Shown: positions 1-64,000 of the stretch, piece after piece
Layout: each line of letters starts with the position of its first letter
How positions within the stretch are numbered: position 1 is the first letter of the stretch
Source of the DNA: Candidatus Nomurabacteria bacterium
GTDB taxonomy: Bacteria > Patescibacteriota > Minisyncoccia > Phycocordibacterales > UBA9973
Length of the DNA stretch: 64,000 nucleotides
NCBI GenBank assembly: GCA_016199805.1
Contig: JACQGC010000004.1
Span: 19,816-83,815 of the forward strand
Direction: 5' to 3'
Notes under the pieces: model-generated
What the model was told of the DNA's origin: nothing
Databases searched by the model: none
Seen by the model: the letters and a program-made list of their open reading frames with translations, nothing else
Program-made: the position numbers and the translations under genes

Positions 1-66
1 TCACGAGAAACACCAAAAGGACGAGAAAAACCCTTTTGACTATACTTTTTCTGTTTACGAAAAATT

Positions 67-453
67 CTAAGATTTTTTCGCCACAATTCTTTTGACGCCC
101 AGGCTTTTAGCCATTTTTGCGCAGGCCGGACAAGGAGTCGTTTTGCAATACATCGTGGCTCCTTCCAAAGGAAGGCCAAATTTTAAGGCTTGAGTAATCG
201 CATTTTGTTCGGCATGAATGGTTCTCATGCAATTCCCGGATTTCATGTCGTGGCCGACTTCGTTGCAGTGAGGCAGCCCGGAAAGCGAACCGATATAACC
301 GGTGGAAACAATTCTATTTTCTTGAGCAAGGACGCATCCGCTGCCACCCTTGTCACAAGTGGCGCGTGAACCGACACTTTCGACTATCTGCAAAAAATAT
401 TCATCCCAAGTCGGTCTCTTATTTTTTATTATTTTTTTCGTAATTTTTTTCAT
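67..453 (-). CDS. comEB: dCMP/cytidine deaminase (ComEB-like)
   Basis: HAEQNA zinc-binding motif and PCPACAKM motif; N-terminal RPTWDEYF typical of dCMP deaminases. Confidence 0.85.
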   Translation of the reverse strand: MKKITKKIIKNKRPTWDEYFLQIVESVGSRATCDKGGSGCVLAQENRIVSTGYIGSLSGLPHCNEVGHDMKSGNCMRTIHAEQNAITQALKFGLPLEGATMYCKTTPCPACAKMAKSLGVKRIVAKKS

Positions 454-458
454 AAAAT

Positions 459-1481
459 TTAGATAGTTTTTTTACTGCAAGAAGCTGTGATTGTAAACGG
501 CATGGACATTTCACTGATTAAAATCCCCGTATCAGTCGTCTCTATCCCCTGCGGGCTATCTCCTGTGACGGCCGGACTGATTTTAAGGTGTAAATGATAT
601 TGTCCTCCTGCCATACCGGTAAGATCGCAAGATCTTTTCAGCGCATCCCCGACCGCGTCTTTTGTATCAAAAGATTTCATGGTAAAAATTCCTCCGGAAA
701 CAATGCTTACACCCGAAGCATCCATCCCATTGTAATTATCCAGGTTGTTGTTTTCATCCAGGTAAAATCTGTATAGATAAGCATTGATTGTTTTAGCTGT
801 GTTGTTCTTCAACACTACGTTTAAAGTATTTCCGGAAAATGGGTAAGTGAGTTGCGCCGATGGAGTGGCAGACATAGAAACAATTTGTAAGGGTGCGTTT
901 GTGTTCTGTGAGTTAGCGGGCGCACTTGATTTAATTTTGGTCGTCGGCGCTGGTGATTTAATTCCGTAATCGAGCGAGGCTTTCATGTCGTATTTCCAGT
1001 CGCCTCCTTCTTGAATGAAAACTATGTTTTGAGTCGGCTTTTGGTTTGCGGGTCCCCCTTTTGTGGTTATGGTTGCCACGATATTATTCTGATCCAATTG
1101 AGAAACACTATCCACAATAAACGAAGTGACCGGAACAGTTTTGGTCTTACTGTCCAAAATTAACTTCGATGTTTCAAGAGATGCATACTTGGCAATGACG
1201 GTCTTGTCACCCGCGAGAAAACCGGCACTCATCCCTTCCAGGGCAACCTTGACCTTGGCGACATCGGGATTTTCCGTCTGGACAACGGGTGCGGCTGGGA
1301 CCCCTTCCTGATTAACCACTGGCGCAACCACGGCATTGTTTGTTTTTGGCTTACTGAAATATTTAAAAGCATACCAACTCGCTCCGGCCAAAATAGCGAC
1401 TAGCACTAAAATAAGAATAAACTTCTTCCAGTGTTTTGGTTTTGGGGTTATAAAATTTGGTGGCAGTTGTTGATTGTCCAT
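459..1481 (-). CDS. hypothetical membrane-anchored protein (N-terminal TM helix, Thr/Ser/Asn-rich ectodomain)
   Basis: Long ORF; hydrophobic segment FILILVLVAILAGASWYAF near the N-terminus; no recognisable catalytic motif. Confidence 0.45.
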   Translation of the reverse strand: MDNQQLPPNFITPKPKHWKKFILILVLVAILAGASWYAFKYFSKPKTNNAVVAPVVNQEGVPAAPVVQTENPDVAKVKVALEGMSAGFLAGDKTVIAKYASLETSKLILDSKTKTVPVTSFIVDSVSQLDQNNIVATITTKGGPANQKPTQNIVFIQEGGDWKYDMKASLDYGIKSPAPTTKIKSSAPANSQNTNAPLQIVSMSATPSAQLTYPFSGNTLNVVLKNNTAKTINAYLYRFYLDENNNLDNYNGMDASGVSIVSGGIFTMKSFDTKDAVGDALKRSCDLTGMAGGQYHLHLKISPAVTGDSPQGIETTDTGILISEMSMPFTITASCSKKTI

Positions 1482-1516
1482 TTTATTTATTTTTAACTTA
1501 ATAATGAAAACTAAGT

Positions 1517-1846
1517 TTATGGATCTTCGTCGGTTTTGATGCGGATGAAAACATCGTTGCCTTCGGGAGATTTTGTTTTTTTATACTTTCTGTTTTTATT
1601 TATTTCTATTTTTCGAAGCAATTCTTTTTCTAAATCAAAACCCATGTCTTCACACATGCCCAGGATGAAAATCATCACGTCGGCAAATTCTTCGGCCACG
1701 CCCGGCTGGTTTTTGTTGTGCTTGGAAAAGGCCTCGGAGAGCTCTTCGTGCGCGCGGCAAAATTCCAAAGCAGTATTGGTAAGATTGAAACCCTTTTCCA
1801 CTTTGTTGCGCATCACTTCTTTTTGTAAAACCTTTAGGTCAATCAC
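1517..1846 (-). CDS. MazG-like nucleotide pyrophosphohydrolase (small single-domain type)
   Basis: EExxE/D acidic helix pattern (EELSEAF...EEFADVMIFIL) resembling YpjD/MazG small proteins. Confidence 0.5.
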   Translation of the reverse strand: MIDLKVLQKEVMRNKVEKGFNLTNTALEFCRAHEELSEAFSKHNKNQPGVAEEFADVMIFILGMCEDMGFDLEKELLRKIEINKNRKYKKTKSPEGNDVFIRIKTDEDP

Positions 1847-2601
1847 CTATTAAATATACCCCGTAGTGAAGTTTTTTGCAAAATCTTACTACCGGGCAGG
1901 CTCCCAAAAAGCGGTAAATACAAATCATCTTTGATGTTTATTATCAATTCTTGCCTGTTTGTCTTTTTGGTAAATTTAACCGGGGGCTTGTTTATCAGGG
2001 CCAGTGGCTGTGTTTCTTTTCCTTCCCCCATACACAGCACTGCCGCAGTTGCCAAACTGTCGGCCACATCGGTTTTGGACATCTTCAACACCCTGCCAAA
2101 AATGTCTTTTTCGCCTATATAATTCTTGATACCTTGGAAACCGGCATAACCCAGGGCCACGCCCACCACCCCGGAACGCAGAGGGAAAATACGGCTGTCG
2201 GTAATCAGCACGCCGAAGTTTTTAATTTTGAATATTTTTTTTAATTTATTCCTTATAAAATCCGCGGAGTCAAAACTATCCTTGGGCAAGAGAATGAGTT
2301 TACCGTTTGCATTGGACTCATCTATCCCCGCCGAGGCCATGACCATGCCGTCTTTGATAGTCAGCCAGACGAGTTTGGTTTTTATGGCCAAATCACTTTC
2401 TTGCTTTATAAGCTTAACTTTCTCTGCTTTATTTTTATATTCCACTGTTCTTCCTTCAGCCAGAGCCACGATTTTCGAAGTCACCACCAAAATGGAATTC
2501 TCAAGATTCTTTTTGGGAATTTTCTTTATATATTGGAGAATAAACTCGGGCAAGTCTTCGTTCTCCTTAAATATTCTGGTTTTGATTGGTGTAATTTGCA
2601 T
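1843..2601 (-). CDS. CofE-like protein (F420-0:gamma-glutamyl ligase family fold)
   Basis: N-terminal ITPIKTRIF..EDLPEFI..VVTSKIVALAEGR pattern typical of the CofE/FbiB family. Confidence 0.45.
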   Translation of the reverse strand: MQITPIKTRIFKENEDLPEFILQYIKKIPKKNLENSILVVTSKIVALAEGRTVEYKNKAEKVKLIKQESDLAIKTKLVWLTIKDGMVMASAGIDESNANGKLILLPKDSFDSADFIRNKLKKIFKIKNFGVLITDSRIFPLRSGVVGVALGYAGFQGIKNYIGEKDIFGRVLKMSKTDVADSLATAAVLCMGEGKETQPLALINKPPVKFTKKTNRQELIINIKDDLYLPLFGSLPGSKILQKTSLRGIFNR

Positions 2602-3247
2602 CTGATTTTTGACTCGATCCTTTTAACAAACGAATTCCCAAATACGAAAGCGGGGTGTATAAAAATCCCATAAATATTTTATAAGCCCACCAGGGAATAA
2701 TAATTAAAATTATAGTTTTGACCGGCAAAATACCCAAATAAGCGATAAACATAAAAATAGCCGAGTCGAAAAACTCCGACCAGATGTTGGACAAATTGGA
2801 ACGCAGCCAGAATTTTTTCTCGCCAATTTGTTTCTTTAGAAAGAAAAAAGAAATCACGTCTTGATATTGACCCACGGCAAAAGCAACCAGTGAGGCAATG
2901 GAAAAACGCACCGACAGCCCGAAAATTTGATTGTACCCATCATGTACCCAAAGACCTTCCTTTGCCCAAGGGGTAATTGTTGAAACTAAAGAATAGAATA
3001 AAAACAAAAGAATGCTTATTATTCCGGCCCAAACAAAATTATTGGCCATTTTTTTGCCGTAGACTTCCCCGATGACATCGGTCATGCAAAAGACAATCGG
3101 AAAAGAAAAAACCGCCACCGAAAGATGGGTGCCAAAAAGAAACGGCATCAATTTTATTCCGAGAGTATTGGCCGCAAAAAGAGAACCGACATAAAGGGTC
3201 AAACAAATAAGAATTTTTTTATAGTCTCGGTCAGTAAGTTCCTGCAT
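2567..3247 (-). CDS. multi-pass membrane protein, YhhQ/VUT-family-like (queuosine-precursor transporter family)
   Basis: ~226 aa with 6 predicted TM helices and a conserved VIGEVYG segment. Confidence 0.35.
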   Translation of the reverse strand: MQELTDRDYKKILICLTLYVGSLFAANTLGIKLMPFLFGTHLSVAVFSFPIVFCMTDVIGEVYGKKMANNFVWAGIISILLFLFYSLVSTITPWAKEGLWVHDGYNQIFGLSVRFSIASLVAFAVGQYQDVISFFFLKKQIGEKKFWLRSNLSNIWSEFFDSAIFMFIAYLGILPVKTIILIIIPWWAYKIFMGFLYTPLSYLGIRLLKGSSQKSDANYTNQNQNI

Positions 3248-3284
3248 TTTACTTTATAGACTTTATAACTTTACAAACTTTTAA

Positions 3285-3707
3285 CTATTTTACTTCTATC
3301 CCCATACTTCGGGCGGAGCCGGCGATGATATTGATTATGCCTTCGTCGTCTTTGGCATTCAGGTCAACTAATTTTTTCTTTCCTATTTCCAGAGCTTGAG
3401 CTCGGGTGATTTTACCCACCTTGGTGGTGGCGTTCTTGCCGGAACCCTTTTCCACTCCAGCAGCCTTTAGAATAAGGCCCGTAGCGGGAGGAGTTTTGAC
3501 GACGAAATCATAGCTGCGGTCTTCGTAGACGGTAATAGACACACCGACTTTGTCTCCGGCCATCTTGGCGGTTGCAGCGTTAAACTTGGTGACGAAGTCA
3601 CCGATGTTTATACCGGCCTGTCCGAGGGCAGGACCGAGCGGGGGTGCCGGGGTTGCCTTGGCGGCTTGGATTTGTAATTTAATTTTTTTGGTTATTTTCT
3701 TTGCCAT
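3285..3707 (-). CDS. rplK: 50S ribosomal protein L11
   Basis: [16 protein letters not shown] and KTPPA motifs, length 140 aa, classical secE-nusG-rplK context. Confidence 0.95.
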
Positions 3708-3816
3708 CCCAGTACTAAAATTTTTATTAATAATTAACTAACTTAATCTATACTATTTTGTCCCATTTGTCTATTTTTCTTTATATTGCCTATGTAGAAA
3801 TTTAGTACGGGACAAG
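3708..3816 (-). promoter_or_regulatory. conserved bipartite upstream element (variant copy) abutting the rplK start codon
   Basis: CCCAGTACTAAAATTTTT immediately 3' of the start codon on the plus strand, and AAATTTAGTACGGGACAAG ~90 nt away; the arms are an imperfect inverted repeat. Confidence 0.5.
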
Positions 3817-3823
3817 TATGATT

Positions 3824-4369
3824 TTATATCTTTTTTATCTGTAAAAAGTCGAGTTCAACCGGAGTTTCACGACCGAACATTGAAACCAACACTTTTACTT
3901 TTCCTCGGTCTTGGTCTACGGAGTTTACCTTACCCTCCAGTTCCTTGAATGGACCATCGGTAATGCGAACCGTCTCACCAATCTCCATTTCGATATTATG
4001 TTTGGTGGTACCGGCATCCATCTTTTTGAAAAGATAATCCACTTCTTCCTTTTTGAGAGGCACCGGATTTACTCCCGCGCCGACGAAACCGGTCACTCTG
4101 GGAGTGTTTCTGACTACATACCAGGAATCATCCGTTACAATCATATCTACCAACACGTAGCCGGGATATATCTTTTCTTCCACTTCCACTCGCTTGCCAC
4201 CTTTTATCTTTATTTTCTTTTCAATCGGAACGATGACGTTGAAAATTTTGTCATTCATGCCAAGAGAGTCTATGCGCTGCTTCAAATTACGTAGAACAAC
4301 GTTCTCGTATCCGGCATAAGTGTGTATGGCGTACCAATTTCTAATTCCCTCGTTTTCTTGTTTTGACAT
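3824..4369 (-). CDS. nusG: transcription termination/antitermination factor NusG
   Basis: NGN domain start WYAIHTYAGYENVV and C-terminal KOW region; gene order secE-nusG-rplK. Confidence 0.95.
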   Translation of the reverse strand: MSKQENEGIRNWYAIHTYAGYENVVLRNLKQRIDSLGMNDKIFNVIVPIEKKIKIKGGKRVEVEEKIYPGYVLVDMIVTDDSWYVVRNTPRVTGFVGAGVNPVPLKKEEVDYLFKKMDAGTTKHNIEMEIGETVRITDGPFKELEGKVNSVDQDRGKVKVLVSMFGRETPVELDFLQIKKI

Positions 4370-4443
4370 CCCAGTACTAAAATTTTAATTAATAATGTTT
4401 ATCGTTATGCCCCGTAATCAAAAATTTAGTACGGGACAGGTTT
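4370..4443 (-). promoter_or_regulatory. conserved bipartite upstream element (canonical copy) abutting the nusG start codon
   Basis: cccagtactaaaattttaatt...cccgtaatcaaaaatttagtacgggacaggtt; near-identical at both ends to the copy upstream of tsaE. Confidence 0.55.
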
Positions 4444-4448
4444 GATTT

Positions 4449-4634
4449 TTAGCCTATGATTTTCTGCAAGACTTGTGAAAAAATAAAATCCCAAATCCCC
4501 AAGTAATAAGCTACTACTACGGACAAAACAATGACTATCAAAGTATAGTATAAAGTTTGGTTCCTGGTCGGCCAAATTACGTGTTTGAGTTCTGTTTTTG
4601 TCTCCTTAAAATACTCGGTTATTTTTGATCCCAT
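4449..4634 (-). CDS. secE: preprotein translocase subunit SecE
   Basis: 61 aa; KETKTELKHVIWPTR followed by a single TM helix; position upstream of nusG. Confidence 0.85.
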   Translation of the reverse strand: MGSKITEYFKETKTELKHVIWPTRNQTLYYTLIVIVLSVVVAYYLGIWDFIFSQVLQKIIG

Positions 4635-4667
4635 AAGAAAATTTAAATACTAAAGTTTGGTGATACT

Positions 4668-4700
4668 TTTTGCCCTGTTGATTTTCTAACGGGACAAGCA
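4668..4700 (-). promoter_or_regulatory. diverged copy of the upstream element (ccctgttgattttctaacgggacaag) upstream of secE
   Basis: Shares the ttgattttctaacgggaca core with the copy upstream of rplS (16896-16922). Confidence 0.4.
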
Positions 4701-4705
4701 TATCT

Positions 4706-4728
4706 CTTTTAAAAAAGCCCCCTTTCAA
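4706..4728 (-). terminator. rho-independent terminator downstream of the SIMPL-domain gene
   Basis: Minus-strand hairpin AGCCC-TTGAAAGG-GGGCT followed by TTTTTT. Confidence 0.55.
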
Positions 4729-4765
4729 GGGCTCTTTTAACAGTACTATCTTTCAGTCCAAAATG

Positions 4766-4844
4766 CAACCCCCTAAATCCCCCTTGTCAGGGGGACTCCC
4801 CAATTTTCCATCCCCTGATAAGGGGAGGGTTAGGGAGGGGTTGT
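4766..4844. repeat. GC-rich palindromic element with terminal inverted repeats CAACCCC/GGGGTTG and two internal hairpins
   Basis: TCCCCC-TTGTCA-GGGGGA and TCCCCT-GATA-AGGGGA hairpins; GGTTAGGGAGGGGTTG tail resembles other family members. Confidence 0.6.
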
Positions 4845-4846
4845 AT

Positions 4847-5710
4847 CTATCTTATTTCGTAAGTTATAGAGACATTTGATGTAATCTTGTTTTCTCCTGT
4901 CGGAAGTATCGGGGATGGAGCGGCTGAAGGAGCCACACTATCCAAGGCCATGCCTTTTGATGCATACATCATAGGATAATTGCCGTTTTCGGAGAAATTA
5001 ACAATTCGGACAAGGTGCACTCCGAGGTCGGAAGCCAGAGTTTTTGCTTTAGCTTGCGCGTCGTCTATGGCAATCTTGCGGGCTTGTTCGGTCAACTTGT
5101 CTTGGTTCTCGATTGAGAAACTAGGTCCGTTTAAGTTTGAAATCCCGACATTGGTAATACCGGATACAATATCCCCGGCTTTTGTCAAATCATGAACTTT
5201 CACGGAAATATTTTCAGAAACTTCATAACCGGTCAAAATTGATTTTCCTGGTGGACAGTAAACTGGAACGTAAGAAGAAACTGCACCCGAACCCGAAGAG
5301 ACCGAACCCGAATTCATCATAGGCACAGCAGGATATTGCGGACAAATGGAGTTCCGATATTCATACTTTGGATAAGAATTGTAATTCTCTGTCTTGATGT
5401 CTTTTTTGGCTATGCCACTTTTATCCAAGAAAGCCAGCACCGCTGCTTCTTTGGTGGTCACTTTGGTTTGAGCATCTTTCGCCAAAGTTGCGTCTTCCTG
5501 AATGGTAAAACTGATTGTGGCCAAATCCGGAGTACCGGAGACATCTCCTGTTCCGTTGAAGGTCATGGTGTTGGAAGCCGTGGCACCTCCGCCGATATAA
5601 TTGTACCCCTTCACTTCAGTGATTATTTTAGTAGCGTAATATGCCGTCAAAATAATTAGTAAAACAAAACCTGCTTTCAATAAACGAGACTTTTCTATAC
5701 TTTGTTCCAT
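4847..5710 (-). CDS. SIMPL-domain (DUF541/YggE-like) secreted protein
   Basis: N-terminal TM/signal, characteristic ISFTIQEDATLAKDAQTK...ENISVKVHDL...ARKIAIDDAQAKAKTLA SIMPL architecture. Confidence 0.7.
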   Translation of the reverse strand: MEQSIEKSRLLKAGFVLLIILTAYYATKIITEVKGYNYIGGGATASNTMTFNGTGDVSGTPDLATISFTIQEDATLAKDAQTKVTTKEAAVLAFLDKSGIAKKDIKTENYNSYPKYEYRNSICPQYPAVPMMNSGSVSSGSGAVSSYVPVYCPPGKSILTGYEVSENISVKVHDLTKAGDIVSGITNVGISNLNGPSFSIENQDKLTEQARKIAIDDAQAKAKTLASDLGVHLVRIVNFSENGNYPMMYASKGMALDSVAPSAAPSPILPTGENKITSNVSITYEIR

Positions 5711-5737
5711 ATAATAATTCCCGCCGAAGCGGACAAG

Positions 5738-6241
5738 TTATTTTTTAATTCCTAATAATTCTACTTCAAAGGTCAAAGTGGCGTTTGGAGGAATGACTCC
5801 GCCGGCGCCCGCGGCTCCGTAACCATCGGCTGGCGCTATCACCAAAGTTTTCTTTTCACCGACTTTCATTCCTACTATTCCTTTATCCCAGCCAGGAATT
5901 ACTTGTCCGGCACCCAAAGTAAAAATAAAGGGCTGGACGTGTTTGAATTTCGGGTCAACATTTGAATCGAAAACTGTGCCGTCTGCTAATCGTCCGGTGT
6001 AATTCATCGCAACCGTATCACCTGTTTTTGCCACTGTGCCGAGTGGAGCGGAACCCTCGGGAACTTGCCCTGTCGGAGCGGGAGTGGGAGTTGCGTTGTC
6101 TGCTACATTATTTACTGAGTTGTTTGTATTATTATTTACTGCCATATTTGGTTTATTTTTTATACTGATAAAAACTATAGCACCTATTAAAACCAGACAA
6201 ATTACCACTGCCAAAACTATATTCATCTTTTTATTTTCCAT
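5738..6241 (-). CDS. FKBP-type peptidyl-prolyl cis-trans isomerase, membrane-anchored
   Basis: GDTVAMNYTGRLADGTVFDS...GAGQVIPGWDKGIVGMKVGEKK...ATLTFEVELL FKBP signature; N-terminal TM helix. Confidence 0.9.
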   Translation of the reverse strand: MENKKMNIVLAVVICLVLIGAIVFISIKNKPNMAVNNNTNNSVNNVADNATPTPAPTGQVPEGSAPLGTVAKTGDTVAMNYTGRLADGTVFDSNVDPKFKHVQPFIFTLGAGQVIPGWDKGIVGMKVGEKKTLVIAPADGYGAAGAGGVIPPNATLTFEVELLGIKK

Positions 6242-6294
6242 TTAAATTAAAAAGTTAACTTCTAATAAATCTATTATAGCAAAAAGTAAGAACT

Positions 6295-7371
6295 TTACAC
6301 AATATTGACTTCGGGCTTTAATTCCAGCCCAAATTTTTCTTTCACCGAGGCTATGATTTTATTGGCCAATTCGATGATTTCTTCACCTTTTGCGCCACCG
6401 TGGTTTACCAAAACCAAGGCTTGCTTGTCGTGCACGCCGACATTCCCCATCCTTCTCCCCTTCCAACCGCATTGCTCTATCAGCCATCCGGCTGGAATTT
6501 TGTACTGTATTTCCCCCCTCTCCTTCGCAAGGAGAGGGGTTGGGGGTGAGGTCATATTTTCTTCTTCAAAGTGTGGAATTTCCGGATATTTTTTTTTGAG
6601 TATTTCCAATTCTGTTTTCGTCACAAAAACATTTTTAAAAAAGCTTCCGGCGTTGCCTATTATTTTCGGGTCGGGTAGTTTGCTTCTGCGTATCTCTGCC
6701 ACAGCGTCGCTGATATTTTTAAGTGTTGTTGTTTTGTTGGTTTTTTCCAAATAATCAGACAGAATCTTGTAAGAAACGTTTGGCTTTGGTGTCTTGCTTA
6801 ATTTTAAAGTCACTGCCGAAATAAAATATTTTCCTTTCAATTTATTTTTAAAAACACTATCCCTATAGCCAAGTTCGCATTCTTCACAGCTAAAAATTTT
6901 TTTCTCTCCGCTCTCAATCTCAAAAGTTTCCACACTAAAAAGAGTATCTTTGAGTTCGGCTCCGTAGGCGCCAATGTTTTGCATCGGCGCCGCACCGACT
7001 GTACCCGGAATGAGAGACAAGTTTTCAATTCCCCAATATCCTTTATCTACGGCAAACAACACAAGACCATGCCAGCTTTCACCGCCCATCGCTCTAATAT
7101 AAACACACTCTTTCCCGACCCCTGTCGGGACCCCGACTTTGGTCGGGGCTATACCTTTTACTTTATTTAAAATAACTATACCGTCGAAATCTTTTGTAAA
7201 AAGAACATTACTTCCACCACCCAAAAATATTTTTTTGTTATTTTTAAATTCAGGCGTCGCCAAAAGTTCTTTCAAGTCTTCTTCTGAATTTAACTCGACA
7301 AAAAACTTGGCGTTTACAGAAATACCGAAAGTGTTTAATTTAAGCAGATTGTAATTATTTTCTAATATCAT
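6295..7371 (-). CDS. murB: UDP-N-acetylenolpyruvoylglucosamine reductase MurB
   Basis: LGGGSNVLF, GIENLSLIPGTVGAAPMQNIGAYG and GNAGSFFKN motifs; start taken at MILENNYN (the ORF-track N-terminus overlaps the upstream gene); contains an in-frame palindromic insertion. Confidence 0.9.
   Translation of the reverse strand: MILENNYNLLKLNTFGISVNAKFFVELNSEEDLKELLATPEFKNNKKIFLGGGSNVLFTKDFDGIVILNKVKGIAPTKVGVPTGVGKECVYIRAMGGESWHGLVLFAVDKGYWGIENLSLIPGTVGAAPMQNIGAYGAELKDTLFSVETFEIESGEKKIFSCEECELGYRDSVFKNKLKGKYFISAVTLKLSKTPKPNVSYKILSDYLEKTNKTTTLKNISDAVAEIRRSKLPDPKIIGNAGSFFKNVFVTKTELEILKKKYPEIPHFEEENMTSPPTPLLAKERGEIQYKIPAGWLIEQCGWKGRRMGNVGVHDKQALVLVNHGGAKGEEIIELANKIIASVKEKFGLELKPEVNIV
6511..6553. repeat. 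palindromic element copy inserted in-frame in murB
   Basis: cccccctctcc-ttcgcaa-ggagagggg followed by ttgggggtgaggt; translated in murB as MTSPPTPLLAKERGEI. Confidence 0.65.
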
Positions 7372-7372
7372 A

Positions 7373-8647
7373 TCAATGTCCCAATGTAAAAAACATCGCC
7401 ACTGCCGCTGCCCCCATAAGCACAAAAGTACCCCAGACTAGTATGTTTGATACATTACCACTCTTGTGTTCACCCATGATTTTTTCGTTCCTGGCTATCT
7501 TGCCGATTATAAAGATAAGTGGAACGGCGGCTACGCCATTGAATACAGCGGTATAAACCAAGGCTTTAATCGGGTCTATGCCAATGAAATTTATCATCAA
7601 GCCGACAATGGTGGCGATAGTGATGACTCCATAAAATCCATGAGCTTTTTTTAATTTCAAATTCAAACTTTCTTTCCAATTTAAAGTTTCGGCGACGGCA
7701 TAAGAAGCGGAAGCGGAAAGCACCGGCACGGCCAGGAGTCCGAGCCCGATGACTCCGACGGCAAAAATCAACTTGGCTAAAAATCCCGCATATGGAAATG
7801 TATGCACCAAGGGCTCCAGGGCTTTGGCCGCGTCCGCGGCGGTGGCGATATTGGTTATGCCATGAGTGTTTAGGACTGTGGCAGCAACGACGATGATACA
7901 CCATGTGGCTATTTCCGAAGACAGCATCCCGACAAAATTATCAATTCTAAGATTTTTGAGAAAAGATTTTGTAATATGTGTCTCGCCGTGTTTTAAGAGG
8001 TGCTTAGCTCGTTCTTCTTCCACTTCTTCGGACGCTTGCCAAAAAAACATATATGGGGAAATAGTCGTTCCGAAGACACCAGTAATGATAAAAAGAAAAG
8101 CAAAACTCAATTCAATATGCGGAATGAAGGTGGCTTTTAATATCGTCAACCAGGGTTGTTTGACTAAAAATAAAGTCAAAGGATAAGCGAGCAAAGAAAA
8201 AGCCAGCCATTTCAAAATCTTGGCATATTTTTTATAGGAGATAAATATTTCCAGTGACAAAATCAGGGCGGTAAAAAAAAGTGTCAGCACTGTCAGGTTG
8301 ATTGGCAAAACAAGCTGCGCGGCGGCCGCCATCGCCCCCAAATCTGCTCCGATATTGATCGTATTGGCTAAAACAATAAGGACGACTGCCGCATAAAGCA
8401 TTTTCTTGCTGTAATTTTCTTTAATCACGGCGGCAATTCCTTTGCCAGTTACCGCCCCGATTCTGGCGCAAGCCTCCTGAATGGCGGTCATAAACGGCAA
8501 TAGCAATAAAGCTGTCCAGAGTTGCCCATAACCAAATTGCGAACCGGTCTGCGAATAAGTGGCGATGCCCGAAGGGTCATCATCCGCCGCGCCGGTAATA
8601 ATCCCCGGCCCCAGTTTTTTCCAAAAGCTTTTTCTCATATATTTCAT
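7373..8647 (-). CDS. NRAMP-family divalent metal cation transporter (MntH-like)
   Basis: GPGIITGAADDDPSGIATYSQ N-terminal signature resembling the Nramp GPGxLxxxAxxDPGN motif; 11-12 TM helices. Confidence 0.65.
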   Translation of the reverse strand: MKYMRKSFWKKLGPGIITGAADDDPSGIATYSQTGSQFGYGQLWTALLLLPFMTAIQEACARIGAVTGKGIAAVIKENYSKKMLYAAVVLIVLANTINIGADLGAMAAAAQLVLPINLTVLTLFFTALILSLEIFISYKKYAKILKWLAFSLLAYPLTLFLVKQPWLTILKATFIPHIELSFAFLFIITGVFGTTISPYMFFWQASEEVEEERAKHLLKHGETHITKSFLKNLRIDNFVGMLSSEIATWCIIVVAATVLNTHGITNIATAADAAKALEPLVHTFPYAGFLAKLIFAVGVIGLGLLAVPVLSASASYAVAETLNWKESLNLKLKKAHGFYGVITIATIVGLMINFIGIDPIKALVYTAVFNGVAAVPLIFIIGKIARNEKIMGEHKSGNVSNILVWGTFVLMGAAAVAMFFTLGH

Positions 8648-9639
8648 TTTAGCATTTTCTGCAATTTATATGCATTCCCATGTTTCAACATCCCCAAATA
8701 AGATTGAATCGTTGCTGGTTTCTGGCTATTTTTCACATTCTTAAGCATTCTCCTTTCCGTGCTAGTCCGCAAAACTCTATGCTCAGGAAAATGTACCCAG
8801 CCAAGAAAATCCACACCAGAAGCAATGGTTTTAATATAAACTTTATCTGGGTGCATTTGTAATTTTAATTTGTTTTCCAAAAATTCTTCCATTTTTTCTA
8901 ACACATTTTCTAAATACTTTTTGTCTTCACTCAAAACAACAAAATCATCAGCATATCGTATGTAATATTTCACTTTCAATTCTCTTTTTGCAAACTGGTC
9001 AAATTCATTCATATAGATATTTACTAAAAGTTGAGAAGTTAAATTACCAAGCGGTAGACCTTTTTGCATATTTACGCTATCGCGCATATATGCATCTGTG
9101 TAAAAACTGTCTATCACTTGTGAAAGTAGCCATAAAATATATATGTCAAAGACCGTCTTTGACAATATTCCTTTTAAGATTTGATGATCAATATTCGCAA
9201 AGAATTTTCGGATGTCGCATTTTAATACAAGGCAAGACCTTGTACTGTTTTTGGAAACTTTAAAAATATAGTCTTGAAATCTATTTATTGCTTTATGGGT
9301 GCCTTTGTTTACCCTGCAGGAATACGAATCATTTATAAATTTGGAGTCAAAATATTCATACAGTTCTTGGTAAATTAAATGGTGAAGCAATCTGTCTCGT
9401 ACTGTAGCTTTATGGATTATTCTTGGTTTGGGGTCAGAAATATTGAAAGCTGTGTAACCTCCGTGAGTATATGTTTTGTTTTTTAAATCATTATGTAGAT
9501 CGAGAATATTATCCATCAACTTAGCTTGAAATAGAATCACGTCTTTCCTATCTTTTTTATCATGTAAAAATTCCTGCCAAGCTTTGAGCAGTTTTTCTAC
9601 AGTTATGATATTATCGTAAGTATGCATAAATTGTTTCAT
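8644..9639 (-). CDS. DGR-type reverse transcriptase
   Basis: RT motifs DIRKFFANIDH, LPLGNLTSQLLVNIY (DGR-specific GxxxSQ motif 4), YADDFVV and FLGW thumb; no maturase or endonuclease domains; TR/VR pair adjacent. Confidence 0.85.
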   Translation of the reverse strand: MKQFMHTYDNIITVEKLLKAWQEFLHDKKDRKDVILFQAKLMDNILDLHNDLKNKTYTHGGYTAFNISDPKPRIIHKATVRDRLLHHLIYQELYEYFDSKFINDSYSCRVNKGTHKAINRFQDYIFKVSKNSTRSCLVLKCDIRKFFANIDHQILKGILSKTVFDIYILWLLSQVIDSFYTDAYMRDSVNMQKGLPLGNLTSQLLVNIYMNEFDQFAKRELKVKYYIRYADDFVVLSEDKKYLENVLEKMEEFLENKLKLQMHPDKVYIKTIASGVDFLGWVHFPEHRVLRTSTERRMLKNVKNSQKPATIQSYLGMLKHGNAYKLQKMLK

Positions 9640-9748
9640 ATTTCTCGGACCCCCCCCCGCAGCGCCTTCAGCGCTTTTAAAAACAAAAACCGCCTACTCT
9701 CTTTGGTTTAACATATATAACGATTTTCCGAAAGCGCATAGATACACC

Positions 9749-10006
9749 TTGGGTGGAAAGATTGAAGATTATTTCCTCGGGTTGTTGGAAAACATTTTCA
9801 TTTCTATTTATCTACCGCCGGAAACTAAAATTCCCCGACTTATTATCGCAATTTCTAAACTTGATGGAGTTAAGTTTTTTCTACAAATCGCTTGGGAAAA
9901 TAAATGTATTAGTAATGAAAAATATTCCCAGCTTTCAGAAAAATTAGATGAAATTGGAAAAATGCTTGGTGGTTGGAAAAAAGGCCTAGAAAAGAAAACT
10001 CCCTGA
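9749..10006 (+). CDS. Avd-like four-helix-bundle protein (short or truncated; TTG start)
   Basis: C-terminus SEKLDEIGKMLGGWKKGLEKK and LPPETK segment match the TIGR02436/Avd family pattern (..FPKDE.. / ..EEVSKMLNGL..); about 30 aa shorter than typical and on the strand opposite the RT. Confidence 0.4.
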   Translation: MGGKIEDYFLGLLENIFISIYLPPETKIPRLIIAISKLDGVKFFLQIAWENKCISNEKYSQLSEKLDEIGKMLGGWKKGLEKKTP

Positions 10007-10030
10007 ACTTAGTCAGGGAGAAACATTCTT

Positions 10031-10147
10031 AGTTTCGGAACGACGATTCGATGAGCGTACTTGGCATTCCAGACATTGCTGTTCTCAAGCGGATTGACGT
10101 TCAAGTTCAGACGACCATCGTCATACACGTTGACGTTGGCAACGAAG
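10031..10147 (-). repeat. DGR template repeat (TR), 117 nt
   Basis: Near-identical to 10523-10639; all 18 mismatches fall on TR adenines (minus strand); AAC-rich. Confidence 0.85.
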
Positions 10148-10453
10148 ATTTGTAGGATAAGCCATCTATTCCACCGCCAGCCTGAGCATAACTTAATATC
10201 AAAGACTGTGCTGTATATTATTTGAGAGCGTAAAACTCTTCCAACTCACCCCACCAACTTTTATGTTTTTTTGTTTTAAAAAAGAATTCACTCTTCCACG
10301 AGACATATCCGGCGAAATTCTCAAATTGATTTTTAAGCAATCATGTCCCAAAGCCTTGACCGTGAGCATTTCCAGATTGCGGATTTAGTATATATTAAAA
10401 TTTAAAAAGATAAAGGGTCAAAGGGAAAAAGTTTCAAAGTGACAAATGAAAAA

Positions 10454-10502
10454 CCGTTCCTCCAGGTCGGCTTTTCACCTTACTGATGGAACGGTTTGAT
10501 GT
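10454..10502 (-). promoter_or_regulatory. inverted repeat/hairpin immediately downstream of VR (candidate DGR target-recognition structure)
   Basis: ccgttcctccagg ... ctgatggaacgg (10 of 12 complementary) with a ~19-nt loop, starting ~20 nt after the target stop codon. Confidence 0.5.
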
Positions 10503-10518
10503 TGAAACAGAAACAAAG

Positions 10519-11199
10519 TTACAGTTGCGGAACGACGACCCGATGAGCGCACCTGGCACCCCAGACATTGCTGAACTCAAGCGGATCGACGCCCAAGTCC
10601 AGACGACCATCGCCACACACGCTGACGCCGGCAACGAAGAAGCCGCCGTTTTCCCCCTCAAACAGGAAGAAGGTACCGTAGCCCTCTGCACGAAGATACT
10701 CGCGGTTGCGAGGATCTCGACAGAATGCCACGATTTGCGACTCCTGCCAGCAGAGACGTTTCAGATTCTCGCCGAAGCCTCCGAAGACCTGTGCGTAAGT
10801 ACCGTCTTTGATCATGTAGTAGACGGCTAGGACGGTTTTTTTCGTTGCCTTGCAGACTCCACGCTTCGCGGCTCCGTAGATGCCCGCATTGAAAACGTCA
10901 TTTGCTTCTGCCAGCGTCTCCTTCCCGTCGGTTTCCGCGAGCTCAATTGTGCGATCGGCAAACAAACGCTTGAGCCGCCCGACCACGTTCTCCGCGAGCT
11001 CGGCGAGAATAGTCTTCACCGTAGCTTTCACCACTGCCGCGATTTTATCACCCTGAGTCAATACCCGCTGAAAGTTATCGCCGTGGAGCACCCCGTTGGC
11101 GGAGAGCTCGATTACTGCCTCGTCTACTACCTTGCGGGTCGCAGACGCCACAACCGTCATCAACTGCTCTTTTCTTTCGAGTGTAATCATGCTGGGCAT
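10519..11199 (-). CDS. DGR target protein with C-terminal variable region (CLec/FGE-like fold inferred)
   Basis: VR occupies the last ~39 codons (..GYGTFFLFEGENGGFFVAGVSVCGDGRLDLGVDPLEFSNVWGARCAHRVVVPQL); higher GC than flanking genes. Confidence 0.8.
   Translation of the reverse strand: MPSMITLERKEQLMTVVASATRKVVDEAVIELSANGVLHGDNFQRVLTQGDKIAAVVKATVKTILAELAENVVGRLKRLFADRTIELAETDGKETLAEANDVFNAGIYGAAKRGVCKATKKTVLAVYYMIKDGTYAQVFGGFGENLKRLCWQESQIVAFCRDPRNREYLRAEGYGTFFLFEGENGGFFVAGVSVCGDGRLDLGVDPLEFSNVWGARCAHRVVVPQL
10523..10639 (-). repeat. DGR variable repeat (VR) at the 3' end of the target gene
   Basis: 117-nt match to the TR with 18 substitutions, exclusively at TR-adenine positions (A to G 15, A to T 2, A to C 1); ends 2 nt before the stop codon. 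Confidence 0.85.
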
Positions 11200-11336
11200 G
11201 TTATCATCCTTTTCTGCTAGATAACTACGTATCCCGTAGTCATAGCCAGGAAACGCCTAAAATTAAGCATCTTTTGGCTATGACTACTATTTTGCAAGTA
11301 ACTTTTTAAGGAACAATATATCTTTATATAATACAC

Positions 11337-11930
11337 TTAATTTCTCATTAAGTCAATACTTCCGTCTTTATGCAATTTTATCAGTTTGGAGGCTTTGTTT
11401 TTGATTGTGCCGCCGTCTATATATAGGTCAACACTGTAACCAAAGTATTTTCTAGCATCTTCCATGGTTTCACACGGCGGAATAGTTTCCAGATTGGCCG
11501 ATGGCGCAATGAGTGGTCCAGTTTCCAAAAGCAAATCCCGCAGAGCTTGTGGAGCGGGCAAACGAAAGGCTAAAGTATTTGTGCCACGATGCAAATACTC
11601 CAAGGCCGGGTCGGGACAATCCAAAACAATACTGACAGCTCGCTCGTGGCACATATCAGCCATGACTGATATGTGCCACAGCTCTTTTAATTTATTTTTT
11701 TGCTCTTGTGTTAAAATTACAGAAAACTTTTCAAGTTCACTCGTGTCTCCAATCAAAATAATGCAGGGTTTGGTTGGATTTCTTTTGCGGATAGTGTAAA
11801 TGCGATTGACTACAAATTCTGCTTGCGCCCGGCCGACCATGCCATAGATGGTATCCGTCGGCATAATCACCACACCATCTTCTTGTAAAATTTTTATTAA
11901 ATTTTTATCGTTCCAAATATTTTCTTGCAT
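11337..11930 (-). CDS. tsaC: L-threonylcarbamoyladenylate synthase TsaC/YrdC
   Basis: VIMPTDTIYGM YrdC/Sua5 signature, ~197 aa. Confidence 0.85.
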   Translation of the reverse strand: MQENIWNDKNLIKILQEDGVVIMPTDTIYGMVGRAQAEFVVNRIYTIRKRNPTKPCIILIGDTSELEKFSVILTQEQKNKLKELWHISVMADMCHERAVSIVLDCPDPALEYLHRGTNTLAFRLPAPQALRDLLLETGPLIAPSANLETIPPCETMEDARKYFGYSVDLYIDGGTIKNKASKLIKLHKDGSIDLMRN

Positions 11931-11931
11931 T

Positions 11932-12375
11932 TTATTTTAATTCCAAACTTCTGTGACCTTTTTCTTTATGCGAAATATAGATGTATCGGGCATTGGATGG
12001 GATAACACCTGAAACATTTTCCGGCCACTCAATGAAAACTATGTGTTCTTTATTGCCGATAATTTCTTCCCAACCCAGATGTAATAATTCTTTTTCATTT
12101 TTCAAACGATATGCATCAAAATGATATAAAAATTTATATTTTTTTGATTTAATCTTGTATTTTTTAAAAATAACAAAAGTCGGGCTTTTGATTTTATCTT
12201 TTAGGCCAAGGTGTTTGCCGACTGCTTGCGTAAAAGCCGTCTTGCCCGCGCCCAAATCTCCGGACAAGGCCACCACTAAAGCGCCTTTTTGCTTGGCGCT
12301 GGTTTTTAAAATTTTCTCCAGAAATATCTTGGCTATTTCCCCGGTTTCTTTGGTGTTTTTTGAAATCTTTTTCAT
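11932..12375 (-). CDS. tsaE: tRNA threonylcarbamoyladenosine biosynthesis protein TsaE
   Basis: P-loop ALSGDLGAGKTAFTQAVGK and PTFVIFKKY; adjacent to tsaC. Confidence 0.85.
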   Translation of the reverse strand: MKKISKNTKETGEIAKIFLEKILKTSAKQKGALVVALSGDLGAGKTAFTQAVGKHLGLKDKIKSPTFVIFKKYKIKSKKYKFLYHFDAYRLKNEKELLHLGWEEIIGNKEHIVFIEWPENVSGVIPSNARYIYISHKEKGHRSLELK

Positions 12376-12447
12376 CCCAGTACTAAAATTTTAATTTATA
12401 AACCCTATCTTTATTACCCGTAATCAAAAATTTAGTACGGGACAGGT
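12376..12447 (-). promoter_or_regulatory. conserved bipartite upstream element (canonical copy) abutting the tsaE start codon
   Basis: cccagtactaaaattttaattt...cccgtaatcaaaaatttagtacgggacaggtt; ends near-identical to the nusG copy. Confidence 0.55.
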
Positions 12448-12487
12448 TGCTTTCATATTAACATATTTTGGTGTATTATCTTAAGAC

Positions 12488-12880
12488 ATGAGAAATAATA
12501 TTGCGAAATTTTTCGATAAATTGGAAATTATGATACGGGGGAAATTGAGCCATTACCCTATTTTATACGCACTCGTAGGCGGAGTGGGCATCGTGCTATT
12601 TTGGCGCGGCGTCTGGCACACCGCCGATGACATGAATATGAGTAGTATCCTGTCCTTAATATTGGGATTTTTTATCCTCGTTTTGACCGGAGTGTTTGTG
12701 GCGGAATTTATCGGAAACAAACTCATTATGACCGGCCTCATCGGTGAAAAAAAATTGGAAGAAAAAGAAGAGGGTGAAATCGAAACGGAAGAAAGCCAAT
12801 TGAAAAATCTGCAAAGCACTTTAAACCGACTGGAAAAAAAGTTGGAACATATTGATGAAGAAATAGACGAAAAGAAATAA
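12488..12880 (+). CDS. hypothetical membrane protein with acidic coiled-coil C-terminus
   Basis: Two TM segments followed by a KKLEEKEEGEIETEESQLKNLQ coiled-coil-like tail. Confidence 0.4.
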   Translation: MRNNIAKFFDKLEIMIRGKLSHYPILYALVGGVGIVLFWRGVWHTADDMNMSSILSLILGFFILVLTGVFVAEFIGNKLIMTGLIGEKKLEEKEEGEIETEESQLKNLQSTLNRLEKKLEHIDEEIDEKK

Positions 12881-12942
12881 CTTTTATTTCATAATTTTTT
12901 CACCCCTTCTTTTATAGGATTTGATATGAAGGAGTACCTGGT

Positions 12943-13095
12943 ATGCAGTGGGTAGAAGCTTGGTTCACGGCAATAAAGCTCTTCGTAGTCGCGATCTTGG
13001 GTATATTCGTCTTGGTCATCAGAAAGTTTTCCAGGCGGACCCAAGACAGGGACGAGATGAAGAAAAACGTGAGGAGAAATGAAGACAGGTTATAA
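12943..13095 (+). CDS. small single-TM protein (50 aa) with strong RBS
   Basis: GAAGGAG 8 nt upstream of ATG; MQWVEAWFTAIKLFVVAILGIFVLVIRKF TM helix; followed by a strong terminator. Confidence 0.35.
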   Translation: MQWVEAWFTAIKLFVVAILGIFVLVIRKFSRRTQDRDEMKKNVRRNEDRL

Positions 13096-13108
13096 GCCCA
13101 AAGCGAAA

Positions 13109-13143
13109 GAGGCGCCAACGATCCGTTGGCGCCTCGCTTTTTA
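13109..13143 (+). terminator. rho-independent terminator
   Basis: GAGGCGCCAACG-ATC-CGTTGGCGCCTC perfect 12-bp stem followed by a T-run. Confidence 0.7.
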
Positions 13144-13383
13144 TAGATGCCTCGGCCTTGCATTGGAATATAATATATAAACCAAGGCCGTTATGAAAGA
13201 ACTACGCTCGCAACATATTGTTGTTTTTTCGCATAATCTCATTTCAAGAGCAAGGCACGACTGGCCCGTCAAGTTGTCCTTCGCGTATGCTCACGCATAA
13301 GCTCCAGATCTCCCTCAAGGCCAACTCGCCCGGGGTGAAATAAAATAGTTTGAAAAACAAAATATAAATGCGAGGCTAAAGAA

Positions 13384-14262
13384 CTAGTTGTCGTTGCAGG
13401 CTGCCAGTTTTTTTCTCATCTCCGCCTGTGAAATTGTTGGGATTCTCAATTTTGTGTGTTTATCCAAGTGGTCATGTTTGTTTTTTGGATTGTCTGCAAT
13501 GTTATCTTCAAAACAATACACACAACCAACCCGGCGTATGGTTGTATCACGCCACTCAACAACCTCTCCATAATACACGAAGGGTTGTTTCGGCTTCGGA
13601 CGTAATTTCTCTATCTCCTCGTTAGCAGTTTTCAATCTTTCATTCAACGCATCAACTGCTTCCTCTTTGTCAATTTGATTTTCCTTTTCCAGGTGCGGAA
13701 TAAAAGAAAACCAGAAATAAGCCAGAACAGCCGTGGCTCCGAACAAGCAACCGAGACCTATTCCCCAGAACATACTTGAAATTACGGATTGGTCCGCCCC
13801 CTTGAGAAGAAGGTGAAGTTTACCGTTCACCTCCCCCAGATGTTTATTTTTGTCTTGTAGATTGTTGTTGTCAGCGCCGGGAGATTGCCCTTGTTTCTCT
13901 TCGTCCGCAACCTCGGTTTCTTCTTTCTTGTCTTCCAACGTCGACATCGCCGTCTCTTGTTTTTGGAATGCTTTTATGTCCTTAAACAAGAGGAGTGTGT
14001 CCTGCTGAACTTTCTCTGACGGTTTTTCCGCCTTGCAGTTGTCGGGAACAAACATAGTGTCCCCAACGTGAATTTTCGTGAGCCGAAATGACGGCACGGC
14101 GCTCAGCCACATCACTTCGGATGTCCAGAGAACACTGCCACATTCTCTACTGGCGACATCTACAATACCGGCGTCACCTTCTTGAAACATTGTTTTTCTT
14201 ACCGGAGCGGCCGCGCAAAGCGCGGCCCCCACGATGCAAATCATCAGCAATCTACCCGTCAT
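13384..14262 (-). CDS. island-encoded membrane protein (signal peptide, central TM, Cys-containing C-terminus)
   Basis: MTGRLLMICIVGAALCAAAPV signal-like N-terminus; WGIGLGCLFGATAVLAYFWFSFI TM; coiled-coil EEAVDALNERLKTANEEIEKLR; immediately downstream of the FtsZ-like gene. Confidence 0.45.
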   Translation of the reverse strand: MTGRLLMICIVGAALCAAAPVRKTMFQEGDAGIVDVASRECGSVLWTSEVMWLSAVPSFRLTKIHVGDTMFVPDNCKAEKPSEKVQQDTLLLFKDIKAFQKQETAMSTLEDKKEETEVADEEKQGQSPGADNNNLQDKNKHLGEVNGKLHLLLKGADQSVISSMFWGIGLGCLFGATAVLAYFWFSFIPHLEKENQIDKEEAVDALNERLKTANEEIEKLRPKPKQPFVYYGEVVEWRDTTIRRVGCVYCFEDNIADNPKNKHDHLDKHTKLRIPTISQAEMRKKLAACNDN

Positions 14263-14270
14263 GATTACTC

Positions 14271-15716
14271 CTAACTTTTTGGTCTTAGTCTCGTCAGGTC
14301 GTGTGGAATGTATATTTCAACTTCTGTCGCCTGAGCTATCGCCCGCTGAACTTTTTCCGCTATTTCTAAGCGAAAAAGTGACGGATTCCCAGTGTAGAGA
14401 GAAAGTTCTTGGTAACGCTTAGCAAGTTCCGGAGAAGCCTCAACCTCTTGCTTGTCACCCTTGGCGTTGATGACCACTTCAAACCGAACCTTGGGTTGTT
14501 CGGCGACCACGGCGCCATTCGTCTTCTGCGGCGCAGGCGGCGCAACTTCCAGAGACACCATTGGTCTGCCCACGATGGCGGGAACCCCGGTCTCCGGCGT
14601 CATTGGTTTACCCATAGCGAAAACCGAACCCTCTTTCTTTTCGTTTGCGTCGGGTAGGTTTCTGGGCGGGTCTTTCGCTACCGCCATTAGCCTGACCCTT
14701 TTTACACCCTTCTCCACGCCCCTTTTCTTTATGCCGAACTTCAACTCATACGGTTCACCGTGAACCATCTTTTTCCTGATACACTCCTGTATGGCCTCAC
14801 GGTCTTGAATGGGCCACCCTTTATCTGACTCATACCAAAGGACTACCCTCAGGGCGTTCTCAATAATCCTCGGATTGAGACATGGAGCGCCGCTAAACAA
14901 AACGTTATCTATGTCACCCAGGCTGTTGTTTGTGGCATCGAAAGATATGGGCAGAGCGTGGTTGCCCGTAGCCAATAACTTTTTCAAGTCGCTCAGGTCC
15001 AGGTCCCTGACATCCCCCCAATCCTGGAGCAACGATTTGTAAAAATCCAAGATCCAGAACAGGGACGTCTCGTTTATTTTCTGCCAGGCCTCTTCGTCGT
15101 CAATTGTTTTGTCCTGCCACCTCTCATTCTCAATGAGCGTGACCGTGCAATATTTCAAGATCCGCTCGTACATGTCTCCGCCGTGCCTCACCCGCTCCGG
15201 CCCCTCACCCACACTAGGCATTGCGAGGATGGCGTAAGTGGGTATATTCATCTTCTGGAGCATTTCTGCTACCGGTGGCACTGCGCCACAAGTACCGCCA
15301 CCCAAACCGGCGACCAAGCAGACACTATCATACTTGGCAAAAAGGTCTTTAAGGAGTTTTGTTTTTTCCTCTTCCTTGACCATCTCTTCGCCTTTGTTCG
15401 CATCGCCGCCAGCTCCCCAACCTTTTTCTCCCAACTGAAGTTTAAGAAAACGGTCCTCAAGACGAGTCCAGCCGAGCATATGACCACAATCTGCTTCTTC
15501 GCTTTGGTTGACTTCAAAACGATTCTTCAACTGGCTCTGATTGGACTCCATAGCCAAAACAGTCAGGTGGGGATTCATCTCTGGATCATATTTTCTGAGC
15601 ATTGCCGCAATTGCCGTCGTGCCGCAACCGCCGAATCCCACAACTAACAATTTTGCTTTTACTTTGGGAGCAATTACTTCCTCTTTTTTTTCAACCTTCA
15701 CGTCTTTATCTGCCAT
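14271..15716 (-). CDS. divergent FtsZ/tubulin-superfamily GTPase
   Basis: T1 loop VVGFGGCGTTAIAAM, T3-like GWGAGGDANKGEE, T4 signature VAGLGGGTCGAVPPVAEM (cf. FtsZ GGGTGTG); alignable to E. coli FtsZ over the GTPase domain; long divergent C-terminal half. Confidence 0.8.
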   Translation of the reverse strand: MADKDVKVEKKEEVIAPKVKAKLLVVGFGGCGTTAIAAMLRKYDPEMNPHLTVLAMESNQSQLKNRFEVNQSEEADCGHMLGWTRLEDRFLKLQLGEKGWGAGGDANKGEEMVKEEEKTKLLKDLFAKYDSVCLVAGLGGGTCGAVPPVAEMLQKMNIPTYAILAMPSVGEGPERVRHGGDMYERILKYCTVTLIENERWQDKTIDDEEAWQKINETSLFWILDFYKSLLQDWGDVRDLDLSDLKKLLATGNHALPISFDATNNSLGDIDNVLFSGAPCLNPRIIENALRVVLWYESDKGWPIQDREAIQECIRKKMVHGEPYELKFGIKKRGVEKGVKRVRLMAVAKDPPRNLPDANEKKEGSVFAMGKPMTPETGVPAIVGRPMVSLEVAPPAPQKTNGAVVAEQPKVRFEVVINAKGDKQEVEASPELAKRYQELSLYTGNPSLFRLEIAEKVQRAIAQATEVEIYIPHDLTRLRPKS

Positions 15717-15730
15717 CTCTTCTCTCCTCC

Positions 15731-16096
15731 TTACTCTTCGGATACAACTTCAAAACTTTGTTGCGCTTTGTACTTGAGATACGACGGGTCGCTGAATATC
15801 TCCAGAAGACGTTGCTGGATAAATGCCTTCACTTGCTCTTCGTCTGAATCACCCAAATCGGTGAAGACAAAGAACAGAAGCATTTCTACCGACCGCGTCA
15901 ATTTATCTCCTGACCCGCCAAGCTCAAGCGTCACCCCATGCTCAAACCTCGTCCTAATGTTGGACGCACTTGTTTCAAGACTTTCTTTGACGTCGGCAAT
16001 AATTGCTGCTCCGACGCTCATCAATTCCTCCCTCTCTTCGTCGGTAATTCTTCTCGGGTTATTATCTACGTCCGCGCTCCAGCTCCCCACGAACAC
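15731..16096 (-). CDS. island-encoded small acidic protein
   Basis: 121 aa, Asp/Glu-rich, directly upstream of the FtsZ-like gene on the same strand. Confidence 0.35.
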   Translation of the reverse strand: MFVGSWSADVDNNPRRITDEEREELMSVGAAIIADVKESLETSASNIRTRFEHGVTLELGGSGDKLTRSVEMLLFFVFTDLGDSDEEQVKAFIQQRLLEIFSDPSYLKYKAQQSFEVVSEE

Positions 16097-16220
16097 CCCC
16101 TTTCTTTTTACTTTTAATTCTCTTCTGTTTTCAACGAACTCGCAACGAACTAGAAAATGCCCATTGTAAAATTCTGTCTTGAGAATATCAAAACAGTTAT
16201 GAAAATATTATGAAAATAAA

Positions 16221-16295
16221 TGGGGTGGTTATCGGGGGTTGAACCCGAACTAAAAGCTCCACAAGCTTCTGTGCTGCCGCTACACCATAACCACC
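16221..16295 (-). tRNA. tRNA-His (anticodon GTG) with encoded G-1 and CCA
   Basis: Cloverleaf with 8-bp acceptor stem (G-1:C73), anticodon loop TTGTGGA, T-loop TTCAACC, 3' CCA encoded. Confidence 0.8.
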
Positions 16296-16320
16296 ATGTA
16301 CAAAAAACAACAAAACACTG

Positions 16321-16404
16321 TGCTCGGGGGGAGATTTGAACTCCCATGCCCTTGCGGGCGCTACCACCTCAAGGTAGTACGTCTACCAGTTTCGCCACCC
16401 GAGC
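16321..16404 (-). tRNA. tRNA-Leu (anticodon GAG), class II with long variable arm
   Basis: GCTCGGG acceptor, anticodon loop TTGAGGT, long variable arm GCGCCCGCAAGGGCA, T-loop TTCAAAT. Confidence 0.75.
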
Positions 16405-16446
16405 ATATTATGAGTATAGCAAGAGTTAAGAAAAAATAATAGAAAT

Positions 16447-16854
16447 TTATTCTGCAACTTTTTCTGCCACTTCTTCCTCTTCCACATTGGCGACGGAACG
16501 CATTTTACTGCGAACGTCTTTGATAGCTTTGGTACGAATGTAATATAGTTTGCTCCTCTTGGCATGAGACCTCTTGGTGATTTCAATTTTACCAACCATT
16601 GGAGAAAAAAGCGGGAAAATTCTTTCCACTCCCACCCCAGAGGCCACCTTACGAACAGTAAAAGTAGCGCCGACTTCGGTGCCATGTTTTCTAGCCAAGA
16701 CGATGCCTTCAAAAATCTGGAAGCGAGCCTTGCCTTTTTCATCTATTATTTTTGAAGAGACGGAAACTGTATCACCTGCTCTAAAATCAAGCTTTTTTCG
16801 AGCTTCAATATCCACCGGACTAAACTTTATTTTGTTGATTTTATTTCCTGCCAT
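16447..16854 (-). CDS. rplS: 50S ribosomal protein L19
   Basis: FRAGDTVSVSSKIIDEKGKARFQIFEGIVLARKHGTEVGATFTVRKVASGVGVERIFPL; start taken at MAGNKINK (the ORF-track N-terminus is an upstream read-through). Confidence 0.9.
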   Translation of the reverse strand: MAGNKINKIKFSPVDIEARKKLDFRAGDTVSVSSKIIDEKGKARFQIFEGIVLARKHGTEVGATFTVRKVASGVGVERIFPLFSPMVGKIEITKRSHAKRSKLYYIRTKAIKDVRSKMRSVANVEEEEVAEKVAE

Positions 16855-16922
16855 CCCATTAAAAAATTTAAATAATAAAAGTACTACTTCCTGCAAGTCC
16901 GTTGATTTTCTAACGGGACACG
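16855..16922 (-). promoter_or_regulatory. diverged copy of the upstream element upstream of rplS
   Basis: CATCCCA..aaaagtactac.. then tccgttgattttctaacgggaca; shares both halves with the rplK/nusG/tsaE/secE copies. Confidence 0.4.
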
Positions 16923-16979
16923 TTGCCAAAACACTTTAACATAAAAGTTTTTCAAAGGCAACTAAGAATTATTTTTAAA

Positions 16980-19900
16980 CTATTTCCCCAATATCATCAT
17001 GGCCTTGGTCTTGGGACCAATGAGTCCATCGGACACAAGCCCATGATTCTTCTGCCACTGTTTGATGACAGCGATAGTCTTTGGCCCAATTTTGCCGTCT
17101 AAAACCAAACCGAGTTTCATCGTGTCATTTAGATATCTTTGCAGTTCTTTAGCGGTATCGCCTATACTTCCTAGTTTAAGAGTAGTGAAACCGAAATTAT
17201 ACATCAGCGTAGGATTGATGGCAGAAACATTTATGGTGTTTGTGGTCGCAATCGCAGTTTTGGCGGCAACATTTCCCGAACAAGATTGTCCCGTGGCAGT
17301 ACTAAAGCCCGTGATTCTAGAACCACAACCTGGCATAGATATCGGAGTAGGAGGTGTATAGCTTCCTCCCCCTCCACCACCGCCACTACTTGGCACATAA
17401 ACCAAGGTAAAGTTCGCGGTAATATTTTTATCCGCATCCATAGAAACAGTCATTGGATTAGCTGAAGAGGTGATATCTCCAGACCAATCAGAGAATGCGT
17501 ACCCGGAATTTGGAGTTGCAGTGAGAATGATAGAACTTCCAAAATCATAGTTTGCCTGGTCTGGGTTTTTGGCAACGGTGCCATTGGTGGAGAGAATGGA
17601 TATTATATAGGTGATGATATTATCTTGGATTTGAGTTGTGGCGGAACTCAAGGAAGCAGAACCGGTGCCACTTGCAGAAGAAGGGGTCACTTGGAATTTT
17701 AAATATTGTCCAATATCGGAAGAAGTTAATATATATGTAATAGCGGTTGCGCCACCGATGGCAGTATATGTTCCTCCCGAGGAAGAGGAACGAAGCCATG
17801 CATATGTTGTGCCGGATTCGGGCAAACTATTTGGGTCAGAAAATGCGTATGAACCTGTCAGTGTTTGGCCGATTGTTTTTGTGCCAGAAATGGTGACATT
17901 GGTAGCAGTAGGTAAACCGAAAGATTCTGTCGCTTGAGATTTAATTACATATGATGCTTTGTTCCCTGCTTCGTCTTTAAGTATAACATTAAAGTAATAA
18001 GTGGTGGTGGAAGAAAGACCGGAAACAGGAAGAGTGTTGATGTCTGTGGTGTAAGTGTTGAGTGGTGTGCCATTGGCTTCAATATTGGTCACCGTATCGA
18101 TATTATTGGAAGATGATTGATACACCCTGTATTGTAGAACTCCCTGAGCCGAGACATCGTCTGTGCCTTTAGTCCAATTTAAAGTAAGACTACTTGTAGT
18201 AACACTTGCAGTGGTAATGACGCCACTTGCTCCCGGTGTGGGATTTACTAAATCACCCGCTGAACTAACCGCGACCGGAGCATTTAAACTCGTGGAAATA
18301 TTTCCGTTGGCATCTTTGGCCCAGGCATAAAGAGTTTTTGAGCCATAAGTGGAGAACGTGTAATTGGCAGGAGCACTTCCTGTCCAACCGGCATTTCCTG
18401 CCAAGGGCGCCGTAGGTGACTCAGTCAGAAGATATCCGGTGACGCCAATATCGTCCGTGGCGGTAAAAGAAGATACGGAAACAGTCAATGAACTGGAAGT
18501 AGCGGGAATTGAGAAAGCAGTTACAGTGGGGGCGACATCGTCATACACATATGGTCCTAGGTCCCAATCATAGTTGGCGCGGTCAAGCAATTGAATATTG
18601 GTATAGCTGGCCGGACTCAAACCCACATTGTATGGAACGCCAAGATTTGTCCCGCTATTGATGAGAGAAGAACCGGGGGAAAGTCTGTAATCACTTGTGT
18701 CTGTGTATGTTTTTGTCCACGACAGACCACCATCAGAAGTCGTATGCCCATCGGAATAAATACCTGCCGCGATGGAAGATTGGGTAACAAAAGTTCCTCC
18801 GAGATTTCTTATTTCATCCACAAACCAAATCAATTTTTGGTTTGTCACATTAACGGCATCGGTAAGGTGCCAAAACATTCCTATGTAACCACCTGCGGCG
18901 GCGGCCAATAAATAAGTGTGACGAGCCACTTTACGAATATCGGCTTCAGTACTAAATCCATTCATCGCCCAAGACATTGCTTGCCCGGACAACATATATG
19001 GGTGGATTGATGGCATATACATATACCCCCCACCGGCTGACCGGGCACTGGTAAATGTGGAAGAAATCGTTGGCATATACGCTTCAGCCCCCGCATCGGA
19101 CCATCCTCCTCCATATGCAAAAGAAACTGGAACTGTTCCGATGTTGGATGCAATCCAACCAGCTGAATCTAAAATTTCTTCATCTCTATATGCTGACATC
19201 AGCATATTTACAACGTATGGAAAGGTTGTGCTGGTTTGGTTATCCAATGCCTTCAGACGCACAGGGTCATTCATATTTGTTGTATTGCTGATGGTCCACC
19301 CTTTTCCGGTGGCAGAAAGTCCGACGCATGCATTCGCCACATTGATAGTTTTCTTAAAATCACATAATGTTTTGTCTGTTACTGACCAATCAATCAGAAT
19401 ATTATTTTCTGGGTTACCACTACTAGCCAGACTGAGGGTGTGAGCGGTCCTGTCTATGGTTACTGTATTAGTTCCGGAATTTGTTGTTGATACAGTAAAC
19501 ATAGAAGTTTTGGTGACATCCGAATGAGACCAACTGTGCGAACCAATTTCTATTCCCCTAGCAGGAAGAGATGACAAAATAGTTTTACCTCCGGATGAAA
19601 TTCCTGTAAGATTTGTTAAATACGCCAAGAAAGGGATAGTGTTTGTTCCAAAGGCCGCATCAAATGCATCTGCCAATCCGCTGGAATACGCGGGGATACC
19701 TGCATAATCATCTCCATCAATAGACAAAACAATTTTTACTGCAGGAAAAGGTAAAGCTTTAAAGTTTGGAACCGTAGAATAATTATGTCCTCCATCGGTT
19801 ATGGTTCCACTTCCGGAAAAATTACCAGCTATAAAAGAAGCAGTTGTAACTCTATTATTGCCGAGAATAAGACTATAATCATAATCAATAGTGTTGCCAG

Positions 19901-20549
19901 TGGCAACGGCAACTCCGGCCCCGCCTGTAAAAACTCCCGTGCCATAACCATTTCCTTCAATGATTGAATTGCGAACAGTTGTGATTGCCCCTGTGCCAGC
20001 CATAGAAATTGCCGAACCGGCACATTGGGTAATCAATGAATTGTTTAGAGTCACCGTTGCTGAGTTGGCAACAGACAAACCAATTCCGGCGGCACGGCGT
20101 ATTATTACATTAGATAAAGACAATGAATCGGAAGCTCCAACTGATACGGTCCCTTGAAAATCCAAATACTCCGCCTTGATTCCGGTTCTACCTGTAACCA
20201 TATTTATCGCATAACCACTGGAACCAGGAATAGCCGGAAGTGCTCCGGTATCAGCGACATCATATAGTGTATAAGTTATACCATTTTGGCTAGGAGATAT
20301 TGACTGAGCCCATGAACAACCACGTTTAAACATAACCGTGGCATTCAATCCAGCTGAGGTGTTAGCTTTGGTAATATTTTTCCAGGCCGTTGCAGGAGAT
20401 GTTCCATCTCCTGTATCATTTGCAGCATTGCAGTCAACATAATACGTTGTGCCACCAGCATGAACCATCTTTCCGAAAGAAAACAAAAAGCAACAGAAAA
20501 CCAAAAATACAAATATTTTTTCTGTTTTATTGATTTTAATGCGAAACAT
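16980..20549 (-). CDS. giant secreted protein: right-handed beta-helix + polysaccharide deacetylase (NodB)-like + Ig/FN3-like repeats + C-terminal peptidoglycan-binding domain
   Basis: Signal/TM N-terminus; beta-helix repeats (NSIIEGNGYGTGVF..GNTIDYD..); LSIDGDDY and IGSHSWSHSD NodB-like motifs; C-terminal LNDTMKLGLVLDGKIGPKTIAVIKQWQKNHGLVSDGLIGPKT PG_binding_1-like. Confidence 0.65.
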   Translation of the reverse strand: MFRIKINKTEKIFVFLVFCCFLFSFGKMVHAGGTTYYVDCNAANDTGDGTSPATAWKNITKANTSAGLNATVMFKRGCSWAQSISPSQNGITYTLYDVADTGALPAIPGSSGYAINMVTGRTGIKAEYLDFQGTVSVGASDSLSLSNVIIRRAAGIGLSVANSATVTLNNSLITQCAGSAISMAGTGAITTVRNSIIEGNGYGTGVFTGGAGVAVATGNTIDYDYSLILGNNRVTTASFIAGNFSGSGTITDGGHNYSTVPNFKALPFPAVKIVLSIDGDDYAGIPAYSSGLADAFDAAFGTNTIPFLAYLTNLTGISSGGKTILSSLPARGIEIGSHSWSHSDVTKTSMFTVSTTNSGTNTVTIDRTAHTLSLASSGNPENNILIDWSVTDKTLCDFKKTINVANACVGLSATGKGWTISNTTNMNDPVRLKALDNQTSTTFPYVVNMLMSAYRDEEILDSAGWIASNIGTVPVSFAYGGGWSDAGAEAYMPTISSTFTSARSAGGGYMYMPSIHPYMLSGQAMSWAMNGFSTEADIRKVARHTYLLAAAAGGYIGMFWHLTDAVNVTNQKLIWFVDEIRNLGGTFVTQSSIAAGIYSDGHTTSDGGLSWTKTYTDTSDYRLSPGSSLINSGTNLGVPYNVGLSPASYTNIQLLDRANYDWDLGPYVYDDVAPTVTAFSIPATSSSLTVSVSSFTATDDIGVTGYLLTESPTAPLAGNAGWTGSAPANYTFSTYGSKTLYAWAKDANGNISTSLNAPVAVSSAGDLVNPTPGASGVITTASVTTSSLTLNWTKGTDDVSAQGVLQYRVYQSSSNNIDTVTNIEANGTPLNTYTTDINTLPVSGLSSTTTYYFNVILKDEAGNKASYVIKSQATESFGLPTATNVTISGTKTIGQTLTGSYAFSDPNSLPESGTTYAWLRSSSSGGTYTAIGGATAITYILTSSDIGQYLKFQVTPSSASGTGSASLSSATTQIQDNIITYIISILSTNGTVAKNPDQANYDFGSSIILTATPNSGYAFSDWSGDITSSANPMTVSMDADKNITANFTLVYVPSSGGGGGGGSYTPPTPISMPGCGSRITGFSTATGQSCSGNVAAKTAIATTNTINVSAINPTLMYNFGFTTLKLGSIGDTAKELQRYLNDTMKLGLVLDGKIGPKTIAVIKQWQKNHGLVSDGLIGPKTKAMMILGK

Positions 20550-20553
20550 AATT

Positions 20554-23500
20554 TTATTGCACCAAAGAATACATCAAGGCTTTTGTTTTTTCACCGACGA
20601 CACCGTCTGCAAGCAATCCATGACTTTTTTGCCATTTCATAACAGCGGAAAGTGTTGTTGTGCCAAACTTTCCGTCGAGAACCAACCCGGCTTTTGATGT
20701 ATCATTTAAATATCTTTGCAATTCTTTAACCGCATCTCCCGCACTCCCTTTTTGTAGAGTGACGGTACCTAAATTATATTTTTGGGTACTAGTTGAAGGA
20801 ATTGGTTTTGTGGGTTTTGGCGGAATTGGAGTTGTATCGCCATTTTTAGGAGTGGAAACCGGTTGTGGAGTCGGAATGTCAACAGGAACAGGAGCAGAAA
20901 TAACGCCGGTTGATATTTCATAGACGTGGGCTTGGTACGGAGTAAAGGTGTCGGTAAAACCATTTCCGGAAACAGTTAGGTTTCTATTCTCACCATAAAC
21001 AGACACCAGTGAAGGTGTCGTGCTCCAAGTAAAAGTGACTGGAACAGTTGCATTGGTATTATTGGAAGCAATCAGATATCCTCTGCCACCTGCATATTTC
21101 ACTCTGGTGTGAATACTGCTGTTTGAGCTGAAAGAAAGCAGGTCATTCTTATCAATGGAAGACAAGGCCGGTTGGAGAGAATTGAGTTCTGTGGTTACGG
21201 CTTTGAGGTTGTTGAAATTATCAACTTTGGCCTGACACCACGAGAGCGAACCGGAAGGCGAATGAGCCGCATCGGAACCATCACAGATATACGCCAAAGC
21301 CCCAACACCCAAACTCCAATACACTAGCCCATCGCTCCCCTCGGCAATTGCCATATAGGACATATTGCGAAGTTCCGCTTGGGTCGGCCAGCGACCCTTG
21401 GAAGTAAATTTAAAGAATTGGATGACAGTGGCAACAGGTCTGCTGTTTTGCACGGCATCTTTTGTGATTTTTGTCTGATTAGCCACTAGAGAATAATCAT
21501 AACCGCTAGCTGGTTCTGCTCCGTACAAAGCGTATGGGTCCATGGAAAGCAGGTCAACGGTGTCTCGCCAGTAAGACATTGAGTTTGGAGTATTCCCTGC
21601 GCCAAAAGAAAGACCGATAGGGTCAAGATTTCTCAACTTGTTGTAATAAGTAAACATATCCGGCGCCAAATAAGACACACATTCGTCCATATTGTATTGA
21701 CCGGCAAAACCAGGATATTGGCCCCGAGCAACAATATCGGCATCGCTGAAAGTTTTTAACCAACCATCATCATAAGTACTGGTTGAAAAACAATTGGCGT
21801 TGGAAACAAGAGATATCCCATGTCTCTGTAAAACATTCATCAGCGGAAAGGCAGCGCTGTTTGGCATATTACCCAGCCAATAATTAAACCAGAAATTTAC
21901 CGGCAGTTCAAATAATCGCTTGGTAGAGGTGAGCGTGTTTTCCCAAGTGGTTTCGCTCATTGAGTATCCACCACCGGAATCATACACACCGAGCAAAAAC
22001 TTTGGCTGACCGTTAAATAAAATCTGATTATTTTGATTGAAGGAAATAGGAATGGAATTTCTGACAGAGCCGGAAACTTTGGAAATTCTATAAGACGGAT
22101 ATTCGTACAAAGCTACACTATTTGAACTGCGCAATAATTTAAACCGCGCCAAATAAGTATGGCCATTTGTCATGCTGGAGCCACTTAAAGTAGCTGTAAA
22201 ATCGGCAGATGATGAGTATGATTGGTTTGCAACCACGGAACCGCTGGATTCGTCTGTCAGAGTAATTTCCGGTTTCCAATCGCCAAGCGTTGTCCCAGCC
22301 GGAGGATTTATCTTTACATCAAATTTTATGGTCTGAGACTGGTCGTCAAAAAGAAATCCTTTATAATTTGGATAGAGCATAAATACATCCATGGGTGACT
22401 GATATTCTTCTTGTATCGCCATATCGTCAAACCAAGCCTGACCTGCCGGTTCATTCCAGCTTTCCAAAACAAATTTCACACTTGAAGAATCCTGATTGAT
22501 GACAACATTTTTTAACTCAACATATGTCCAATCATTGACTCCATTCAGACATTTACCCACCCCGTTTCCGGCACTGCCTGCGTTTACACTAATACGAACA
22601 CAGGGATGAATAGTAGTATCAACCAAGTTTGTTTTTATCCAACCGCTGATACGATAAGATCCTTTTTTCAAAGAAAGAGTCTGCCTGGCGGATTCCGTAT
22701 AGGGGAAACTGGGAGCGTCTTTCATACTATAACTACTTGCTCCGCCATGAACTGTAGAAGAATCAACCAGAAAAGCGGACGAACCCGACCAATTTGCCGG
22801 TTTACCACTGGATAATGTTTCAAAACCGGAGTTAAGTAATAAATTTGGACCGAGGCTAGCCATTGGATACCACATCAACCCTCCAGCCACCAATCCATTG
22901 ATTGGAGCAGACGGAGTCGGAGCATTAAATTCCATCATGTCACTTGCGCTACTACAACCTGGGTCATTCGGATAATCTATTTTGCCATCCAAGTCATTAT
23001 CAATGCCATCAGAACATTGTGGAAGGCTTGAATCTGGAAGAACAACGACGGGCGGAGTCGGGGTGCTGACTGGCGGTATATTTGTAGTTGGCAAGGTTGT
23101 CGTTGGAGTTGTCGGATTGTTGTTCGTAGGGGTTGTGGTAGGCGGTGGCGTGTTGCCGGTATTACTAATCATCACGGAAGCATCGTCAAACCAAGCTGTG
23201 CCATTTGGGTCTCCATACATTTCTACAACAAAGTAAGCCGGAGAATCATTGGTGATTGTGACATTCTGCACCTGTAAATATTGCCAGTCGCTGGCACCTT
23301 TTATGATTTGTGATGACTTACATCCATTAACGCAGGCATTTGGGTATACTCCGGTATTAAAATTTATTCTCAAACCACTACCAACCGTTGATGCTACCCC
23401 ATCCATTTTCACCCACATGCCAATATTGTAAACACCCTTTGGAAGGGTGCCGATAGTTTGCATTGCCGACTGGGAATAAGGTATCAAGTTTGCATTAACG

Positions 23501-23805
23501 ATTTTTAAGCTATGCGTTCCCGTGTGGGCCACACTCCCATCAACTGTAAATCCGTTTGCGCTCCAGCTCAGTGGTTTACTGCTGGTATCTGTGTTTTCAA
23601 AACCTCCATTGGTAATATATTCTGTTGTATTCAATACTTGCCCCTGCAGAGAAGAACTGGGAACATTTACAGGATTTGTATTTCTAACTGACACAAAAAT
23701 CACAACACCAATAAAAACAATAAACACAACCAGAGAATAGTGCGTTTTCAAAAAATTTTTTAACATAAATTTTTTAACAAAATTAATTAATAATTGATTT
23801 TTCAA
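20554..23805 (-). CDS. giant secreted protein: two CBM4/9-like carbohydrate-binding modules + central domain + C-terminal peptidoglycan-binding domain
   Basis: N-terminal TM; repeated GFENT..W..NGF..DGS.AHTG..S modules; Thr/Pro linkers; C-terminal SAGDAVKELQRYLNDTSKAGLVLDGKFGTTTLSAVMKWQKSHGLLADGVVGEKT paralogous to the neighbouring gene. Confidence 0.65.
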   Translation of the reverse strand: MKNQLLINFVKKFMLKNFLKTHYSLVVFIVFIGVVIFVSVRNTNPVNVPSSSLQGQVLNTTEYITNGGFENTDTSSKPLSWSANGFTVDGSVAHTGTHSLKIVNANLIPYSQSAMQTIGTLPKGVYNIGMWVKMDGVASTVGSGLRINFNTGVYPNACVNGCKSSQIIKGASDWQYLQVQNVTITNDSPAYFVVEMYGDPNGTAWFDDASVMISNTGNTPPPTTTPTNNNPTTPTTTLPTTNIPPVSTPTPPVVVLPDSSLPQCSDGIDNDLDGKIDYPNDPGCSSASDMMEFNAPTPSAPINGLVAGGLMWYPMASLGPNLLLNSGFETLSSGKPANWSGSSAFLVDSSTVHGGASSYSMKDAPSFPYTESARQTLSLKKGSYRISGWIKTNLVDTTIHPCVRISVNAGSAGNGVGKCLNGVNDWTYVELKNVVINQDSSSVKFVLESWNEPAGQAWFDDMAIQEEYQSPMDVFMLYPNYKGFLFDDQSQTIKFDVKINPPAGTTLGDWKPEITLTDESSGSVVANQSYSSSADFTATLSGSSMTNGHTYLARFKLLRSSNSVALYEYPSYRISKVSGSVRNSIPISFNQNNQILFNGQPKFLLGVYDSGGGYSMSETTWENTLTSTKRLFELPVNFWFNYWLGNMPNSAAFPLMNVLQRHGISLVSNANCFSTSTYDDGWLKTFSDADIVARGQYPGFAGQYNMDECVSYLAPDMFTYYNKLRNLDPIGLSFGAGNTPNSMSYWRDTVDLLSMDPYALYGAEPASGYDYSLVANQTKITKDAVQNSRPVATVIQFFKFTSKGRWPTQAELRNMSYMAIAEGSDGLVYWSLGVGALAYICDGSDAAHSPSGSLSWCQAKVDNFNNLKAVTTELNSLQPALSSIDKNDLLSFSSNSSIHTRVKYAGGRGYLIASNNTNATVPVTFTWSTTPSLVSVYGENRNLTVSGNGFTDTFTPYQAHVYEISTGVISAPVPVDIPTPQPVSTPKNGDTTPIPPKPTKPIPSTSTQKYNLGTVTLQKGSAGDAVKELQRYLNDTSKAGLVLDGKFGTTTLSAVMKWQKSHGLLADGVVGEKTKALMYSLVQ

Positions 23806-23832
23806 TAAAAAAACTCGACCTGTTGGTTCGAG
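23806..23832 (-). terminator. rho-independent terminator downstream of the Com-like gene
   Basis: Minus-strand hairpin CTCGAACC-AACA-GGTCGAG followed by TTTTTTT. Confidence 0.55.
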
Positions 23833-23865
23833 CTTCGCGAGCTTCTCTTGTTAAACTAATCCCTT

Positions 23866-24090
23866 CTACTTATCTGTATCTGGAATCAAACCTTGATTTA
23901 TTAACACCGCACGTTTTCTAATAATCTCTGCATCTGGCCCTTGAAAGAATTGTATATTATGACAATTCCGACATTTTACTTCCAGCATGTTGTCTTTATC
24001 CGTCAGACAACCCTTGCACAAAAGCTTGTCGCATTTATCGCACCGATATTCATTTAGTTCCATATTCCGCATTATACTACACGCAAGCAA
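23866..24090 (-). CDS. Com-like zinc-finger protein (phage Mu Com family-like)
   Basis: YRCDKCDKLLCKG...LEVKCRNCHNIQFF matches the Com CxxC..KLL...CxxC pattern; 74 aa; immediately downstream of a Cys-rich gene. Confidence 0.45.
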   Translation of the reverse strand: MLACSIMRNMELNEYRCDKCDKLLCKGCLTDKDNMLEVKCRNCHNIQFFQGPDAEIIRKRAVLINQGLIPDTDK

Positions 24091-24150
24091 AAAATCTATC
24101 GGAAGAAAAATGCCTGTGGATAACTCAAAAACACTGTTTTGTTGTAAAAA

Positions 24151-25848
24151 TTAGGCAAATTCCTGTTGGTAGCATTTTTCGCAGTAGACCGTCTCGGGTC
24201 TGCCTGGGGCAAAAGAGGTTCTGATTGCCTTGCCACACTTCATACACTGCCGGTCATAAAGTTTTGGCATTTGCAATTTATTAAAACGTGATTTTTCCCG
24301 GCACTTTAGACATCTACTCGGGAGCGGAATGTTCATTTTTCGCAAAAGGTCAAATTCGAGCGAAGCAATTTTGTATTTTCTGTCACAAGTCGTACAAGAA
24401 ATCACTTCTTTTAAGATTGAATCATTCACTTCGCCGATAGTTTCCGGAAAGTCTTCCCCTTTTATTGTCGCTTCCACTTGTTGTTCGGCTTCGTCGTTCC
24501 AAGTGTATCCCGCTTTCAGAGCTTCTTCTTTTGTTTTTGGGAAAAATTTAAAAGCGTTCGAATTGTTGTAAGCGAATTTACTGAAACCGGGCTGAAAAAA
24601 TTCTCCGTAAGGCCAAGCTCTGCCTTGTTCATCTATGTATGGATTATTTTTCATATCTTCAATGATTTTTTCTTTCAAAGCTTCATATTCTTCTTTGGAA
24701 TATTCTTTGTTCAAGATGCAATACGATTTTCTTTTTAGATTCACGCAACCGAAATTGTTTTTTGACGCCGGACACCAAAGACAATACTCGGAATTCAAAA
24801 CATCAGGAAAACAATATGCGGAAAACTTTACGTTGGCGACATTATCCCCCACGCTGGCCGACTCATACAGGAGCTCGGCATTAGCTCCCCAGCCGGAATA
24901 ATCCATGCAATCTTTTACCGGAGAGACGGAAATCATCTGGCACCATTTGCTGTTCTCAACCTTGCTACCAATATATATTTCTTTTGAATTTTTGGAATTA
25001 AACAAATATTCCCCGGTGACATTCAAGTTTAGGGTGTTCCCGGTGTAAAACCGATAGGGGTGTTCCAACCAAAATTTCTCTGCTTCCTTTTTCACTTTTT
25101 CAATTCCGGAACGCGTGTCCAGTTTCATTTCTTTTAATTTTTCCGCGTATTCTTCCTTAGAATATTTAACATTAAAAATACAATTTGAAGCGCCACGTAA
25201 ATTTACACAACCCACGCAATTCATAGAGCTGTAACAGTTGCGGGAAAACCATACATCGGTGCAAGCATCACACTCTTGCGAGTAAAAAACACGATAACAA
25301 TCATTCTGCCCGATACTTTCATAGCATAGTTCTGACTTGAATATGCGCAGAGAATCAGCTGTGTCTTTGGCTGTGTTTAAAATTGAAGAAAAATAAACGT
25401 TCTCACAATAGTCTGCTCCAGTAATCAAAGTACAATTCTTTGAATAAGCCAAGGCATTGCAATAATCACAATTTTTTAGTGTTAAAAAAGTTGATTCCAG
25501 CGCAACGTACGGAACTTTTTCTGACAATTCTTTTACCTGTTCTAGGAATGGTCGTTTTGAATCATAATCCATTGCGGATTCTGTGCCATCCCAATCATCC
25601 GCCCACCAGCATGGCTGACAAAATACTGTAATTTCTTGCTCCGGTGGATACATAGATAGTGTACGCTTGCCACATTTATCGCAATTTCGGTAAAAAAGCG
25701 ACCACCAGTTTATGCATGTAAAACGCCTAATCATCCGGCATTCCGGGCACCAGGTCGGTGCTGGGACTTTTATTTTTTCGTAAAAAGAAAAATCTGACTC
25801 TTCAACAACAAACTCCGATTTACAATTTTGACATGTTTTATTTTCCAT
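24151..25848 (-). CDS. large cysteine-rich protein with N- and C-terminal zinc-ribbon motifs (paralog A)
   Basis: N-term CQNCKSEF..FYEKIKVPAPTWCPECRMIRR, C-term CTTCDRKY..IPLPSRCLKCREKSR ... YCEKCYQQEF; internally duplicated Cys-ladder modules each ending KYSKEEY..LKE; paralog at 57686-59404. Confidence 0.6.
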   Translation of the reverse strand: MENKTCQNCKSEFVVEESDFSFYEKIKVPAPTWCPECRMIRRFTCINWWSLFYRNCDKCGKRTLSMYPPEQEITVFCQPCWWADDWDGTESAMDYDSKRPFLEQVKELSEKVPYVALESTFLTLKNCDYCNALAYSKNCTLITGADYCENVYFSSILNTAKDTADSLRIFKSELCYESIGQNDCYRVFYSQECDACTDVWFSRNCYSSMNCVGCVNLRGASNCIFNVKYSKEEYAEKLKEMKLDTRSGIEKVKKEAEKFWLEHPYRFYTGNTLNLNVTGEYLFNSKNSKEIYIGSKVENSKWCQMISVSPVKDCMDYSGWGANAELLYESASVGDNVANVKFSAYCFPDVLNSEYCLWCPASKNNFGCVNLKRKSYCILNKEYSKEEYEALKEKIIEDMKNNPYIDEQGRAWPYGEFFQPGFSKFAYNNSNAFKFFPKTKEEALKAGYTWNDEAEQQVEATIKGEDFPETIGEVNDSILKEVISCTTCDRKYKIASLEFDLLRKMNIPLPSRCLKCREKSRFNKLQMPKLYDRQCMKCGKAIRTSFAPGRPETVYCEKCYQQEFA

Positions 25849-25922
25849 AACTTTTTTGCAGCCTGCCCCGTATGAAGCTTTGCTTTCGTTCGGGGTTTTG
25901 GCAGACCTTGGTTTCCATTTAT

Positions 25923-26717
25923 TTATTTTATCACTTTTTCAAACTCCTTCGGAATTTTAGATTCTATTTTTACTGTTTTGCCTTTCATATCTTTAAATTC
26001 TATGGATTTGGCATGCAGAAACATGCGGATTCCTTTTTTTTCCTCCCCTGCGAAGGGGAGGCGTAGGAGGGGTGAACTTTTTGGATTATAAAGCGCATCT
26101 CCCGCCACCGGATGATTTAAAAATTTCATATGCACGCGAATTTGATGTGTCCGACCGGTTTTTGGTTTTAGTTCCAAATAGGTAAATTTCCTCCCCTCCT
26201 TATTGAGGAGGGGCTTCGGGGTGGTGATTTCTAATCTCTTGAGTACTTTGTATTCCGTAATCGCCTCCCGCATCTCTCCCCTAGCGCCGCGACCTGCCAA
26301 GCGGCGGCGAAAATCCGAAGGACTGCGGCCAATGGGTTTGTTTATCACTCCGCGGTCTTCTTTTACCCAACCGTCTACAATAGCTACATAAGTTTTTTTA
26401 ATATCTCTGCCCATAAATTGATTTTTTAAAAACTCATGCGCTTTTTGGTTTTTTGCCAAAAGCATTACTCCGGAAGTTCCGCGGTCCAGTCTGTGAACAA
26501 TGCCCGGCCGGTCTATTTCCCCCATCGGCTCCCCTACACCTTTCATTTTCGGATAATTTTTGATTATCCAACTAGTGATAAAAGTTTCTTTTTTTTTGCC
26601 ATCAGCGCCTGCCCCGTAGTGAGCTTGCTCTACTGCGGGGTGCACAGAAATGCCCCAAGGCTTTTCAATGGCCAAAATGTCTTTATCTTCGTATAAAACT
26701 TTGATTTTCATATGCAT
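25923..26717 (-). CDS. RluA-family pseudouridine synthase
   Basis: PGIVHRLDRGTSGVMLLAKN catalytic motif; carries two in-frame palindromic-element insertions. Confidence 0.85.
   Translation of the reverse strand: MHMKIKVLYEDKDILAIEKPWGISVHPAVEQAHYGAGADGKKKETFITSWIIKNYPKMKGVGEPMGEIDRPGIVHRLDRGTSGVMLLAKNQKAHEFLKNQFMGRDIKKTYVAIVDGWVKEDRGVINKPIGRSPSDFRRRLAGRGARGEMREAITEYKVLKRLEITTPKPLLNKEGRKFTYLELKPKTGRTHQIRVHMKFLNHPVAGDALYNPKSSPLLRLPFAGEEKKGIRMFLHAKSIEFKDMKGKTVKIESKIPKEFEKVIK
26038..26076. repeat. palindromic element copy inserted in-frame in the RluA-family gene
   Basis: cctcccct-gcga-aggggagg followed by aggaggggtgaac; encodes ..SSPLLRLPFAGEEKKG.. Confidence 0.6.
26189..26228. repeat. second palindromic element copy inserted in-frame in the RluA-family gene
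   Basis: cccctcct-tattg-aggagggg followed by cttcggggtggtga; encodes ..TPKPLLNKEGRKF.. Confidence 0.6.
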
Positions 26718-26803
26718 TTTGATTATACACTTTCAACCAACCAAGAGCTATAAACCTTCACAATTTTTGACATATTTATAAATATGTGTTAAATTGAATA
26801 GGA

Positions 26804-27514
26804 ATGAGGAATAAATTGTTCTTTCTGACAATCATCGTCATGCTCATGACGCTGGTTAACGGCCCTGTGAGGGCCAGCGTAATATATGTTGGAATCGAAG
26901 ACACTGCCCTCCCGGGCGGCGACAAAGATTACCAAGACATCATCCTCACAATTTCCGGCGCCACATTGGCCGGAAATTACGGATGGAAACCCATGGTCGC
27001 TCCAAATTACGACGGTGTTCCGTATTTCGACGGCGCCTCGTATGACGGGCCACACATGGGATTCATGGACTTCGCGCTCGGCACCGGCGGCTTTGCCGGA
27101 AACCCGACGAGTCCACACCTGACACTCGCAACAACCAAGTTCTGGGGATCAACAACAGGAAGCTACGATGCCTCCACTCACTTCACCAGCAATGGTGCGG
27201 TGGACGAGAACGTGCTGATTGAAGTGTCTGCCTGGTCTGGACAAAACACCTTGGGCTGGGCCAATACCGCATCGCTTTGGTTGGTCAACTCTCTCTCCGC
27301 CGATGCCGGCGGAAGTGTGTCATTCCGTCCGGGGAGTGATTTTGTACTTGTGTTTAGTTCTCCCGGTGGAAACATGAACCAGAAATGCGACGGTGAGCAG
27401 TTCGCATTTTTGGAGTCAGACTCGGCCCCCGAACCGGCCTCCATGGCGCTCATCGGCGGCGGGTTGCTGGGCCTCGGTTTCTGGAGGCGCCGAAAGAAAC
27501 AAGCGAAGCAGTAA
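26804..27514 (+). CDS. PEP-CTERM sorting-domain protein (secreted, Gly/Ala-rich), high GC
   Basis: N-terminal signal peptide; C-terminal DSAPEPASMALIGGGLLGLGFWRRRKK (PEP motif, TM helix, basic tail). Confidence 0.7.
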   Translation: MRNKLFFLTIIVMLMTLVNGPVRASVIYVGIEDTALPGGDKDYQDIILTISGATLAGNYGWKPMVAPNYDGVPYFDGASYDGPHMGFMDFALGTGGFAGNPTSPHLTLATTKFWGSTTGSYDASTHFTSNGAVDENVLIEVSAWSGQNTLGWANTASLWLVNSLSADAGGSVSFRPGSDFVLVFSSPGGNMNQKCDGEQFAFLESDSAPEPASMALIGGGLLGLGFWRRRKKQAKQ

Positions 27515-27632
27515 AGCACCAAGAGGGCTGAACTCTATAATCAGCTGGGAACGGAATCTCCGCTCTCAAAACCCATATCTAAAGTCGTTAAGATTTTCTT
27601 TCTAGAAAAACCCTGGCGGCTTTTTTAGTTTG

Positions 27633-27705
27633 TGCCCTCGGGAGGAATCGAACCTCCATCAAAGCCTTAGAAGAGCTTCGTTTTATCCATTAAACTACGA
27701 GGGCA
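27633..27705 (-). tRNA. tRNA-Arg (anticodon TCT)
   Basis: GCCCTCG acceptor, D-arm TAGTTTAATGGATAAAAC, anticodon loop CTTCTAA, T-arm GGAGGTTCGATTCCTCC; CCA not encoded. Confidence 0.75.
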
Positions 27706-28632
27706 AAATGAGCGCATGTGCACATTCTGTCCCTAGATTGGAACACCATACAGAATATAGTTGTAAGGTGGAATCAAGTTCTAGGGGGATTAACTAACAA
27801 GTATAGTATGGCTTAAATAGGCTTATTCTGCAAGTGTTTTATTTCGCTTTGATATATAAAATTATTACCTTAATGGTAGTAGAGTAGTTAGAGCACCCCC
27901 CCCGACAAGGTTAAGTTTAGTGATTTTGCAAACACGATGATAACATAGCTTAAAATGCAAAACGTTGATAAATATGAGTGTTCATAAAAATTGATGTTAT
28001 CATTTGTTATTCTTTTTATGGTTATATAATTTAAGACTGAAGCACTTTCTAATTGATAACTATTGATAACATTCTTAGAAAAGAAAATTGCTTTATGGTG
28101 GGAAAATAAGAAACCGCCTGTAGAAGCTCGGCTTCTTACAAGCGGGATACACGCCCCCATTTTAGTTTCTTTCAACGATAATTCTTGTCTTGCTTGCCAG
28201 CTTGGCGATGTCGGAATCGTCTCCGAACAGGATGTCCAGAACAGGTTGCTCCACATCGGGGCAAGTTGTTGTCTTGCCAAGACAGCAAACGATGCTCTGC
28301 GTCACTCCTTCCAAGTCCAATCCTCTGGGGGCACTCACGATTCTTACGAGCATAGGAACTCCTTTCAGAAAACACACTAACACGATTATTTACTCTTGTC
28401 TAGGGCAACGCAATGTTTTATTTTTATAAAATAGCACTAGCAATAAAGGCAATAATCCCAACAAAAATCATCAGCTTGAAGGAAAAACTTAGCAATAAGC
28501 AAGAACAGGTGGCTCTTTATAGCCTTTTCTTTGAGGAGTTCCCAACGTATGAAGAAATTGTTAGTGGAACACCGAAACTAACCTTAATTTTCAAGTTAAA
28601 TCAAGAAATTACTGACCAAAAATCTGATATAG

Positions 28633-28705
28633 TGCGCGATGTAGGACTCGAACCTACGACCTTGATGGTGTAAACATCCTGCTCTACCAACTGAGCTAAT
28701 CGCGC
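28633..28705 (-). tRNA. tRNA-Val (anticodon TAC)
   Basis: GCGCGAT acceptor, D-arm TAGCTCAGTTGGTAGAGC, anticodon loop TTTACAC, T-arm GTAGGTTCGAGTCCTAC. Confidence 0.75.
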
Positions 28706-28806
28706 GCAACAAACTTACATAATATATTGTACAGAAAAATGCCCTAAAATCAAGGTGTGGATAACTGGACTGGTAAGTTATTTATATAATATAGTATACT
28801 CTACTT

Positions 28807-29478
28807 ATGAAACTAGTCGAAAAGGAAGAAGCAAGAGCTCTGCGCAAAAAAGGATATTCCATGAATCAAATTGTGGAAAAAACAAGTTTTACAAAATCCA
28901 GTGTAAGTTTGTGGGTTCGAGACATTGTGCTAACGAAAGCACAAAAGAAAAAAATATCTAAAAGAGGAAGGAGTATGGCTTCTGTGGAAAAAAGAAGAAT
29001 TAATCGCCTTTTCAATGAAAATGAAAAAAGACAAATTATTATTGATAATGCAAAAAAAGATTTTACTAAAATTTCCTTGGATGAATTAAAGATCATTGGA
29101 ATCATTTTATATCTAGGCGAGGGTGGAAAAACTAGCCGGGGAATGGTTCGCCTAGCCAATAGTGACCCTGCTGTAATAAAAATCATGATGAGATTTTTTA
29201 GAGAAATTTGTGGAGTTTTAGATAATAAATTTCGGGCGAGTATCCATACTTTTGCGCATGCAGACATAGAAAAAACAGAAAAATATTGGTCAGAAATTTC
29301 TAGGATACCACGTAAACAATTCTTTAAAACATATATAAAACCAAGTTCCGCGAGCTTACAAAAAAGAAACACTTTACCGTTTGGAACTTTTGATATCTAT
29401 GTTTGTGACACAAAACTTTTTTTAACTATTATGGGCTGGATAGAAAAGATAAAAGAATTAACGATTAACGGTAGGTAA
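28807..29478 (+). CDS. HTH-domain protein with possible degenerate LAGLIDADG-like core
   Basis: N-terminal HTH-like ARALRKKGYSMNQIVEKTSFTKSSVSLWVRDI; central IGIILYLGEGGKTS resembles a LAGLIDADG-type motif; adjacent to tRNA-Val. Confidence 0.35.
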   Translation: MKLVEKEEARALRKKGYSMNQIVEKTSFTKSSVSLWVRDIVLTKAQKKKISKRGRSMASVEKRRINRLFNENEKRQIIIDNAKKDFTKISLDELKIIGIILYLGEGGKTSRGMVRLANSDPAVIKIMMRFFREICGVLDNKFRASIHTFAHADIEKTEKYWSEISRIPRKQFFKTYIKPSSASLQKRNTLPFGTFDIYVCDTKLFLTIMGWIEKIKELTINGR

Positions 29479-29492
29479 TAATTTATAAAAAA

Positions 29493-29807
29493 CTACAGCG
29501 ATGGGTCAACGACTGGCGCGGGAGAACTCATAATTCGATTTGAATTTTCTTCTCTGATGGAAAAGAAGTTTAATACTTTATCAATGCGGTTCTTATCTAT
29601 CATCTTGCTTTGGCTGTTTCCTCCCCCGTTCGACAAGACAAACTCTTCGTTTATATGCGCAAAAAGATTGTAGCCAAAATAGAAAGCGAAAAGTATCATC
29701 ATAAATGTAATTCCAAGAAAAATTTTCCAATAAAAACCGGAGTCCAGTTTGAAATCTTTTTTCTTGAAACTATTTTCTCTTTTAAAAAATTTTATATTTA
29801 TATTCAT
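29493..29807 (-). CDS. small single-TM protein at the 3' end of the pilMNO cluster
   Basis: 104 aa; one TM helix (ITFMMILFAFYFGYNLFAHI); operon position after pilO. Confidence 0.3.
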   Translation of the reverse strand: MNINIKFFKRENSFKKKDFKLDSGFYWKIFLGITFMMILFAFYFGYNLFAHINEEFVLSNGGGNSQSKMIDKNRIDKVLNFFSIREENSNRIMSSPAPVVDPSL

Positions 29808-29819
29808 TGTAGTGTAATT

Positions 29820-30326
29820 TTACGGTACAAAACTTAAAAGATTTATTTTAAAAGTCACCTCCCATTTTTTATCCACTTTTTGCATATCCATCGAAAGAAA
29901 ATCGAGTTCGTATGGAGAATTTTCCAAAAGTGTCAGAAATTTATAGACGGATTCAAAACTGCCGGAAGCTTTCATCCCCACCGAAAGGCCGGCGTTGCCG
30001 GGCAAAGCGTCGACTGAACTTATTTCCGTTGTTACCCCGACCTTTGGAGCCAGCTTTTCGAGCGTATCCAAAAACGGCACAACATCGGAACTTTTAGCAA
30101 AATGTGTCTCCAGCATTCCCAAATCCGGAGCAATTTTTTGAAGTGAGCTGTTTAGAGATGTCGTTTCGTTACGCCTAGCCGCCTCTTCGCCCCACTTTGT
30201 CATGCCTTCCTGCGCCACTTGATTATTGTTGTTTATTTTTTTATATAAAAAGACAAAAACCACAGAAAGAACGACAAAAAGCAGTGCAGAGAAAATCAAT
30301 TGTGTTTTTGGGAAATTGTTTTTCAT
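29820..30326 (-). CDS. pilO: type IV pilus assembly protein PilO-like
   Basis: N-terminal TM plus coiled coil, ~168 aa, position after pilN. Confidence 0.5.
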   Translation of the reverse strand: MKNNFPKTQLIFSALLFVVLSVVFVFLYKKINNNNQVAQEGMTKWGEEAARRNETTSLNSSLQKIAPDLGMLETHFAKSSDVVPFLDTLEKLAPKVGVTTEISSVDALPGNAGLSVGMKASGSFESVYKFLTLLENSPYELDFLSMDMQKVDKKWEVTFKINLLSFVP

Positions 30327-30871
30327 TAGGAAGGAATCAGCATCAGGTTAAATTTAATATCGGACCCTTTGATAAAGTTTGAAATAGGTAAATCGACACT
30401 TTTGAAGGCCATACTTTCTTCCAGAGACTGACGAAACAAAAGCAACACCTCGCGGGACGGCGCCGTGCCGGTGACACTGATTTGTTTGCCCTTGGTGGAA
30501 TCATTTTGGTAAGAAATTTCGGTAATTTTAATATTGGGCATTTTTCTCAAGACAACCGCGCTGACAACTTTCAGTGAAAGAGGAAATTTATTTTTTTCCG
30601 CGCTTTCTACCAAGCCAAGCTTTTTGTTCATGTCTTGTATAGTGGAGAGTGCCTGCTCTCCCAACAGGGGCAATGGCTCCTTCTTTTGGGTTTCAAGCTT
30701 CATATTAACTTCGGAATTTTTCGCGACTGAAAGAAAGTATGAAGGTAAAATTGAAACCAAAGCGACAAAAACAGAAAAACTTACCATGGCCAAAAACAAG
30801 ACCAGGAGCCGATAGTAAAAATCCATGGTCATTTTTTTCTTCTCTTCTTTTGGAATCAGGTTAATCATCAT
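30326..30871 (-). CDS. pilN: type IV pilus assembly protein PilN-like
   Basis: MMINLIPKEEKKK...YYRLLVLFLAMVSFSVFVALVSILPSYFL typical PilN N-terminus; follows pilM. Confidence 0.55.
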   Translation of the reverse strand: MMINLIPKEEKKKMTMDFYYRLLVLFLAMVSFSVFVALVSILPSYFLSVAKNSEVNMKLETQKKEPLPLLGEQALSTIQDMNKKLGLVESAEKNKFPLSLKVVSAVVLRKMPNIKITEISYQNDSTKGKQISVTGTAPSREVLLLFRQSLEESMAFKSVDLPISNFIKGSDIKFNLMLIPS

Positions 30872-30884
30872 TATTTAGTATTAT

Positions 30885-31976
30885 TTAATTATTATAATCC
30901 ACCAAGGCCAGGCCGAGAGCGGTCGAAAACGAAAGCGCCTGTTTGAAGACCATTCCCGGAATGGAATTTTCCGTATTAGTGATATTTATCCAGACGTTGG
31001 CCATCTCGACTGGTGTCTTCATGCTGATGGAAATATAATCGGAGAGACCAATCAGGTTCGAATCGCCACCGCAAAGGATAATTTTTTTTATAAGCGGATT
31101 GCTTTTTCCTTCTTCGTCCCGATGCGTCTGCCAGTATATAAAATGTTTCGATATCTCGTCGCGCAGAACCGAAACACTGTTTAAAAGCACCGCGAAAATT
31201 TCTTTATTTTTTGCATTTCGTTCCAGCCCGTATTCCCGTTTCATTTTTTCCGCTTCTTCTAGGCTCACATTGAAACTTTTTTGAATTACGTTGTTCAAAA
31301 TTTCTCCACCCACATCGAGCGTGGAGGTAAACATGACAATACCGTTTGAGACAATGAAAATACCTGTGCGCTTTTTACCAAAATCGACAATCATGTATGT
31401 TTCCATGTCGCCGTCTTTGATGACCGCCCGCGAAATAGCTTGCGCTTCGAGCTCGAATGATTGAGCCGATATCTGGGCACGCTCGAAAATCAATAAATAG
31501 TTTTCGATTATATTTTTAGGAATGGCTGCCACTTGCACTTCCAAACTTTGCGCGTCTTCTTTTACCAAATCATAATCGAAAATCGCATCTTCCGCCTGAA
31601 TAGGAATATGTTCTTCTAGAGCAAGTTCAATTCCTTCTTTGACGTTCCGCAATCCCGCCCTTTCTAGTCGGAGCTGAAATAGATACACTTGTTCTTCCGG
31701 CAGGGAGACTCGGACAGAGTTTACGCCCTCTTCTTTCCGCAGACTTGTCAAAATTTCTTCCATTTTTCCCGGGTTTTTTATCTTACCGGATTCAATGACT
31801 CCGGGCGGAATAGGGCGTTCCCCGTACCGCCCCACCTGAAAACCATTTTTGGTCATAATCAATTCTAAAAATTTCAGAGATTCGTCGGAAATATCCAAAC
31901 CGAAGGAAGAAGCGGAAAGCATTTTGGGCACGGGAAAAAATTTAAAGAAGAATCTGTTGAATGAATTCTGAACCAT
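30885..31976 (-). CDS. pilM: type IV pilus assembly ATPase-like protein PilM (start uncertain)
   Basis: Actin-like fold signatures (FGLDISDESLKF, MIVDFGKKRTGIFIVSNG, LCGGDSNLIGL); the ORF-track N-terminus overlaps the upstream gene so a downstream Met is taken. Confidence 0.7.
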   Translation of the reverse strand: MVQNSFNRFFFKFFPVPKMLSASSFGLDISDESLKFLELIMTKNGFQVGRYGERPIPPGVIESGKIKNPGKMEEILTSLRKEEGVNSVRVSLPEEQVYLFQLRLERAGLRNVKEGIELALEEHIPIQAEDAIFDYDLVKEDAQSLEVQVAAIPKNIIENYLLIFERAQISAQSFELEAQAISRAVIKDGDMETYMIVDFGKKRTGIFIVSNGIVMFTSTLDVGGEILNNVIQKSFNVSLEEAEKMKREYGLERNAKNKEIFAVLLNSVSVLRDEISKHFIYWQTHRDEEGKSNPLIKKIILCGGDSNLIGLSDYISISMKTPVEMANVWINITNTENSIPGMVFKQALSFSTALGLALVDYNN

Positions 31977-31992
31977 ACCGATATTGTATCTT

Positions 31993-32337
31993 TTATTTTG
32001 CCCGTGCGCCAGCCGGAATTTCATTATTTGGCTCAAGTAAAGAAAATTTACCGTCTTCTGTAGAAACGGCTAGTATCATCCCCTGGCTTTCAATTCCCCG
32101 AATCATCCTGGGTTCCAAATTGGCGACAAACATGCATTTTTTACCCACTAAAACGGAGCAATCGGGAAAATACAAAGAAATTCCGGAAACAATTGTTCGT
32201 GGAGTGGCTTCACCCAAATCAACCGAGAGTTTCAAAAGCTTGTCTGTCTCCGGAACTTTTTCCGCCGACAAAATCTTCCCCACGGCGATATCTATTTTTT
32301 TAAAATCTTCTAATGTAATCATAAATACATTATACAC
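31993..32337 (-). CDS. tRNA-binding domain protein (CsaA/EMAP-like)
   Basis: DIAVGKILSAEKVPETDKLLKLSVDLGE...IVSGIS typical OB-fold tRNA-binding domain. Confidence 0.65.
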   Translation of the reverse strand: MYNVFMITLEDFKKIDIAVGKILSAEKVPETDKLLKLSVDLGEATPRTIVSGISLYFPDCSVLVGKKCMFVANLEPRMIRGIESQGMILAVSTEDGKFSLLEPNNEIPAGARAK

Positions 32338-32406
32338 CTCACCCCTTTCCCCTCTCCATTTTCTTAAAATGGAGAGGGGTGGCTCGCTTGCGAGACGGGG
32401 TGAGGT
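32336..32406. repeat. full-length intergenic palindromic element (reference copy)
   Basis: ACCTCACCCC-ttt-CCCCTCTCCATTTT-ctta-AAAATGGAGAGGGG-tgg-CTCGC-ttg-CGAG-ac-GGGGTGAGGT; nested inverted repeats. Confidence 0.7.
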
Positions 32407-32843
32407 TAATGGTTATTAATTTTATCAAGATAACGTTGCAATATCAAAGCCGCCGCGGAGGCGTCTATACGGCCGGACTTTATTTGCTTCACCCGGCTAT
32501 GCGAGTGGGAAGGACTCAAATCATTTTTGCTATTCCCTGCTTTGCGCGCTTCTACTGAAGTCAAAAATTCTTTTTGTTTATGAATGGGTAAATTGAATTT
32601 CTCCTGCAACTCCAAAATAAAAACTTCAATCCGTCCCGACAAAGCATTCAACTTCCCAGAAAAATCGATTGATTCCCCGATGACTATTTCTTTTATATTT
32701 TCTTTTTTGATTATCTCGGCAAACTTTTTAAGAACGTTTGCATCGTTCAAAACAATCTCCTTAGGAAAAGCCAAGGTGTGATTTTCGTCCGAAATAGCCA
32801 CCCCAATCCGCTTTGTGCCGTAATCAATGCCTAAAAATCTCAT
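32406..32843 (-). CDS. ruvX: Holliday junction resolvase-like protein RuvX/YqgF
   Basis: MRFLGIDYGTKRIGVAISD N-terminus, ~145 aa. Confidence 0.85.
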   Translation of the reverse strand: MRFLGIDYGTKRIGVAISDENHTLAFPKEIVLNDANVLKKFAEIIKKENIKEIVIGESIDFSGKLNALSGRIEVFILELQEKFNLPIHKQKEFLTSVEARKAGNSKNDLSPSHSHSRVKQIKSGRIDASAAALILQRYLDKINNH

Positions 32844-32912
32844 AAATAAATACTAGCATAAATAAGCCTTTTCTGGTATATTTTAAAAGTTGAAAAAAGA
32901 ATAGCTCTTGAC

Positions 32913-32997
32913 GGAAACGTGGCGGAGTGGTCTAACGCACTTGTCTTGAAAACAAGAGTGCCGCAAGGCACCGTGAGTTCGAATCTCACCGTTTCCG
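32913..32997 (+). tRNA. tRNA-Ser (anticodon TGA), class II
   Basis: GGAAACG acceptor, anticodon stem-loop CTTGT-CTTGAAA-ACAAG, long variable arm, T-arm GTGAGTTCGAATCTCAC. Confidence 0.8.
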
Positions 32998-33007
32998 CTT
33001 GTACAAA

Positions 33008-33040
33008 AACGAGCACAATTTTATTTGTGCCGTTTTTTTG
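33008..33040 (+). terminator. rho-independent terminator after tRNA-Ser
   Basis: GCACAA-TTTTATT-TGTGC hairpin followed by TTTTTTT. Confidence 0.55.
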
Positions 33041-33703
33041 TTTAGCGTAAACGAGCGAGCAAACTGCTTTGCTCGTGTGTGAGATGAGAAAGATTTTTCG
33101 TTGCAAAATGACTGAAAAGAATTTTGCCGAAAAGTACCCGCCGCAGTATCGGCGAATCTCACCACCTCCACCTGACACATAAAAGGAGAGCTGGTCAGGC
33201 TCCCCGATTTGTTTTGCGACCGCTCACGATTCATTTATTTTTTTGTGCCCCACCCAAGCACTCATCACACGGGGGACCGAAGCGGCCCGGCCCCACACAA
33301 ATCAAGGAATTGTAGTAATCCGGATGCTTCTTCTGACACGCCCTGTCAGCGATTTGTCTTATTTGCTCTGACCTTAGGCGTTTTTTTACGATTTTTTTTG
33401 GCATATTTTGCCTCCACATACTATGGTACACTTTTATAAAAAAAATAAAACCCTGAGGATTTTAAAAAATTCGTTCCAACTTTACATCACCTCTTCCGCA
33501 AACGAATTTTATGCTAAAATATCTACGAGCTGCACAAAGTGTGGATTTTGATTGATGCGGGTCGAAAGACCTAAAAAGGCTGTGCTCCGGAGTATCGGAG
33601 GACAATCGGGGTAGCTAATCCCCAGGATAAAAGAGGGCTATGCGACCACTGCTATGCCCTCTCTCTTTTTATGCTTTGTTAAAAACTTTGATATAATAAA
33701 TTC

Positions 33704-34120
33704 ATGGATCAATTTAACCAACCACCTTCCAAAAAAGAGAAAATTAAAAAAACACAACAGGAAAAAGATGCTGATTGGCTAGAGAAGTTTCAAATAAAAA
33801 ACACACCGGGATATATAAAAATGGCAGACTGTCGTGAGTTTTCGGAAGAAGATACAAGTTCTTTTATGTCACTTATTAACGCATTTAAAACAAAGCATTC
33901 CCTGGAAGTTCTGTCGGCTACGACAGATGCTGATGAGGAAACTCAAAAAATCAGAATGGCGGCCAAGGAAGATCTAAATAAAATTTTTGCTTTACTTAAA
34001 AAATTGCAAAATGAAACCAAAATTAACCAACCACAATTTGAAGAATTAAATAAAGAATATAGAGAAATCTCTCAAGCCATAGGAATATTGAGTGATGAAA
34101 AGATTGATCACACTCGCTAA
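33704..34120 (+). CDS. hypothetical protein
   Basis: 138-aa ORF with a TATAAT-like box ~10 nt upstream; charged/helical; no recognisable motif. Confidence 0.35.
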   Translation: MDQFNQPPSKKEKIKKTQQEKDADWLEKFQIKNTPGYIKMADCREFSEEDTSSFMSLINAFKTKHSLEVLSATTDADEETQKIRMAAKEDLNKIFALLKKLQNETKINQPQFEELNKEYREISQAIGILSDEKIDHTR

Positions 34121-34164
34121 CTTTCTTTTTTGAATTGATAGCTTTTGTATTTAAATAGAGAAAT

Positions 34165-34608
34165 TTATTTTTTCAGCGCATGGATATCTTTCAGTATTTC
34201 CTCTCCATGATGCGCGGGGTCTACTTTATCATACGCTTTTTCTATCATTCCGTCGGGGCCGATGAGGTACGAGATTCTTTTATTAAAAAGAGTTCCATCT
34301 GCGCCGTACATTTTTATCACTTCTTTTTTCGGGTCGGATAGTAAAGTAAACGGCAACCGATATTTTTCCGCAAATTCTTTATGGCTTTCCACGGAATCGG
34401 CGCTGATGCCGAAAACTTTCACGCCATTGGTTTCAAAATCTTTATACATATCGCGGATGACGCAAGCCTCTTTGGTGCAGCCCGGTGTATCATCTTTTGG
34501 ATAAAAATAAACCAGCACATAATGCCCTCGCTCCCCCGAAAGAGAATACTCTTTACCATTTTGGTCCGGGAGTTTAAAATCCGGCGCTGGTGTTTTTATA
34601 TCTAACAT
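34165..34608 (-). CDS. bcp: thiol peroxidase/peroxiredoxin Bcp
   Basis: FYPKDDTPGCTKEAC active-site motif. Confidence 0.85.
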   Translation of the reverse strand: MLDIKTPAPDFKLPDQNGKEYSLSGERGHYVLVYFYPKDDTPGCTKEACVIRDMYKDFETNGVKVFGISADSVESHKEFAEKYRLPFTLLSDPKKEVIKMYGADGTLFNKRISYLIGPDGMIEKAYDKVDPAHHGEEILKDIHALKK

Positions 34609-34661
34609 CTTTCTCTTTTATTTTTTACAACTGAAGAAATAGTTAATTTTTCCCCTCGCAC

Positions 34662-34693
34662 AAAAAACACCCCGACCATCGGGGTGTTTTTTG
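34662..34693. terminator. bidirectional rho-independent terminator
   Basis: CACCCCG-ACCAT-CGGGGTG hairpin flanked by an A-run and a T-run. Confidence 0.6.
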
Positions 34694-34720
34694 TGCTAAT
34701 TATTTTCGACCTAAATAGTT

Positions 34721-37693
34721 TTAATTACCTTTTTTAGCTGTTGTTGCCGCTTTTACTGCTTTGTGAGCCCTTGTTCGGGCAACTTTTGCCTTAACAATTT
34801 TTGCAGCACTACTAATTGCACTTCTCCTGCCGCCTACTACATCGTCACTTCCAGTAACATTTACTGTGACAGATGAAGTTCCGGTAACAGTCACATCACC
34901 ACTAACCGAGGTCGCAGTGATGGTAGTTGTTCCAGCGGCTACGCCGGTAACCTTACCAGTGCTGTCTACCGTGGCAATTGTTGTATCACTCGAAGAATAC
35001 GTGGTTGTTGCTCCGACAAAAGCTGCTCCGTTTTGGTCCATCGGTGCAGCGGTTAGTTGTCTCGTTGCTCCGATTGCTACCGAAGCAGTACCTGGAGTAA
35101 CGGAAACACTAGAAAGCGTAATTGGTCCGGTGGCTACAATAACCATCGAGGAAGAAGCTATTTCCCCGGCGTCATTCATGACCGTAAACTTAGCTGTGTA
35201 AGTTCCAGCCACGCTGTAAACATGGCTAAATGTAGCTGTCTGAACGAAAGGAGTTCCAGCAAAAGCCATTGCCCTTAGCGTAGTAGCTGAATCACCCCAG
35301 TCTGCCGCATATGTTAGATTTCCATCTTGAGGATCAAGAGCATTGACAGTAACGGTTTCAGTTTGTCCGGTTGCTATTGTTTTCGGACCGTCAAGACTGG
35401 TGATAACTGGAGTTGTAGCAACAGTTACTGTTGCTGTTCCGGTAACCGTCACACTGCCACTAACTGAAGTCGCGGTGATGGTAGCGGTTCCAAAGTTTAC
35501 TCCGGTAACTTTTCCTGTATTGTCTACGGTGGCGATAGTGTCGTCACTAGAAGAGTATGTGGTTGTAGCTCCCACAAAGACTGCTCCGTTTTGGTCCATA
35601 GGAACACCTGTTATTTGTTGCGTACCCGTTACTGTTACTGAAGAGGTAGCAGGAGTAACGACGACACTTGTGAGAACAGGAACTATTGCAGGCGTCACTG
35701 TTACGGTTGCTGTACCTGTAACTGTAGTCGTGCCGCTGACTGATGTGGCTGTGATTGTAGCTGTACCATCTGCTACTCCCGTAACCATACCTGTTTCTGC
35801 ATTAACTGTAGCGACTGACTCATCGCTTGAAGAGAACGTAGTTGTTGCTCCAACAAAAGCTGTTCCGTTTTGATCAAGCGGACTAGCCGTAAGTTGAGCT
35901 GTTCCTCCGGTTGTTATCGAAGAGGTAGCTGGAGTAACCACGACGCTGGTAAGCGTAGGTGTAGTCGTTGATCCTTGGACGACATGCACGGTAATGGTCG
36001 AGACAGCTGAAGTGCCTGCGGCAGAACTTACCGTGAATGTTACGGTGTAAGTTCCAACAACACTATATGCGTGCGTAAATGTTGCTGTTTGCACAAAGAT
36101 TGGCGCCAAGGCCGCGCGCCTTATGCCTGCCGTGTCTCCCCAATCAACTGCATAAGTTAGAGTCCCATTTTGTGGGTCGGAAGCATTTACTTTCCAAGTA
36201 CCCACTTGTCCGGTTTTAATAACTGTTGGCGCAGTAATGCCAGAGATATTCGGCAAAGTGCTACCGCCACCAGTGACGGCAGTCACAGTTACTGTTGCTG
36301 TGTCAGAAACAGTTGTTGTTCCACTCACTGAAGTCGCGGTGATGGTAGCTGTTCCGGCAGCTACACCTGTAACCATTCCGGTTCCTGCATCAACTGTGGC
36401 GATGGTTGTATCGCTGGAAGCGAAGGTTGTCGTTGCACCGACAAACGCCGCTCCGGTTTCATCGAGAGGTGCAGCTGTCAGTTGTGTTGTTCCTCCGACA
36501 GCTACTGAAGGAGTAGCTGGAGTCACTGTGACAGAAGTTAGAACCGGGGTAACTGTTGCGGGTCCGACGGTGACTACCGTAGTACCTGTAACTGTAACAT
36601 CCCCACTCACTGCAGTTGCAGTAATTGTAGATGTTCCATCGGCGACACCTGTAACCATACCTGTATTGTCTACTGTGGCAACTGCTGTGTCACTGGATGC
36701 GAATGTAGTTGTTGCTCCGACGAAAGGTTTTCCGTCTTGATTAAGAGGTGCAGCGACTACAGGCAAAGTTCCTCCGACATCCACAGAAGGGGTGGCTGGA
36801 GTCACGTTGACACTAGTCAAAACAGGAGCTGCTACAGTAACTGTGGCTGTTCCAGTAACGGTAACTGTTCCACTCACCGAACTTGCAGTGATGGTAGCTG
36901 TACCAGGAGCTACTGCTGTAACCATTCCGGCATTGTCCACTGTGGCAACATTTACATCACTGGAAGTAAATGTAGTTGTTGCTCCGACGAAAGCTGTTCC
37001 ATTTTGATCCATCGGTGCAGCTGTGAGTTGAGCTGTATCTCCCGTCGCGATTGAAGAGGTAGCAGGAGTTACAGTCACACTTGTCAAAACCGGAGTTACT
37101 ACGACCGGGGTCACTGTAACTATAGAAGTTCCCGTAACCGTCACACTACCACTAACCGAAGTAGCGGTAACTGTGGCCGTACCAGCCGCGACACCGGTAA
37201 CCATTCCGGTGTTATCAACCGTCGCAACTGTTGCATCACTAGAAGCGAAGGTTGTCGTTGCTCCGACAAAAGCTGTTCCATTTTCATCCAATGGTGCAGC
37301 TATCAGCTGTGTCATTGCACCGACCTCTACAGAAGAAGGATTTGGGGTCACGGTGACACTAGTCAGAACGTGAGCGTCTGTCAGTGTACCTATGATGTCA
37401 CTTGCCACGACACTCAAAACCTGACTACCATGTCCCGAGTTATTTAATACAGTTGTGCCATCAATACCACACATTTGCGTGATAGTAGCTACCCCGCCGG
37501 GATGTTGAGAAATGTAGCTGGTTAAATTGTAAACATTGTTGTTTACAACCGTCCAACAATCTGCCGCTGTGCTGTGTGCCGCTACATCCGCCAAGGTAAA
37601 GGTGGCTGCTTGGGCAACATTTGCGTTGAACCCAAAAGCAACTAATGCTAAAACAAGGAGTGTTTGTCCTAATAGATTTATTTTATTTTTCAT
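34721..37693 (-). CDS. giant surface protein: N-terminal cytochrome b5-like heme-binding domain + ~9 Big_2 (bacterial Ig-like) repeats + basic C-terminal tail
   Basis: HSTAADCWTVVNNNVYNLTSYISQHPGG (cyt b5-like H..DCW...VY..T....HPGG); repeated VTVTPATSS..G.TAQLTAAPMDQNGTAFVGATTTF.SSD..VATVD..GMVTGVA.GTATITATSVSGTVTVTG units. Confidence 0.7.
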   Translation of the reverse strand: MKNKINLLGQTLLVLALVAFGFNANVAQAATFTLADVAAHSTAADCWTVVNNNVYNLTSYISQHPGGVATITQMCGIDGTTVLNNSGHGSQVLSVVASDIIGTLTDAHVLTSVTVTPNPSSVEVGAMTQLIAAPLDENGTAFVGATTTFASSDATVATVDNTGMVTGVAAGTATVTATSVSGSVTVTGTSIVTVTPVVVTPVLTSVTVTPATSSIATGDTAQLTAAPMDQNGTAFVGATTTFTSSDVNVATVDNAGMVTAVAPGTATITASSVSGTVTVTGTATVTVAAPVLTSVNVTPATPSVDVGGTLPVVAAPLNQDGKPFVGATTTFASSDTAVATVDNTGMVTGVADGTSTITATAVSGDVTVTGTTVVTVGPATVTPVLTSVTVTPATPSVAVGGTTQLTAAPLDETGAAFVGATTTFASSDTTIATVDAGTGMVTGVAAGTATITATSVSGTTTVSDTATVTVTAVTGGGSTLPNISGITAPTVIKTGQVGTWKVNASDPQNGTLTYAVDWGDTAGIRRAALAPIFVQTATFTHAYSVVGTYTVTFTVSSAAGTSAVSTITVHVVQGSTTTPTLTSVVVTPATSSITTGGTAQLTASPLDQNGTAFVGATTTFSSSDESVATVNAETGMVTGVADGTATITATSVSGTTTVTGTATVTVTPAIVPVLTSVVVTPATSSVTVTGTQQITGVPMDQNGAVFVGATTTYSSSDDTIATVDNTGKVTGVNFGTATITATSVSGSVTVTGTATVTVATTPVITSLDGPKTIATGQTETVTVNALDPQDGNLTYAADWGDSATTLRAMAFAGTPFVQTATFSHVYSVAGTYTAKFTVMNDAGEIASSSMVIVATGPITLSSVSVTPGTASVAIGATRQLTAAPMDQNGAAFVGATTTYSSSDTTIATVDSTGKVTGVAAGTTTITATSVSGDVTVTGTSSVTVNVTGSDDVVGGRRSAISSAAKIVKAKVARTRAHKAVKAATTAKKGN

Positions 37694-37852
37694 ATACTTT
37701 TACAATTATTAATAATATTGTTAATGCTAATAATGATAAATTAAGTACGCTCAATTTTTACTTGCGTGACCAGCGCAATATAAAAATACAAACATACTGT
37801 GACCAATTATCACTTTGTAACATTAAAAAATGGTGAAAGATATTTAGTTTTT

Positions 37853-38821
37853 CTATTCCAGAATAAGCTTTTTGAACTCTTCCACCATAGGTACTTGCTC
37901 GGGTTCGAGTCCATACGAGAGTGCTGTGTAATACGCCGTCCAATCGGCCAAAATAAGTGAAGAGAAAATCTTCAGCCAGATGTTTTTTTCGTTTAATTCC
38001 AGGGTTTCTACTTTTAAATTTCGGTCTTTGTACAATTTTTCCAGCACTTTTGTCCTTTTGATAATTTCCGGGTTGTCTGTTATGTCCCTTAGAACTATAA
38101 AACAGAATTTGTTGCTTAATTCTCTGGTGGAATCTTTCACATCAAAACCATTCATCTCGTTGTGATTCAGTTCAGGCAAGACATTATAAAAGGCGGGAAT
38201 CTTGCCCGTCTCATTCAGTTTTATTTTCCAGTTATAGGCTACAGACGAATTGCGGTTTGAGGAATAAATAACCGGGACACAATTTTTTATTTTTTCTGCC
38301 AGCATTTTTCCTTTTTCTTCAAAATCAGACGGTTTTAAAGTTGTTGCCAGTTCTGTTATGTTTTTGAGTTCACTTTCTTCCCCCATCAGTTTTAAAAATG
38401 CTTTGATGGAAAAACCCAAAGCCGAGCGCGGTTGTATTTTTGTGTCCGGCAATTGTATATATGGAATATTGTTTTCCTTGGCCAACGCGAGCAATTTGCC
38501 ACCGACGGCAACAACCGCCATGCTTATATTTTTATTTTTTGCTTCATTGAAAGCTTCAATCACTTCTTCGGTGTTGCCGGAATAAGAACTCAAAATGACG
38601 AGTTTGCTTTTTAGTTCTTCCGTCGTAAATCCTTCCAATCCGTAATCGGTGCGGACACTGACATCAATATCCGGCTTCCAAGTTTTTAATAATTTTGCCG
38701 CCAGAGCGGAGCCGCCCATGCCAACGACGATAAAACCGGGGGTTTTCGTCAAAAACTCCCCATTTATAATTTCCGGCCCGTAAGAAAACTGTGTATTGAA
38801 ATTTTTAATTGCTTCATACAT
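37853..38821 (-). CDS. SIS-domain bifunctional phosphoglucose/phosphomannose isomerase-like
   Basis: GMGGSALAAKLLK and a second SIS half; ~322 aa. Confidence 0.6.
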   Translation of the reverse strand: MYEAIKNFNTQFSYGPEIINGEFLTKTPGFIVVGMGGSALAAKLLKTWKPDIDVSVRTDYGLEGFTTEELKSKLVILSSYSGNTEEVIEAFNEAKNKNISMAVVAVGGKLLALAKENNIPYIQLPDTKIQPRSALGFSIKAFLKLMGEESELKNITELATTLKPSDFEEKGKMLAEKIKNCVPVIYSSNRNSSVAYNWKIKLNETGKIPAFYNVLPELNHNEMNGFDVKDSTRELSNKFCFIVLRDITDNPEIIKRTKVLEKLYKDRNLKVETLELNEKNIWLKIFSSLILADWTAYYTALSYGLEPEQVPMVEEFKKLILE

Positions 38822-38843
38822 ATGTTGTTGGTATAATTATAGC

Positions 38844-39326
38844 ATGAATCCAAATCAAAAATTAAGTTGGTCTGCGTTGGAATACGAAGAGAAGGAACGC
38901 AGTTCGGATTGGTTTTGGGCTCTCGGCATCATTGTGGTTACCAGCTCCATCGCCGCTATTATTTTTGGTAATTACTTTTTTGCGACCTTGCTCATTTTGA
39001 GCGGAGTGCTCCTCGGTTTCTTTGCCGTAAAAAAACCGGATATGGTTTTTTATGAATTAAGTGAAAAGGGTTTGCAAATCCGCGACCGTATCTATCCTTA
39101 TGAAAATATAAAATCTTTTTGGGTACAGGTGGGAGCGTCGCCCGAGGCTAACATCAAGCCATTATTCTTCATCCACACCGAGAGAATTTTTATGCCGATA
39201 ATAAGCATCCCGATACATGAAGATATGGCGGAAGAAATACACTCAATAATGCTCGACCAAAATATTCCGGAGGTGGAAATGCGCGAGCACCCATCGGAAA
39301 AAATAATGGAAGTGCTTGGCTTTTAA
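38844..39326 (+). CDS. hypothetical membrane protein
   Basis: Two TM helices (WFWALGIIVVTSSIAAIIFG, FFATLLILSGVLLGFFAV); start taken at MNPNQK. Confidence 0.35.
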   Translation: MNPNQKLSWSALEYEEKERSSDWFWALGIIVVTSSIAAIIFGNYFFATLLILSGVLLGFFAVKKPDMVFYELSEKGLQIRDRIYPYENIKSFWVQVGASPEANIKPLFFIHTERIFMPIISIPIHEDMAEEIHSIMLDQNIPEVEMREHPSEKIMEVLGF

Positions 39327-39353
39327 AATAAAAACTGTTAATCTAAAAAAATA

Positions 39354-39428
39354 GCCCTCATAGTTTAATGGATAGAATGCGAGCTTGCGGAGTTTGCGAT
39401 GTAGGTTCGATTCCTACTGAGGGCACCA
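39354..39428 (+). tRNA. tRNA-Arg-like (anticodon reads GCG; anticodon stem is G-U rich), CCA encoded
   Basis: Paralogous to tRNA-Arg(TCT) in acceptor, D and T arms; anticodon loop TTGCGGA; 19-nt 3'-end sequence repeated ~110 nt downstream. Confidence 0.55.
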
Positions 39429-39703
39429 GCACGAATGAAGCCAATTGATTGGCTTCATGTAGGAAGCGAAAAGCTTTTCCTTATTTTTTATTTATAAAAA
39501 ATGGAAAAGGTGTACTGTTCTCGTAGAGAAAGATTTCCTACTGAGGGCACCAGAAATTTCTCGTTTTAAATAACTGTTACCGCACAAAAGCAGTATAAAA
39601 ATATATTTGACATTTGTGCATGTCTATGCTACAATCTTGATGGAATTATCTGGCGGGTTTTTACCGCCAAACCCTAAGTTCTCGAAAATTTAACAGGAGA
39701 AAT

Positions 39704-40450
39704 ATGACGAAAAACGTGTTGTTTGTGCTGTTGATTTTGGCGCTGGGCTTCTCGGCCTATGCGCAGGGACCTACACCTCCGGCCACAGAACCCACTGCCC
39801 CTCAAGAAGTAGCTGCTCCCGCATCCATCACCACGGCGCCGCTAGTCGACTACTGGAAGACCGCTGATGAATGCTTGGTTCTTGGACCTCGCACCCCTTT
39901 CTACCACCCCACCAAAACCCACGCACAGAAGTTGGGTAAAAATGAAGTGGTAGCAGGGTTGCCGCAATCCGGTTGCATTGAAATGGACCTTCCCGACCGA
40001 TTTGGGAAAAAAGGGTTCGTTCCAATTGAGACTGGTCGGCCGTTCGTCTATGACAAAACGAACGGCAAGATGTTGAGAATGCAGGAATGCAACAACAAGG
40101 CGTATTCCTTTATTCCATTCCCCACCCCACCCCCGCCCACCAACGGCATCGACGGCAAAGATGGCGCCAACGGCAAGGACGGACGTGATGGTGTCAACGG
40201 CATCAACGGTCGGGATGGTAAGGACGGTAGGGACGGAACTAGTTACATTCCACCCGCTCGTGTCAACACCCAACCCAGGAAGGGTTGGTTCGCTCGTCAC
40301 TGGAAGCCGGTTCTGGTTTTCGCTGCCGCTGTCGCAATCGGGGGAGAAGAAGCCGCGCGTCGCGCAGGTCGTGGTCAACATCCCACCCCAACCCCAACCA
40401 CCCCCACGGGACCCGGCGTCGTGACCAACCCCCCGGGCGCGGGTAAGTAG
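39704..40450 (+). CDS. collagen-like (G-X-Y repeat) secreted protein with C-terminal TM anchor
   Basis: Signal peptide; GIDGKDGANGKDGRDGVNGINGRDGKDGRDG; C-terminal WKPVLVFAAAVAIGG; GC-rich. Confidence 0.7.
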   Translation: MTKNVLFVLLILALGFSAYAQGPTPPATEPTAPQEVAAPASITTAPLVDYWKTADECLVLGPRTPFYHPTKTHAQKLGKNEVVAGLPQSGCIEMDLPDRFGKKGFVPIETGRPFVYDKTNGKMLRMQECNNKAYSFIPFPTPPPPTNGIDGKDGANGKDGRDGVNGINGRDGKDGRDGTSYIPPARVNTQPRKGWFARHWKPVLVFAAAVAIGGEEAARRAGRGQHPTPTPTTPTGPGVVTNPPGAGK

Positions 40451-40615
40451 TTCATTTTAGTTTCTCCTAGCATCATCGCGCAGGAGGGAGAGTGTTGGAA
40501 ACTCGCTCCTTCCTGCACTCTTCAAAGTTATGACAAATGGTTCATAATTTCGAAGAGTGAAAAAGCGATTTTTTATTCTTGACAATTTTAATAATTTAAG
40601 TAAATATCAAATCTT

Positions 40616-43162
40616 ATGAAGACAAAAATACAACAATTTATATTTGCAGTCGCAATATTATCCATATTTTTTACGGGTGCCACCAACGCTTCGGCACAGT
40701 ATGCCGTGCCCACCTGCAGTAGTGCTACCTTAAACGGCACGGTTATCCCAAACGGGGCAAGCACCATAGCCTGGTTTGACTGGGGAGTAGGCAGTTCTCT
40801 CGCCAACCACACCGATCCTCAGACTTTTTCTACAACACAAGCCTACAGCCAGGTGATATATAACCTTCAGCAAAACACCACTTATTCTTTTCGAGCGATG
40901 GCTTCAAATGTCAACGGCACTGCGACTGGGCAAACTTTTACCTTTACGACTTCTTCATGCAACACAACACCGCAAACTTGCCAAGACCCAGCGGCCACAA
41001 ACTTTGGCGGACCGTTGCCTTGCACTTATCCTACCGCACAGCTTTGCCAAGATCCAACTGCAACTAATTACCATGGACCTTTGCCCTGCACCTACCCTCC
41101 TCAACTGTGTCAGGACCCCACTGCAAATAATTATGGCGGACCATTGCCTTGCACATATCCTACTCCTGTAAACAAAACCGCCACTCTTTCAATAAATAAA
41201 ACCGCCTTCAAAGTAGGAGAAAACTGGACATTGTCTATAAATTCAAATATCTACAATGGCACGGTGACAATCTGCTCCAGAATTCCATCTCCTTCCGGTA
41301 ATTCTTGCACCCCGGCAGCCAACTTGGGTTTTTCTGCAAACACAAATTCATACGGCAGTTGGTCCGGAAGCGGTTCTCATGCCACAAGCGCAATAGGCTC
41401 CTGGGATGAGTACGCTATAGTTAGTGGCACAAATACCAACGATATTTATTTCACAGTAGCAGACCAGGTTCCTCAAAATCTTCCCATGTCCGGTACCCTC
41501 ACCCCGGCGACCTCAAACTGTGTCATCACTGCCGGACAAAACAGTTGTACTATTAATTTCACTTGGAACACTATAAATCCGGTGGCGACTTCATCTGTAA
41601 CCAGCGCCGGAGTAACGGTGGCAAATGGCAACTCCAGCCCCAGCCCCTTCCCTTTTGTGATTCCGTTCGGAAGCAAAACATTTTATCTTTACAACAATGC
41701 CATCTTGCTGGCCCAGAGCACTGTTTCTGCGCTCTGTGCTTCGGGGACAAGTTGGAACGGAGGCGTATGCCAGACTAGCACCACTCCTGTTCAAACTTGC
41801 CAAGACCCATCTGCGACAAATTACGGAGGAACACTACCTTGTAGATATTCACAGCCCACTTCCAGCGTCAGTGCTGGCGTAAACTACGTCTATGGAACAA
41901 ACACCAACACGAATACCAGTACCGGTGGTACAAGTACAAACACCAACACAAGCACTGGTGGCACAAGTACCAACACCAATACAAACACGAATAACAACAA
42001 TCCAATCATCAACGTAAATGTAAACGGAGGTGGCGATGGCGTCATTACTCAGACCTGCCGAGACACCAGCGCAACCAACTATGGAGGATCGTTGCCATGT
42101 AATTATTATTACGCTCCGCAAGTTTGCCAAGATTCATCTGCTATAAATTATCACGGAACATTGCCTTGCACCTACTACAACTACAACTACAACTATCAAA
42201 CTTGTCAGGACCCAAGCGCCATAAATTACCGAGGAATTTTGCCTTGCACATATTATAATTACAACAATTATAATAACGTTCAAACTTACCAAAATAATTT
42301 TAGTACTGGCCAACAGCCTACAGTCGTAGTCTTTGCCAACCATGCTACTGTTCCTTACAACAGTGCAGCCACCGTGAGTTGGATTACTACCAACGCAACT
42401 TCTTGTTCCGCCTCTGGTGGTTCAACCGGCTGGGCGGGAGTAAAAAGCATCGGCCCTGGAAGTTTTTACACCGGCTCACTTACCTCGAGCCAGACTTACA
42501 CTCTTACCTGTAATAATAATTTCGGATCGGCTACCGACAGCGTGACAGTGAATGTCACCAGGCAAACCGTTATCACTCCCGGCAATCCGATAACTCCAAC
42601 TTCTTTAGTGCTTATTACTTCTTCCATCGACCGAAATCAGCCGATAGTGCCGACATTGGACAATAGCCGTCCACACCCAGGTGATGAAATCAATTACACT
42701 GTCAGTTATCAAAATGTGGGAACCGGTTCAATCACTGGACTCACTCTCAGGATAAATCTTCCCCCGGAAGTGGACTATATGTTTTCCACCCCAAATAATC
42801 CGATTGTAACCGGGCAAACATTGATCTTTAATTTGGGAACCTTGAGAGCCAACGGACAGGGTACGGTTACTGCCAGAGTGCGAGTCCGAGACAATATTCC
42901 CGAAAACACAAACTTGGACTTTCCGGCGACTCTTTCCTATATAGACCCTTCCGGAATTCCTCAGTCCGTAGTGGCCAATGTTTCCGCGCAAGTATGGCAA
43001 AATCCCGCAAAAATAAACGCAAACACTTCAGCCTTGGGCGCGGGCATATTCGGATCCGGAATATTCTTGCCGGTCACTCTGCTTGGTTGGTTGATATTGA
43101 TTATTCTTATTCTCATCCTTATATATTTGAGCAGACACGCATACGCTCAATATAAAAAATAA
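40616..43162 (+). CDS. large secreted protein with ~8 copies of a 2-Cys repeat (CQDPSATNYGGxLPCTY) and C-terminal TM anchor
   Basis: Signal peptide; repeats at ~40975-41170 and ~41800-42250; NT/ST low-complexity linker; C-terminal LPVTLLGWLILIILILILIYL. Confidence 0.6.
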   Translation: MKTKIQQFIFAVAILSIFFTGATNASAQYAVPTCSSATLNGTVIPNGASTIAWFDWGVGSSLANHTDPQTFSTTQAYSQVIYNLQQNTTYSFRAMASNVNGTATGQTFTFTTSSCNTTPQTCQDPAATNFGGPLPCTYPTAQLCQDPTATNYHGPLPCTYPPQLCQDPTANNYGGPLPCTYPTPVNKTATLSINKTAFKVGENWTLSINSNIYNGTVTICSRIPSPSGNSCTPAANLGFSANTNSYGSWSGSGSHATSAIGSWDEYAIVSGTNTNDIYFTVADQVPQNLPMSGTLTPATSNCVITAGQNSCTINFTWNTINPVATSSVTSAGVTVANGNSSPSPFPFVIPFGSKTFYLYNNAILLAQSTVSALCASGTSWNGGVCQTSTTPVQTCQDPSATNYGGTLPCRYSQPTSSVSAGVNYVYGTNTNTNTSTGGTSTNTNTSTGGTSTNTNTNTNNNNPIINVNVNGGGDGVITQTCRDTSATNYGGSLPCNYYYAPQVCQDSSAINYHGTLPCTYYNYNYNYQTCQDPSAINYRGILPCTYYNYNNYNNVQTYQNNFSTGQQPTVVVFANHATVPYNSAATVSWITTNATSCSASGGSTGWAGVKSIGPGSFYTGSLTSSQTYTLTCNNNFGSATDSVTVNVTRQTVITPGNPITPTSLVLITSSIDRNQPIVPTLDNSRPHPGDEINYTVSYQNVGTGSITGLTLRINLPPEVDYMFSTPNNPIVTGQTLIFNLGTLRANGQGTVTARVRVRDNIPENTNLDFPATLSYIDPSGIPQSVVANVSAQVWQNPAKINANTSALGAGIFGSGIFLPVTLLGWLILIILILILIYLSRHAYAQYKK

Positions 43163-43236
43163 ATAATTACGGCTTAAAGCAAGAAATTCCATCTAAGTGG
43201 AATTTCTTGCTTTTTAGTTTGTGGTATATTGATGTT

Positions 43237-43800
43237 ATGTCAGGAGAATCCGACGCAGACATAATTATTTCATATAAAAACGGCAACGAAGAAGCATTCA
43301 AGGAATTGGTAAACCGCTACAGCGCACCACTCTTCAATTTTACTGCTCGCATAGGCGGACGAAATGAGGCCCCCGATATTGTGCAAGAAACTTTCATAAA
43401 AGTCTGGAAAAGTATTTTTCGTTTTGACCAAAACAAAGCCAGCTTTAAAACCTGGATTTTTACCATAGCAAAAAATACCACTACGGACTTTTTAAGGAAA
43501 AAGAAAAGTATTTTATTTACCGATTTGGAAAAAAATAAAGACGAGGAAATGATTTCTTTTGCCGAAAACATACCGGACGAGAATTTATTACCCGACTTGG
43601 TGCTACAAAAAATGGAAGATAGCCAGCTTTTAAACAAAACACTGGAAAAACTGCGCCTAGATTATAGGGAAGTTTTAATCTTGCATTACCAAGAAGAAAT
43701 GACTTTTGAAGAAATAGGACGTGTGCTCAACAAACCCCTAAACACCGTCAAAAGCCAACACCGTAGGGCGTTGATGGAACTGCGTAAATTACTTGAATAA
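43237..43800 (+). CDS. ECF-type sigma-70 family RNA polymerase sigma factor
   Basis: Region 2 DIVQETFIKVWKSI and region 4 HTH MTFEEIGRVLNKPLNTVKSQHRRALMELRK. Confidence 0.85.
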   Translation: MSGESDADIIISYKNGNEEAFKELVNRYSAPLFNFTARIGGRNEAPDIVQETFIKVWKSIFRFDQNKASFKTWIFTIAKNTTTDFLRKKKSILFTDLEKNKDEEMISFAENIPDENLLPDLVLQKMEDSQLLNKTLEKLRLDYREVLILHYQEEMTFEEIGRVLNKPLNTVKSQHRRALMELRKLLE

Positions 43801-43870
43801 GGTGAAATTGCACCAAAGCATTTCTCCCATGCGTATACATAGCCGTAAAACAATCAATTATTAAAATGTT

Positions 43871-44281
43871 ATGAAAGACAAAATAACCACAATATTTCAA
43901 AAAGCTGCATACTCACCCGAGCCGGAGTTGGCTTTGGCTGTTTGGAGTTCGGTAATTGCCCAAGAGAGAAAACAAACCAGATTAAAATTGTGGGCTTTTG
44001 GGTTTACGGGGCTTGCTTCCCTTACAGGTTTAGTGCCAGCCTTCAAAATATTGTTTACTGATTTGTCACAGTCCGGTTTTTACGAGTATTTCTCTCTCCT
44101 ATTCTCAGACACCGGGTCTGTAGTTACTTATTGGAAGGAATTTTCTTTTTCTTTGGCTGAAGCTTTACCGGTGATTAGCACAATCCTTACCCTTTCCCTT
44201 CTGTTTGTGTGTTTCTTGTCTTTAAAATATTTAATGAAGCAAATTATTAGAAGTCAGTTAACATTTAACGCCGCACTTTAA
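43871..44281 (+). CDS. putative anti-sigma factor/membrane protein co-transcribed with the ECF sigma
   Basis: 136 aa with TM helices, directly downstream of the sigma factor. Confidence 0.35.
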   Translation: MKDKITTIFQKAAYSPEPELALAVWSSVIAQERKQTRLKLWAFGFTGLASLTGLVPAFKILFTDLSQSGFYEYFSLLFSDTGSVVTYWKEFSFSLAEALPVISTILTLSLLFVCFLSLKYLMKQIIRSQLTFNAAL

Positions 44282-44283
44282 TT

Positions 44284-44730
44284 ATGGAAGATATAAAAAA
44301 GGTTTTTGAATCAAAAGTTTCTTTTAAAATTTTATTCACAATTGGAGTGGCCATAGTTGCTCTCTTAATTTTTTGTCTGGGTGTAATGGTGGGGTTTCAT
44401 AGAGCGTCTTTTGGGCGTGCCTGGGAAGAAAACTATGAGCGCAATTTTGGATTGATGCCGGGGCGTCCTCCTTTTGATAATTTTCCGAACGCGAGCGGAG
44501 CCATCGGTAAAATAATAAAAATAACTCTGCCGACGATGATAGTGGAAGATAAAAACAATACGGAAAAAGTAATTTTGATAAAAGATGATACCAGAATACA
44601 AGAAATGCGCGAAAATATTGCGGAAAGAGATTTAAAAATAGACGATTTTGTGGTGGTCATAGGAACTCCAGACGCGCAAGGTCAGATAGAAGCAAAACTT
44701 ATCAGGATAATGCCAATCCCCATAAATTAA
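44284..44730 (+). CDS. hypothetical membrane-anchored protein
   Basis: N-terminal TM (ILFTIGVAIVALLIFCLGVMVGF), 148 aa. Confidence 0.35.
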   Translation: MEDIKKVFESKVSFKILFTIGVAIVALLIFCLGVMVGFHRASFGRAWEENYERNFGLMPGRPPFDNFPNASGAIGKIIKITLPTMIVEDKNNTEKVILIKDDTRIQEMRENIAERDLKIDDFVVVIGTPDAQGQIEAKLIRIMPIPIN

Positions 44731-44733
44731 TTT

Positions 44734-46428
44734 ATGAATTTTTTAAATAAAATAAAATTATATATTTTTGCGCATAAATTCATAACTCTCATCGCGGTTA
44801 TTTTGGTCATCGGTGGTGGATATTTTGTTTATGGAAAAATAAACAGCTCTGCGGGAGAAACCCGCTATGTGTTGTCACCGGTTACCAGGGGCACGATTAT
44901 TTCCTCCGTCGACGGCAGTGGCCAAGTATCGGTTTTAAACCAAGTCACCATCAATCCGACCGTTTCAGGGGCACTCACCGGTGTGTATGTAAAACCCGGA
45001 GACAAAGTCGGGCAAGGTAAAACTCTTTTCATTATAGATGACACAACCGCACAAAAAGCAGTCCGCGACGCGCAAATAAATCTGCAAAATGCGAACCTGG
45101 CCCTGCAGAAACTCCAGCTTCAAAACTCTGATACAAACTTAAATACGGCTCTGTCAAAATCTTACGACGACGGCTTCAGCACCGCATCAAACACATTCCT
45201 GGACCTGCCGGGAATTATGAACGGGCTAAATACTATGTTCTTCACCAGTGTTGTCAGTAAAAATGGACAATGGAGCGTAGACTGGTATGCGGAACAAGTG
45301 TCAAATGCCGACACCGACGATGTGCAACCTTATAAACAAAATTTTGTTGATGCTTACAACACGGCGTTAAAAGCGTACAATGCAAATTTTGATAATTTTA
45401 AATCTGTCTCTCGAAGCTCGAACAGCGCAACCTTGGAAGCCCTCATCTCGCAAACTTATACGGATGTGAAACTGATATCCAGCGCCATAAAAAGTGCCAA
45501 TAACTACATTGACTTCGTCAATGCTTCCATTCAGAAGATTAACAACACTCCTCCGGCAATAATCGCCACCAACCAAGCAACTTTGAACACTTACACTGCG
45601 CAAGCTAATACCGATTTGCAAAATTTACTGTCGACTGAAAGCCAAATACAAAGCGCCAAGGATTCTTTTTCGAGTAGCGATTTAAATACCCAGTCGACTC
45701 AGATATCCATCAAGCAAGCGCAAAATTCCCTGCTGGATGCGCAAAATAATTTGGCTGATTACTACATAAAAGCTCCTTTTAGCGGAGTCATCGCCAGTGT
45801 GCCCGTCATCAAAGGTAACAACGTAAGTTCCGGAACGACCTTGGCGACAATCATTACCTCGGAAGATTTGGCTACTGTCACTTTGAATGAAGTGGATGTG
45901 GCCAAGATATCCCTCGGAGAAAAAACGACTCTTACTTTCAGCGCAATCCCTGACCTAACCATTACAGGCCAGGTAGTACAGATTGATTCGCTCGGAACCG
46001 TTTCTCAGGGAGTCGTGAACTACGGCGTAAAAATAAGTTTTGATACTACCGATGCCAGAGTGAAACCCGGAATGAGTGTAGACGCAAAAATAATCACCAA
46101 AGTAGAACAAAATGTTTTGACTGTCCCGAATGTCGCTGTCAAAAAACAAGGAACAACAAGTTATGTGCAAATGTTTGACACTACCCTGCCAGCTCCGGCC
46201 ACCGGCACACAAGGTTCTGTTTCTCTTGTTCCGCCAAGAAATCAAGATGTGGAGATTGGCATTTCTGATGCGACACTTACAGAGATTACATCAGGTCTAA
46301 ATGAAGGAGATGAAATAGTCACCAAGACAATAACTTCAACGACCAAAACTACAACCACGGCGCCTAGCATCCTGGGCTCTCCGGCAGGCGGAGCTCGAGG
46401 AGGCGGAGGTATAAGAATAGGCGGGTAA
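44734..46428 (+). CDS. HlyD/MacA-family efflux periplasmic adaptor subunit
   Basis: N-terminal TM, long coiled-coil, [31 protein letters not shown] barrel-sandwich motif. Confidence 0.8.
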
Positions 46429-46435
46429 AACTTCC

Positions 46436-47137
46436 ATGATAGAAATAAAAGATATCACAAAAACATACAAGACAGGTGATGTGGAATTCCAGGCCCTAAG
46501 AGGGGTCAGCTTTATCATCAAGGATGGAGAATTTGTGGCCATCATGGGTCCGTCCGGTTCCGGAAAATCGACCTTGATGCACATATTGGGCGCGCTAGAC
46601 AATCCGACAGACGGAACATATTTCTTGGATGGAAAAGACGTTTCAAAATTGACCGACGACGAACTGGCCGACATACGCAAAGACAAGATTGGTTTTGTTT
46701 TCCAGTCTTTCAACCTGCTTCCCCGAACGACCGTCCTGCGCAATGTTATCCTTCCACTTATATATGACGGAATAAATCCAAATGAGAGAGAAGAGCGAGC
46801 AAAAAAAGCTCTTGTCTTGGCCGGTCTAGATGAAGGCCATTTTTTAAATTTATCAAACCAACTTTCCGGCGGACAAATCCAACGCGTGGCCATCGCCCGT
46901 GCGCTAGTAAACAATCCATCTCTCATTTTGGCCGATGAACCAACGGGAAACTTGGATTCTAAGACAAGTGAAATAGTTTTGGGCACTTTTCAAAAATTAA
47001 ATAAAGAACTTGGTCGCACTATAATCCTCATCACTCACGAGCAAGACATTGCCGAACACGCCGACCGTATACTTTTTATAAAAGACGGGTTGCTGGAACA
47101 TCGCGAGCCACACATTAAAAGAATAGCGAAAAATTAA
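46436..47137 (+). CDS. MacB/LolD-type ABC transporter ATP-binding protein
   Basis: Walker [16 protein letters not shown], signature [15 protein letters not shown], Walker [13 protein letters not shown]. Confidence 0.9.
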
Positions 47138-47141
47138 TTCG

Positions 47142-48365
47142 ATGAAAAACTCAGATTTATTACATGAAACATATTCCGCTCTCTCTGCCAACAAAGCACG
47201 CTCTGGCTTAACCATGCTCGGGATTATTATCGGCATTGCTTCGGTCATAGCCATGACGGCTATCGGACAGGGAGCGCAAAATTCCGTCTCGGCTAGCATC
47301 GAATCCATCGGGGCAAATTTATTATTGGTCATGCCCGGAGCCGTGCGTACTTTTGGCGGACCTTCCGGTGGTCGTGGAGGAGCGCAGAGCCTGACAGTGG
47401 CAGACGCAGACGCTATCGCTTCTCAAGTTTCAAATGTGGCTGGGGTAGTACGGGAAGTAAGTGCCCGAGAGCAAGTAGTCGGCACCGGAACAAACACAAA
47501 CACAAACATTATCGGCACAGAACCGGCATATTTACCGGTTCGCAATGTGGCTATCGATGAGGGAAATTTCATAACCGACCAAAATGTGGCAAGCGGTGAT
47601 AAGGTCGCCGTCTTGGGCCCCACAGCTAGAGATGATTTGTTTGGAGCAGGTGCTACCGGAGTCGTTGGGCAAACAGTCCGTATCAATGGCGGAGAATACA
47701 CCATTGTCGGTATAATCGTAGCCAAGGGCGGTTCCGGTTTTAGTAATGCAGACGATGTAATATATGTCCCCTACACCACCGCGCAACGCTATCTTTCCGG
47801 AAATAAATATTTAAGCGAGATTGATGTGCAAGCAGTTAGCTCCGATGTCGCCACCCTAGTACAGAATGATGTGACCACTCTATTACTCACCCAGCACAAC
47901 ATCTCCGATCCCACTAAGGCAGACTTTAATGTATTAAACGAAGCATCTATTATTGCCACGGCATCCAGTGTCACTGGCACATTTACCGCCCTCTTGGCGG
48001 CAGTGGCGGGAATCTCGCTCGTGGTCGGCGGCATCGGCATCATGAATATGATGCTCACCACGGTGACCGAACGCACGCGGGAAATCGGTTTACGCAAAGC
48101 CATTGGCGCCAAAAAAAGTGACATCAATAAACAGTTTTTGGTCGAAGCCATAATGCTGACCTTTATCGGCGGAGTAATCGGAGTTATTTTAGGGTGGCTG
48201 ATATCTTTCGGGGTGACCCAGCTCGGAATACTGCAAGCCTCTGTCTCTCTTTCATCTATAATTCTGGCTTTCTGTGTGTCAGCGGCAATTGGAATCATCT
48301 TCGGCTACTACCCCGCCCGTCGCGCGGCGCAGTTGAGTCCGATAGATGCGTTGAGGTATGAATAG
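47142..48365 (+). CDS. MacB/FtsX-family ABC transporter permease
   Basis: N-terminal TM, periplasmic core domain, C-terminal FtsX 3-TM module. Confidence 0.85.
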   Translation: MKNSDLLHETYSALSANKARSGLTMLGIIIGIASVIAMTAIGQGAQNSVSASIESIGANLLLVMPGAVRTFGGPSGGRGGAQSLTVADADAIASQVSNVAGVVREVSAREQVVGTGTNTNTNIIGTEPAYLPVRNVAIDEGNFITDQNVASGDKVAVLGPTARDDLFGAGATGVVGQTVRINGGEYTIVGIIVAKGGSGFSNADDVIYVPYTTAQRYLSGNKYLSEIDVQAVSSDVATLVQNDVTTLLLTQHNISDPTKADFNVLNEASIIATASSVTGTFTALLAAVAGISLVVGGIGIMNMMLTTVTERTREIGLRKAIGAKKSDINKQFLVEAIMLTFIGGVIGVILGWLISFGVTQLGILQASVSLSSIILAFCVSAAIGIIFGYYPARRAAQLSPIDALRYE

Positions 48366-48402
48366 AAAAATATTATTAGAATTATTAATTTAGTAAAATA
48401 AA

Positions 48403-48822
48403 ATGAATACAAATAAAAAAATCGGTTTCGTAGTTTTGGGGATTATAGTTTTAGCGGGAGTGTTTTATGGAGGTATGACTTATGGCGGAAACAATGTGCG
48501 AGCGGCTATAATGAGCAGAACTGGGGGCGCTGGAAATTTTGCCGGCAGAATGGGGGGAGCAAGAAATGCCAGTGGATTTACCATTGGGCAAATTATTTCA
48601 AAGGATGCGACTAGCATTACCGTCAGCATGCAAACCGGTGGCTCTAAAATAATCTTCCTAGACAAGAGCACCCCGATTACAAAACAAGTAGCTGGAGCCC
48701 TGTCTGACCTGGCAGTAGGCACAGATGTATCAATCACCGGCACAGCCAACACCGATGGCAGCATCAGCGCAACAGCGGTGCAAATTAGACCAAACATGCC
48801 TCAAGGTGCTAGAGTACAGTAA
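48403..48822 (+). CDS. hypothetical secreted protein
   Basis: N-terminal TM/signal; Gly/Thr-rich; 139 aa. Confidence 0.35.
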   Translation: MNTNKKIGFVVLGIIVLAGVFYGGMTYGGNNVRAAIMSRTGGAGNFAGRMGGARNASGFTIGQIISKDATSITVSMQTGGSKIIFLDKSTPITKQVAGALSDLAVGTDVSITGTANTDGSISATAVQIRPNMPQGARVQ

Positions 48823-49469
48823 TGCGAATTAACAAGTATTTAGCCGATAAAAAAATATCTACCCGCCGGGGCGCGGATGAACTTGTAAAAAATAAGAAGG
48901 TTTTTATCAATGGTAAACTGGCCGAACTCGGCAGCCAGGTAAACGAAAGCGACGAAGTGGAAGTAAAAAACGCCAAAGCTAAAAATTACCAGTATTTTGC
49001 TTACAATAAGCCCATCGGCATAGAAACAGACTCTCCAAAAACGGGCTTATTTCCTCTGGGTCGCCTGGATAAGGCCTCTCATGGCCTTTTGATACTGACC
49101 AACGACGGACGCATCACCGACCAACTCTTAAATCCAAAATACATTCACGAAAAAGAATACTTGGTCCGAACTTCCAATAAACTCCGTTCAAACTTCAAAG
49201 CGAAAATGGAAGCCGGAGTGAATATAGAGGGTTATGAAACCAAGCCATGCAAAGTGAAAATATTAAACGACTTTGAATTCAGAGTAACCTTAACAGAAGG
49301 CAAGAAACACCAAATCCGCCGCATGTGCGCGAACCTTTTCCAAGAAATAGCCGACCTGAAAAGAGAAAGAATTATGAATATAAAATTGGGCAATCTGAAA
49401 CTTGGCGGAGTGAGAGAAATAAATGGTGAAGAATTGAAAACTTTTTTGGATTCATTGCTCAAAATTTAA
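48822..49469 (+). CDS. rsuA: RsuA/RluB-family pseudouridine synthase with S4 domain
   Basis: S4 domain MRINKYLADKKISTRRGADELV..; catalytic GRLDKASHGLLILTNDG. Confidence 0.85.
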   Translation: MRINKYLADKKISTRRGADELVKNKKVFINGKLAELGSQVNESDEVEVKNAKAKNYQYFAYNKPIGIETDSPKTGLFPLGRLDKASHGLLILTNDGRITDQLLNPKYIHEKEYLVRTSNKLRSNFKAKMEAGVNIEGYETKPCKVKILNDFEFRVTLTEGKKHQIRRMCANLFQEIADLKRERIMNIKLGNLKLGGVREINGEELKTFLDSLLKI

Positions 49470-49505
49470 TTTTTTAAAAACTTACTACACGCAAACTTCA
49501 ATCAT

Positions 49506-50345
49506 CTATTCAATCCACGGTGTAGCCTTTATTGCTACTACTATATGCCAAAAATCTTTGTTGCTGAATTGGGCAAATGCAGAATAAGAAGTGAAGGTAT
49601 TAATTTTATGAATATTGAAAGTAAATCTAATCATTCCTTTATATTCTTTAAAACGATATTTGCTTAAACTTACCATCTCACTCATTCCGTTTGGTCCCCC
49701 ATGTATATAAGATGAAAGCTCTGAATATTCTGGAATAATCATTTCAATAAAACTATTTTTAGCATATGTAACATTTTTTAATAAATAAGCAACCATTTCT
49801 CTATAATTAAATTGCTGTGACTTTTTCTTTATTTCTTCTTTAGAATATTTCCCTAAATCAGCTCTGTGTTTGATTAACAAGTCCCATGGATCCTTTTTGC
49901 TTTCCTGAGAAGAAAGAATTTCCAATAACCATTTTAAGGAATTACCATATTTCACATCTTCATCAAAAGAACAAAAGGTGTTGTACTCTTGACCCACTGT
50001 ATCCGTTTTTTCACTAGTTAACCTTGCGAATATATAATTTGCCTTTATCCAATGCTCCATCATTATTATATAAAGAGCTTTTGCGGTAATCATGTTATCA
50101 TTTTCACATTCATCAAATATACCCAATTTAATACTATTCATCCTCCAGAGTAAATTTAAAAGAGCCTGTAAACTTTGTTTCATTGGTGAATCTTTTATTG
50201 ACTCAAAAACAATAACCATGGAATTGCTGAACAACTTAAAAAGCTCATCATCTTTATCTCGAGCTGTTTCAAGCCATTCTAGGAATTTCTCTCTTTCTTT
50301 TTCTTGTAAGTCTAATTCTTTTTTGTTTCCAAATTTATTTTTCAT
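49506..50345 (-). CDS. hypothetical protein (AT-rich orphan; no recognisable motif)
   Basis: 279-aa ORF with markedly lower GC than its neighbours. Confidence 0.35.
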   Translation of the reverse strand: MKNKFGNKKELDLQEKEREKFLEWLETARDKDDELFKLFSNSMVIVFESIKDSPMKQSLQALLNLLWRMNSIKLGIFDECENDNMITAKALYIIMMEHWIKANYIFARLTSEKTDTVGQEYNTFCSFDEDVKYGNSLKWLLEILSSQESKKDPWDLLIKHRADLGKYSKEEIKKKSQQFNYREMVAYLLKNVTYAKNSFIEMIIPEYSELSSYIHGGPNGMSEMVSLSKYRFKEYKGMIRFTFNIHKINTFTSYSAFAQFSNKDFWHIVVAIKATPWIE

Positions 50346-50394
50346 ACTTTATAAAAACACTACTACTAGTACCCCCTTTTAGCAAACGAATTTT

Positions 50395-50482
50395 TTTCCT
50401 CTCCTTTCCATGAGATGGTTAGGGTGAGGTTGTTCCCCTCGCCAGTACTATGGAGAGGGGTTGGGGGTGAGGTTTTAGTGAT
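50395..50482. repeat. composite intergenic palindromic element
   Basis: cctctcc..ggttagggtgaggttg..cccctc-gccagtactatg-gagagggg-ttgggggtgaggtttt. Confidence 0.6.
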
Positions 50483-50492
50483 GTCTGAATTT

Positions 50493-51989
50493 CTATTTTT
50501 CCAAATCCAAAATTTCATCAATCCTGATTTGTTTGACAAATTCGGGTACGTGGGAGACTAATATCATCGCGCCTTTGTATTTGTCCAGCGCTTCGGCTAT
50601 TATCGGCAGATGGCGGAAGTTTATGTGGTTGGTCGGCTCGTCCAGGATGAGCAGCCCTGGCTTTTGGAGCACCAGTCTGGCAAAGGCCACCAGCCCTTTT
50701 TGTCCCTCGGACAAATCATCAATCTTGGTGCGGATAAATTCTCCGGTGATGAGGAATCCCGCAGCCACAGAACGCATATGCTCTTCGTTCAGTCTCTCTC
50801 CCCCTTCCAGCATCGCTTGCGACAGGGATTGATATACAGTATCGTCAAAATTCAGCGTAGAAAAATCTTGGCGGTAATATCCGATACGGATTCCTTCGGC
50901 CACTTTTTCTCCCTCGGCATGCCCGCTCGCCAACCTTTCCAGCAACGTGGTCTTACCAATACCATTTGGCCCTTGTAATAGCAGATGGTGTCCTTTATTT
51001 AAAGAAATATTGCATTTGCGTTTGGCAATTTTGCCGTTTTTCATCGTGGTGAAAGAAGAAATTTTTAAAATCTCTCCTATCAGGTCCGGCTGGGCGGGAA
51101 TAACAAAAGGCCGAATGGATTTGTCCTCTTTACGCACGTCTACAATCTCTTCTTCCAGTTCCTCGGCTTTCTCGCGCATCCGTTTGGCCACCAGGCGCAA
51201 CCGTCCGCCCTTGTAAGCGAAAACGTTGGCCTGTTCTTTCTTGGCCTGAATTTCTTTTTGCAGCTGCGCGTTTTTCATATTTTCTTTTTCCACCCTAGCG
51301 GTGATGTCTCTCACCACGTTGAAATAGTTTCCGACATACTGCTCTATTTTTTTGGTGTAAACATCCAGATAAAGCACGCCTTCAGTGAAGGCATTCAAAA
51401 ATTCCGCGTCGTGGGAAATGACCAGCACTGTTTTTTTGTAATTTACCAAAAAATTTGTCAGGTGGGCGATGCCCGCTTTGTCCAAATTGTTTGTCGGCTC
51501 GTCCAAGAGGAGCAGGTCCGGGTCTTGGATGAGGGCGGAAGCCAAAAGCAAACGTGCTTGCTGACCGCCGGAAAAAGTTTTGATAATTCTATCGTGAACT
51601 TTTGTGTGCCCTTTCAGATTTACCACTTCCAAAACATCGTCAATCTTTGGGTCTAAGTCATACACCTTATTTTTAAAACATTTGGCAAAAAATTCCCGCA
51701 CTGTCAGGTCGAGCTCATTCCTCTGAATAATTTGGTTGGCGGAAGCGATACTGACTCCGTTCACAATATTTATGATTCCCGATTCCGGCTTATATAAACC
51801 GGAAATCAAGCCAAAAATAGTACTTTTGCCGGCGCCATTCTGGCCCATCAGGGCGAATTTCATCCCCCGGCGAATAGTAAAACTTACTCCATCCAAAATG
51901 GGTTTATTCACGTCCCATTCAAATGAAACATTATCAAATCTGGCTATTGTTTCTTGATTTTTTATGTTTTCCTTGGGCTCCTTGGACAT
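50493..51989 (-). CDS. ABC-F family ATPase (tandem ABC domains, no TM)
   Basis: Two Walker A (GQNGAGKSTIFG, GPNGIGKTTLLERL) and two signature motifs (LSGGQQARLLLASAL, LSEGQKGLVAFARL). Confidence 0.85.
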   Translation of the reverse strand: MSKEPKENIKNQETIARFDNVSFEWDVNKPILDGVSFTIRRGMKFALMGQNGAGKSTIFGLISGLYKPESGIINIVNGVSIASANQIIQRNELDLTVREFFAKCFKNKVYDLDPKIDDVLEVVNLKGHTKVHDRIIKTFSGGQQARLLLASALIQDPDLLLLDEPTNNLDKAGIAHLTNFLVNYKKTVLVISHDAEFLNAFTEGVLYLDVYTKKIEQYVGNYFNVVRDITARVEKENMKNAQLQKEIQAKKEQANVFAYKGGRLRLVAKRMREKAEELEEEIVDVRKEDKSIRPFVIPAQPDLIGEILKISSFTTMKNGKIAKRKCNISLNKGHHLLLQGPNGIGKTTLLERLASGHAEGEKVAEGIRIGYYRQDFSTLNFDDTVYQSLSQAMLEGGERLNEEHMRSVAAGFLITGEFIRTKIDDLSEGQKGLVAFARLVLQKPGLLILDEPTNHINFRHLPIIAEALDKYKGAMILVSHVPEFVKQIRIDEILDLEK

Positions 51990-52162
51990 TGGTATAGATT
52001 AGCTTATTTGGACCAAAATAGCCAGTAAAATTGACGTGAAATGACTTTTTGCTTGACAAATGGGTTTGAATATACTATACTTGTAGAGCAAAGTAGGTCG
52101 CGAAAAGAGTCGATTTCTAGAGTATATCTATTTGTAATTTAATAACTTAAACAAAAATATCA

Positions 52163-52360
52163 ATGACTGGTACAATAAAAAGACTCACTGATAAAGGTTT
52201 TGGCTTCATCACAGCAGAAGGACTTGCGAAAGATTTATTCTTTCACAGCAATTCTCTTGTCGGAGTAACCTTTGACGAGCTGAAAGAAGGTGATATGGTT
52301 TCTTTTGAAACCGAGGAATCACCAAAAGGATTGAATGCTACAAACGTACAACGTGCGTAA
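52163..52360 (+). CDS. cspA: cold-shock protein CspA family
   Basis: GTIKRLTDKGFGFI RNP1-like and FFHSNSL RNP2-like motifs, 65 aa. Confidence 0.9.
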   Translation: MTGTIKRLTDKGFGFITAEGLAKDLFFHSNSLVGVTFDELKEGDMVSFETEESPKGLNATNVQRA

Positions 52361-52372
52361 TATTCAGTAAAT

Positions 52373-52402
52373 AAAAAACCCCGACCTAGGTCGGGGTTTT
52401 TT
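52373..52402. terminator. bidirectional rho-independent terminator
   Basis: AAAAAA-CCCCGACC-TAGG-TCGGGG-TTTTTT. Confidence 0.75.
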
Positions 52403-52405
52403 ATT

Positions 52406-53179
52406 TTATGCTTCCATTTTTTCAAACAATTGTTTGCCTATAAATAAAACCACTAGGGAGAAAGCCAGTAGAATCAAAAGGTCAATCCATGGATTAAATG
52501 CCGACATTCCTATGAAAGAATAACGCAACCCGTCAATGCCATAAGACAGCGGGTCTATGTGCCCCAGTATTTGTAACGCCTTTGGGGCAGTATCGAGCGG
52601 AAAGATTGAACCGGAAAGAAAAAACAAAGGCATCACCAAGAAGTTCATAATAATTGGAAAGGCCTGCATGTCTGTAAGTTTAGAGGCGATAGCTGTGCCG
52701 AGGGCCGTAAAGAAAAATGCGGTCAAAAACATAAAAACGATTGCCGGGATAATCATAAAAAAATTTTGCATTTTAAAACCTACCAAGAAAGAAATAATCA
52801 AAACTGCGATACCCTGGATTACGGATACAGTCGCTCCTCCGAAAGTTCGGCCAAGCATTATATTAAAACGGGAAACGGGTGCCACCATTGTTTCTTTCAA
52901 GAAACCAAATTGTCTGTCCCAGATGAGCTCGATGCCTCCAAAGATAGCCGTAAAGACCACGGCCATGGCCACGATGCCGGGCACTAAGAATTGTATATAA
53001 CTTCCACCACCCGCTTTGGCAAAAATGGAACCAAAACCAAAACCAAACACTAAAAGGAAAAGAAGTGGCTGCCCCAAAGAACCGATGATTCTCGGAGTTG
53101 ACCTGCTGTATTTTTTAAGTTGTCTCAACCAAAGGATATATATTGTGCTCATGCGATTTTGCAAAATCGTGTCGCGCAA
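52406..53179 (-). CDS. ABC-2 type transporter permease
   Basis: 6 TM helices; adjacent to an ABC ATPase. Confidence 0.7.
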   Translation of the reverse strand: MRDTILQNRMSTIYILWLRQLKKYSRSTPRIIGSLGQPLLFLLVFGFGFGSIFAKAGGGSYIQFLVPGIVAMAVVFTAIFGGIELIWDRQFGFLKETMVAPVSRFNIMLGRTFGGATVSVIQGIAVLIISFLVGFKMQNFFMIIPAIVFMFLTAFFFTALGTAIASKLTDMQAFPIIMNFLVMPLFFLSGSIFPLDTAPKALQILGHIDPLSYGIDGLRYSFIGMSAFNPWIDLLILLAFSLVVLFIGKQLFEKMEA

Positions 53180-53217
53180 TTGTCCATTAAAGCGCGACGT
53201 TATTTACTAATAACTTA

Positions 53218-54015
53218 CTATCTCCTGCCCCAAGCTCTCGCGTGGGAGCGCAGAGTATCTATGCTGCTAGCCTCATCGCTTCTAATGGCACTGCCGGTAA
53301 GTTTCAAAAATGCTTCTTCCAGCGACTCAGTATGGGTGTTTTTCTTCAGCTCCGCTGGAGTGCCCGAGGCCATCACCTTACCATGGTCTATTATTACCAC
53401 GCGGTCGGCCATCTTGTCCGCCTCTTCCATGTAGTGCGTAGTCAGAAATACCGTCACTCCTTCTTTTTTGGAAAGGTCCACGACATAAGACCAGATATGG
53501 TTTCGGGTTTGCGGGTCCAGCCCCACCGTCGGCTCATCCAGAAAAATTACTTTCGGTGTGTGTATGAGTGAACGCGCTATTTCCAGCCGTCTTTTCATTC
53601 CGCCGGAAAAAGTTTTGACCAAATCTTTCTGCCTGTCCCACAAATCCACCAATTTCAAAAGTTCTTCAATTCTTTTTACTCGAATATTTTTCGGAACATT
53701 ATAAAGCACCCCATGAAATTCCATATTCTCATACGCAGTCAGGTCGTCATCCAGACTCGGATCCTGAAAGACTATGCCAAAAGAATGCCGGACTTCATCC
53801 CGTTCCGTTTCTAAATTAAAATTATTTACCTTGGCTTCCCCTGTTGTCGGTTCGAGCAAGGTCGTCAGCATTTTTATCGTCGTCGTCTTGCCTGCGCCGT
53901 TTGGACCCAGAAAAGCAAAAATCTCTCCGTGCTCCACGGAAAAAGATATATTGTCCACAGCAACAAAGTCACCGAATTTTTTTGTTAAATTTTTTACTTC
54001 TATGATTTTGCCCAT
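53218..54015 (-). CDS. ABC transporter ATP-binding protein
   Basis: Walker A GPNGAGKTTTIKML, signature FSGGMKRRLEIARSL, Walker [12 protein letters not shown]. Confidence 0.9.
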   Translation of the reverse strand: MGKIIEVKNLTKKFGDFVAVDNISFSVEHGEIFAFLGPNGAGKTTTIKMLTTLLEPTTGEAKVNNFNLETERDEVRHSFGIVFQDPSLDDDLTAYENMEFHGVLYNVPKNIRVKRIEELLKLVDLWDRQKDLVKTFSGGMKRRLEIARSLIHTPKVIFLDEPTVGLDPQTRNHIWSYVVDLSKKEGVTVFLTTHYMEEADKMADRVVIIDHGKVMASGTPAELKKNTHTESLEEAFLKLTGSAIRSDEASSIDTLRSHARAWGRR

Positions 54016-54260
54016 TCTTTTAATTCTTCATAGGTGGCTTCTCCACAAATCCATTGTTTAGATTTTAAATTATAGAAAAATGGCACACCGCCACACATAT
54101 CTTTATCCAGCTCTAGCAGGCGCTTCTCGTTTTCTTCGTTGTGCCAGACTTCAATACTCTCAATCTTTATACCTTCTTCTTTTTCCAAACGCACCACGAG
54201 TTCATGCATAGTTATACAGTGTGGGCATTCGGTTCCATAAAATTCTAACAAATTATTCAT
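54000..54260 (-). CDS. small thioredoxin/glutaredoxin-like protein
   Basis: CPHC redox motif, 86 aa. Confidence 0.55.
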   Translation of the reverse strand: MNNLLEFYGTECPHCITMHELVVRLEKEEGIKIESIEVWHNEENEKRLLELDKDMCGGVPFFYNLKSKQWICGEATYEELKEWAKS

Positions 54261-54304
54261 GAAATCATGATGAAGAAATTATGGGGTTTGGAGAAACCCA
54301 ACAA

Positions 54305-54556
54305 TTACTTTATTAGTTTTGATAAACGAGACTTTTTGTTAGCAGCGTTGTTTTTCTTGATGACACCTTTTTGAGCGGCTTTGTCGATGGCCTGGAAAGC
54401 CCCGGAGAGCATTTTAGCCGCTTCTTTTTTGTCGGTTTTGACGACTTTCTCAATTTTCTTGATTATTTCTTTCATGGTCTTCTTGCGCTGGTCGTTAAAG
54501 GCCTTCTTACGCAGAGAACCTCGGATTGCTTTTTTAGCTGATTGTGTTATTGGCAT
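54305..54556 (-). CDS. rpsT: 30S ribosomal protein S20
   Basis: MPITQSAKKAIRGSLRKKAFN...AFQAIDKAAQKGVIKKNNAANKKSRLSK. Confidence 0.9.
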   Translation of the reverse strand: MPITQSAKKAIRGSLRKKAFNDQRKKTMKEIIKKIEKVVKTDKKEAAKMLSGAFQAIDKAAQKGVIKKNNAANKKSRLSKLIK

Positions 54557-54598
54557 ATATTGAATATAGCAAAAAAAGCCGAGAAATGCAAATTAAAA

Positions 54599-54640
54599 GA
54601 ACCTCACCCCTGCCCCTCTCCTTGTTAAGGAGAGGGGTTT
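54599..54640. repeat. intergenic palindromic element (left-arm variant)
   Basis: aacctcacccc-tg-cccctctcctt-gtta-aggagagggg-tt. Confidence 0.65.
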
Positions 54641-54658
54641 CTGTGCTATGATAAGTCT

Positions 54659-55225
54659 ATGATTGGCAGTATAAGAGGGAAAATAATTTTAAAAAAGGAG
54701 AAGTTTTTGATAGTGGAAGCCAGTGGAGTGGGTTATAAAATAAGTATCTCCCCAGATACATTATCTAAGACAAAAAAGCTCGGGGATGAAGCTTTTCTAT
54801 TTATTCACACGCATGTGCGCGAAGATGCGCTCGACTTGTATGGATTTTCAGATTATCAGGAGCTCGAATTTTTTGAAATGCTCATTGGCGTCTCCGGCAT
54901 TGGCCCTAAGGGCGCGCTGGCCATCCTGGGCATAGCTTCAATAGAGACACTGCGTAAGGCCATAGGCACGGGCGACACGAGTTACCTCACCAAAATTTCC
55001 GGCATAGGCAAGAAAACCGCGGAGAAAATAGTCATAGAGTTAAGAGACAAAATGGGCGAAGTTGAAAAAGGAAGTTCCATGCAAGGAGAACTGGATGCCA
55101 TGGAAGCACTGAAATCACTCGGTTATGGGCAAAGTGAAATTCGTGAAGCATTAAAAAAAGTCTCCCCTGACTCAGACACCAGCACCAAAATCCGCGAAGC
55201 TCTGAAAATATTGGGAGGAAAATAA
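54659..55225 (+). CDS. ruvA: Holliday junction DNA helicase subunit RuvA
   Basis: MIGSIRGKI...VEASGVGYKISI...FIHTHVREDALDLYGF...LIGVSGIGPKGALAIL. Confidence 0.9.
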   Translation: MIGSIRGKIILKKEKFLIVEASGVGYKISISPDTLSKTKKLGDEAFLFIHTHVREDALDLYGFSDYQELEFFEMLIGVSGIGPKGALAILGIASIETLRKAIGTGDTSYLTKISGIGKKTAEKIVIELRDKMGEVEKGSSMQGELDAMEALKSLGYGQSEIREALKKVSPDSDTSTKIREALKILGGK

Positions 55226-55229
55226 ATTT

Positions 55230-55266
55230 CTTCCCTCTCATTCCAGGAGAGGGCTAGGGTGAGGTT
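55230..55266. repeat. intergenic palindromic element (right-arm variant)
   Basis: ccctctc-attccag-gagaggg-ctagggtgaggtt. Confidence 0.6.
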
Positions 55267-56111
55267 GGAAAAAAGTAATTTTTTATGCCTGTAGCGGTTA
55301 GAGATGCCATGTCTTTATACGATTGTTTGCGGGCTGCGGAGGTGCGGAATTTCTTTTCGTAGATGTAGCTGTATTCTATGAGGACGGAACGCACTTTGGC
55401 ATCCAGCGTACCGTTGGAGCCTATGGCAATGAGTTTCTGGTCAGGTGTCAATCCGCCCACTTCGGGCGGGTATGTGCTCGAGGCATATTTTTTACGCAAC
55501 TGCGTATATATGTCTGCCGCCAAACCCGTGCTCTCTTTGGAGTTGGCCAGCTGACCATCTGGGTAATAAACGACGAAACCTTTATATTTACCAATAGTCC
55601 AAGCGTCCGGCCGCGGATAATCATTGAAGTGAACATGAATCATGGCGTCAATTTTGTTTTCGTCCGCCCATTTATTAAACCCGTATAGCCGCAGCGCCAC
55701 ATCTTCCGAGGCTCTGTTGTGCGGAGCATTTTCTTTGGGAATAAAATCCCCGCTAATAATTTTGTCTTGAACTATTTTTTTAGCAGCTTGTTCAAAAGCC
55801 AGAATGGCATCTTTTTGACTTTCAAAATCAGAGAAATTTTTCGTGTATCCATTGCTGTCTCGGGTTATGTACACATCAAACCGCTTGTCTCTTTTTAGAA
55901 TGTTATAAATCTGGGTAGCCAAAGCCAAAGTCATCGTCGCCTCTTTCATATTGCCATATTGCGCTCCCCAGACTTCACTGTCATGCCCCGGCACCAACAG
56001 AATCTTTACAGGTTTTGGTGTTACAACCTTTGTTTTTGCGGCGTAAATAGGGAAAATAGGGGTAAAAAGCGAAAGGAAAAGCAATAAAATTGAGATTTTT
56101 TTAATTATCAT
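55254..56111 (-). CDS. secreted cell-wall amidase-like protein (Amidase_3-like, tentative)
   Basis: Signal peptide; LLVPGHDSE..DVYITRD..IDAMIHVHFND loosely matches the N-acetylmuramoyl-L-alanine amidase pattern. Confidence 0.4.
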   Translation of the reverse strand: MIIKKISILLLFLSLFTPIFPIYAAKTKVVTPKPVKILLVPGHDSEVWGAQYGNMKEATMTLALATQIYNILKRDKRFDVYITRDSNGYTKNFSDFESQKDAILAFEQAAKKIVQDKIISGDFIPKENAPHNRASEDVALRLYGFNKWADENKIDAMIHVHFNDYPRPDAWTIGKYKGFVVYYPDGQLANSKESTGLAADIYTQLRKKYASSTYPPEVGGLTPDQKLIAIGSNGTLDAKVRSVLIEYSYIYEKKFRTSAARKQSYKDMASLTATGIKNYFFPTSP

Positions 56112-56125
56112 AGTATCATTGTAAC

Positions 56126-57046
56126 ATGCCAGAATTACCAGAAGTAGAAAATCTTAGAATGGGCTTAGCTAAGAACATTCTAAATCAAAAAATCCTTAGT
56201 GTGGAAATCGGAAAACCGAAACTCGTTTCGGGTAAAGGAACCCTGCGAAAAATTTCCACAAAAAAGAAAACGCAATTTATAAAGGGCGTCGTGGGTGAAA
56301 AGTTTATCGGCGTAGAACGCCGGGCCAAAAATCTCATTTTTAAACTGACTCACGGAAAAATTCTTATCGCCCATCTGAAGATGTCGGGGCAATTCGTTTA
56401 TCAAAAAAAGAATGGGCAGAACGCCATTATTGGCGGGCACCCCATAGAACTTTCCGAAACCAAACTGCCAAACAAACATTCGCATATTATCTTTAAATTA
56501 AGTAATGGGGTTTTGTATTACAACGACACCAGAATGTTTGGCTATGTTCTTTACTACTCCGACCTAAAAACATTTGAAGCGGAAAACCATTTCGCTATGT
56601 ATGGGGTAGAACCACTATCCAAAGAATTCACCCCTAAGTATTTTTTTGAATCGCTGAAAAATAAAAAAGGCCGCGCCAAAGGACGGACAGGCAAGATAAA
56701 AGCGTTGCTGATGGACCAAAAAATAGTGACCGGTCTCGGAAATATATATGCGGATGAAAGTTTGTTTGAAGCCAAAATACGCCCGGACAGGCAGGCTATG
56801 AGTATCTCAAGCAAAGAAACGACCAGACTACACAAGGCCATAATCCGCATCATAAAAAGAGCCATAAAAGTAGGCGGTTCATCGGTGGCGACCTATCGCC
56901 TGCTCGACAACACTCGGGGCAATTATGCCAGAGAACATAAAGTATACGGCAAAGACGGAGAAAAGTGTCAAAATTGCAAAAAACCACTTACAAAAACGAT
57001 AGTCGCCGGCAGAACGACAATTTTCTGTCCAAGCTGTCAAAGATAG
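56126..57046 (+). CDS. mutM: formamidopyrimidine-DNA glycosylase (Fpg/MutM)
   Basis: MPELPEVE N-terminus; C-terminal zinc finger CQNCKKPL...FCPSCQ. Confidence 0.9.
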   Translation: MPELPEVENLRMGLAKNILNQKILSVEIGKPKLVSGKGTLRKISTKKKTQFIKGVVGEKFIGVERRAKNLIFKLTHGKILIAHLKMSGQFVYQKKNGQNAIIGGHPIELSETKLPNKHSHIIFKLSNGVLYYNDTRMFGYVLYYSDLKTFEAENHFAMYGVEPLSKEFTPKYFFESLKNKKGRAKGRTGKIKALLMDQKIVTGLGNIYADESLFEAKIRPDRQAMSISSKETTRLHKAIIRIIKRAIKVGGSSVATYRLLDNTRGNYAREHKVYGKDGEKCQNCKKPLTKTIVAGRTTIFCPSCQR

Positions 57047-57149
57047 ATAGCAAAAGAGTTTTTTAAAGGCCTTTCGCAGCCGGGTAGGCGAGAAGTTCGC
57101 TCCGCAAGCTTGCGGAGATAGATTGCCTTTTAAAAATTGCTTTTGCTAT

Positions 57150-57635
57150 CTATCTTCCCAAGATTCCAAAAAGCGCAATTCCACAAGCCACCGAGACATT
57201 CAGAGATTCTTTTTTGCCAAGCATGGGAATCTCGGCTATAATATCGCATTTTTCTAGAATATTTTTAGGTATTCCTGTTACTTCCGCACCCACGATAAAT
57301 ACATTCCCTTGCCCTGAGCGAAGCCGAAGGGTTTTATAATCAACAGAATTTTTGTCTTGTTCTACAGCTATGACAGTAAATTTATCCTTTTTGAGTTTCG
57401 CCAAAAGCGGCAATATGCTTTTCTTCTGTTCCCAGCTTACAAATTCTTCCGCGCCCAACGCCGACTTGGCCAAATCCCCTCTTTTACGCCCAAAGCGGTC
57501 CAAGGGTGTGGGTGTGTAACCCGTCAGATAAATTTTATCTATCCCCGCTGCGTCAGCCGTGCGAAACATAGCGCCCACATTCTGCACACTCCGCACATTG
57601 TGTATTATTAAAATGTTTTCCTGTTTTTTTGTCAT
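57150..57635 (-). CDS. SpoU/TrmH-family RNA 2'-O-methyltransferase
   Basis: IHNVRSVQNVGAMFRTADAAGI and a C-terminal SPOUT knot region. Confidence 0.8.
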   Translation of the reverse strand: MTKKQENILIIHNVRSVQNVGAMFRTADAAGIDKIYLTGYTPTPLDRFGRKRGDLAKSALGAEEFVSWEQKKSILPLLAKLKKDKFTVIAVEQDKNSVDYKTLRLRSGQGNVFIVGAEVTGIPKNILEKCDIIAEIPMLGKKESLNVSVACGIALFGILGR

Positions 57636-57685
57636 AAGTAAATTTAAACTATTCGCCTATTCGCGCGAATTAGAGAATAGATATG

Positions 57686-59404
57686 CTAGTAAACCTCCTG
57701 CTGATAACACTTCTCACAATAAACAATCTCCGGTCGTTCGGGAGCATAGGAAGTTTCAAACTCATTAGCACAGCCGGGTTTCATACACTGTCTATGCCAA
57801 AGTTTGGGCGGATTTCGTTGTTCTATTCTTTGAATATGTCGACAATTGGGACATAAGTGTGGAATGGGTAAATTTATTCTTTTATAAAATTGAAATTCTG
57901 ATGCAGTAATTTTAAATGCTTCTGTGCATTGTTCTTTGCATTCACCTTGGTGCTCACATTCTATAACTTTTCCTATGATACTTTCATTCACATCCAACAA
58001 ATTATCGGGAATATCTTCATTTTTTATGTCTATTTTATAATTTCTTTCAATTCTGTCTTTCCATTTATATCCCTGTTTCAATGCCTCTCTTTTAGTTAGG
58101 GGGAAATATTCTTGAGCTTGAGTTTCATTGTAAGCAAAAAAGGATAATTCTATTGGAAAAAATTCTCCGTATTTATATATCCTACCGTTGTTGTCTATAT
58201 AAGGCATTTTCATCATTTGTTCTTTTATTTTTCCAAGTATTTCAAAATATTCTTTCTCGGAATACTGCTTATTTAAAATGTAAAATTTGGCATTAGTAAG
58301 CCCCACACAACCAAAACAATTTGAGCAGTTTTTAAGAATAAAAGAATACTCACATTCTCGGCACCCTTCTATGGTGATGTAACAGAAAAAATCCTTAAAA
58401 GTATTGCCGGTTGGAGCCATTCCTTCATAAATGAGTTCCCCTGTAGCAAGCCCTGAGCTATCAAAAACATCTTTTGATTTAATCACTCTGTAGCTATAAG
58501 CGACATTTTCGGAATCAATGGTGTTAAAAGACCTTTTTATATTTCTTGAATTGTGAATATAATCACCGGTCGCATTTTGTGAAGCATAAATTGATGCATA
58601 TTTATGAATCGATTTTTCTTTAGTCAATAATTCAAATTCTTTCTTCGCTTTTTCTATTCCTGCATGTGTTTCCAAGTAATATTCTTTTAGTTTTTTGAAA
58701 TATTCTTCTTTTGATAATTTTATATTATTAAAATAATATTGTTGATTTCTTAAGTTTGAAGATAGAAAACAATTTTGACAATTTTTACAATCATATAGGA
58801 AATAAGAATCAATGCAGTTGTTGGATTTTATTGCGTAGTGGGTATTGTAATTCAACTCGCAGTCAATATTTTGATAGCAATTATCCAATTTATTAACAGC
58901 TAGACAATCTAAACTATTTTTTGAATTATCAATATTTTCGGAATATGAAACATCCTCGCAGTAAATAACAGAATAAGACAAATAACAATTCTTATCATCT
59001 ATGGCAAAATTTATAAACTCGGAATTTATTAGATTGCCGAATTTATAGGCATAGAAACGAGGATTTATTTTAAGCAATTCACTTAGCTGTTCAAAAAAGG
59101 TTTTGGAAAAATCATATTCTTTTGCATTCACAAATTGATCCCAATTTCCCCCATAATAACATTCAGTGCAATAAACAGGTGCAGTATCTTTGTCGGAATA
59201 CATTGAAATAAGAGACTTTTCACATAAACCACAAGACCTCTTATATAGAGAGCGCACGTTTCGCCATGCCATTCTTCGTATCAACCTGCACTCCGGGCAA
59301 AAAGTCGGCGGAGGAACTTTGATTTTTTCATAGAAATTGAAGTCTTCCGGCTCTATGGTGAAGTCTTTCTTACAGTTTTGGCATATTTTGGTTTCAGAAT
59401 CCAT
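57686..59404 (-). CDS. large cysteine-rich protein with N- and C-terminal zinc-ribbon motifs (paralog B)
   Basis: N-term CQNCKKDF..FYEKIKVPPPTFCPECRLIRR; C-term ..IPIPHLCPNCRHIQR...YCEKCYQQEVY; same architecture as 24151-25848. Confidence 0.6.
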   Translation of the reverse strand: MDSETKICQNCKKDFTIEPEDFNFYEKIKVPPPTFCPECRLIRRMAWRNVRSLYKRSCGLCEKSLISMYSDKDTAPVYCTECYYGGNWDQFVNAKEYDFSKTFFEQLSELLKINPRFYAYKFGNLINSEFINFAIDDKNCYLSYSVIYCEDVSYSENIDNSKNSLDCLAVNKLDNCYQNIDCELNYNTHYAIKSNNCIDSYFLYDCKNCQNCFLSSNLRNQQYYFNNIKLSKEEYFKKLKEYYLETHAGIEKAKKEFELLTKEKSIHKYASIYASQNATGDYIHNSRNIKRSFNTIDSENVAYSYRVIKSKDVFDSSGLATGELIYEGMAPTGNTFKDFFCYITIEGCRECEYSFILKNCSNCFGCVGLTNAKFYILNKQYSEKEYFEILGKIKEQMMKMPYIDNNGRIYKYGEFFPIELSFFAYNETQAQEYFPLTKREALKQGYKWKDRIERNYKIDIKNEDIPDNLLDVNESIIGKVIECEHQGECKEQCTEAFKITASEFQFYKRINLPIPHLCPNCRHIQRIEQRNPPKLWHRQCMKPGCANEFETSYAPERPEIVYCEKCYQQEVY

Positions 59405-59429
59405 GTTTATATAATATGCTTATATCGGG

Positions 59430-60701
59430 CTAAATCAAGAAGTTTCTATTCCTTAGATTTTTGTGATACGCTATCGCGAATCTGTGCGCTTCGCTGTTTG
59501 ATAGCAGGATTTCTCTTTTATATTTTTTAGTAAATTCGCTCGCTCCGAGAATGTCTTTGGGTTTGTGTTTTTCGTCTTTCAATACTGCCACCACGGGGAT
59601 TTTTAGGCCAAGTTTTTTCAAGACAGACATTCCTGCGTGCAGCTGCGCCACTCCGCCATCCACAACAATCAGGTTCGGATACTGCCACTCCGTATGCGCC
59701 AGGCGCCTTTCCAGCACTTCTGTGAGCGCGCCCGTGTCGTTGGCATTATTTTGCGTTCTGATTTTGAATTTTTTATATTCATTCTTTGCCACTTCCCCAT
59801 CTTCTACCACTGTCATCACGCCCACCATATTTTTTCCTCCCATGTGCGCTATGTCATAAGATTCTATTCTAGCGAATGAAACAGGAAAATTTTTATCCGT
59901 GTGGGACCCACCTCGTACTCGAGGAAGGGAGGAGCGGGAAAAATTTTCCTGTTTCAGGAGCGCCACATCATTTATGTGCTGCAAGGCAAACATTTGCCTT
60001 TTTATTTCTCCCGCTTTTTCAAATTCACGAGCCTTCGCATAATCTTTCATTTCTTTTTTTAGATTTTGCAAAATTTGCTGTTTTTTGCCGGAAAAAAATA
60101 ATTTTATATTCCGAATATTCTGCATATACAGTTTTCTGTCTTTTAAATCCGGCACCAGATTTATTTGTTTGTAAAATTCTAGATAATTTTTACTTTTGTC
60201 ATCCAGGAAGGGAAAAATCCGGCGAATAATTTTCATCGCCTCGCGAAGCTGTGGCCCACTGGTATAAGGCCCATATATTTTGTTAAACACCGAGTGTTTA
60301 ACATTTCTACCTCGCACAACAATTACTCTAGGTAATTCCTCCCCGCCTGCTCCCGAACCATCGTGAGGGCGGGCAGGTTTGGTTATGCAAACATAATTAA
60401 AACTTTTATCATCTTTTTCCCTGGTGTTGTAATAAGGTTGATGTTTCTTAATCAGTTGCGCCTCTAAAATGAGGGCTTCGAGAACACTATCCGTCTCTTG
60501 CCAATCTATTTTATCCGCCTTGTAAACCATATCCACTAAAAGCGGACCCCTGGTCTCAATCAAATCTTTTGAAAAATAACTTTTTGTGCGGTCTTTGAGT
60601 GAAGTGGCTTTGCCGATATAGAGAATTTGCTTCTTGTGCTTAAAGAAATAAACCCCTGGCTTGTCTGGAAGTTTTGATTTTTTATGATATTTGATATCCA
60701 T
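59430..60701 (-). CDS. uvrC: excinuclease ABC subunit C (UvrC), compact form
   Basis: GIY-YIG N-terminus LPDKPGVYFF..ILYIGKATSLKDRTKSYF; position adjacent to uvrA. Confidence 0.7.
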   Translation of the reverse strand: MDIKYHKKSKLPDKPGVYFFKHKKQILYIGKATSLKDRTKSYFSKDLIETRGPLLVDMVYKADKIDWQETDSVLEALILEAQLIKKHQPYYNTREKDDKSFNYVCITKPARPHDGSGAGGEELPRVIVVRGRNVKHSVFNKIYGPYTSGPQLREAMKIIRRIFPFLDDKSKNYLEFYKQINLVPDLKDRKLYMQNIRNIKLFFSGKKQQILQNLKKEMKDYAKAREFEKAGEIKRQMFALQHINDVALLKQENFSRSSLPRVRGGSHTDKNFPVSFARIESYDIAHMGGKNMVGVMTVVEDGEVAKNEYKKFKIRTQNNANDTGALTEVLERRLAHTEWQYPNLIVVDGGVAQLHAGMSVLKKLGLKIPVVAVLKDEKHKPKDILGASEFTKKYKREILLSNSEAHRFAIAYHKNLRNRNFLI

Positions 60702-60702
60702 T

Positions 60703-63378
60703 TTATTTTCTTAGTACTTTTTTGAGATATTTGCCAGTATAACTTTTTGCATTGTTTGCCACCTCCTCCGGTGTGCCCTTAGCCACGATATTTCCGCCAT
60801 TCACTCCCCCTTCCGGCCCTATATCTATTATATAATCCGAACTCTTCACGATGTCCAGGTTGTGTTCTATCAGCACCACAGTGTTGCCGTGCGACACGAG
60901 CTTGTTTAAAACCTCCAGAAGTTTGTGCACATCATCATAGTGCAAGCCAACCGTCGGCTCGTCTAAAAGATAAATCGTTTTCTCGGTGTGCGGACGATAC
61001 AGCTCGCTAGATATTTTTACGCGTTGCGCTTCTCCTCCAGAGAGAGTCGTAGCAGATTGGCCGAGCTCCACATAACCCAAGCCCACATCGAGCAAGGTTT
61101 GCAGCCGGTCGGAAACCGCCGGAATATCTTTAAAAAAGGTCAGGCCTTCTTCCACAGTCATATGCAACACTTCATAAATATTTTTCTTTTTGTATTTTAT
61201 CGTCAGAGTTTCCTTATCAAATCTTTTTCCGCCACACACGTCGCAGGTTACATAAACGGTTGGTAAGAAATGCATCTCCACAGCAATTTCTCCGTTGCCT
61301 TCGCAGGCCTCACAGCGTCCGCCTTTTACGTTGAAAGAAAAGCGGTTGGATTTCCAGCCACGTAGCCGCGCTTCTTCAGTTGTAGCGAAAAGATCACGAA
61401 TGTGGGTGAAAGCGCCTGTGTAAGTCGCAATGTTTGAACGCGGCGTGCGGCCGATGGGGCTCTGGTCTATCAAAATCACCCGGGAAATATATTCCGTGCC
61501 GGAAAAAGACGAACAATTAAAAACTTGTGCCGTGCGATATTTGCGTTCCAGTCGCCCCTGGAGATTTTTATAAAGAATTTCGTACATGAACGAACTCTTG
61601 CCCGAACCGGAAACACCGGTGATGGAGGTCATCACGCCGAGGGGCACTTCCACATTCATATTGTTTATATTGAAAACTTTTCCACCCGTGACCCTTAGCA
61701 CCCCTTTCGCCTGCCGTCTCTTTTTGGGAATTTCTATTTTTATTTCATCACGCAGGTAAGCCAGGGTTCTCGAATTGTTTGTATTTTTCTTGGCAGTCAA
61801 TAAATCTTCCAAATAGCCCGACACAATTACTTCTCCGCCGTGCACTCCCGCCTTGGGACCGATGTCCACTATAAAATCCGAAGCGTAAATAGTGTCTTCG
61901 TCATGCTCCACGATTATTATCGTATTTCCCAAATCACGCAGGTTTTGTAAGGTTTTTATCAGGCGGTCGTTGTCCCGTTGATGTAGGCCAATCGTCGGTT
62001 CATCCAGCACATACAATGCGCCTACGAGCCTGGAGCCGAGTTGTGAAGCCAGGCGAATGCGTTGCGCCTCCCCGCCAGAGAGCGTATTGGCTTTACGGGA
62101 GAGTTGTAAATAGTCCAAACCGACATCGAGCATGAACTGCAAGCGCGCTTCTATTTCTTTGACGATAGGCACGGAAATTTCTTTCTCTTGTTCGGAAAGT
62201 TTTAGATTTTTGAAAAAATCATGCGCGTCTTTGATGGAAAGAGAAGATAAATCCAGAATATTTATTTTTTTATGCGACGCTTCTAAAAATACGTTCAGCG
62301 CCTCGGGTCGTAAACGCGCGCCATGACATGCCTCGCAGGGTTCATCGCCCATGAAATATTTCGAACCGAGGCCGTTACAGGCCGGGCAAGCGCCGTAAGG
62401 AGAATTGAAGGAAAATAATCTTGGCTCCACTTCCGGAAAAGAAAAACCGTCGTTCTTGCAGGCAAACTTGGCGGACATGATAAATTCATCATCACCTATT
62501 TTTATAGCCACTAGGCCGTCGGACTCAATCAAGGCCCGCTCTATGGCTTCCGCCAGACGCATCCGGCTGCCGTCTTTGTTGTCGGAAAATTCATGCACCG
62601 CAAAATGATCCACCAAAATATCTATGTTGTGGGCTTTGTTTTTGGAAAGAGTGATTTGCTCGCGTAATTTTTTCATCACTCCATCCAGACGGATTTCAGC
62701 AAAACCTTTGCCAAGTAAATCATAAAGCAATTGGTAATATTCCCCTTTGCGTCCGCGGACCACTGGAGAAAAAATACTGATTTCGGTATTATCCCATTCC
62801 ACGCCCATGACTTTGCGCTTGCCCTCTCCTCCTTTCGGAGGAGGAGTGCCCTTTAGGGCGAGGTGGTTCTTTTTAGAATTACCACCCCCTGCCCCCTCCT
62901 TAATCAAGGAGGGGAGGGTAAAATCTTTCACTTTCCCCAACACAAAATTCAAAATTTCTTCATTAGAAAGTTTTTTGATTTCCTCGCCACAAAGCGGACA
63001 GTGCGGGTGCCCGATGCGGGCATACATCACCCGTAGGTAATCATAAATCTCGGTAATCGTCGCCACTGTGGATCGCGGGTTATTGGAGCGGGATTTTTGG
63101 TCAATGGAAATCGCCGGCGATAAACCGGTGATTTCATCCACGTCCGGCTTGGGCATTTGATTCAAAAATTGCCGCGCGTAAGAAGACAGAGACTCCACAT
63201 ATCGCCTCTGCCCTTCGGCAAAAATGGTATCAAAAGCGAGCGAACTCTTTCCGGACCCGGAAACCCCGGTGATGACCACCATTTTATTGCGTGGCATCTC
63301 CACATCAATATTCTTCAAATTGTGTGTCCTAGCCCCTTTTATTGTTATTTTATCTATGTTTTTATCAAGTTTTGTCAT
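60703..63378 (-). CDS. uvrA: excinuclease ABC subunit A (UvrA)
   Basis: Duplicated ABC ATPase with GVSGSGKSS Walker A motifs, zinc fingers ([21 protein letters not shown]), 891 aa; carries an in-frame palindromic insertion. Confidence 0.95.
62821..62918. repeat. composite palindromic element inserted in-frame in uvrA
   Basis: ctctcctcc-tttc-ggaggagg .. tagggcgaggtgg .. ccccctcctt-aatc-aaggagggg; encodes [31 protein letters not shown]. Confidence 0.65.
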
Positions 63379-63470
63379 AACGCATTTGACACCCCACTAC
63401 GCTCGTAGGGGGTGTGTATCAATATTAATGTATCCACATTATAGCACAAAAAACGTGAAAAGTCCTGTTT

Positions 63471-64000
63471 TTATTTCTTCTCCAAACGCAGACGCAAAAC
63501 TCCTATTTCGTCCCGCAGGATGGCCGCTGTTTCGAAGTCCAGTTCTTTCACCGCTTTACTCATCTCTTTCTCTTTTATTTTTATTATTTTCTCGTAAACC
63601 AAATCGTTCCTCTCTTGGTCCGACATATGCAGTTTTACTTCCGTCTTTCCTTCTTTCTTGGTAACTATGCTTTTATCTTTTTTCAATTCTATCGCGTAGG
63701 CGCGCTTGAAAACCTCCAAATCGAGGTCCAGCTCTGCGTTTACCGTCTTCCCATGCTCGCTTTCCATTTCTTCGGTAATATCATTTATTTTCTTCATAAT
63801 AGTCTTTGGAGTAATGCCGTGCTCTTTGTTGTAAGCCATTTGAATATTTCGACGGCGGGCAGTTTCGGAAAGAGCGTATCTCATCGCATCGGTTTCTATA
63901 TCGGCATAGAGAATCACTTTTCCTTCGCTATTTCTGGCCGCGCGGCCGATAGTCTGAACGAGAGATGTCTCCGAACGTAAAAATCCCGCCTTGTCGGCAT
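63471..64000 (-). CDS. uvrB: excinuclease ABC subunit B (UvrB), C-terminal part (continues beyond the window end)
   Basis: C-terminal UVR domain (..[20 protein letters not shown]) and helicase C-terminal motifs; the reading frame stays open to the window edge. Confidence 0.8.

Follow-up and report, generated by a model that had tools for sequence, protein, structure and literature searches.

A palindromic cassette, restricted to a small clade of uncultured, Nomurabacteria-like Parcubacteria, present in many copies and fixed in orientation, fills the gap between the point at which a ribosome or an RNA polymerase arrives and the ATG of the gene that follows. We suggest that it is an element of the MITE or REPIN kind that persists as an RNA leader, in which the AUG would be held at the ribosome arrival point and masked until the structure is opened. 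We give this reading, which is modelled on predicted folds and alignments, a probability of roughly one half. No Rfam family and no published description of the cassette was found. A scan of the window (the whole 64-kb stretch of DNA analysed) against Rfam yields tRNAs alone at the gathering scores, and positions 3600-4800 yield nothing credible at E up to 10.

Five copies in the window

The window holds five copies of the cassette, before rplK, nusG, secE, tsaE and rplS (Table 1). A first-pass annotation of this DNA had placed copies at these five sites, and all of them were found there, on the minus strand, which is the coding strand. TsaE, L19 and SecE are identified by Pfam matches, NusG by 94% homologues and RplK by its own sequence. 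The five exact matches of TGTCCCGTWMKAAAWT in the window are the five sites, while shuffled sequences give 0.65 even with two mismatches allowed; AAATTTTAGTACTGGGATG has three exact matches against 0.03 expected. An unfiltered covariance model run over the 64 kb returned the same five copies and nothing else convincing.

Table 1. Cassette copies and predicted promoters in the window
Feature	Type	Position	Strand	Description
rplK copy	A, long	3708..3816	-	109 nt, from nusG stop codon to rplK ATG (3707-3705)
Promoter-like sequence inside rplK copy		3745..3773	-	TAGACA, 17 nt, TAGATT; putative function
nusG copy	A	4370..4440	-	71 nt, first base C to GGG; fills secE-nusG spacer; ATG 4369-4367; 5' arm CCTGTCCCGTACTAAATTTTTGATTA; 3' arm TAATTAAAATTTTAGTACTGGG
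secE copy	B, diverged	4630..4698	-	5' arm TGTCCCGTTAGAAAAT; 3' arm ATTTTCTTATGGG
tsaE copy	A	12376..12446	-	71 nt, entire predicted 5' UTR; ATG 12375-12373
Predicted tsaE promoter		12455..12463	-	extended -10 TGTTAATAT; ends 7 nt before the A preceding the element
rplS copy	B, diverged	16855..16922	-	predicted 5' UTR; ATG 16854-16852
Predicted rplS promoter		16933..16961	-	TTGCCT, 17 nt, (TGT)TAAAGT; upstream of element

The nusG and tsaE copies are identical at 63 of 71 positions. The MFE fold of the nusG copy is one long hairpin of -21.2 kcal/mol (z -4.1), and the copy scores 97 bits with the covariance model; the values for tsaE are -19.0 kcal/mol and 90 bits. The rplK copy consists of type A arms with an additional interior segment. 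Its orthologous copies measure 108-110 nt in L019, L113 and L191 and about 115 nt, as extracted, in L021. The rplS copy scores 43 bits and has orthologous copies in L001 and L002; that of secE scores 39.5 bits and folds with -16.4 kcal/mol. A type B copy also precedes secE in L020 and L034. The secE ATG in use in the window (4634-4632) falls within the 3' arm (cttATGGGAtc), because two nucleotides have been lost compared to these two loci (GGG ATG TCA AAA). It had been proposed that GGG directly before ATG takes the place of a Shine-Dalgarno (SD) sequence. The element is indeed fused to the start codon and replaces any SD.

An SD-like core precedes only 4 of the 53 ATG genes of the window. TAnnnT stands 5-7 nt before the ATG in 15 of these 53, against 2-8 at shifted registers. 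Judged from their upstream sequences, most genes of the window look leaderless or SD-less. One subgroup of Parcubacteria lacks both the anti-SD motif and uL1 (PMC9297842). No rplA follows rplK in the window, and none of the loci analysed contains a 16S gene whose 3' end would show the anti-SD directly.

Position and orientation across the family

An exact search of metagenomes with the 5' arm gave at least 120 contigs. The arms, CCCGTACTAAATTTT and AAAATTTTAGTAC(T)GGG, are terminal inverted repeats that enclose a variable non-coding interior; among the matches listed, total lengths run from 70 to 143 nt and fall into classes of 70-72 nt, 100-110 nt and, rarely, about 140 nt. Among these matches, counted on either strand, both arms are sense-oriented in 129 of 131 and the element is flush with ATG in 125 of 131; the start codon is ATG in 117 of the 121 unique copies. 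Every complete copy among the matches listed is sense-oriented and adjoins a start codon, and none of them lies at the 3' ends of genes or between convergent genes.

The left boundary can be described in a similar way. Position -1 is an A in 97% of the 122 distinct left flanks among the matches listed. Of 113 copies listed, 62 (55%) have an upstream co-directional ORF whose stop codon lies within the 5' arm or precedes the element by at most 7 nt, and a further 29 (26%) have TAnnnT at the register of a leaderless gene, with the left end of the element at the predicted +1. The promoters at this edge have predicted extended -10 boxes; they differ between copies, and the same promoters drive leaderless genes in relatives. 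None of these copy counts is independent, because the copies share ancestry. Stop-to-start distances in these genomes peak at -4 and at 1-6 nt. Since such short spacers are common anyway, the stop codon may lie near the left edge because of where insertions occur and not because function requires it.

Filled and empty sites

A site that holds the cassette in one species can be empty at the orthologous position in a close relative, and the genes concerned are otherwise leaderless or closely coupled to the preceding gene. The cassette is carried by only 5 of 80 orthologous nusG loci, and in L036, the closest relative, none of nusG, rplK and secE has it. In relatives without it, the promoters of rplS and tsaE are conserved and the two genes are leaderless. 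Copies before unrelated genes on one contig are identical at 69 of 70 and at 68 of 71 positions. Three metagenome contigs (L108, L109 and L126) begin 5-6 nt before the element, breaking as contigs do at repeats. All loci that carry the family have a NusG with an identity of at least about 85% to that of the window. Viral contigs gave no cassette matches, which leaves a phage or viral carrier unsupported. The first-pass suggestion of a small mobile palindrome was close, given the filled and empty sites and the 69/70 identity.

The same observations could be taken further. The cassette may be a purely selfish MITE, whose inverted repeats serve a transposase at the DNA level, whose RNA is functionless and whose position merely records the insertions tolerated in a compact genome. 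The inverted arms, variable interior and discrete size classes would fit, as would the filled and empty sites, the near-identical copies on one contig and the contig breaks. We nevertheless regard this as unlikely. Among the matches listed every complete copy is fixed in orientation, none is found at a 3' end or between convergent genes, and the sense fold is stabler than the antisense one in 123 of 127 copies (-19.0 versus -14.3 kcal/mol), which is not required of a DNA repeat. The flanks in these matches read (T)A on the left and ATG on the right, with at most a 1-nt A repeat and no TA...TA duplication, so that there is no clear target-site duplication. No parent element with the same ends that encodes a transposase occurs in the 2.1 Mb of loci analysed. 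In addition, gene-specific subtypes (L11, PheT, YraN, FtsW) are common to several species. Their arms are conserved and their interiors have diverged, which points to selection after insertion.

A predicted hairpin over the start codon

The arms had been described as complementary, with an 11-bp stem and one bulge. The complementarity is confirmed; the stem is longer, 17-22 bp, with a bulged U and a U.U mismatch. Its base is formed by GUCCC and GGGAU, i.e. by the first bases of the element with the GGG and the AU of AUG, and thus the predicted stem also takes in the A and the U of the start codon. Among the matches listed, CCC pairs with the GGG adjoining ATG in the MFE fold of 120 of 128 unique copies, and the MFE folds of unique copies have a mean of -19.4 kcal/mol and a median z of -3.2.

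The search fixes the 5' arm and leaves the 3' arm unselected. Among the matches listed, the paired positions -17 to -6 of the 3' arm are 95-100% conserved. Position -5, which is opposite a G, is C in 91% of them and T in 8 copies, where a G.U wobble is kept. At the bulge, T occurs in 100 copies, C in 20 and G in 1. Unpaired positions vary freely between copies. Because of the fixed 5' arm, covariation within type A is uninformative, and substitutions in the type A 3' arm show no clear excess of G.U (about 11 keep a wobble versus about 8 that break the pair). In the type B alignment the proportion of paired cells is 98.7%, whereas sliding the partner gives 37-64%, and one of its pairs occurs as GU (4), AU (3) and GC (3). 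Between subtypes the arms covary: ACUAAAUUU goes with AAAUUUUAGU, AAUAAAUU with AAUUUUAUU, and UUAGAAAAU with AUUUUYUAA. The predicted pairing covers the initiation region and comes with covariation and strand bias, as would be expected of a cis-regulatory hairpin masking the start codon in RNA.

Further features were considered and rejected. The helix does not appear to extend into the coding region: base Y3 of the element has no pairing tendency toward the first base of codon 2. A leader ORF from a 5'-proximal UUG or CUG has unconserved stop positions and, in copies of the long class, ends about 38% of the way along the leader. A universal upstream ORF, M..INKNLKF* (10 codons, ending at the UAG of the 3' arm), is found in only 27 of 113 copies among the matches listed; its carriers all belong to one subfamily lineage, in which some members have ATA instead of ATG.

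Arms as conserved as these could also mean sequence-specific recognition, the cassette being either a protein-binding DNA operator or a leader that senses a ligand or a ribosomal protein (a riboswitch or an autoregulatory site). We consider this highly improbable. The arms are spaced by about 20 to 90 nt without helical phasing, the interior is unconserved across subfamilies and hence offers no ligand pocket, and there is no Rfam match even at E up to 10. The downstream genes are also functionally unrelated. Among the matches listed, 79 non-redundant proteins contain 100 Pfam families of all functional classes, and they include FtsW, FtsA, DnaB, DHFR, Ddl, PGK, ClpP, SecY, XerC, PBP and RNase H. 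For this reason the translation-machinery regulon put forward in the first pass has to be abandoned.

Predicted promoters outside and inside the element

The predicted tsaE promoter has a counterpart, AATACACCAAAWTATGYTAATAT, in L010 and L033, where ATG follows directly, making the gene leaderless. The rplS promoter is conserved in L001, L002, L006 and L019, with or without the cassette. Within the element the earlier annotation had seen a shared promoter, TTGATT at 17-19 nt from a TATAAT-like box. By our count the distance is 19-21 nt and the box is TAT(T/A)AA; moreover, TTGATT is missing in the rplK, secE and rplS copies and in other subfamilies. Real-looking internal promoters appear only in gene-specific subsets (ftsA, rplK).

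These subsets invite the suggestion that the cassette is a portable promoter with a short leader: transcription would start inside it, the 3' arm would be the initiation leader, and the 5' arm would be only DNA. All ftsA copies and several others do have a perfect extended -10, TGATATAAT, at a fixed distance of 33-34 nt upstream of the ATG. The -35/-10 pair of the rplK copies is conserved in all of them, in a block (AAATAGACAAA.GGGA.AAAATAGT.TAGATT) shared by 5 of 5 whose adjoining interior bases differ. The strengths of upstream and internal -10 boxes are weakly anticorrelated (rho -0.20, p 0.03). However, the last base of the internal box, which is critical, is not conserved, the commonest subfamily reading cATAA., and in 41 of 111 copies among the matches listed a good -10 is lacking both upstream of the element and inside it. 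Where species have the insertion in common, as the window, L001 and L002 do at rplS, the upstream promoter has been kept and conserved at exactly the register of a leaderless gene. A portable promoter would leave the complementarity of the arms, their covariation and the sense-strand bias unexplained. We think it quite unlikely.

A model for the proposed leader

Our preferred reading, the RNA leader with a masked AUG, may be outlined as follows. The cassette would be transcribed as a leader and fold in the mRNA into an imperfect hairpin of 17-22 bp. The base of the hairpin would mask positions -3 to +2 of the start site and at the same time keep the AUG physically beside either the 5' end or the stop codon upstream. 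With about -19 kcal/mol, a helix over the AUG should repress initiation; many of the downstream genes are essential, so something must open it. In operon-internal copies, which are the majority, this could be a ribosome that terminates 1-7 nt ahead of the helix, or within the 5' arm, and melts its base. The AUG, still tethered nearby, would then be freed, which would amount to translational coupling across a looped-out insert.

Copies near a promoter have no upstream ribosome, and the coupling idea therefore does not explain them. In these the helix would begin about 3-5 nt from the predicted 5' end, a geometry that may stabilise the 5' terminus against decay of the RNase J type. Only opening or cleavage of the helix, for example by RNase III, would unmask their AUG. 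In some copies (ftsA, rplK) promoters may have evolved in the loop; transcripts from these would be without the 5' arm and open from the outset. The family probably spread in the manner of MITEs or REPINs, or by gene conversion, and may persist only where the geometry leaves expression intact. This model does not account for the exact landing of new copies at ATG.

If cutting is given the leading part, the cassette would be an RNase III processing or stability module: a helix of about 22 bp would be cut, separating cistrons and setting the half-life of the mRNA, and any effect on translation would be secondary. A helix of about two turns (17-22 bp) with a conserved bulge and mismatch is compatible with this, and most copies lie between co-directional genes. 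CPR bacteria retain RNase III (rnc) along with RNase J and PNPase (PMC12641178), and in Correia elements binding by RNase III leads either to cleavage or to protection (PMC2649163). Yet nothing in the sequence is a sign of cleavage, the exact end of the 3' arm at ATG would be unexplained, and after a cut in mid-helix a GC-clamped duplex would still cover the start codon. We find this somewhat unlikely as the primary role.

A bolder version of the masked leader can also be imagined, although we think it doubtful. The hairpin may be a tether, such that a ribosome that has terminated upstream or is engaged at the 5' end starts at an AUG which is 70-110 nt away but spatially adjacent. If correct, ribosome shunting would have a bacterial counterpart, borne by a mobile cassette whose spread could be due to its being translationally transparent at this exact position and at no other.

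Comparison with known systems

Several known systems resemble the cassette in part. The Correia elements of Neisseria (CREE/NEMIS), which are marked by a 26-bp Correia repeat and an IHF site, are like it short and multi-copy, with inverted-repeat ends and size classes set by interior segments. They are about 100-155 bp long and co-transcribed with their neighbours, can carry or create promoters, and form a hairpin RNA that is a target of RNase III (PMC2649163). However, their insertion duplicates a TA target, can take either orientation and keeps no fixed distance to genes, whereas the cassette is sense only and flush with ATG, begins at a stop codon or predicted +1, lacks TA...TA and has different arms. 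Its host also differs, belonging to a Parcubacteria lineage with few Shine-Dalgarno sites. REPINs, which are mobilised by RAYT, share with it two inverted arms of about 25 nt, an imperfect hairpin of 70-110 nt, a high copy number and restriction to a clade (PMC8049555, PMC3184786). They are GC-rich, depend on RAYT, a Y1 transposase whose single-copy gene is flanked by the repeats, lie mostly extragenically at 3' ends and keep no register with start codons; the cassette is directly 5' of start codons and not at 3' ends or between convergent genes. Of the features of MITEs in general it has the inverted-repeat ends, dispersed copies and insertion polymorphism, but not insertion in either orientation and at varied positions. 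Putative mobile promoters also appear as near-identical upstream regions at unrelated genes within and between genomes (PMC3575422). In the cassette, unlike these, the conserved part is a pair of predicted transcribed hairpin arms, and the upstream promoters differ from copy to copy.

Hairpins that bring two points of an mRNA together are known from individual genes. In phage T4 genes 38 and 25, hairpins loop out sequence inside the translation-initiation region. In the shunting of the CaMV 35S leader, a short ORF ends a few nucleotides before the base of a stem and initiation resumes just after it. The cassette is similar in that its predicted stem would join two points: a stop codon lies 1-7 nt ahead of the helix, and the AUG comes immediately behind it. 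However, the T4 case concerns the SD-AUG spacing, the CaMV case is eukaryotic, and both are single and gene-specific, whereas the cassette is a dispersed bacterial repeat family whose action we infer.

Implications

On the practical side, the cassette breaks metagenome assemblies, marks true start codons and serves as a clade-specific sequence tag. Translation start in CPR bacteria (Patescibacteria) is poorly understood, and a repeat family that occupies a single position is a natural experiment on what their ribosomes need. A long hairpin is tolerated at the start site without loss of essential genes such as nusG, secE, ftsA, ftsW, dnaB and those of aminoacyl-tRNA synthetases. A hairpin that gates or bridges initiation would represent a novel form of translational coupling. 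One that acts chiefly as a stabiliser or as an RNase III site would be the first dispersed post-transcriptional module of such a kind to be described in CPR bacteria.

The element and its copies in the window

On the coding strand the element consists of a 5' arm, (A)CYTGTCCCGTACTAAATTTTTGATTA, an AT-rich variable interior and a 3' arm, TTAAAATTTTAGTACTGGG, immediately followed by ATG; all genes that bear it in the window are on the minus strand. The first-pass annotation had claimed that it is fused to start codons, and this holds: five copies are present, at rplK, nusG, secE, tsaE and rplS, beyond shuffle expectation. The motif TGTCCCGTWMKAAAWT has five exact matches in the window (0.65 in shuffles, even at two mismatches), and a 19-mer ending in ATG has three (0.03 expected). 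The secE and rplS copies form a second type (type B, as opposed to type A), with arms TGTCCCGTTAGAAAAT and ATTTTYTWATGGG. A covariance model, whose E-values are only rough, was run unfiltered over the 64 kb and found the five known copies and no further convincing one. Genes were called by ORF heuristics; Pfam confirmed the identities of TsaE, L19 and SecE, and 94% homologues that of NusG.

Features of the window
Feature	Positions	Strand	Remark
rplK and Vut_1 transporter gene	2567-3707	-	Vut_1 gene follows rplK, in the place of rplA
Long copy, 109 nt	3708-3816	-	5' of rplK
Type A copy, 71 nt	4370-4440	-	5' of nusG; near-identical to tsaE copy
secE start	4627-4634	-	cttATGGGAtc
Second-type copy	4630-4698	-	5' of secE
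Hairpin and T run	4711-4734	-	GAGCCCttgaaaGGGGGC
GC-rich palindromes	4760-4845		related to second palindrome
Reverse transcriptase gene	8644-9639	-	RVT_1, E 7e-26
bAvd-like accessory gene	9749-10006	+	divergent from, and adjoining, RVT_1 gene
Type A copy, 71 nt	12376-12446	-	5' of tsaE; near-identical to nusG copy
Second-type copy	16855-16922	-	5' of rplS
Second palindrome	6517, 26193, 32351, 54615, 62893		+ strand coordinates

The secE ATG lies inside the 3' arm of its copy; in L020 and L034, two of the compared loci, secE starts GGG ATG TCA AAA. Relative to these, a 2-nt loss in the window copy moved the start and added one codon.

Filled and empty sites

Among 80 orthologous nusG loci the element is present in only five (L002, L003, L020, L035, L041); in the others the secE stop codon is followed by 5-30 AT-rich nt and then ATG. 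The locus of the closest relative (L036; NusG 95%, RplK 99%) is without it at nusG, rplK and secE. In four loci (L006, L019, L005, L010) rplS has no leader, or almost none, after TTGCCT-17-TGTTAAAGT, and the same promoter is kept in the window, L001 and L002, with the element between promoter and ATG. The tsaE gene reads ...TGCTAATAT-6/7 nt-ATG in the element-free L010 and L033 and carries the element in the window and L005. The cassette occupies precisely the gap from a stop codon or predicted +1 to the ATG; in relatives these sites show a leaderless gene or tight coupling.

The covariance model yielded about 18 copies, spread over 14 of the first 41 loci, and the 39 more distant ones gave no copy; copies occurred only where the NusG of the locus was at least about 85% identical to that of the window. 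The viral contigs searched gave no match. Even before unrelated genes, copies on one contig can be nearly the same, as in L100 (DHFR and MazG-like genes, 69/70 identical) and L149 (L13 and S9, 68/71). Orthologues usually keep a size class (108-110 nt for L11, 100-106 nt for PheT, 72 nt for YraN), with exceptions at DHFR (70-71 or 107 nt) and FtsA (70-77 or 103 nt). Together these similarities suggest vertical inheritance under constraint, plus copying or conversion within genomes. No clear target-site duplication was found in the flanks of copies, and no parent element in the 2.1 Mb searched.

Downstream genes and start-codon register

Metagenome contigs were searched for the exact type A 5' arm, CYTGTCCCGTACTAAATTT, so that this arm is constant within type A by selection, and at least 120 contigs matched. 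The metagenome matches listed and the genome loci comprise 131 matches on either strand, which share descent and are not independent counts. Both arms are sense-oriented in 129 of these and flush with ATG in 125; six exceptions have a single-base change in GGG, with ATG still adjacent. In L111 the ATG became ATA and a new ATG lies 9 nt downstream. ATT takes the place of the usual ATG in the orthologous L125 (3445-3558), L169 (from 1500) and L171 (from 3438), and the ORF begins within the element (MIKEDKNKLKLKSKSKILVLGLIML...); the element's 3' arm, coding for KILVLG, would thus be translated within a signal-anchor peptide. Two further exceptions are a copy truncated by the contig end (L136) and an orphan arm at a contig start (L170), where the 5' arm joins a tRNA region in what may be a chimeric join. 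Four contigs (L108, L109, L126, L170) start 5-9 nt before the element, which suggests that the repeat breaks assemblies.

It had been proposed that the element marks a translation-machinery regulon. This is not borne out, given the breadth of the downstream genes: 79 non-redundant proteins downstream of copies among the matches listed hit 100 Pfam families. They include GatA, PGK, DnaB, SecY, RmlD, FtsW, ClpP, TsaD, Ddl, DHFR, PheT, TGT, RRF, a DNA polymerase III delta-type subunit, RNase H, S9, a XerC-type integrase and a penicillin-binding protein.

Predicted arm pairing in sense RNA

In single-sequence folds, four of the five window copies have a long hairpin as their MFE structure (-16 to -21 kcal/mol). 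Over 128 unique copies the mean energy is -19.4 kcal/mol (median z -3.2); in the MFE fold CCC pairs with the ATG-adjacent GGG in 120 and the A of AUG is paired in 121. In 123 of 127 copies the sense strand forms a more stable fold than the reverse complement does (-19.0 vs -14.3 kcal/mol), and so it does in 12 of 13 copies that are not type A; G.U pairs account for this. Such an advantage is not expected of an inverted repeat acting at the DNA level.

The 3' arm was not selected by the search. Even so, conservation is 95-100% at its paired positions -17 to -6, and position -5 is C in 91%; the bulged base is variable (T in 100, C in 20, G in 1). The C at -5, which faces G, is most often replaced by U (8 copies; A in 3), which keeps a wobble pair. 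The arms co-vary between subtypes.

Arms of the element subtypes
Subtype	5' arm	3' arm
Type A	GUACUAAAUUU	AAAUUU(U)AGUAC
L041	GUAAUAAAUU	AAUUUUAUUAC
L021	GUUGUAAAUUU	AAAUUUAUUAC
Type B	GUUAGAAAAU	AUUUUCUAAU or AUUUUUUAAU
L144, L165	GUUAAAAAAU	AUUUUUUAAU
L017	CAUUGAAAA	UUUUUAAUG

In a 10-sequence alignment of type B, 98.7% of cells pair between the arms (37-64% with a slid partner), and one pair position has GU 4, AU 3 and GC 3. An alternative, in which the 5' arm pairs locally with the interior, reaches 92.9% of cells (20-50% slid), with compensatory changes at two pairs, both from L017. A similar local alternative exists in the commonest type A subfamily (CCCGUA...UACGGG) and in the rplK copies (UUGUCCC...GGGACAA); one other subfamily is without it. 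In the DHFR copy of L023 (7151-7239, minus strand) an 11-nt mini-hairpin (ACGACTTCGTC) is inserted within the 5' arm, and with it the stem would become a three-way junction.

The left edge and the interior

The upstream flanks of the copies are unrelated, save that position -1 is A in 97% and position -2 is T in 68%. A stop-codon or predicted-promoter setting covers 81% of the 113 copies with sufficient upstream sequence. In 62 copies the stop codon of a co-directional ORF (80 codons or longer) lies 1-7 nt before the element or within the 5' arm, as the UAA of GUACUAAA or a UAG. Another 29 have TAnnnT, often with TGn, and the order -10, 6 nt, A, then CYUGUCCC; this spacing is the geometry of a leaderless gene with the element in the place of the ATG. 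Some of the remaining 22 stand behind short ORFs, e.g. the window nusG copy after the 61-codon secE. As short spacers between stop and start are common in any case, the closeness of stop codons may simply record where insertions landed.

The interior varies from subfamily to subfamily. All ftsA copies have a perfect extended -10 (TGATATAAT) 33-34 nt before ATG and are without an upstream promoter, and all rplK copies share TAGACA-17-TAGATT; the corresponding box of the commonest subfamily is cATAA., its last base unconserved. This box looks like a proto-promoter, one that has reached maturity in certain copies. The scores of the upstream and the internal -10 show a weak negative correlation (rho -0.20, p 0.03), and 41 of 111 copies have a good -10 in neither place. 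A 10-codon upstream ORF (M..INKNLKF and stop), ending at the 3'-arm UAG, is found in only 27 of 113 copies, e.g. L003:9896-10000, L089, L142 and L181 (the subfamily with ...AATAAAAATTTAAAATTTTAG); its stop is 7 nt upstream of the main AUG, and ATA replaces its ATG in a few members.

The host and other features of the region

The relatives by NusG belong to the Patescibacteria/Paceibacteria, and most bear the label Nomurabacteria. Only 4 of 53 ATG-start ORFs of the window have an SD-like core. In 15 of the 53 a TAnnnT hexamer ends 5-7 nt before ATG (2-8 in shifted registers), preceded by TGn in six (0-1 shifted), an excess which suggests that leaderless genes behind extended -10 promoters are common. 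The missing rplA after rplK is consistent with a Parcubacteria subgroup that lacks uL1 and the anti-SD motif (PMC9297842). None of the loci compared contains a 16S gene.

Nearly all relatives (most of L002-L049) share with the window a TTGACT-17-TATTAT promoter 5' of secE. Directly behind this promoter come the hairpin and a T run, a terminator-like stem located where the transcript is predicted to begin; it may be an attenuator or a tiny RNA. Another palindrome dispersed in the window is CCCCTCTCC-loop-GGAGAGGGG, in many cases flanked by CACCCC...GGGGTG; three of its five window sites are within long ORFs, and the motif also occurs in the compared loci L018 and L031. The reverse transcriptase and bAvd-like genes together look like a diversity-generating retroelement.

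Discussion

The element is a cassette that is dispersed and fixed in orientation, and the complementarity of its arms is maintained in the sense strand. Several suggestions can be made regarding what it might do. In operon-internal copies the RNA hairpin would hide the AUG and yet keep it beside the point where ribosomes arrive. Toeprinting and helicase studies show that the footprint of a ribosome at termination extends roughly 13 nt past the first A-site base. With a stop 1-7 nt from the helix base, such a ribosome would unwind GUCCC/GGGAU and expose the AUG, still tethered through the upper helix. In geometry, the element comes closest to the looped-out hairpins of the initiation regions of phage T4 genes 38 and 25, and to CaMV shunting.

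In promoter-proximal copies the predicted 5' end would be followed, after some 3-5 nt, by the start of the helix. A helix near the 5' end is the geometry that protects mRNAs from 5'-end-dependent decay. RNase J and RNase III are retained in CPR bacteria (PMC12641178).

The closest known elements, Correia elements (PMC2649163) and REPINs (PMC8049555), are likewise dispersed, hairpin-forming repeats. Neither these nor the T4 hairpins and CaMV shunting are known to be sense-fixed and flush with the start codon across a hundred gene families, as the element is. Rfam holds no model for it, and we did not find it described in full-text literature on leaderless or Shine-Dalgarno initiation in Patescibacteria/CPR or on Parcubacteria repeats and hairpins. 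The element is of real interest to translation in CPR bacteria.

Follow-up and report, generated by a model that had tools for sequence, protein, structure and literature searches.

The murB gene (UDP-N-acetylmuramate dehydrogenase) of a Candidatus Nomurabacteria bacterium contains an in-frame copy of a known family of G/C-rich intrastrand triplex-motif repeats, BoxC/PIT/TMECO, which is most probably a tolerated insertion in a loop of the enzyme, resembling the Rickettsia RPEs in behaviour but belonging to a separate family. The minus-strand ORF is uninterrupted across 6295..7425 of the window (the whole 64-kb stretch of DNA that was analysed), with the start probably at 7371. An NCBI UDP-N-acetylmuramate dehydrogenase from Candidatus Nomurabacteria bacterium matches the 358-aa product at 100% identity; the product contains the Pfam domains FAD_binding_4 and MurB_C and includes R170 (YRDS), S243 (GSFF) and E354 (PEV), which are unchanged throughout an alignment of 30 homologues.

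The original prediction placed a palindromic element at 6511-6553; the sequence is indeed present, with ends that differ by 1-2 nt (the C-run begins at 6513, and ...GTGAGGT ends with the T at 6552). The element is more than a palindrome, in that the trailing ttgggggtgaggt is no spacer but a third block, the mirror of the purine arm (Table 1). The arms and the third block (CCCCTCTCCT / AGGAGAGGGG / GGGGTGAGGT) form 10/10 allowed triads (G.G-C, A.A-T, T.A-T), i.e., a perfect class II motif, and the coding strand is the C-rich one, encoding T274-G286 (TSPPTPLLAKERG). Folded as DNA, the hairpin has an energy of -11.9/-12.3 kcal/mol (z = -3.1/-3.6); GGGGTGAGGT with no more than one mismatch occurs 10 times in the window vs 2.0 expected; and a generic finder identifies seven perfect three-block triplex motifs in the window vs none in 60 Markov-1 simulations, so that the element is beyond chance. 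Its triplex geometry is a prediction, the computed energies being those of the hairpin only and formation having been shown only for an E. coli oligonucleotide. The insert is not an assembly artefact because it is present in independent assemblies (L003 from JGI, L004 from Logan and L085 from ENA/NCBI).

Table 1. Features of the murB gene, its inserts and the triplex-motif copies in the window.
Feature	Position	Strand	Details
murB (UDP-N-acetylmuramate dehydrogenase)	6295..7371	-	358 aa, ORF intact
Extra MurB loop vs empty orthologues	6508..6558	-	~16 codons, roughly N272-E287
Class II intrastrand triplex motif (BoxC/PIT/TMECO-type) in murB	6515..6552	G-rich strand on +	38 nt
Pyrimidine arm of murB motif	6515-6524		CCCCTCTCCT
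Loop 1 of murB motif	6525-6529		TCGCA (5 nt)
Purine arm of murB motif	6530-6539		AGGAGAGGGG
Loop 2 of murB motif	6540-6542		TTG (3 nt)
Third block of murB motif	6543-6552		GGGGTGAGGT; mirror of purine arm
Second GC-rich murB insert, in-frame	7114..7148	-	tandem double hairpin
Short intergenic variant triplex motif	4768..4795	-	TCCCCCT/AGGGGGA/AGGGGGT
RluD-like pseudouridine synthase gene	25923..26717	-	
Second variant triplex motif in the RluD-like gene	26042..26073	+	CCTCCCCT/AGGGGAGG/GGAGGGGT; candidate insertion
Variant triplex motif in the RluD-like gene	26193..26225	+	CCCCTCCT/AGGAGGGG/GGGGTGGT; in-frame
Intergenic family copy	32336..32406	.	tail block both sides (ACCTCACCCC...GGGGTGAGGT)
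Two tandem intergenic copies	50395..50473	+	one degenerate, one near-intact
Intergenic perfect 10-triad copy	54601..54637	-	upstream of ruvA
Copy between convergent ruvA and Amidase_3 genes	55233..55265	+	
Variant triplex motif in uvrA, in-frame	62880..62914	-	CCCCTCCTT/AAGGAGGGG/GGGGTGGTA

The murB motif aligns block by block to the TMECO sequences of E. coli K-12 (Table 1 of PMC4666352), members of a family described under the names BoxC, PIT (potential intrastrand triplex) and TMECO (Bachellier et al.; Hoyne & Maher 2000, 2002; Holder et al. 2015, PMC4666352). The published TMECO pattern is CCCTCNCCC-N3-6-GGGNGAGGG-N3-GGGNGAGGG (PMC4666352). Against the consensus CCCTCNCCC...GGGNGAGGG...GGGNGAGGG, each block of the murB copy matches at 8/9 positions, the deviation being one triad that is changed in all three blocks (C-G.G to T-A.T); the strict regular expression fails, the architecture is retained, and the loops of 5 and 3 nt fit the published N3-6 and N3. 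The two share the three blocks with nearly the same sequences (CCCTCTCC(C/T), (G/A)GGAGAGGG, GGGTGAGG(G/T)), a loop 2 of 3 nt (TTG in the murB copy vs TTA in type A), and a multi-copy distribution that includes intergenic copies and inverted-pair or double-tail forms, comparable to the window copy at 32336-32406. In contrast, the murB stem has 10 triads vs 9, with the register off by one and T-A.T vs C-G.G in the loop-1 triad; the host belongs to Patescibacteria, whereas the published TMECO count covers proteobacteria; and the murB copy and at least three other window motifs lie in-frame in genes, whereas TMECO in E. coli K-12 are 'always located intergenically' (PMC4666352). The genic location is the new point; the intergenic property was described for one species and is not a structural definition. 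The local copy at 55233, that of L087 and cross-phylum copies are nearer to the TMECO consensus than the murB copy. Stretches with the exact tail and hairpin pattern number at least 120 and come from many phyla, and 19 of 20 cross-phylum copies at low-GC loci fall outside ORFs. An Rfam scan of the window at the gathering threshold yields tRNAs only, and a permissive scan of three element copies detects no meaningful family; a BLAST search of E. coli genomes with the 42-nt element gives two weak matches only (E = 2-7), the query being too short for that database; and nothing relevant was found in the literature on palindromic or in-frame elements in Patescibacteria/CPR.

Orthologue alignment bears out the original prediction of an insertion. 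The syntenic orthologue P0004/L001 (75% identity), which shares with the window the neighborhood Nramp-murB-FKBP-SIMPL-secE-nusG-L11, lacks the segment and has an empty site, FEEE|GIIK (TTT GAA GAG GAA|GGA ATA ATT AAA in DNA). All solved MurB structures lack it as well, e.g., that of Pseudomonas aeruginosa MurB (4jay), in which a 15-residue gap faces 'enmtspptpllaker'; given these structures and the syntenic orthologues, the segment is an insertion in murB. The original prediction would fall if orthologues free of the element carried the same peptide, and this check came out negative. The reported translation, ..ENMTSPPTPLLAKERGEIQYK.., is correct, and the frame is retained in a single continuous ORF; murB stays intact because five of the six frames of the element are open and its length plus the junction is divisible by three. 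Judged solely from the intact frame, the element peptide is probably translated, in which case the MurB product would span NMTSPPTPLLAK. In the AlphaFold2 model, pLDDT falls below 50 at residues 272-286 and elsewhere only over two runs of three residues, and secondary structure is absent from residues 268-289; as had been expected for a surface loop, the element is predicted to add a disordered loop of 13-16 residues to the MurB_C domain.

Among the 120 closest homologues, 20 contain the element at the same MurB loop, with at least two registers and at least two types of junction represented and all copies in the same orientation, and 34 more have other inserts at this loop, of which those inspected as DNA are GC-rich hairpins. 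The loop inserts of the carriers measure 33, 39+, 45 or 48 nt, with the frame intact and free of stop codons in every case, and the peptides that relatives have at this site (TSPQPSP.RRG, LTP.PSP.KGEG) are translations of the same DNA in different registers. In L087/P0072, GAA and GGA are separated by an insert of exactly 33 nt (9+3+9+3+9), and target duplication is absent. Close relatives, the closest included, have no element in murB, and a rough NJ tree implies at least 13 state changes for the loop element; the metagenome MurB loci among the matches listed are mostly distant relatives (45-66% identity). The murB gene in the window exceeds the empty site by 16 codons vs the 38 nt of the motif, which leaves an excess of ~10 nt at the junction (..EIQY); this excess is a point against the tolerated-insertion explanation. 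A preference for polypurine tracts as targets, prompted by the empty murB site GAAGAGGAAGGAATAA, was rejected, the flanks of 13 insertion sites averaging 0.48 and 0.45 purine.

The membership of the element in a repeat family, also part of the original prediction, is borne out by further, mostly intergenic copies in the window, where the same sequence type is present in five copies. Of the seven perfect motifs of all types, four are genic (murB, two in the RluD-like gene, and uvrA). The copy that adjoins the stop codon of ruvX (32406..32843) folds into a long hairpin (-29.1 kcal/mol, z -9.3); the near-intact member of the tandem pair reads CCCCTCGCC-AGTACTAT-GGAGAGGGG-TTG-GGGGTGAGGT; and in the copy next to the amidase gene, loop 2 (CTA) is the amidase stop codon and the third block provides the final codons (..PTSP, then the stop). 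The motif at 26193..26225 encodes ..TTPKPLLNKEGR.., opposite a 13-aa gap in solved homologues in the PDB alignment, and the second motif of the same gene encodes ..SSPLLRLPFAGEE... The uvrA motif falls in a ~45-aa segment that is absent from solved UvrA structures; alignment to PDB entries supports insertion in both the RluD-like gene and uvrA. Relatives possess further genic copies in tig (L085) and tsaE (L088). In both uvrA and tig, the coding strand is G-rich, so that both orientations occur outside murB. Variants with other arm sequences retain the mirror third block, the three blocks changing together. In L085, neither of the breaks that split the RNase Y and SIMPL genes contains an element, and out-of-frame gene interruption by elements, a hint of bypass or pseudogenisation, was rejected on these element-free breaks; a link to the adjacent reverse transcriptase (DGR) was considered as well, and no supporting evidence was found.

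The family identity, the insertion relative to orthologues, the frame, the loop location and the recurrence across relatives are the established elements on which the preferred explanation builds, and the remaining steps can be outlined conditionally. The inserted unit would be the bare three-block motif of ~33-38 nt (pyrimidine arm, loop, purine arm, 3-nt loop and mirror purine/T block), placed in a MurB_C surface loop within the murB coding sequence, presumably without target-site duplication and by a trans-acting or replication/repair-linked mechanism. Once translated, it would give a Pro/Leu/charged, disordered peptide that MurB tolerates and that is likely neutral or slightly deleterious, not adaptive; genic insertions may persist due to weak purifying selection in a reduced-genome lineage, as argued likewise for the Rickettsia RPEs.

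In three carriers, 27 of 31 synonymous codons are identical inside the element vs ~55% in the rest of murB (p = 0.002 for one pair). A purely neutral passenger would not be expected to show this conservation, which points to nucleotide-level constraint, recent or independent insertion, or homogenisation between copies as candidate causes. Together with the co-variation of the three blocks, this excess is cited in support of the idea, which we regard as rather doubtful, that BoxC/PIT of Paceibacteria is an actively mobile bare 33-38-nt unit with fast gain and precise loss in permissive loops of essential genes, with no target duplication and with the triplex geometry under direct selection. If this were true, the filled and empty coding sites would give a cross-phylum repeat its first clean insertion footprints, and the mechanism would act on the folded single strand, not on terminal inverted repeats.

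Mobilisation in trans as a non-autonomous transposable element (REP/REPIN- or PATE-like) by a Y1 transposase (RAYT or IS200/IS605 TnpA-type), an enzyme that would recognise the hairpin and its flanking block and insert single-stranded DNA without target duplication, is unlikely. It is compatible with the architecture of a hairpin with a conserved flanking block, with one clean insertion that lacks a target-site duplication, and with several dispersed copies and differing junctions in the same MurB loop. However, the published TMECO survey reports no transposase or integrase near the sites, and no mobilising enzyme is known for the family (PMC4666352), nor is a RAYT link known for BoxC; a Pfam scan of 10 window ORFs detects no transposase, and the flanks of 107 cross-phylum copies and those of the local copies contain no conserved target motif. 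The elements resemble the RAYT-mobilised REP/BIME and REPIN sequences in their small size (20-40 nt), GC-rich composition, palindromic form and dispersal as single units or inverted pairs, but REPs are extragenic by definition and have a conserved GTAG head, whereas the murB element is genic, is flanked by ACCTCACCCC / GGGGTGAGGT and lacks the REP-defining GTAG; furthermore, REP sequences are species-specific, whereas the triplex motif is near-identical across phyla.

The unusually conserved synonymous sites, the retention of the third mirror block in arm variants and the single orientation of all 20 murB loop copies could also be read as signs that the genic copies are selected as nucleic acid, with the triplex or hairpin pausing replication, transcription or translation or tuning mRNA stability and the peptide being a by-product. 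Such a role, which would draw on the in vitro stability of the triplex of the E. coli motif and on the in vitro block of DNA polymerase by PIT elements, appears quite unlikely given that, in E. coli, there is no in vivo DMS footprint, promoter or terminator activity, or effect on RNA polymerase, that the murB element is missing in close relatives, that other genes contain both orientations, and that RNA forms no purine-motif triplexes and acidic conditions are required for the pyrimidine motif. By analogy with the 'byp' elements of Magnusiomyces mitochondria and with phage T4 gene 60, a GC-rich hairpin within an A/T-rich coding sequence might mark 39 nt that the ribosome skips or that are removed from the mRNA, a highly improbable scenario considering the open frame in every carrier, the split genes of L085 that are not associated with any element, and the annotated products of independent assemblies that read through the segment. 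Ordinary lineage-specific loop expansion by local indels, with no repeat involved, would agree with the variable length of this loop across MurB proteins but is hardly conceivable for DNA that is a perfect 38-nt repeat copy, also found between genes in the window and across phyla, and that relatives translate in other registers.

The tolerated-insertion explanation brings the element close to the RPEs, which are ~95-150 bp long and confined to Rickettsia (Ogata et al. 2000, 2002, via PMC10969869 and PMC2267715). In both cases, housekeeping genes that are unrelated to one another contain an in-frame repeat (here, murB, the RluD-like gene, uvrA, tig and tsaE), the host has a reduced genome, a peptide is added where the protein fold permits, and intergenic copies belong to the same family; the units described here are 33-38 nt, present in many phyla and built as a three-block triplex motif, unlike the long palindrome of RPEs. 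The occurrence across phyla and the BoxC identity make membership of the murB element in the RPEs very unlikely; the comparison with Rickettsia made in the original prediction holds for the insertion behaviour only, and the family and the length (38 nt) are different. The GC-cluster or double-hairpin elements of fungal mitochondria likewise are GC-rich hairpins inserted in-frame in an A/T-rich genome, but their sequence and host are unrelated and a third mirror block is undescribed there. The same differences apply to Cod-2 of Corynebacterium diphtheriae, which resembles the present elements in being a tiny structured repeat within coding sequences in various frames (PMC2267715).

BoxC/PIT/TMECO is among the most widespread short bacterial repeats, and the published view is that of an intergenic element with no link to mobility genes. 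Where copies lie in essential genes that are conserved and syntenic, empty and filled sites can be compared exactly, which intergenic copies do not permit, and these sites indicate that the inserted unit is the three blocks alone, with no target duplication and with repeated gain and loss in one loop. A CPR lineage seems to remodel surface loops of housekeeping enzymes (MurB, UvrA, the RluD-like synthase, trigger factor and TsaE) with several GC-rich hairpin families, a parallel to the RPEs with far smaller elements, which is relevant for the annotation and structure-based comparison of CPR proteins and for the weak selection that admits repeats to coding sequence in reduced genomes.

The second murB insert (7114..7148) consists of the hairpins CCCGAC-CCCT-GTCGGG and CCCCGAC-TTTG-GTCGGGG and encodes ..APTKVGVPTGVGK... 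It was rejected as a multi-copy family of the window, CCCGAC..GTCGGG having no match there beyond the murB copy and a single terminator-like hairpin; P0004 and P0002 lack the insert, and 17 of the 120 homologues have it.

In Candidatus Nomurabacteria, murB occupies one minus-strand ORF (6295..7425, with a probable start at 7371) that spans the palindromic element (6513-6552, CCCCCCTCTCCTTCGCAAGGAGAGGGGTTGGGGGTGAGGT), and its translation includes ..PHFEEENMTSPPTPLLAKERGEIQYKIPAGW... The original prediction, an element within the MurB reading frame with the frame kept, holds, as does the palindrome (hairpin of -11.9/-12.3 kcal/mol, z of about -3.1 to -3.6 versus shuffled sequence); the predicted location, 6511-6553, was right, with ends 1-2 nt off on each side. 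The gene looks functional, given that its 358-aa product shows 100% identity to a Candidatus Nomurabacteria UDP-N-acetylmuramate dehydrogenase (on a 214-kb contig), contains the Pfam domains FAD_binding_4 and MurB_C, matches solved MurB structures with E = 2e-75 and carries R170, S243 and E354, which are invariant in 30 homologues. Their counterparts in E. coli MurB are the catalytic residues Arg159, Ser229 and Glu325.

Alignment with Pseudomonas aeruginosa MurB (PDB 4jay) reveals a 15-residue gap exactly facing 'enmtspptpllaker'. Among the 120 closest MurB proteins (61-75% identity), the most frequent length is 336-337 aa, and the corresponding loop in these proteins reads ..P.FEE-(D/E)G-(I/V)(I/V)-KIPAGWLIEQCGWKG. 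The closest segment-free homologue, P0004 (75% identity), shares the Nramp-murB-FKBP-SIMPL-secE-nusG-L11 neighborhood with the window gene and with P0002, a homologue that carries the element. The empty site at the P0004 locus is TTT GAA GAG GAA|GGA ATA ATT AAA, and the filled site in the window is ..GAA AAT ATG ACC TCA CCC CCA ACC CCT CTC CTT GCG AAG GAG AGG GGG GAA ATA CAG TAC AAA. Because of the empty P0004 site and the gap in the PDB alignment, the possibility that element-free orthologues possess the same peptide is not borne out: P0004 and the 336-337-aa homologues lack it. In the AlphaFold2 model (mean pLDDT 78.7), residues 272-286 have pLDDT below 50, with no secondary structure from helix 252-261 to strand 290-292, so that the segment, expected to form a surface loop, is predicted to be a disordered loop of the C-terminal domain.

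The block that follows the hairpin is not a spacer: GGGGTGAGGT, read 3'->5', mirrors the purine arm AGGAGAGGGG, and all positions of this third block give allowed purine-motif triads (G.G-C, A.A-T or T.A-T). In murB the motif is perfect, with 10 triads, and its loops measure 5 and 3 nt. A generic three-block finder (perfect stems, 7 nt or longer) identifies 7 such motifs in the window versus 0 in 60 Markov-1 simulations. The arm sequences of the variant motifs differ, with a matching mirror block kept in each, as expected if the three-block geometry, beyond the sequence alone, is maintained. Five of the six reading frames of the element are open, the sole stop, read directly from the sequence, being in the frame G-GTG-AGG / GG-TGA.

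A literature search with the sequence string of the element leads to the work of Holder et al. 2015 (PMC4666352) on a motif known as BoxC, which Hoyne and Maher renamed PIT elements and which was subsequently called 'TMECO'; it has the pattern CCCTCNCCC-N3-6-GGGNGAGGG-N3-GGGNGAGGG. Copies from the window and its relatives align block for block to the K-12 sequences in Table 1 of that paper; the window murB copy departs from the E. coli consensus in one triad, C-G.G replaced by T-A.T in all three blocks, and in an additional triad at the opposite end. Its architecture, the sequence of its blocks, the lengths of its loops and its copy number make the murB element a member of this family, for which Rfam has no entry (window scan and permissive scan of the element copies). 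The same paper reports 3610 copies in 262 proteobacterial genomes, with 23 in E. coli K-12 'always located intergenically'; a stable triplex formed by the isolated strand in vitro, with no footprint seen in vivo; neither promoter nor terminator activity; no link to transposases or integrases; and associated local sequence instability. The present element differs from this description in its in-frame genic location and its host phylum. The likeness to Rickettsia palindromic elements (RPEs) that was originally noted extends to behavior, but not to membership, the RPEs being about 95-150 nt long compared with 38 nt here, with a different architecture and without the cross-phylum spread; unlike REPs, the murB element has no GTAG head.

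Genic copies account for 4 of the 7 perfect window motifs (murB, two variants in a gene for an RluD-like pseudouridine synthase, and one variant in uvrA), and both orientations relative to the gene are found. The second RluD-like motif (..TTPKPLLNKEGR..) faces a 13-aa gap in solved homologues, opposite 'ittpkpllnkegr' in the PDB alignment; the first, a candidate insertion, is in a variable region of the gene. Relative to PDB structures, UvrA has about 45 extra residues, located after its first ATP-binding region and before its UvrB-binding domain; they include the motif-encoded peptide and then a second Gly/Pro-rich stretch. Related Paceibacteria carry in-frame motifs in two further genes (see the table). 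Two genes of one of these loci, L085, were considered as element-broken, namely RNase Y and SIMPL, each present as two ORFs (1913-3443 and 12623-13464); since the breaks contain no repeat, they are probably frameshifts or sequencing errors. In addition, a uvrC-like minus-strand ORF (59430-60701) contains a GC-rich hairpin at 60333-60383 (-21.2 kcal/mol) that encodes ..KPARPHDGSGAGGE.., a peptide of the type of the 'KPARNAS..HSDAGGN' inserts in another MurB loop of relatives.

Triplex motifs, a second murB insert and elements of the neighboring retroelement (window coordinates unless a locus is given)
Feature	Coordinates	Strand	Context
Triplex motif, murB	6515-6552		encodes T274-G286
Second in-frame GC-rich insert, murB	7114-7148	minus	tandem double hairpin, -16.4 kcal/mol, z -6.4; encodes APTKVGVPTGVGK
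DGR reverse transcriptase (RVT_1)	8644-9639	minus	
DGR template repeat, 118 nt	10031-10148		
DGR variable repeat	10523-10640		3' end of ORF 10519-11199
Two variant triplex motifs	26042-26073, 26193-26225	minus (ORF)	in-frame, RluD-like ORF 25923-26717
Family copy	32336-32406		flanking block on both sides; between two minus-strand genes, abuts ruvX stop codon
Family copies, two in tandem	50395-50473		intergenic
Family copy	54601-54637		upstream of ruvA
Family copy	55233-55265		between convergent ruvA and Amidase_3 gene
Variant triplex motif	within 62850-62930	minus (ORF)	uvrA ORF 60703-63378, G-rich strand read
In-frame triplex motif	L085 6726-6764		trigger factor gene (tig), related Paceibacteria; ..TPSPSQGEGAGGEV.. 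/ ..GGTPSPSQGEGAGGEVKE.., G-rich strand
In-frame triplex motif	L088 1327-1359		tsaE, related Paceibacteria

Four further places in the window contain the hairpin arms CCCTCTCC/GGAGAGGG and the flanking block GGGGTGAGGT as in murB. The last of these overlaps the 3' end of the amidase gene: its loop 2 (CTA) provides the stop codon TAG and its third block codes for the final residues (..PTSP*), so that the C-terminus of the amidase is reshaped. A cross-phylum scan (one genome per species, exact tail and hairpin pattern) yields at least 120 stretches, and the matches listed include Planctomycetota, Chloroflexota, Cyanobacteria, Bacteroidota, Verrucomicrobiota, Alpha-, Beta- and Gammaproteobacteria, Actinobacteria and others. 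In low-GC loci of other phyla with reliable ORF calls, 19 of 20 copies are outside long ORFs, in agreement with the published picture. In other phyla, some copies form tandem arrays within longer repeat units (L117 61-251; L105 233-755; L136 2785-3069; L123). The period of these arrays is 78 nt in one Bacteroidales MAG; in Pseudomonas it is about 110-190 nt, with a conserved ..GGCCGACCGAGGTGTC.. extension. Thus, the motif can be part of larger composite repeats.

In MurB, a surface loop contains a bare three-block unit in-frame; the unit is missing from orthologous sites and recurs in this loop among relatives. In the alignment of the 120 homologues, 54 contain some insert in this loop: a triplex-motif-derived peptide (20 proteins), the P.DA.ALAG.D type (13), NGSKASV (11), LPAQAG (3), NPVR...SNG (2) or other inserts (5). 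The triplex-motif peptides appear in differing registers (TSPPAPLLVKERGE; TSPQPSP.RRG; DLTP.PSP.KGEG). Three other insert types, checked as DNA, are GC-rich hairpins too, e.g., AACGGAAGC-AAG-GCTTCCGTT, an exact 21-nt palindrome. At the L087 junction, exactly 33 nt of motif (9+3+9+3+9) separate GAA from GGA, with no addition and no target duplication; the L086 and L088 junctions have 45-48-nt versions with the tail block duplicated, and a third junction, in which the element is followed by ..EIQY, is common to the window, L003 and L085. Carriers are interspersed with empty sequences, with at least 13 state changes for 20 carriers on a rough NJ tree, so this loop has received the element on more than one occasion and has probably lost it as well, a turnover that fits the instability reported for the E. 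coli motif (PMC4666352).

Altogether, four MurB loops (query positions ~79-85, ~210, ~270-290 and ~302) are hot spots for short inserts from several distinct GC-rich hairpin families, and a given family can be found in two different loops (LSAQAG/LPAQAG;.ADAKALAGK/P.DA.ALAG.D). A recurrent 7-aa insert, P(R/E)(Q/K)GGAS, follows EQCG in 17 homologues. The second murB insert of the window lies in one of the other three loops; P0004 and P0002 lack it, and 17 of the 120 homologues have it. Its hairpin pair has no second copy within the window. The hot spots may reflect either an insertion preference or the few places that tolerate extra residues. The flanks of 107 cross-phylum copies and of the local copies show no conserved motif, and those of 13 insertion sites show no purine bias.

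The unit may be copied by a Y1-transposase (RAYT/IS200-type) route or by a replication/repair, template-switch route. Once translated, the element would yield a disordered peptide of Pro, Leu and charged residues, tolerated by MurB, and it would be carried as a passenger, not as an adaptation; copies within genes could persist under weak selection against small loop insertions in a reduced-genome lineage, the argument made for RPEs. A purely neutral passenger does not fit with the synonymous codons: among three same-junction carriers, 27 of 31 comparisons within the element show identical codons, versus about 55% elsewhere in the gene (p = 0.002 for one carrier pair). This conservation could stem from nucleotide-level constraint on the structure, from an age younger than the gene divergence, or from homogenization between copies.

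The element itself and in-frame repeat insertion are already known. The open-access literature yielded no paper on the motif in coding sequences or in Patescibacteria, and, as far as checked, what is new is the combination: a triplex motif located within essential genes in a CPR bacterium, with one loop hit repeatedly and with clean insertion footprints. These footprints offer a practical handle on the spread of an old, unexplained repeat.

A diversity-generating retroelement (DGR; 8644-11199) is located directly upstream of Nramp-murB; no link to the triplex motif was found. Its repeats mismatch almost solely at template A (AA>GG, A>G, AA>TT), and genes for the reverse transcriptase and bAvd occupy the same position in the related loci L001, L002, L088 and L090.

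Follow-up and report, generated by a model that had tools for sequence, protein, structure and literature searches.

Several divergent relatives of FtsZ have been described in bacteria. Some genomes of the Candidate Phyla Radiation (CPR; Patescibacteria) carry a divergent second FtsZ that is inferred to derive from CPR FtsZ (Santana-Molina et al., 2023; PMC9871819). This copy is restricted to CPR, is drawn to the Verrucomicrobiota FtsZ branch and is phylogenetically unstable; the study mentions it in passing and describes neither partners in an operon nor a C-terminal domain nor a function for it (PMC9871819). The FtsZl1 and FtsZl2 families are likewise divergent GTPases of the FtsZ superfamily; their genes stand in conserved operons beside those of membrane-associated partners, and a role in membrane remodelling has been proposed (Makarova and Koonin, 2010; PMC2875224). 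FtsZl1 (~1000 aa) contains a long coiled coil and has no recognisable T6-H7 or C-terminal subdomain, and its partners are vWA, GTPase and OmpA-family genes, while FtsZl2 is proteobacterial and has an unrelated C-terminal region of ~300 aa (PMC2875224). In Pfam, FtsZl1 corresponds to Tubulin_2, PF13809 (PMC9871819).

The locus considered here lies in a 64-kb window of a Candidatus Nomurabacteria chromosome (the whole stretch of DNA analysed, part of a 214-kb contig) and consists of three minus-strand genes, A, B and C, at 13384–16090. We think it fairly probable that these genes form a chromosomal, vertically maintained operon, so far found only in CPR, encoding a membrane-tethered filament that acts in division or envelope remodelling beside canonical FtsZ, and that the cassette is neither a segregation device nor a recent island. 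Gene A (15731–16090; HY311_00560), the first of the operon, encodes a small, acidic protein of the cytoplasm (119 aa); the ORF as called extends to 16096 (121 aa, upstream GTG at 16096), and the GTG at 16090 is likely the true start. Gene B (14271–15716; HY311_00555), encoding a 481-aa divergent FtsZ paralog, starts 14 nt past the stop of A with an AGGAGG Shine-Dalgarno sequence upstream, and gene C (13384–14262; HY311_00550), encoding a 292-aa bitopic membrane protein, starts 8 nt past the stop of B. A first-pass annotation of the window had read this as a unit of an FtsZ/tubulin-superfamily GTPase, a small acidic protein and a membrane protein, and this description is borne out, as is its remark on spurious frames, since 14271–16169 contains many overlapping plus-strand ORFs that reach 60 aa or more. 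A promoter-like site on the minus strand (TTGATA-17-TACAAT, 16163–16191; a pattern match only, with 10 of 12 consensus positions in a scan) lies in the gap between gene A and tRNA-His, and an 11-nt tandem repeat in two copies (16197–16218) is located just upstream of it.

Gene B encodes a divergent FtsZ/tubulin-superfamily GTPase, and the original assignment of the 481-aa protein is thus upheld by Pfam PF00091 (Tubulin/FtsZ; E 1.4e-13; 52 bits, cutoff 33) and by FtsZ fold matches. The nearest relative of B, in sequence (E 2.6e-13 to 3.4e-19) as in structure, is canonical FtsZ (TIGR00065; PF00091 and PF12327), and the top PDB sequence match (E 2.6e-13) is an FtsZ aligned over both subdomains. 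The alignment to Aquifex FtsZ covers residues 54–317 and includes T3 (GWGAGGD), T4 (GLGGGTCGA) and T7 (DLDLSD). The AF2 model (pLDDT 87.6) has a core at ~20–355, a disordered linker at 356–402, a folded C-terminal domain at ~403–470 and then a flexible tail, a layout similar to that of canonical FtsZ, in which the core is followed by a disordered linker and a C-terminal docking element. In Foldseek searches against the PDB, all top 50 matches are FtsZ (best E 4e-23, TM 0.81–0.85; TM 0.85 on the target at ~21% identity over 335 columns and both subdomains). B keeps the T1, T3 and T4 loops, N197 and the T7 aspartates, and G29, G32, G101, G103, N197, D240 and D243 are invariant across 48 family members.

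There are also differences from canonical FtsZ. B scores 69 bits against the TIGR00065 equivalog, under its 295-bit cutoff, and ftsA is not adjacent, which agrees with the first-pass view that this is not the housekeeping, dcw-cluster ftsZ; PF12327 is undetected. Between H2 and S3 there is an insertion of ~20 aa with a conserved Trp (W83), and in the close subfamily the G-box is one residue shorter and Cys-bearing (GGGTCGA). The short FtsA/ZipA-binding peptide is replaced by a folded C-terminal domain of ~65 aa, and B has dedicated partners in A and C. FtsZl1 and FtsZl2 were ruled out as identities for B on the basis of size, Pfam content and operon partners (PMC2875224), B being a 481-aa PF00091 protein with a full FtsZ core; the earlier suggestion of an FtsZ-like membrane-remodelling family therefore holds in spirit but not for these two families.

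An hmmsearch of 1.84 billion cluster representatives gave 5,598 hits, 47 of them at E<1e-30, and among the best 150 of the 5,598 a family HMM sets at least ~78 full-length members (50%-identity clusters) apart from canonical FtsZ. In a neighbour-joining tree the family was separated from 70 canonical FtsZ sequences in 200 of 200 bootstraps, two rogue sequences apart, and the canonical C-terminal peptide is present in 3/78 family members as compared with 58/171 canonical FtsZ. All named sources are CPR/Patescibacteria (Ca. Nomurabacteria, "Patescibacteria group bacterium" and Ca. Saccharibacteria). Weak sequence matches of B include Verrucomicrobiota and Prosthecobacter FtsZ, a likeness to the divergent second CPR FtsZ, and the family, matched by description, is likely that copy (PMC9871819).

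The order A-B-C is found in all eight loci with full flanks (the window, L001, L003, L007, L009, L011, L013 and a JGI contig), where adjacent genes are -14 to +25 nt apart, and the partial loci L012 and L014 agree where visible. A and C are kept beside B even at 23% B identity (L009 and L013). In the related genome that carries L001, the cassette occupies the same position by the genes for a 130-aa TM protein, Sua5, MurB, FKBP, SIMPL, SecE, NusG, L11 and Vut_1, and six further contigs carry it in the midst of CPR housekeeping genes. The absence of flanking dcw genes, as first described, is correct in that ftsA, mur genes and ftsW are not directly adjacent; murB (6295–7425) lies ~6 kb away. Division or wall genes do occur nearby in other loci, with mraZ-rsmH directly downstream of the cassette in L011, ftsW-murG 4 kb downstream in L003 and murB in L001 as in the window. 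This proximity in four of eight loci, two of them non-independent, does not clearly exceed what chance would give in small genomes.

The partners A and C have no family annotation. The family of A consists of alpha/beta proteins of ~115 aa that precede B in 8/8 fully flanked loci; in the window its pI is 4.4, its fold matches are generic and a catalytic signature is absent. In every locus B is followed directly by a homolog of C. C is a previously undescribed membrane protein, for which Pfam gives only coiled-coil noise and the PDB no sequence match. Hydropathy and cysteine positions indicate an N-terminal signal/anchor, an ectodomain in which two cysteines are invariant, a segment of low-complexity/coiled character, a TM helix (~163–188) and a cytoplasmic tail with the motif C247-x2-C250-x14-H265-x3-H269. 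In family alignments C41, G67, P73, C76, G232 and C247 are invariant, and C250, H265 and H269 are retained in all complete sequences. In ZipA and MapZ/LocZ, both of them bitopic membrane proteins, the cytoplasmic part binds FtsZ, and the extracellular part of MapZ binds peptidoglycan. By functional analogy, C may be compared with them, as it has an ectodomain and a cytoplasmic domain joined by a single TM helix and is encoded beside an FtsZ-like gene; however, it has no sequence or family relationship to either, its orientation is opposite to that of MapZ, with the N-terminus outside, and its cytoplasmic element is a CxxC...HxxxH motif, a putative B-binding site.

Together, A, B and C probably make up a membrane-tethered filament system specific to this lineage. 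B is a fast-evolving FtsZ paralog with a complete two-subdomain core, nucleotide-binding loops and T7 catalytic aspartates, and because these are kept, it would be expected to polymerise head-to-tail in a GTP-dependent manner. The short FtsA/ZipA-binding peptide has given way to the disordered linker, the family-specific folded domain and a conserved tail (consensus TGxxFDVP in the closest relatives). Judging from gene order, the zinc-knuckle-like CxxC...HxxxH tail of C is the most likely dock for the C-terminal domain of B, and A, which on the same grounds may contact B, would most likely be an assembly modulator or adaptor. The disulfide-type ectodomain of C might conjecturally couple the filament to the cell envelope; its LysM-like look is a motif seen by eye, with no LysM match in Pfam even at E<=10. 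The system would then probably act in division or envelope remodelling alongside canonical FtsZ.

The description of the locus as an abrupt high-GC island was partly correct. The GC enrichment of the cassette is real, modest and not unique: 13384–16096 has a GC of 0.487 as compared with 0.420 for the rest of the window, with peaks of 0.55–0.56 in 300-bp windows confined to 14300–14750. The proposed border at 12930 did not stand, as 12930–13700 has a GC of 0.39–0.45 with no step. Per-gene GC is 0.464–0.501 (z = +0.6 to +1.3 among 47 window genes, mean 0.428, sd 0.057), GC3 is 0.50–0.56 (mean 0.44, z = +0.7 to +1.4), and three unrelated window genes are richer (10519–11199, 0.562; 26804–27514, 0.551; 39704–40450, 0.577). 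A 3882-bp contig of the SRR12113408 Logan assembly is 100% identical to 12419–16300 and crosses both proposed borders, and mis-assembly, a concern raised at the outset, is thereby excluded as far as testable here.

We give a small chance to the reading that the cassette moved horizontally: a CPR donor of higher GC would have supplied it, by acquisition or by replacement in situ and possibly at tRNA-His/tRNA-Leu, although no mobility genes remain. Cassette GC is above that of its own flanks in five of six loci (+0.067 in the window, +0.058 in L007, +0.046 in L009 and a maximum of +12.5 points, +0.125, in L001), although L003 and L011 are without an offset and the z values above are low. A, B and C share 47, 37 and 42% identity between the window and L001, whereas flanking proteins share 56–92%; the fast evolution of a paralog accounts equally well for this low identity. 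Synteny with L001 breaks off precisely where the cassette ends on its upstream (tRNA) side, and flanks vary among other loci, yet two diverged genomes carry the cassette at one and the same place with respect to Sua5, MurB and NusG. The GC excess, together with the low identity relative to the flanks, therefore leaves some room for horizontal replacement. The stronger claim of an inserted island at the tRNA genes is not supported, given the modest GC shift, the L001 synteny, the housekeeping flanks in the six other contigs and a window scan in which no integrase, transposase, att-like repeat or tRNA-end repeat was found. Nor were phage, plasmid or viral relatives seen: tblastn gave zero matches in 50,697 phage records and 72,556 plasmid records, none in IMG/VR, and there was no PHROG match. 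This also weighs against the first-pass reading of a TubZ/PhuZ-type DNA-segregation module from an integrated plasmid or prophage, now largely refuted and, in our estimate, extremely unlikely. TubZ and PhuZ, like B, belong to the tubulin-superfamily GTPases and have their genes in small operons away from the dcw cluster, the operon here lying by tRNA genes, and the zinc-finger-like motif of C could in principle bind DNA. However, B is far less similar to them than to FtsZ, by sequence (TubZ/RepX E 0.05 vs 2.6e-13) and by structure, in which phage FtsZ-like proteins fall well behind cellular FtsZ (best viral E 1e-15, TM 0.56–0.63); no TubR-like HTH or DNA-binding partner was found, A being acidic with an unrelated fold, nor was a centromere-like iteron array, and housekeeping genes flank the cassette in every locus.

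A role in conflict or defence, in which a tubulin-like polymer would serve as effector or scaffold on the model of the GTPase-tubulin-HSP70 systems (Kaur et al., 2020), appears highly improbable. The proteins do evolve fast, the partners are unannotated, and a diversity-generating retroelement (DGR) lies 2 kb from the cassette in the window; this DGR is missing at L001, the syntenic locus, and PADLOC gave no matches. The partners that define those systems, namely GAP1-N2 or DO-GTPases, vWA, HSP70 and FNIII (PMC7159879), are absent from all loci, and the cassette lies among housekeeping genes rather than in defence islands, with no defence co-localisation in nine loci. Unlikely, too, is the reading in which B is the organism's only FtsZ, highly diverged, with A and C standing in for an FtsA, ZipA or SepF tether and the cassette forming the divisome core. 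B retains all GTPase and T7 residues, division or wall genes lie near the cassette in the four loci named above, and tblastn found no canonical ftsZ in the 64-kb window, an absence that says little because only about a quarter of the contig is covered. On the other hand, ftsA is not adjacent, the divergent CPR FtsZ of PMC9871819 is an extra copy beside a canonical dcw-linked FtsZ, and a family of ~78 full-length 50%-identity clusters among the best 150 of 5,598 hits is small relative to the breadth of CPR, in which FtsZ is generally retained.

The neighbours of the operon are present where the first-pass annotation had placed them. tRNA-His(GTG) (16221–16294) and tRNA-Leu(GAG) (16320–16404), called on the minus strand by ARAGORN and Rfam, lie upstream of the operon and co-directional with it; they are outside the conserved cassette and missing upstream of it in other loci. 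On the plus strand and convergent to the operon, an ORF for a 50-aa single-TM protein (12943–13095) has AAGGAG 7 nt upstream and a terminator at 13109–13135 (12-bp hairpin and T-run in a terminator scan). This ORF, a neighbour only and not next to the cassette in other loci, is also called as a gene in the independent Logan assembly, and has a weak PHROG match to an Rz-like spanin (E 0.005).

The middle gene of the cassette at 13384-16096 (-) encodes B, an FtsZ-fold protein whose catalytic and nucleotide-binding residues are intact, and the cassette as a whole is a conserved three-gene FtsZ-paralog system of CPR (Candidate Phyla Radiation, or Patescibacteria) bacteria that was essentially undescribed before. 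This 481-aa protein belongs to the FtsZ/tubulin superfamily, as the first-pass annotation had proposed: Pfam detects the Tubulin/FtsZ domain PF00091 at residues 23-202 (52 bits vs a cutoff of 33, E 1.4e-13) as its sole match, the best PDB sequence matches are FtsZ (E 2.6e-13, with alignment across both subdomains), and alignment to FtsZ identifies the T3 (GWGAGGD), T4 (GLGGGTCGA) and T7 (DLDLSD) loops. The score on the TIGR00065 ftsZ equivalog of NCBIfam, 69.4 bits, is below the 295.2 cutoff. PF12327 is undetected by Pfam; the AF2 model, computed from an alignment of 48 family sequences (pLDDT 87.6), superposes on the full two-subdomain FtsZ core over ~335 columns with a TM of 0.85. The predicted architecture comprises an FtsZ core (~20-355), a disordered linker (356-402), a small and confidently predicted beta-beta-alpha-alpha domain (~403-470) and a flexible tail. 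When this model was compared with PDB using Foldseek, the top 50 matches were all FtsZ (E down to 4e-23, TM 0.81-0.85, ~21% identity). The canonical FtsZ C-terminal peptide of the D-I-P-x-F-L-R/K type, which binds FtsA, ZipA or SepF, is absent from B.

The window is part of a Candidatus Nomurabacteria (CPR/Patescibacteria) chromosome, and B has the same sequence as NCBI HY311_00555, encoded on a contig of 214 kb. The three minus-strand ORFs are located where they had been placed on first reading, closely packed downstream of two tRNA genes on the same strand, tRNA-His at 16221-16294 (-) and tRNA-Leu at 16320-16404 (-), both placed by ARAGORN and Rfam. The ORF of A, a small acidic protein, occupies 15731-16096 (-), and its likely true start is a GTG at 16090, giving 119 aa, in agreement with the Logan gene call and with homolog N-termini. 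B (14271-15716 (-)) starts 14 nt past A, and C, a 292-aa membrane protein (13384-14262 (-)), starts 8 nt past B. Between tRNA-His and A there is a putative promoter, recognized as a pattern match (TTGATA-17-TACAAT). The convergent 50-aa membrane ORF is likewise present at 12943-13095 (+); AAGGAG precedes it, and a strong hairpin terminator follows at 13109-13135.

A, B and C form a conserved operon. In every sufficiently flanked locus, the gene order is a small protein (99-136 aa), the FtsZ-like protein and a membrane protein (257-400 aa), with intergenic gaps of -14 to +25 nt; the full order is found in the window, in the cassette-bearing contigs L001, L003, L007, L009, L011 and L013 and in a JGI contig, and the partial loci L012 and L014 are consistent with it. 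Beyond these three genes the surroundings differ among loci and consist of various housekeeping genes. Homology of A and C extends to loci in which B is only 23% identical, and neither protein has a match in Pfam, NCBIfam or PDB sequences. The window A protein (pI 4.4) has a predicted alpha-beta-beta-alpha-beta fold (pLDDT 85), and G61 is its sole invariant residue, with no conservation of catalytic residues. By hydropathy C is bitopic, and it has a conserved Cys/His tail: an N-terminal signal or anchor segment is followed by an ectodomain with invariant C41, G67, P73 and C76, a variable low-complexity/coiled segment, a single TM helix at ~163-188, and a cytoplasmic tail containing invariant G232 and the C2H2-like zinc-binding pattern C247-x2-C250-x14-H265-x3-H269. 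A LysM-like character of the ectodomain is a conjecture from motif likeness by eye, w/o Pfam support.

Word-indexed protein searches returned just 3-4 members of the B family and hardly any partners, and it was an exhaustive search of representatives that revealed the family: hmmsearch against 1.84 billion cluster representatives gave 47 proteins with E<1e-30, above the canonical-FtsZ background. A family HMM sets ~78 full-length members apart from canonical FtsZ, across a boundary that is gradual. NJ trees separate the family from 70 canonical FtsZ sequences, two rogue sequences aside, in 200/200 bootstraps by a best-overlap measure, the exact family bipartition being recovered in 2/200 (rogue taxa, distance cap). 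Among 48 family members G29, G32, G101, G103, N197, D240 and D243 are invariant, and conservation reaches at least 90% at G137, G139, G141 and G144; because the invariant set covers the glycines of T1/T3/T4, N197 and both T7 aspartates (D240 and D243), the polymerisation-activated GTPase machinery is under selection. The G-box reads GGGTCGA in the close subfamily, one residue shorter than GGGTG[ST]G. By regex, the canonical C-terminal peptide is found in 3/78 family members vs 58/171 canonical FtsZ, and its place is taken by a folded domain and a tail, with TGxxFDVP in the closest relatives.

All family source names, where given, are CPR (Nomurabacteria, "Patescibacteria group" and Saccharibacteria), and current annotation lists the genes as "hypothetical protein" or, wrongly, as "cell division protein FtsZ". 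Searching genome and metagenome contigs with a 3-sequence alignment gave already-known loci only, and viral contigs gave none. A divergent second copy of FtsZ, derived from the CPR FtsZ, is mentioned briefly for some CPR genomes (Santana-Molina et al., 2023; PMC9871819); this copy is probably the family of B, with nothing further described there. The archaeal protein P0011 joins the family in 150/200 NJ bootstraps and was rejected as a member, this placement being treated as long-branch attraction; the gene is flanked by two CetZ genes, and its neighbour is not homologous to C. On the archaeal contig L016 (2191-6416), the order is CetZ, the 336-aa tubulin-domain P0011, a 283-aa membrane protein and a second CetZ.

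The first-pass annotation compared the cassette with TubZ/PhuZ-type segregation modules. RepX/TubZ matches B by sequence at E 0.051 vs 2.6e-13 for FtsZ, the top 50 PDB folds are FtsZ, and the best viral structures in BFVD (E 1e-15, TM 0.56-0.63) are clearly weaker than FtsZ. Relatives of B were absent from phage and plasmid collections (tblastn) and from IMG/VR, and PHROG and PADLOC gave no match for the cassette. Given these FtsZ-best comparisons and the lack of matches in phage, plasmid, IMG/VR, PHROG and PADLOC data, a TubZ/PhuZ reading is unsupported. Furthermore, no TubR-like adaptor is adjacent, A being acidic and w/o HTH, no centromere repeats or iterons are present at the cassette, and the flanks are chromosomal housekeeping genes. 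Another candidate identity, FtsZl1/FtsZl2 (Makarova & Koonin, 2010; PMC2875224), was rejected on size, Pfam content and partners. FtsZl1 is a protein of ~1000 aa with a coiled coil and Tubulin_2, in an operon with vWA, GTPase and OmpA-family genes, whereas B has 481 aa, PF00091 only and no coiled coil, and vWA, OmpA or GTPase genes are absent among cassette neighbours in all loci. Nor does the locus look like a canonical dcw-cluster ftsZ, a point on which the original reading is supported: B does not lie next to ftsA/ftsQ in a dcw cluster, its neighbours being tRNA-His, tRNA-Leu, rplS, a TM ORF, tsaE and Sua5; the only FtsA-like match in the window is a PilM protein (30885-32036), and the 64-kb window contains no canonical ftsZ.

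The idea of a genomic island integrated at the tRNAs draws on their adjacency and on base composition, and it is rejected here. No integrase or recombinase was found among the annotated ORFs at 459-32036, nor a nearby transposase, and no direct repeat of at least 14 nt is shared with the tRNAs except one chance-level 14-mer. The flanking genes include rplS, tsaE, Sua5, DGR, Nramp, murB, FKBP, SIMPL, secE and nusG, and in L001, from a related metagenomic genome, the cassette sits at the corresponding place with respect to 9 syntenic housekeeping genes. As to composition, the high-GC island holds up in part: the GC content of the cassette is indeed raised (0.487 vs 0.420 for the rest of the window, +6.7 points), and it is higher than that of the flanks in 5/6 loci, with a maximum of +12.5 points in L001. 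However, the claimed abrupt step at 12930 is absent, values of 0.55-0.56 are reached only at 14300-14750, gene z-scores are only +0.9 (A), +1.3 (B) and +0.6 (C) among 47 window genes (mean 0.428, sd 0.057), and three unrelated window genes (0.55-0.58) are clearly GC-richer. Of the two short genes with the highest GC in the window, at 26804-27514 and 39704-40450 (0.55-0.58), one carries a PEP-CTERM sorting motif and the other collagen-like repeats; they show that GC-rich genes occur at scattered sites in this genome. Mis-assembly at 12900 or 16200 is unlikely, because a contig from the independent Logan assembly of SRR12113408 is 100% identical to 12419-16300, across both proposed borders.

The cassette proteins are nevertheless less similar between the window (13384-16096) and L001 (2674-5882) than their surroundings, at 47% (A), 37% (B) and 42% (C) identity vs 56-92% for the flanks (Sua5 56%, MurB 63%, FKBP 70%, SIMPL 64%, SecE 86%, NusG 92%, L11 82% and Vut_1 79%). 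This low identity within syntenic flanks is more simply accounted for by a fast-evolving paralog. The history of the cassette may also include a horizontal component, in view of the low A/B/C identity and the GC offset, for which fast evolution, expression-linked codon bias and xenologous replacement were all considered and may each be responsible. The opposite-strand TM gene next to the cassette (130 aa in the window, 12488-12880 (+); 124/130 aa across the two genomes) is at the same place in both, with 68% identity, and is not found in the other loci; the C-terminal tail of its protein is acidic and coiled, and a weak PspC-like match was obtained (E 0.0018).

A large part of bacterial diversity belongs to the CPR, whose cells are tiny and whose genomes are reduced, and to our knowledge almost nothing has been established about their cell biology. 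B would form GTP-dependent protofilaments, and its linker and C-terminal domain may dock on the cytoplasmic tail of C, tethering the filaments to the membrane in a manner analogous to that of FtsZ with ZipA or MapZ. The ectodomain of C might contact the wall, A may modulate assembly or bridge B and C, and the biological role would probably be division or envelope remodelling. Dcw or wall genes are linked to the cassette in 4/8 loci, two of them non-independent (mraZ-rsmH in L011, ftsW-murG in L003, murB in the window and L001), a linkage that is suggestive and not above chance. A second FtsZ-derived polymer that has kept its catalytic machinery, together with two conserved and entirely unannotated partners, would offer a testable handle on CPR division or envelope organisation. 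In addition, FtsZ-filament membrane tethering would gain a new solution, in which the C-terminal peptide and FtsA, ZipA or SepF are replaced by a C-terminal domain that is folded and an anchor with a zinc-finger tail. More tentatively, and with the balance leaning somewhat against it, A-B-C could be a self-contained CPR/Patescibacteria-specific cytoskeletal system that is independent of the FtsA/FtsZ divisome. Such a system would consist of an FtsZ paralog with its own docking domain, a small adaptor and a dedicated transmembrane anchor—with a zinc-knuckle tail inside and a cysteine-stapled, wall-binding-like domain outside—and might serve, for example, in shaping, polarising or attaching ultra-small episymbiotic cells. 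If so, both partner families would represent new classes of FtsZ-binding proteins.

Several other elements lie in the window. A complete diversity-generating retroelement (DGR) at 8644-11199, absent from the syntenic L001 locus, comprises a reverse transcriptase (8644-9639 (-)), an Avd-like ORF (9749-10006; NCBIfam DivGenRetAVD, E 3.9e-11), and a template repeat (10031-10148) and variable repeat (10523-10640) that are 85% identical and mismatch only where the template has T on the + strand (A on the coding strand). A GC-rich (0.56) 226-aa gene at 10519-11199 (-) has the variable repeat at its 3' end. An exact 30-nt repeat with a small hairpin, CCCGTAATCAAAAATTTAGTACGGGACAGG, occurs at 4411-4440 and 12417-12446, within a similar intergenic stretch of ~70 nt immediately upstream of minus-strand nusG and tsaE; by chance, zero copies would be expected, and the Logan contig ends within the repeat. 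It may represent a leader or promoter that was duplicated, or else a small repeat element. Finally, 16980-23805, directly upstream of rplS and the tRNAs, encodes two secreted proteins of very large size (1189 and 1083 aa), each of which ends in PG_binding_1 domains; the first also carries beta-helix, InlB B-repeat and Ig-like domains. Both resemble surface or adhesin-type proteins of CPR bacteria, and PG_binding_1 giants of a similar kind are found near the cassette in L009.
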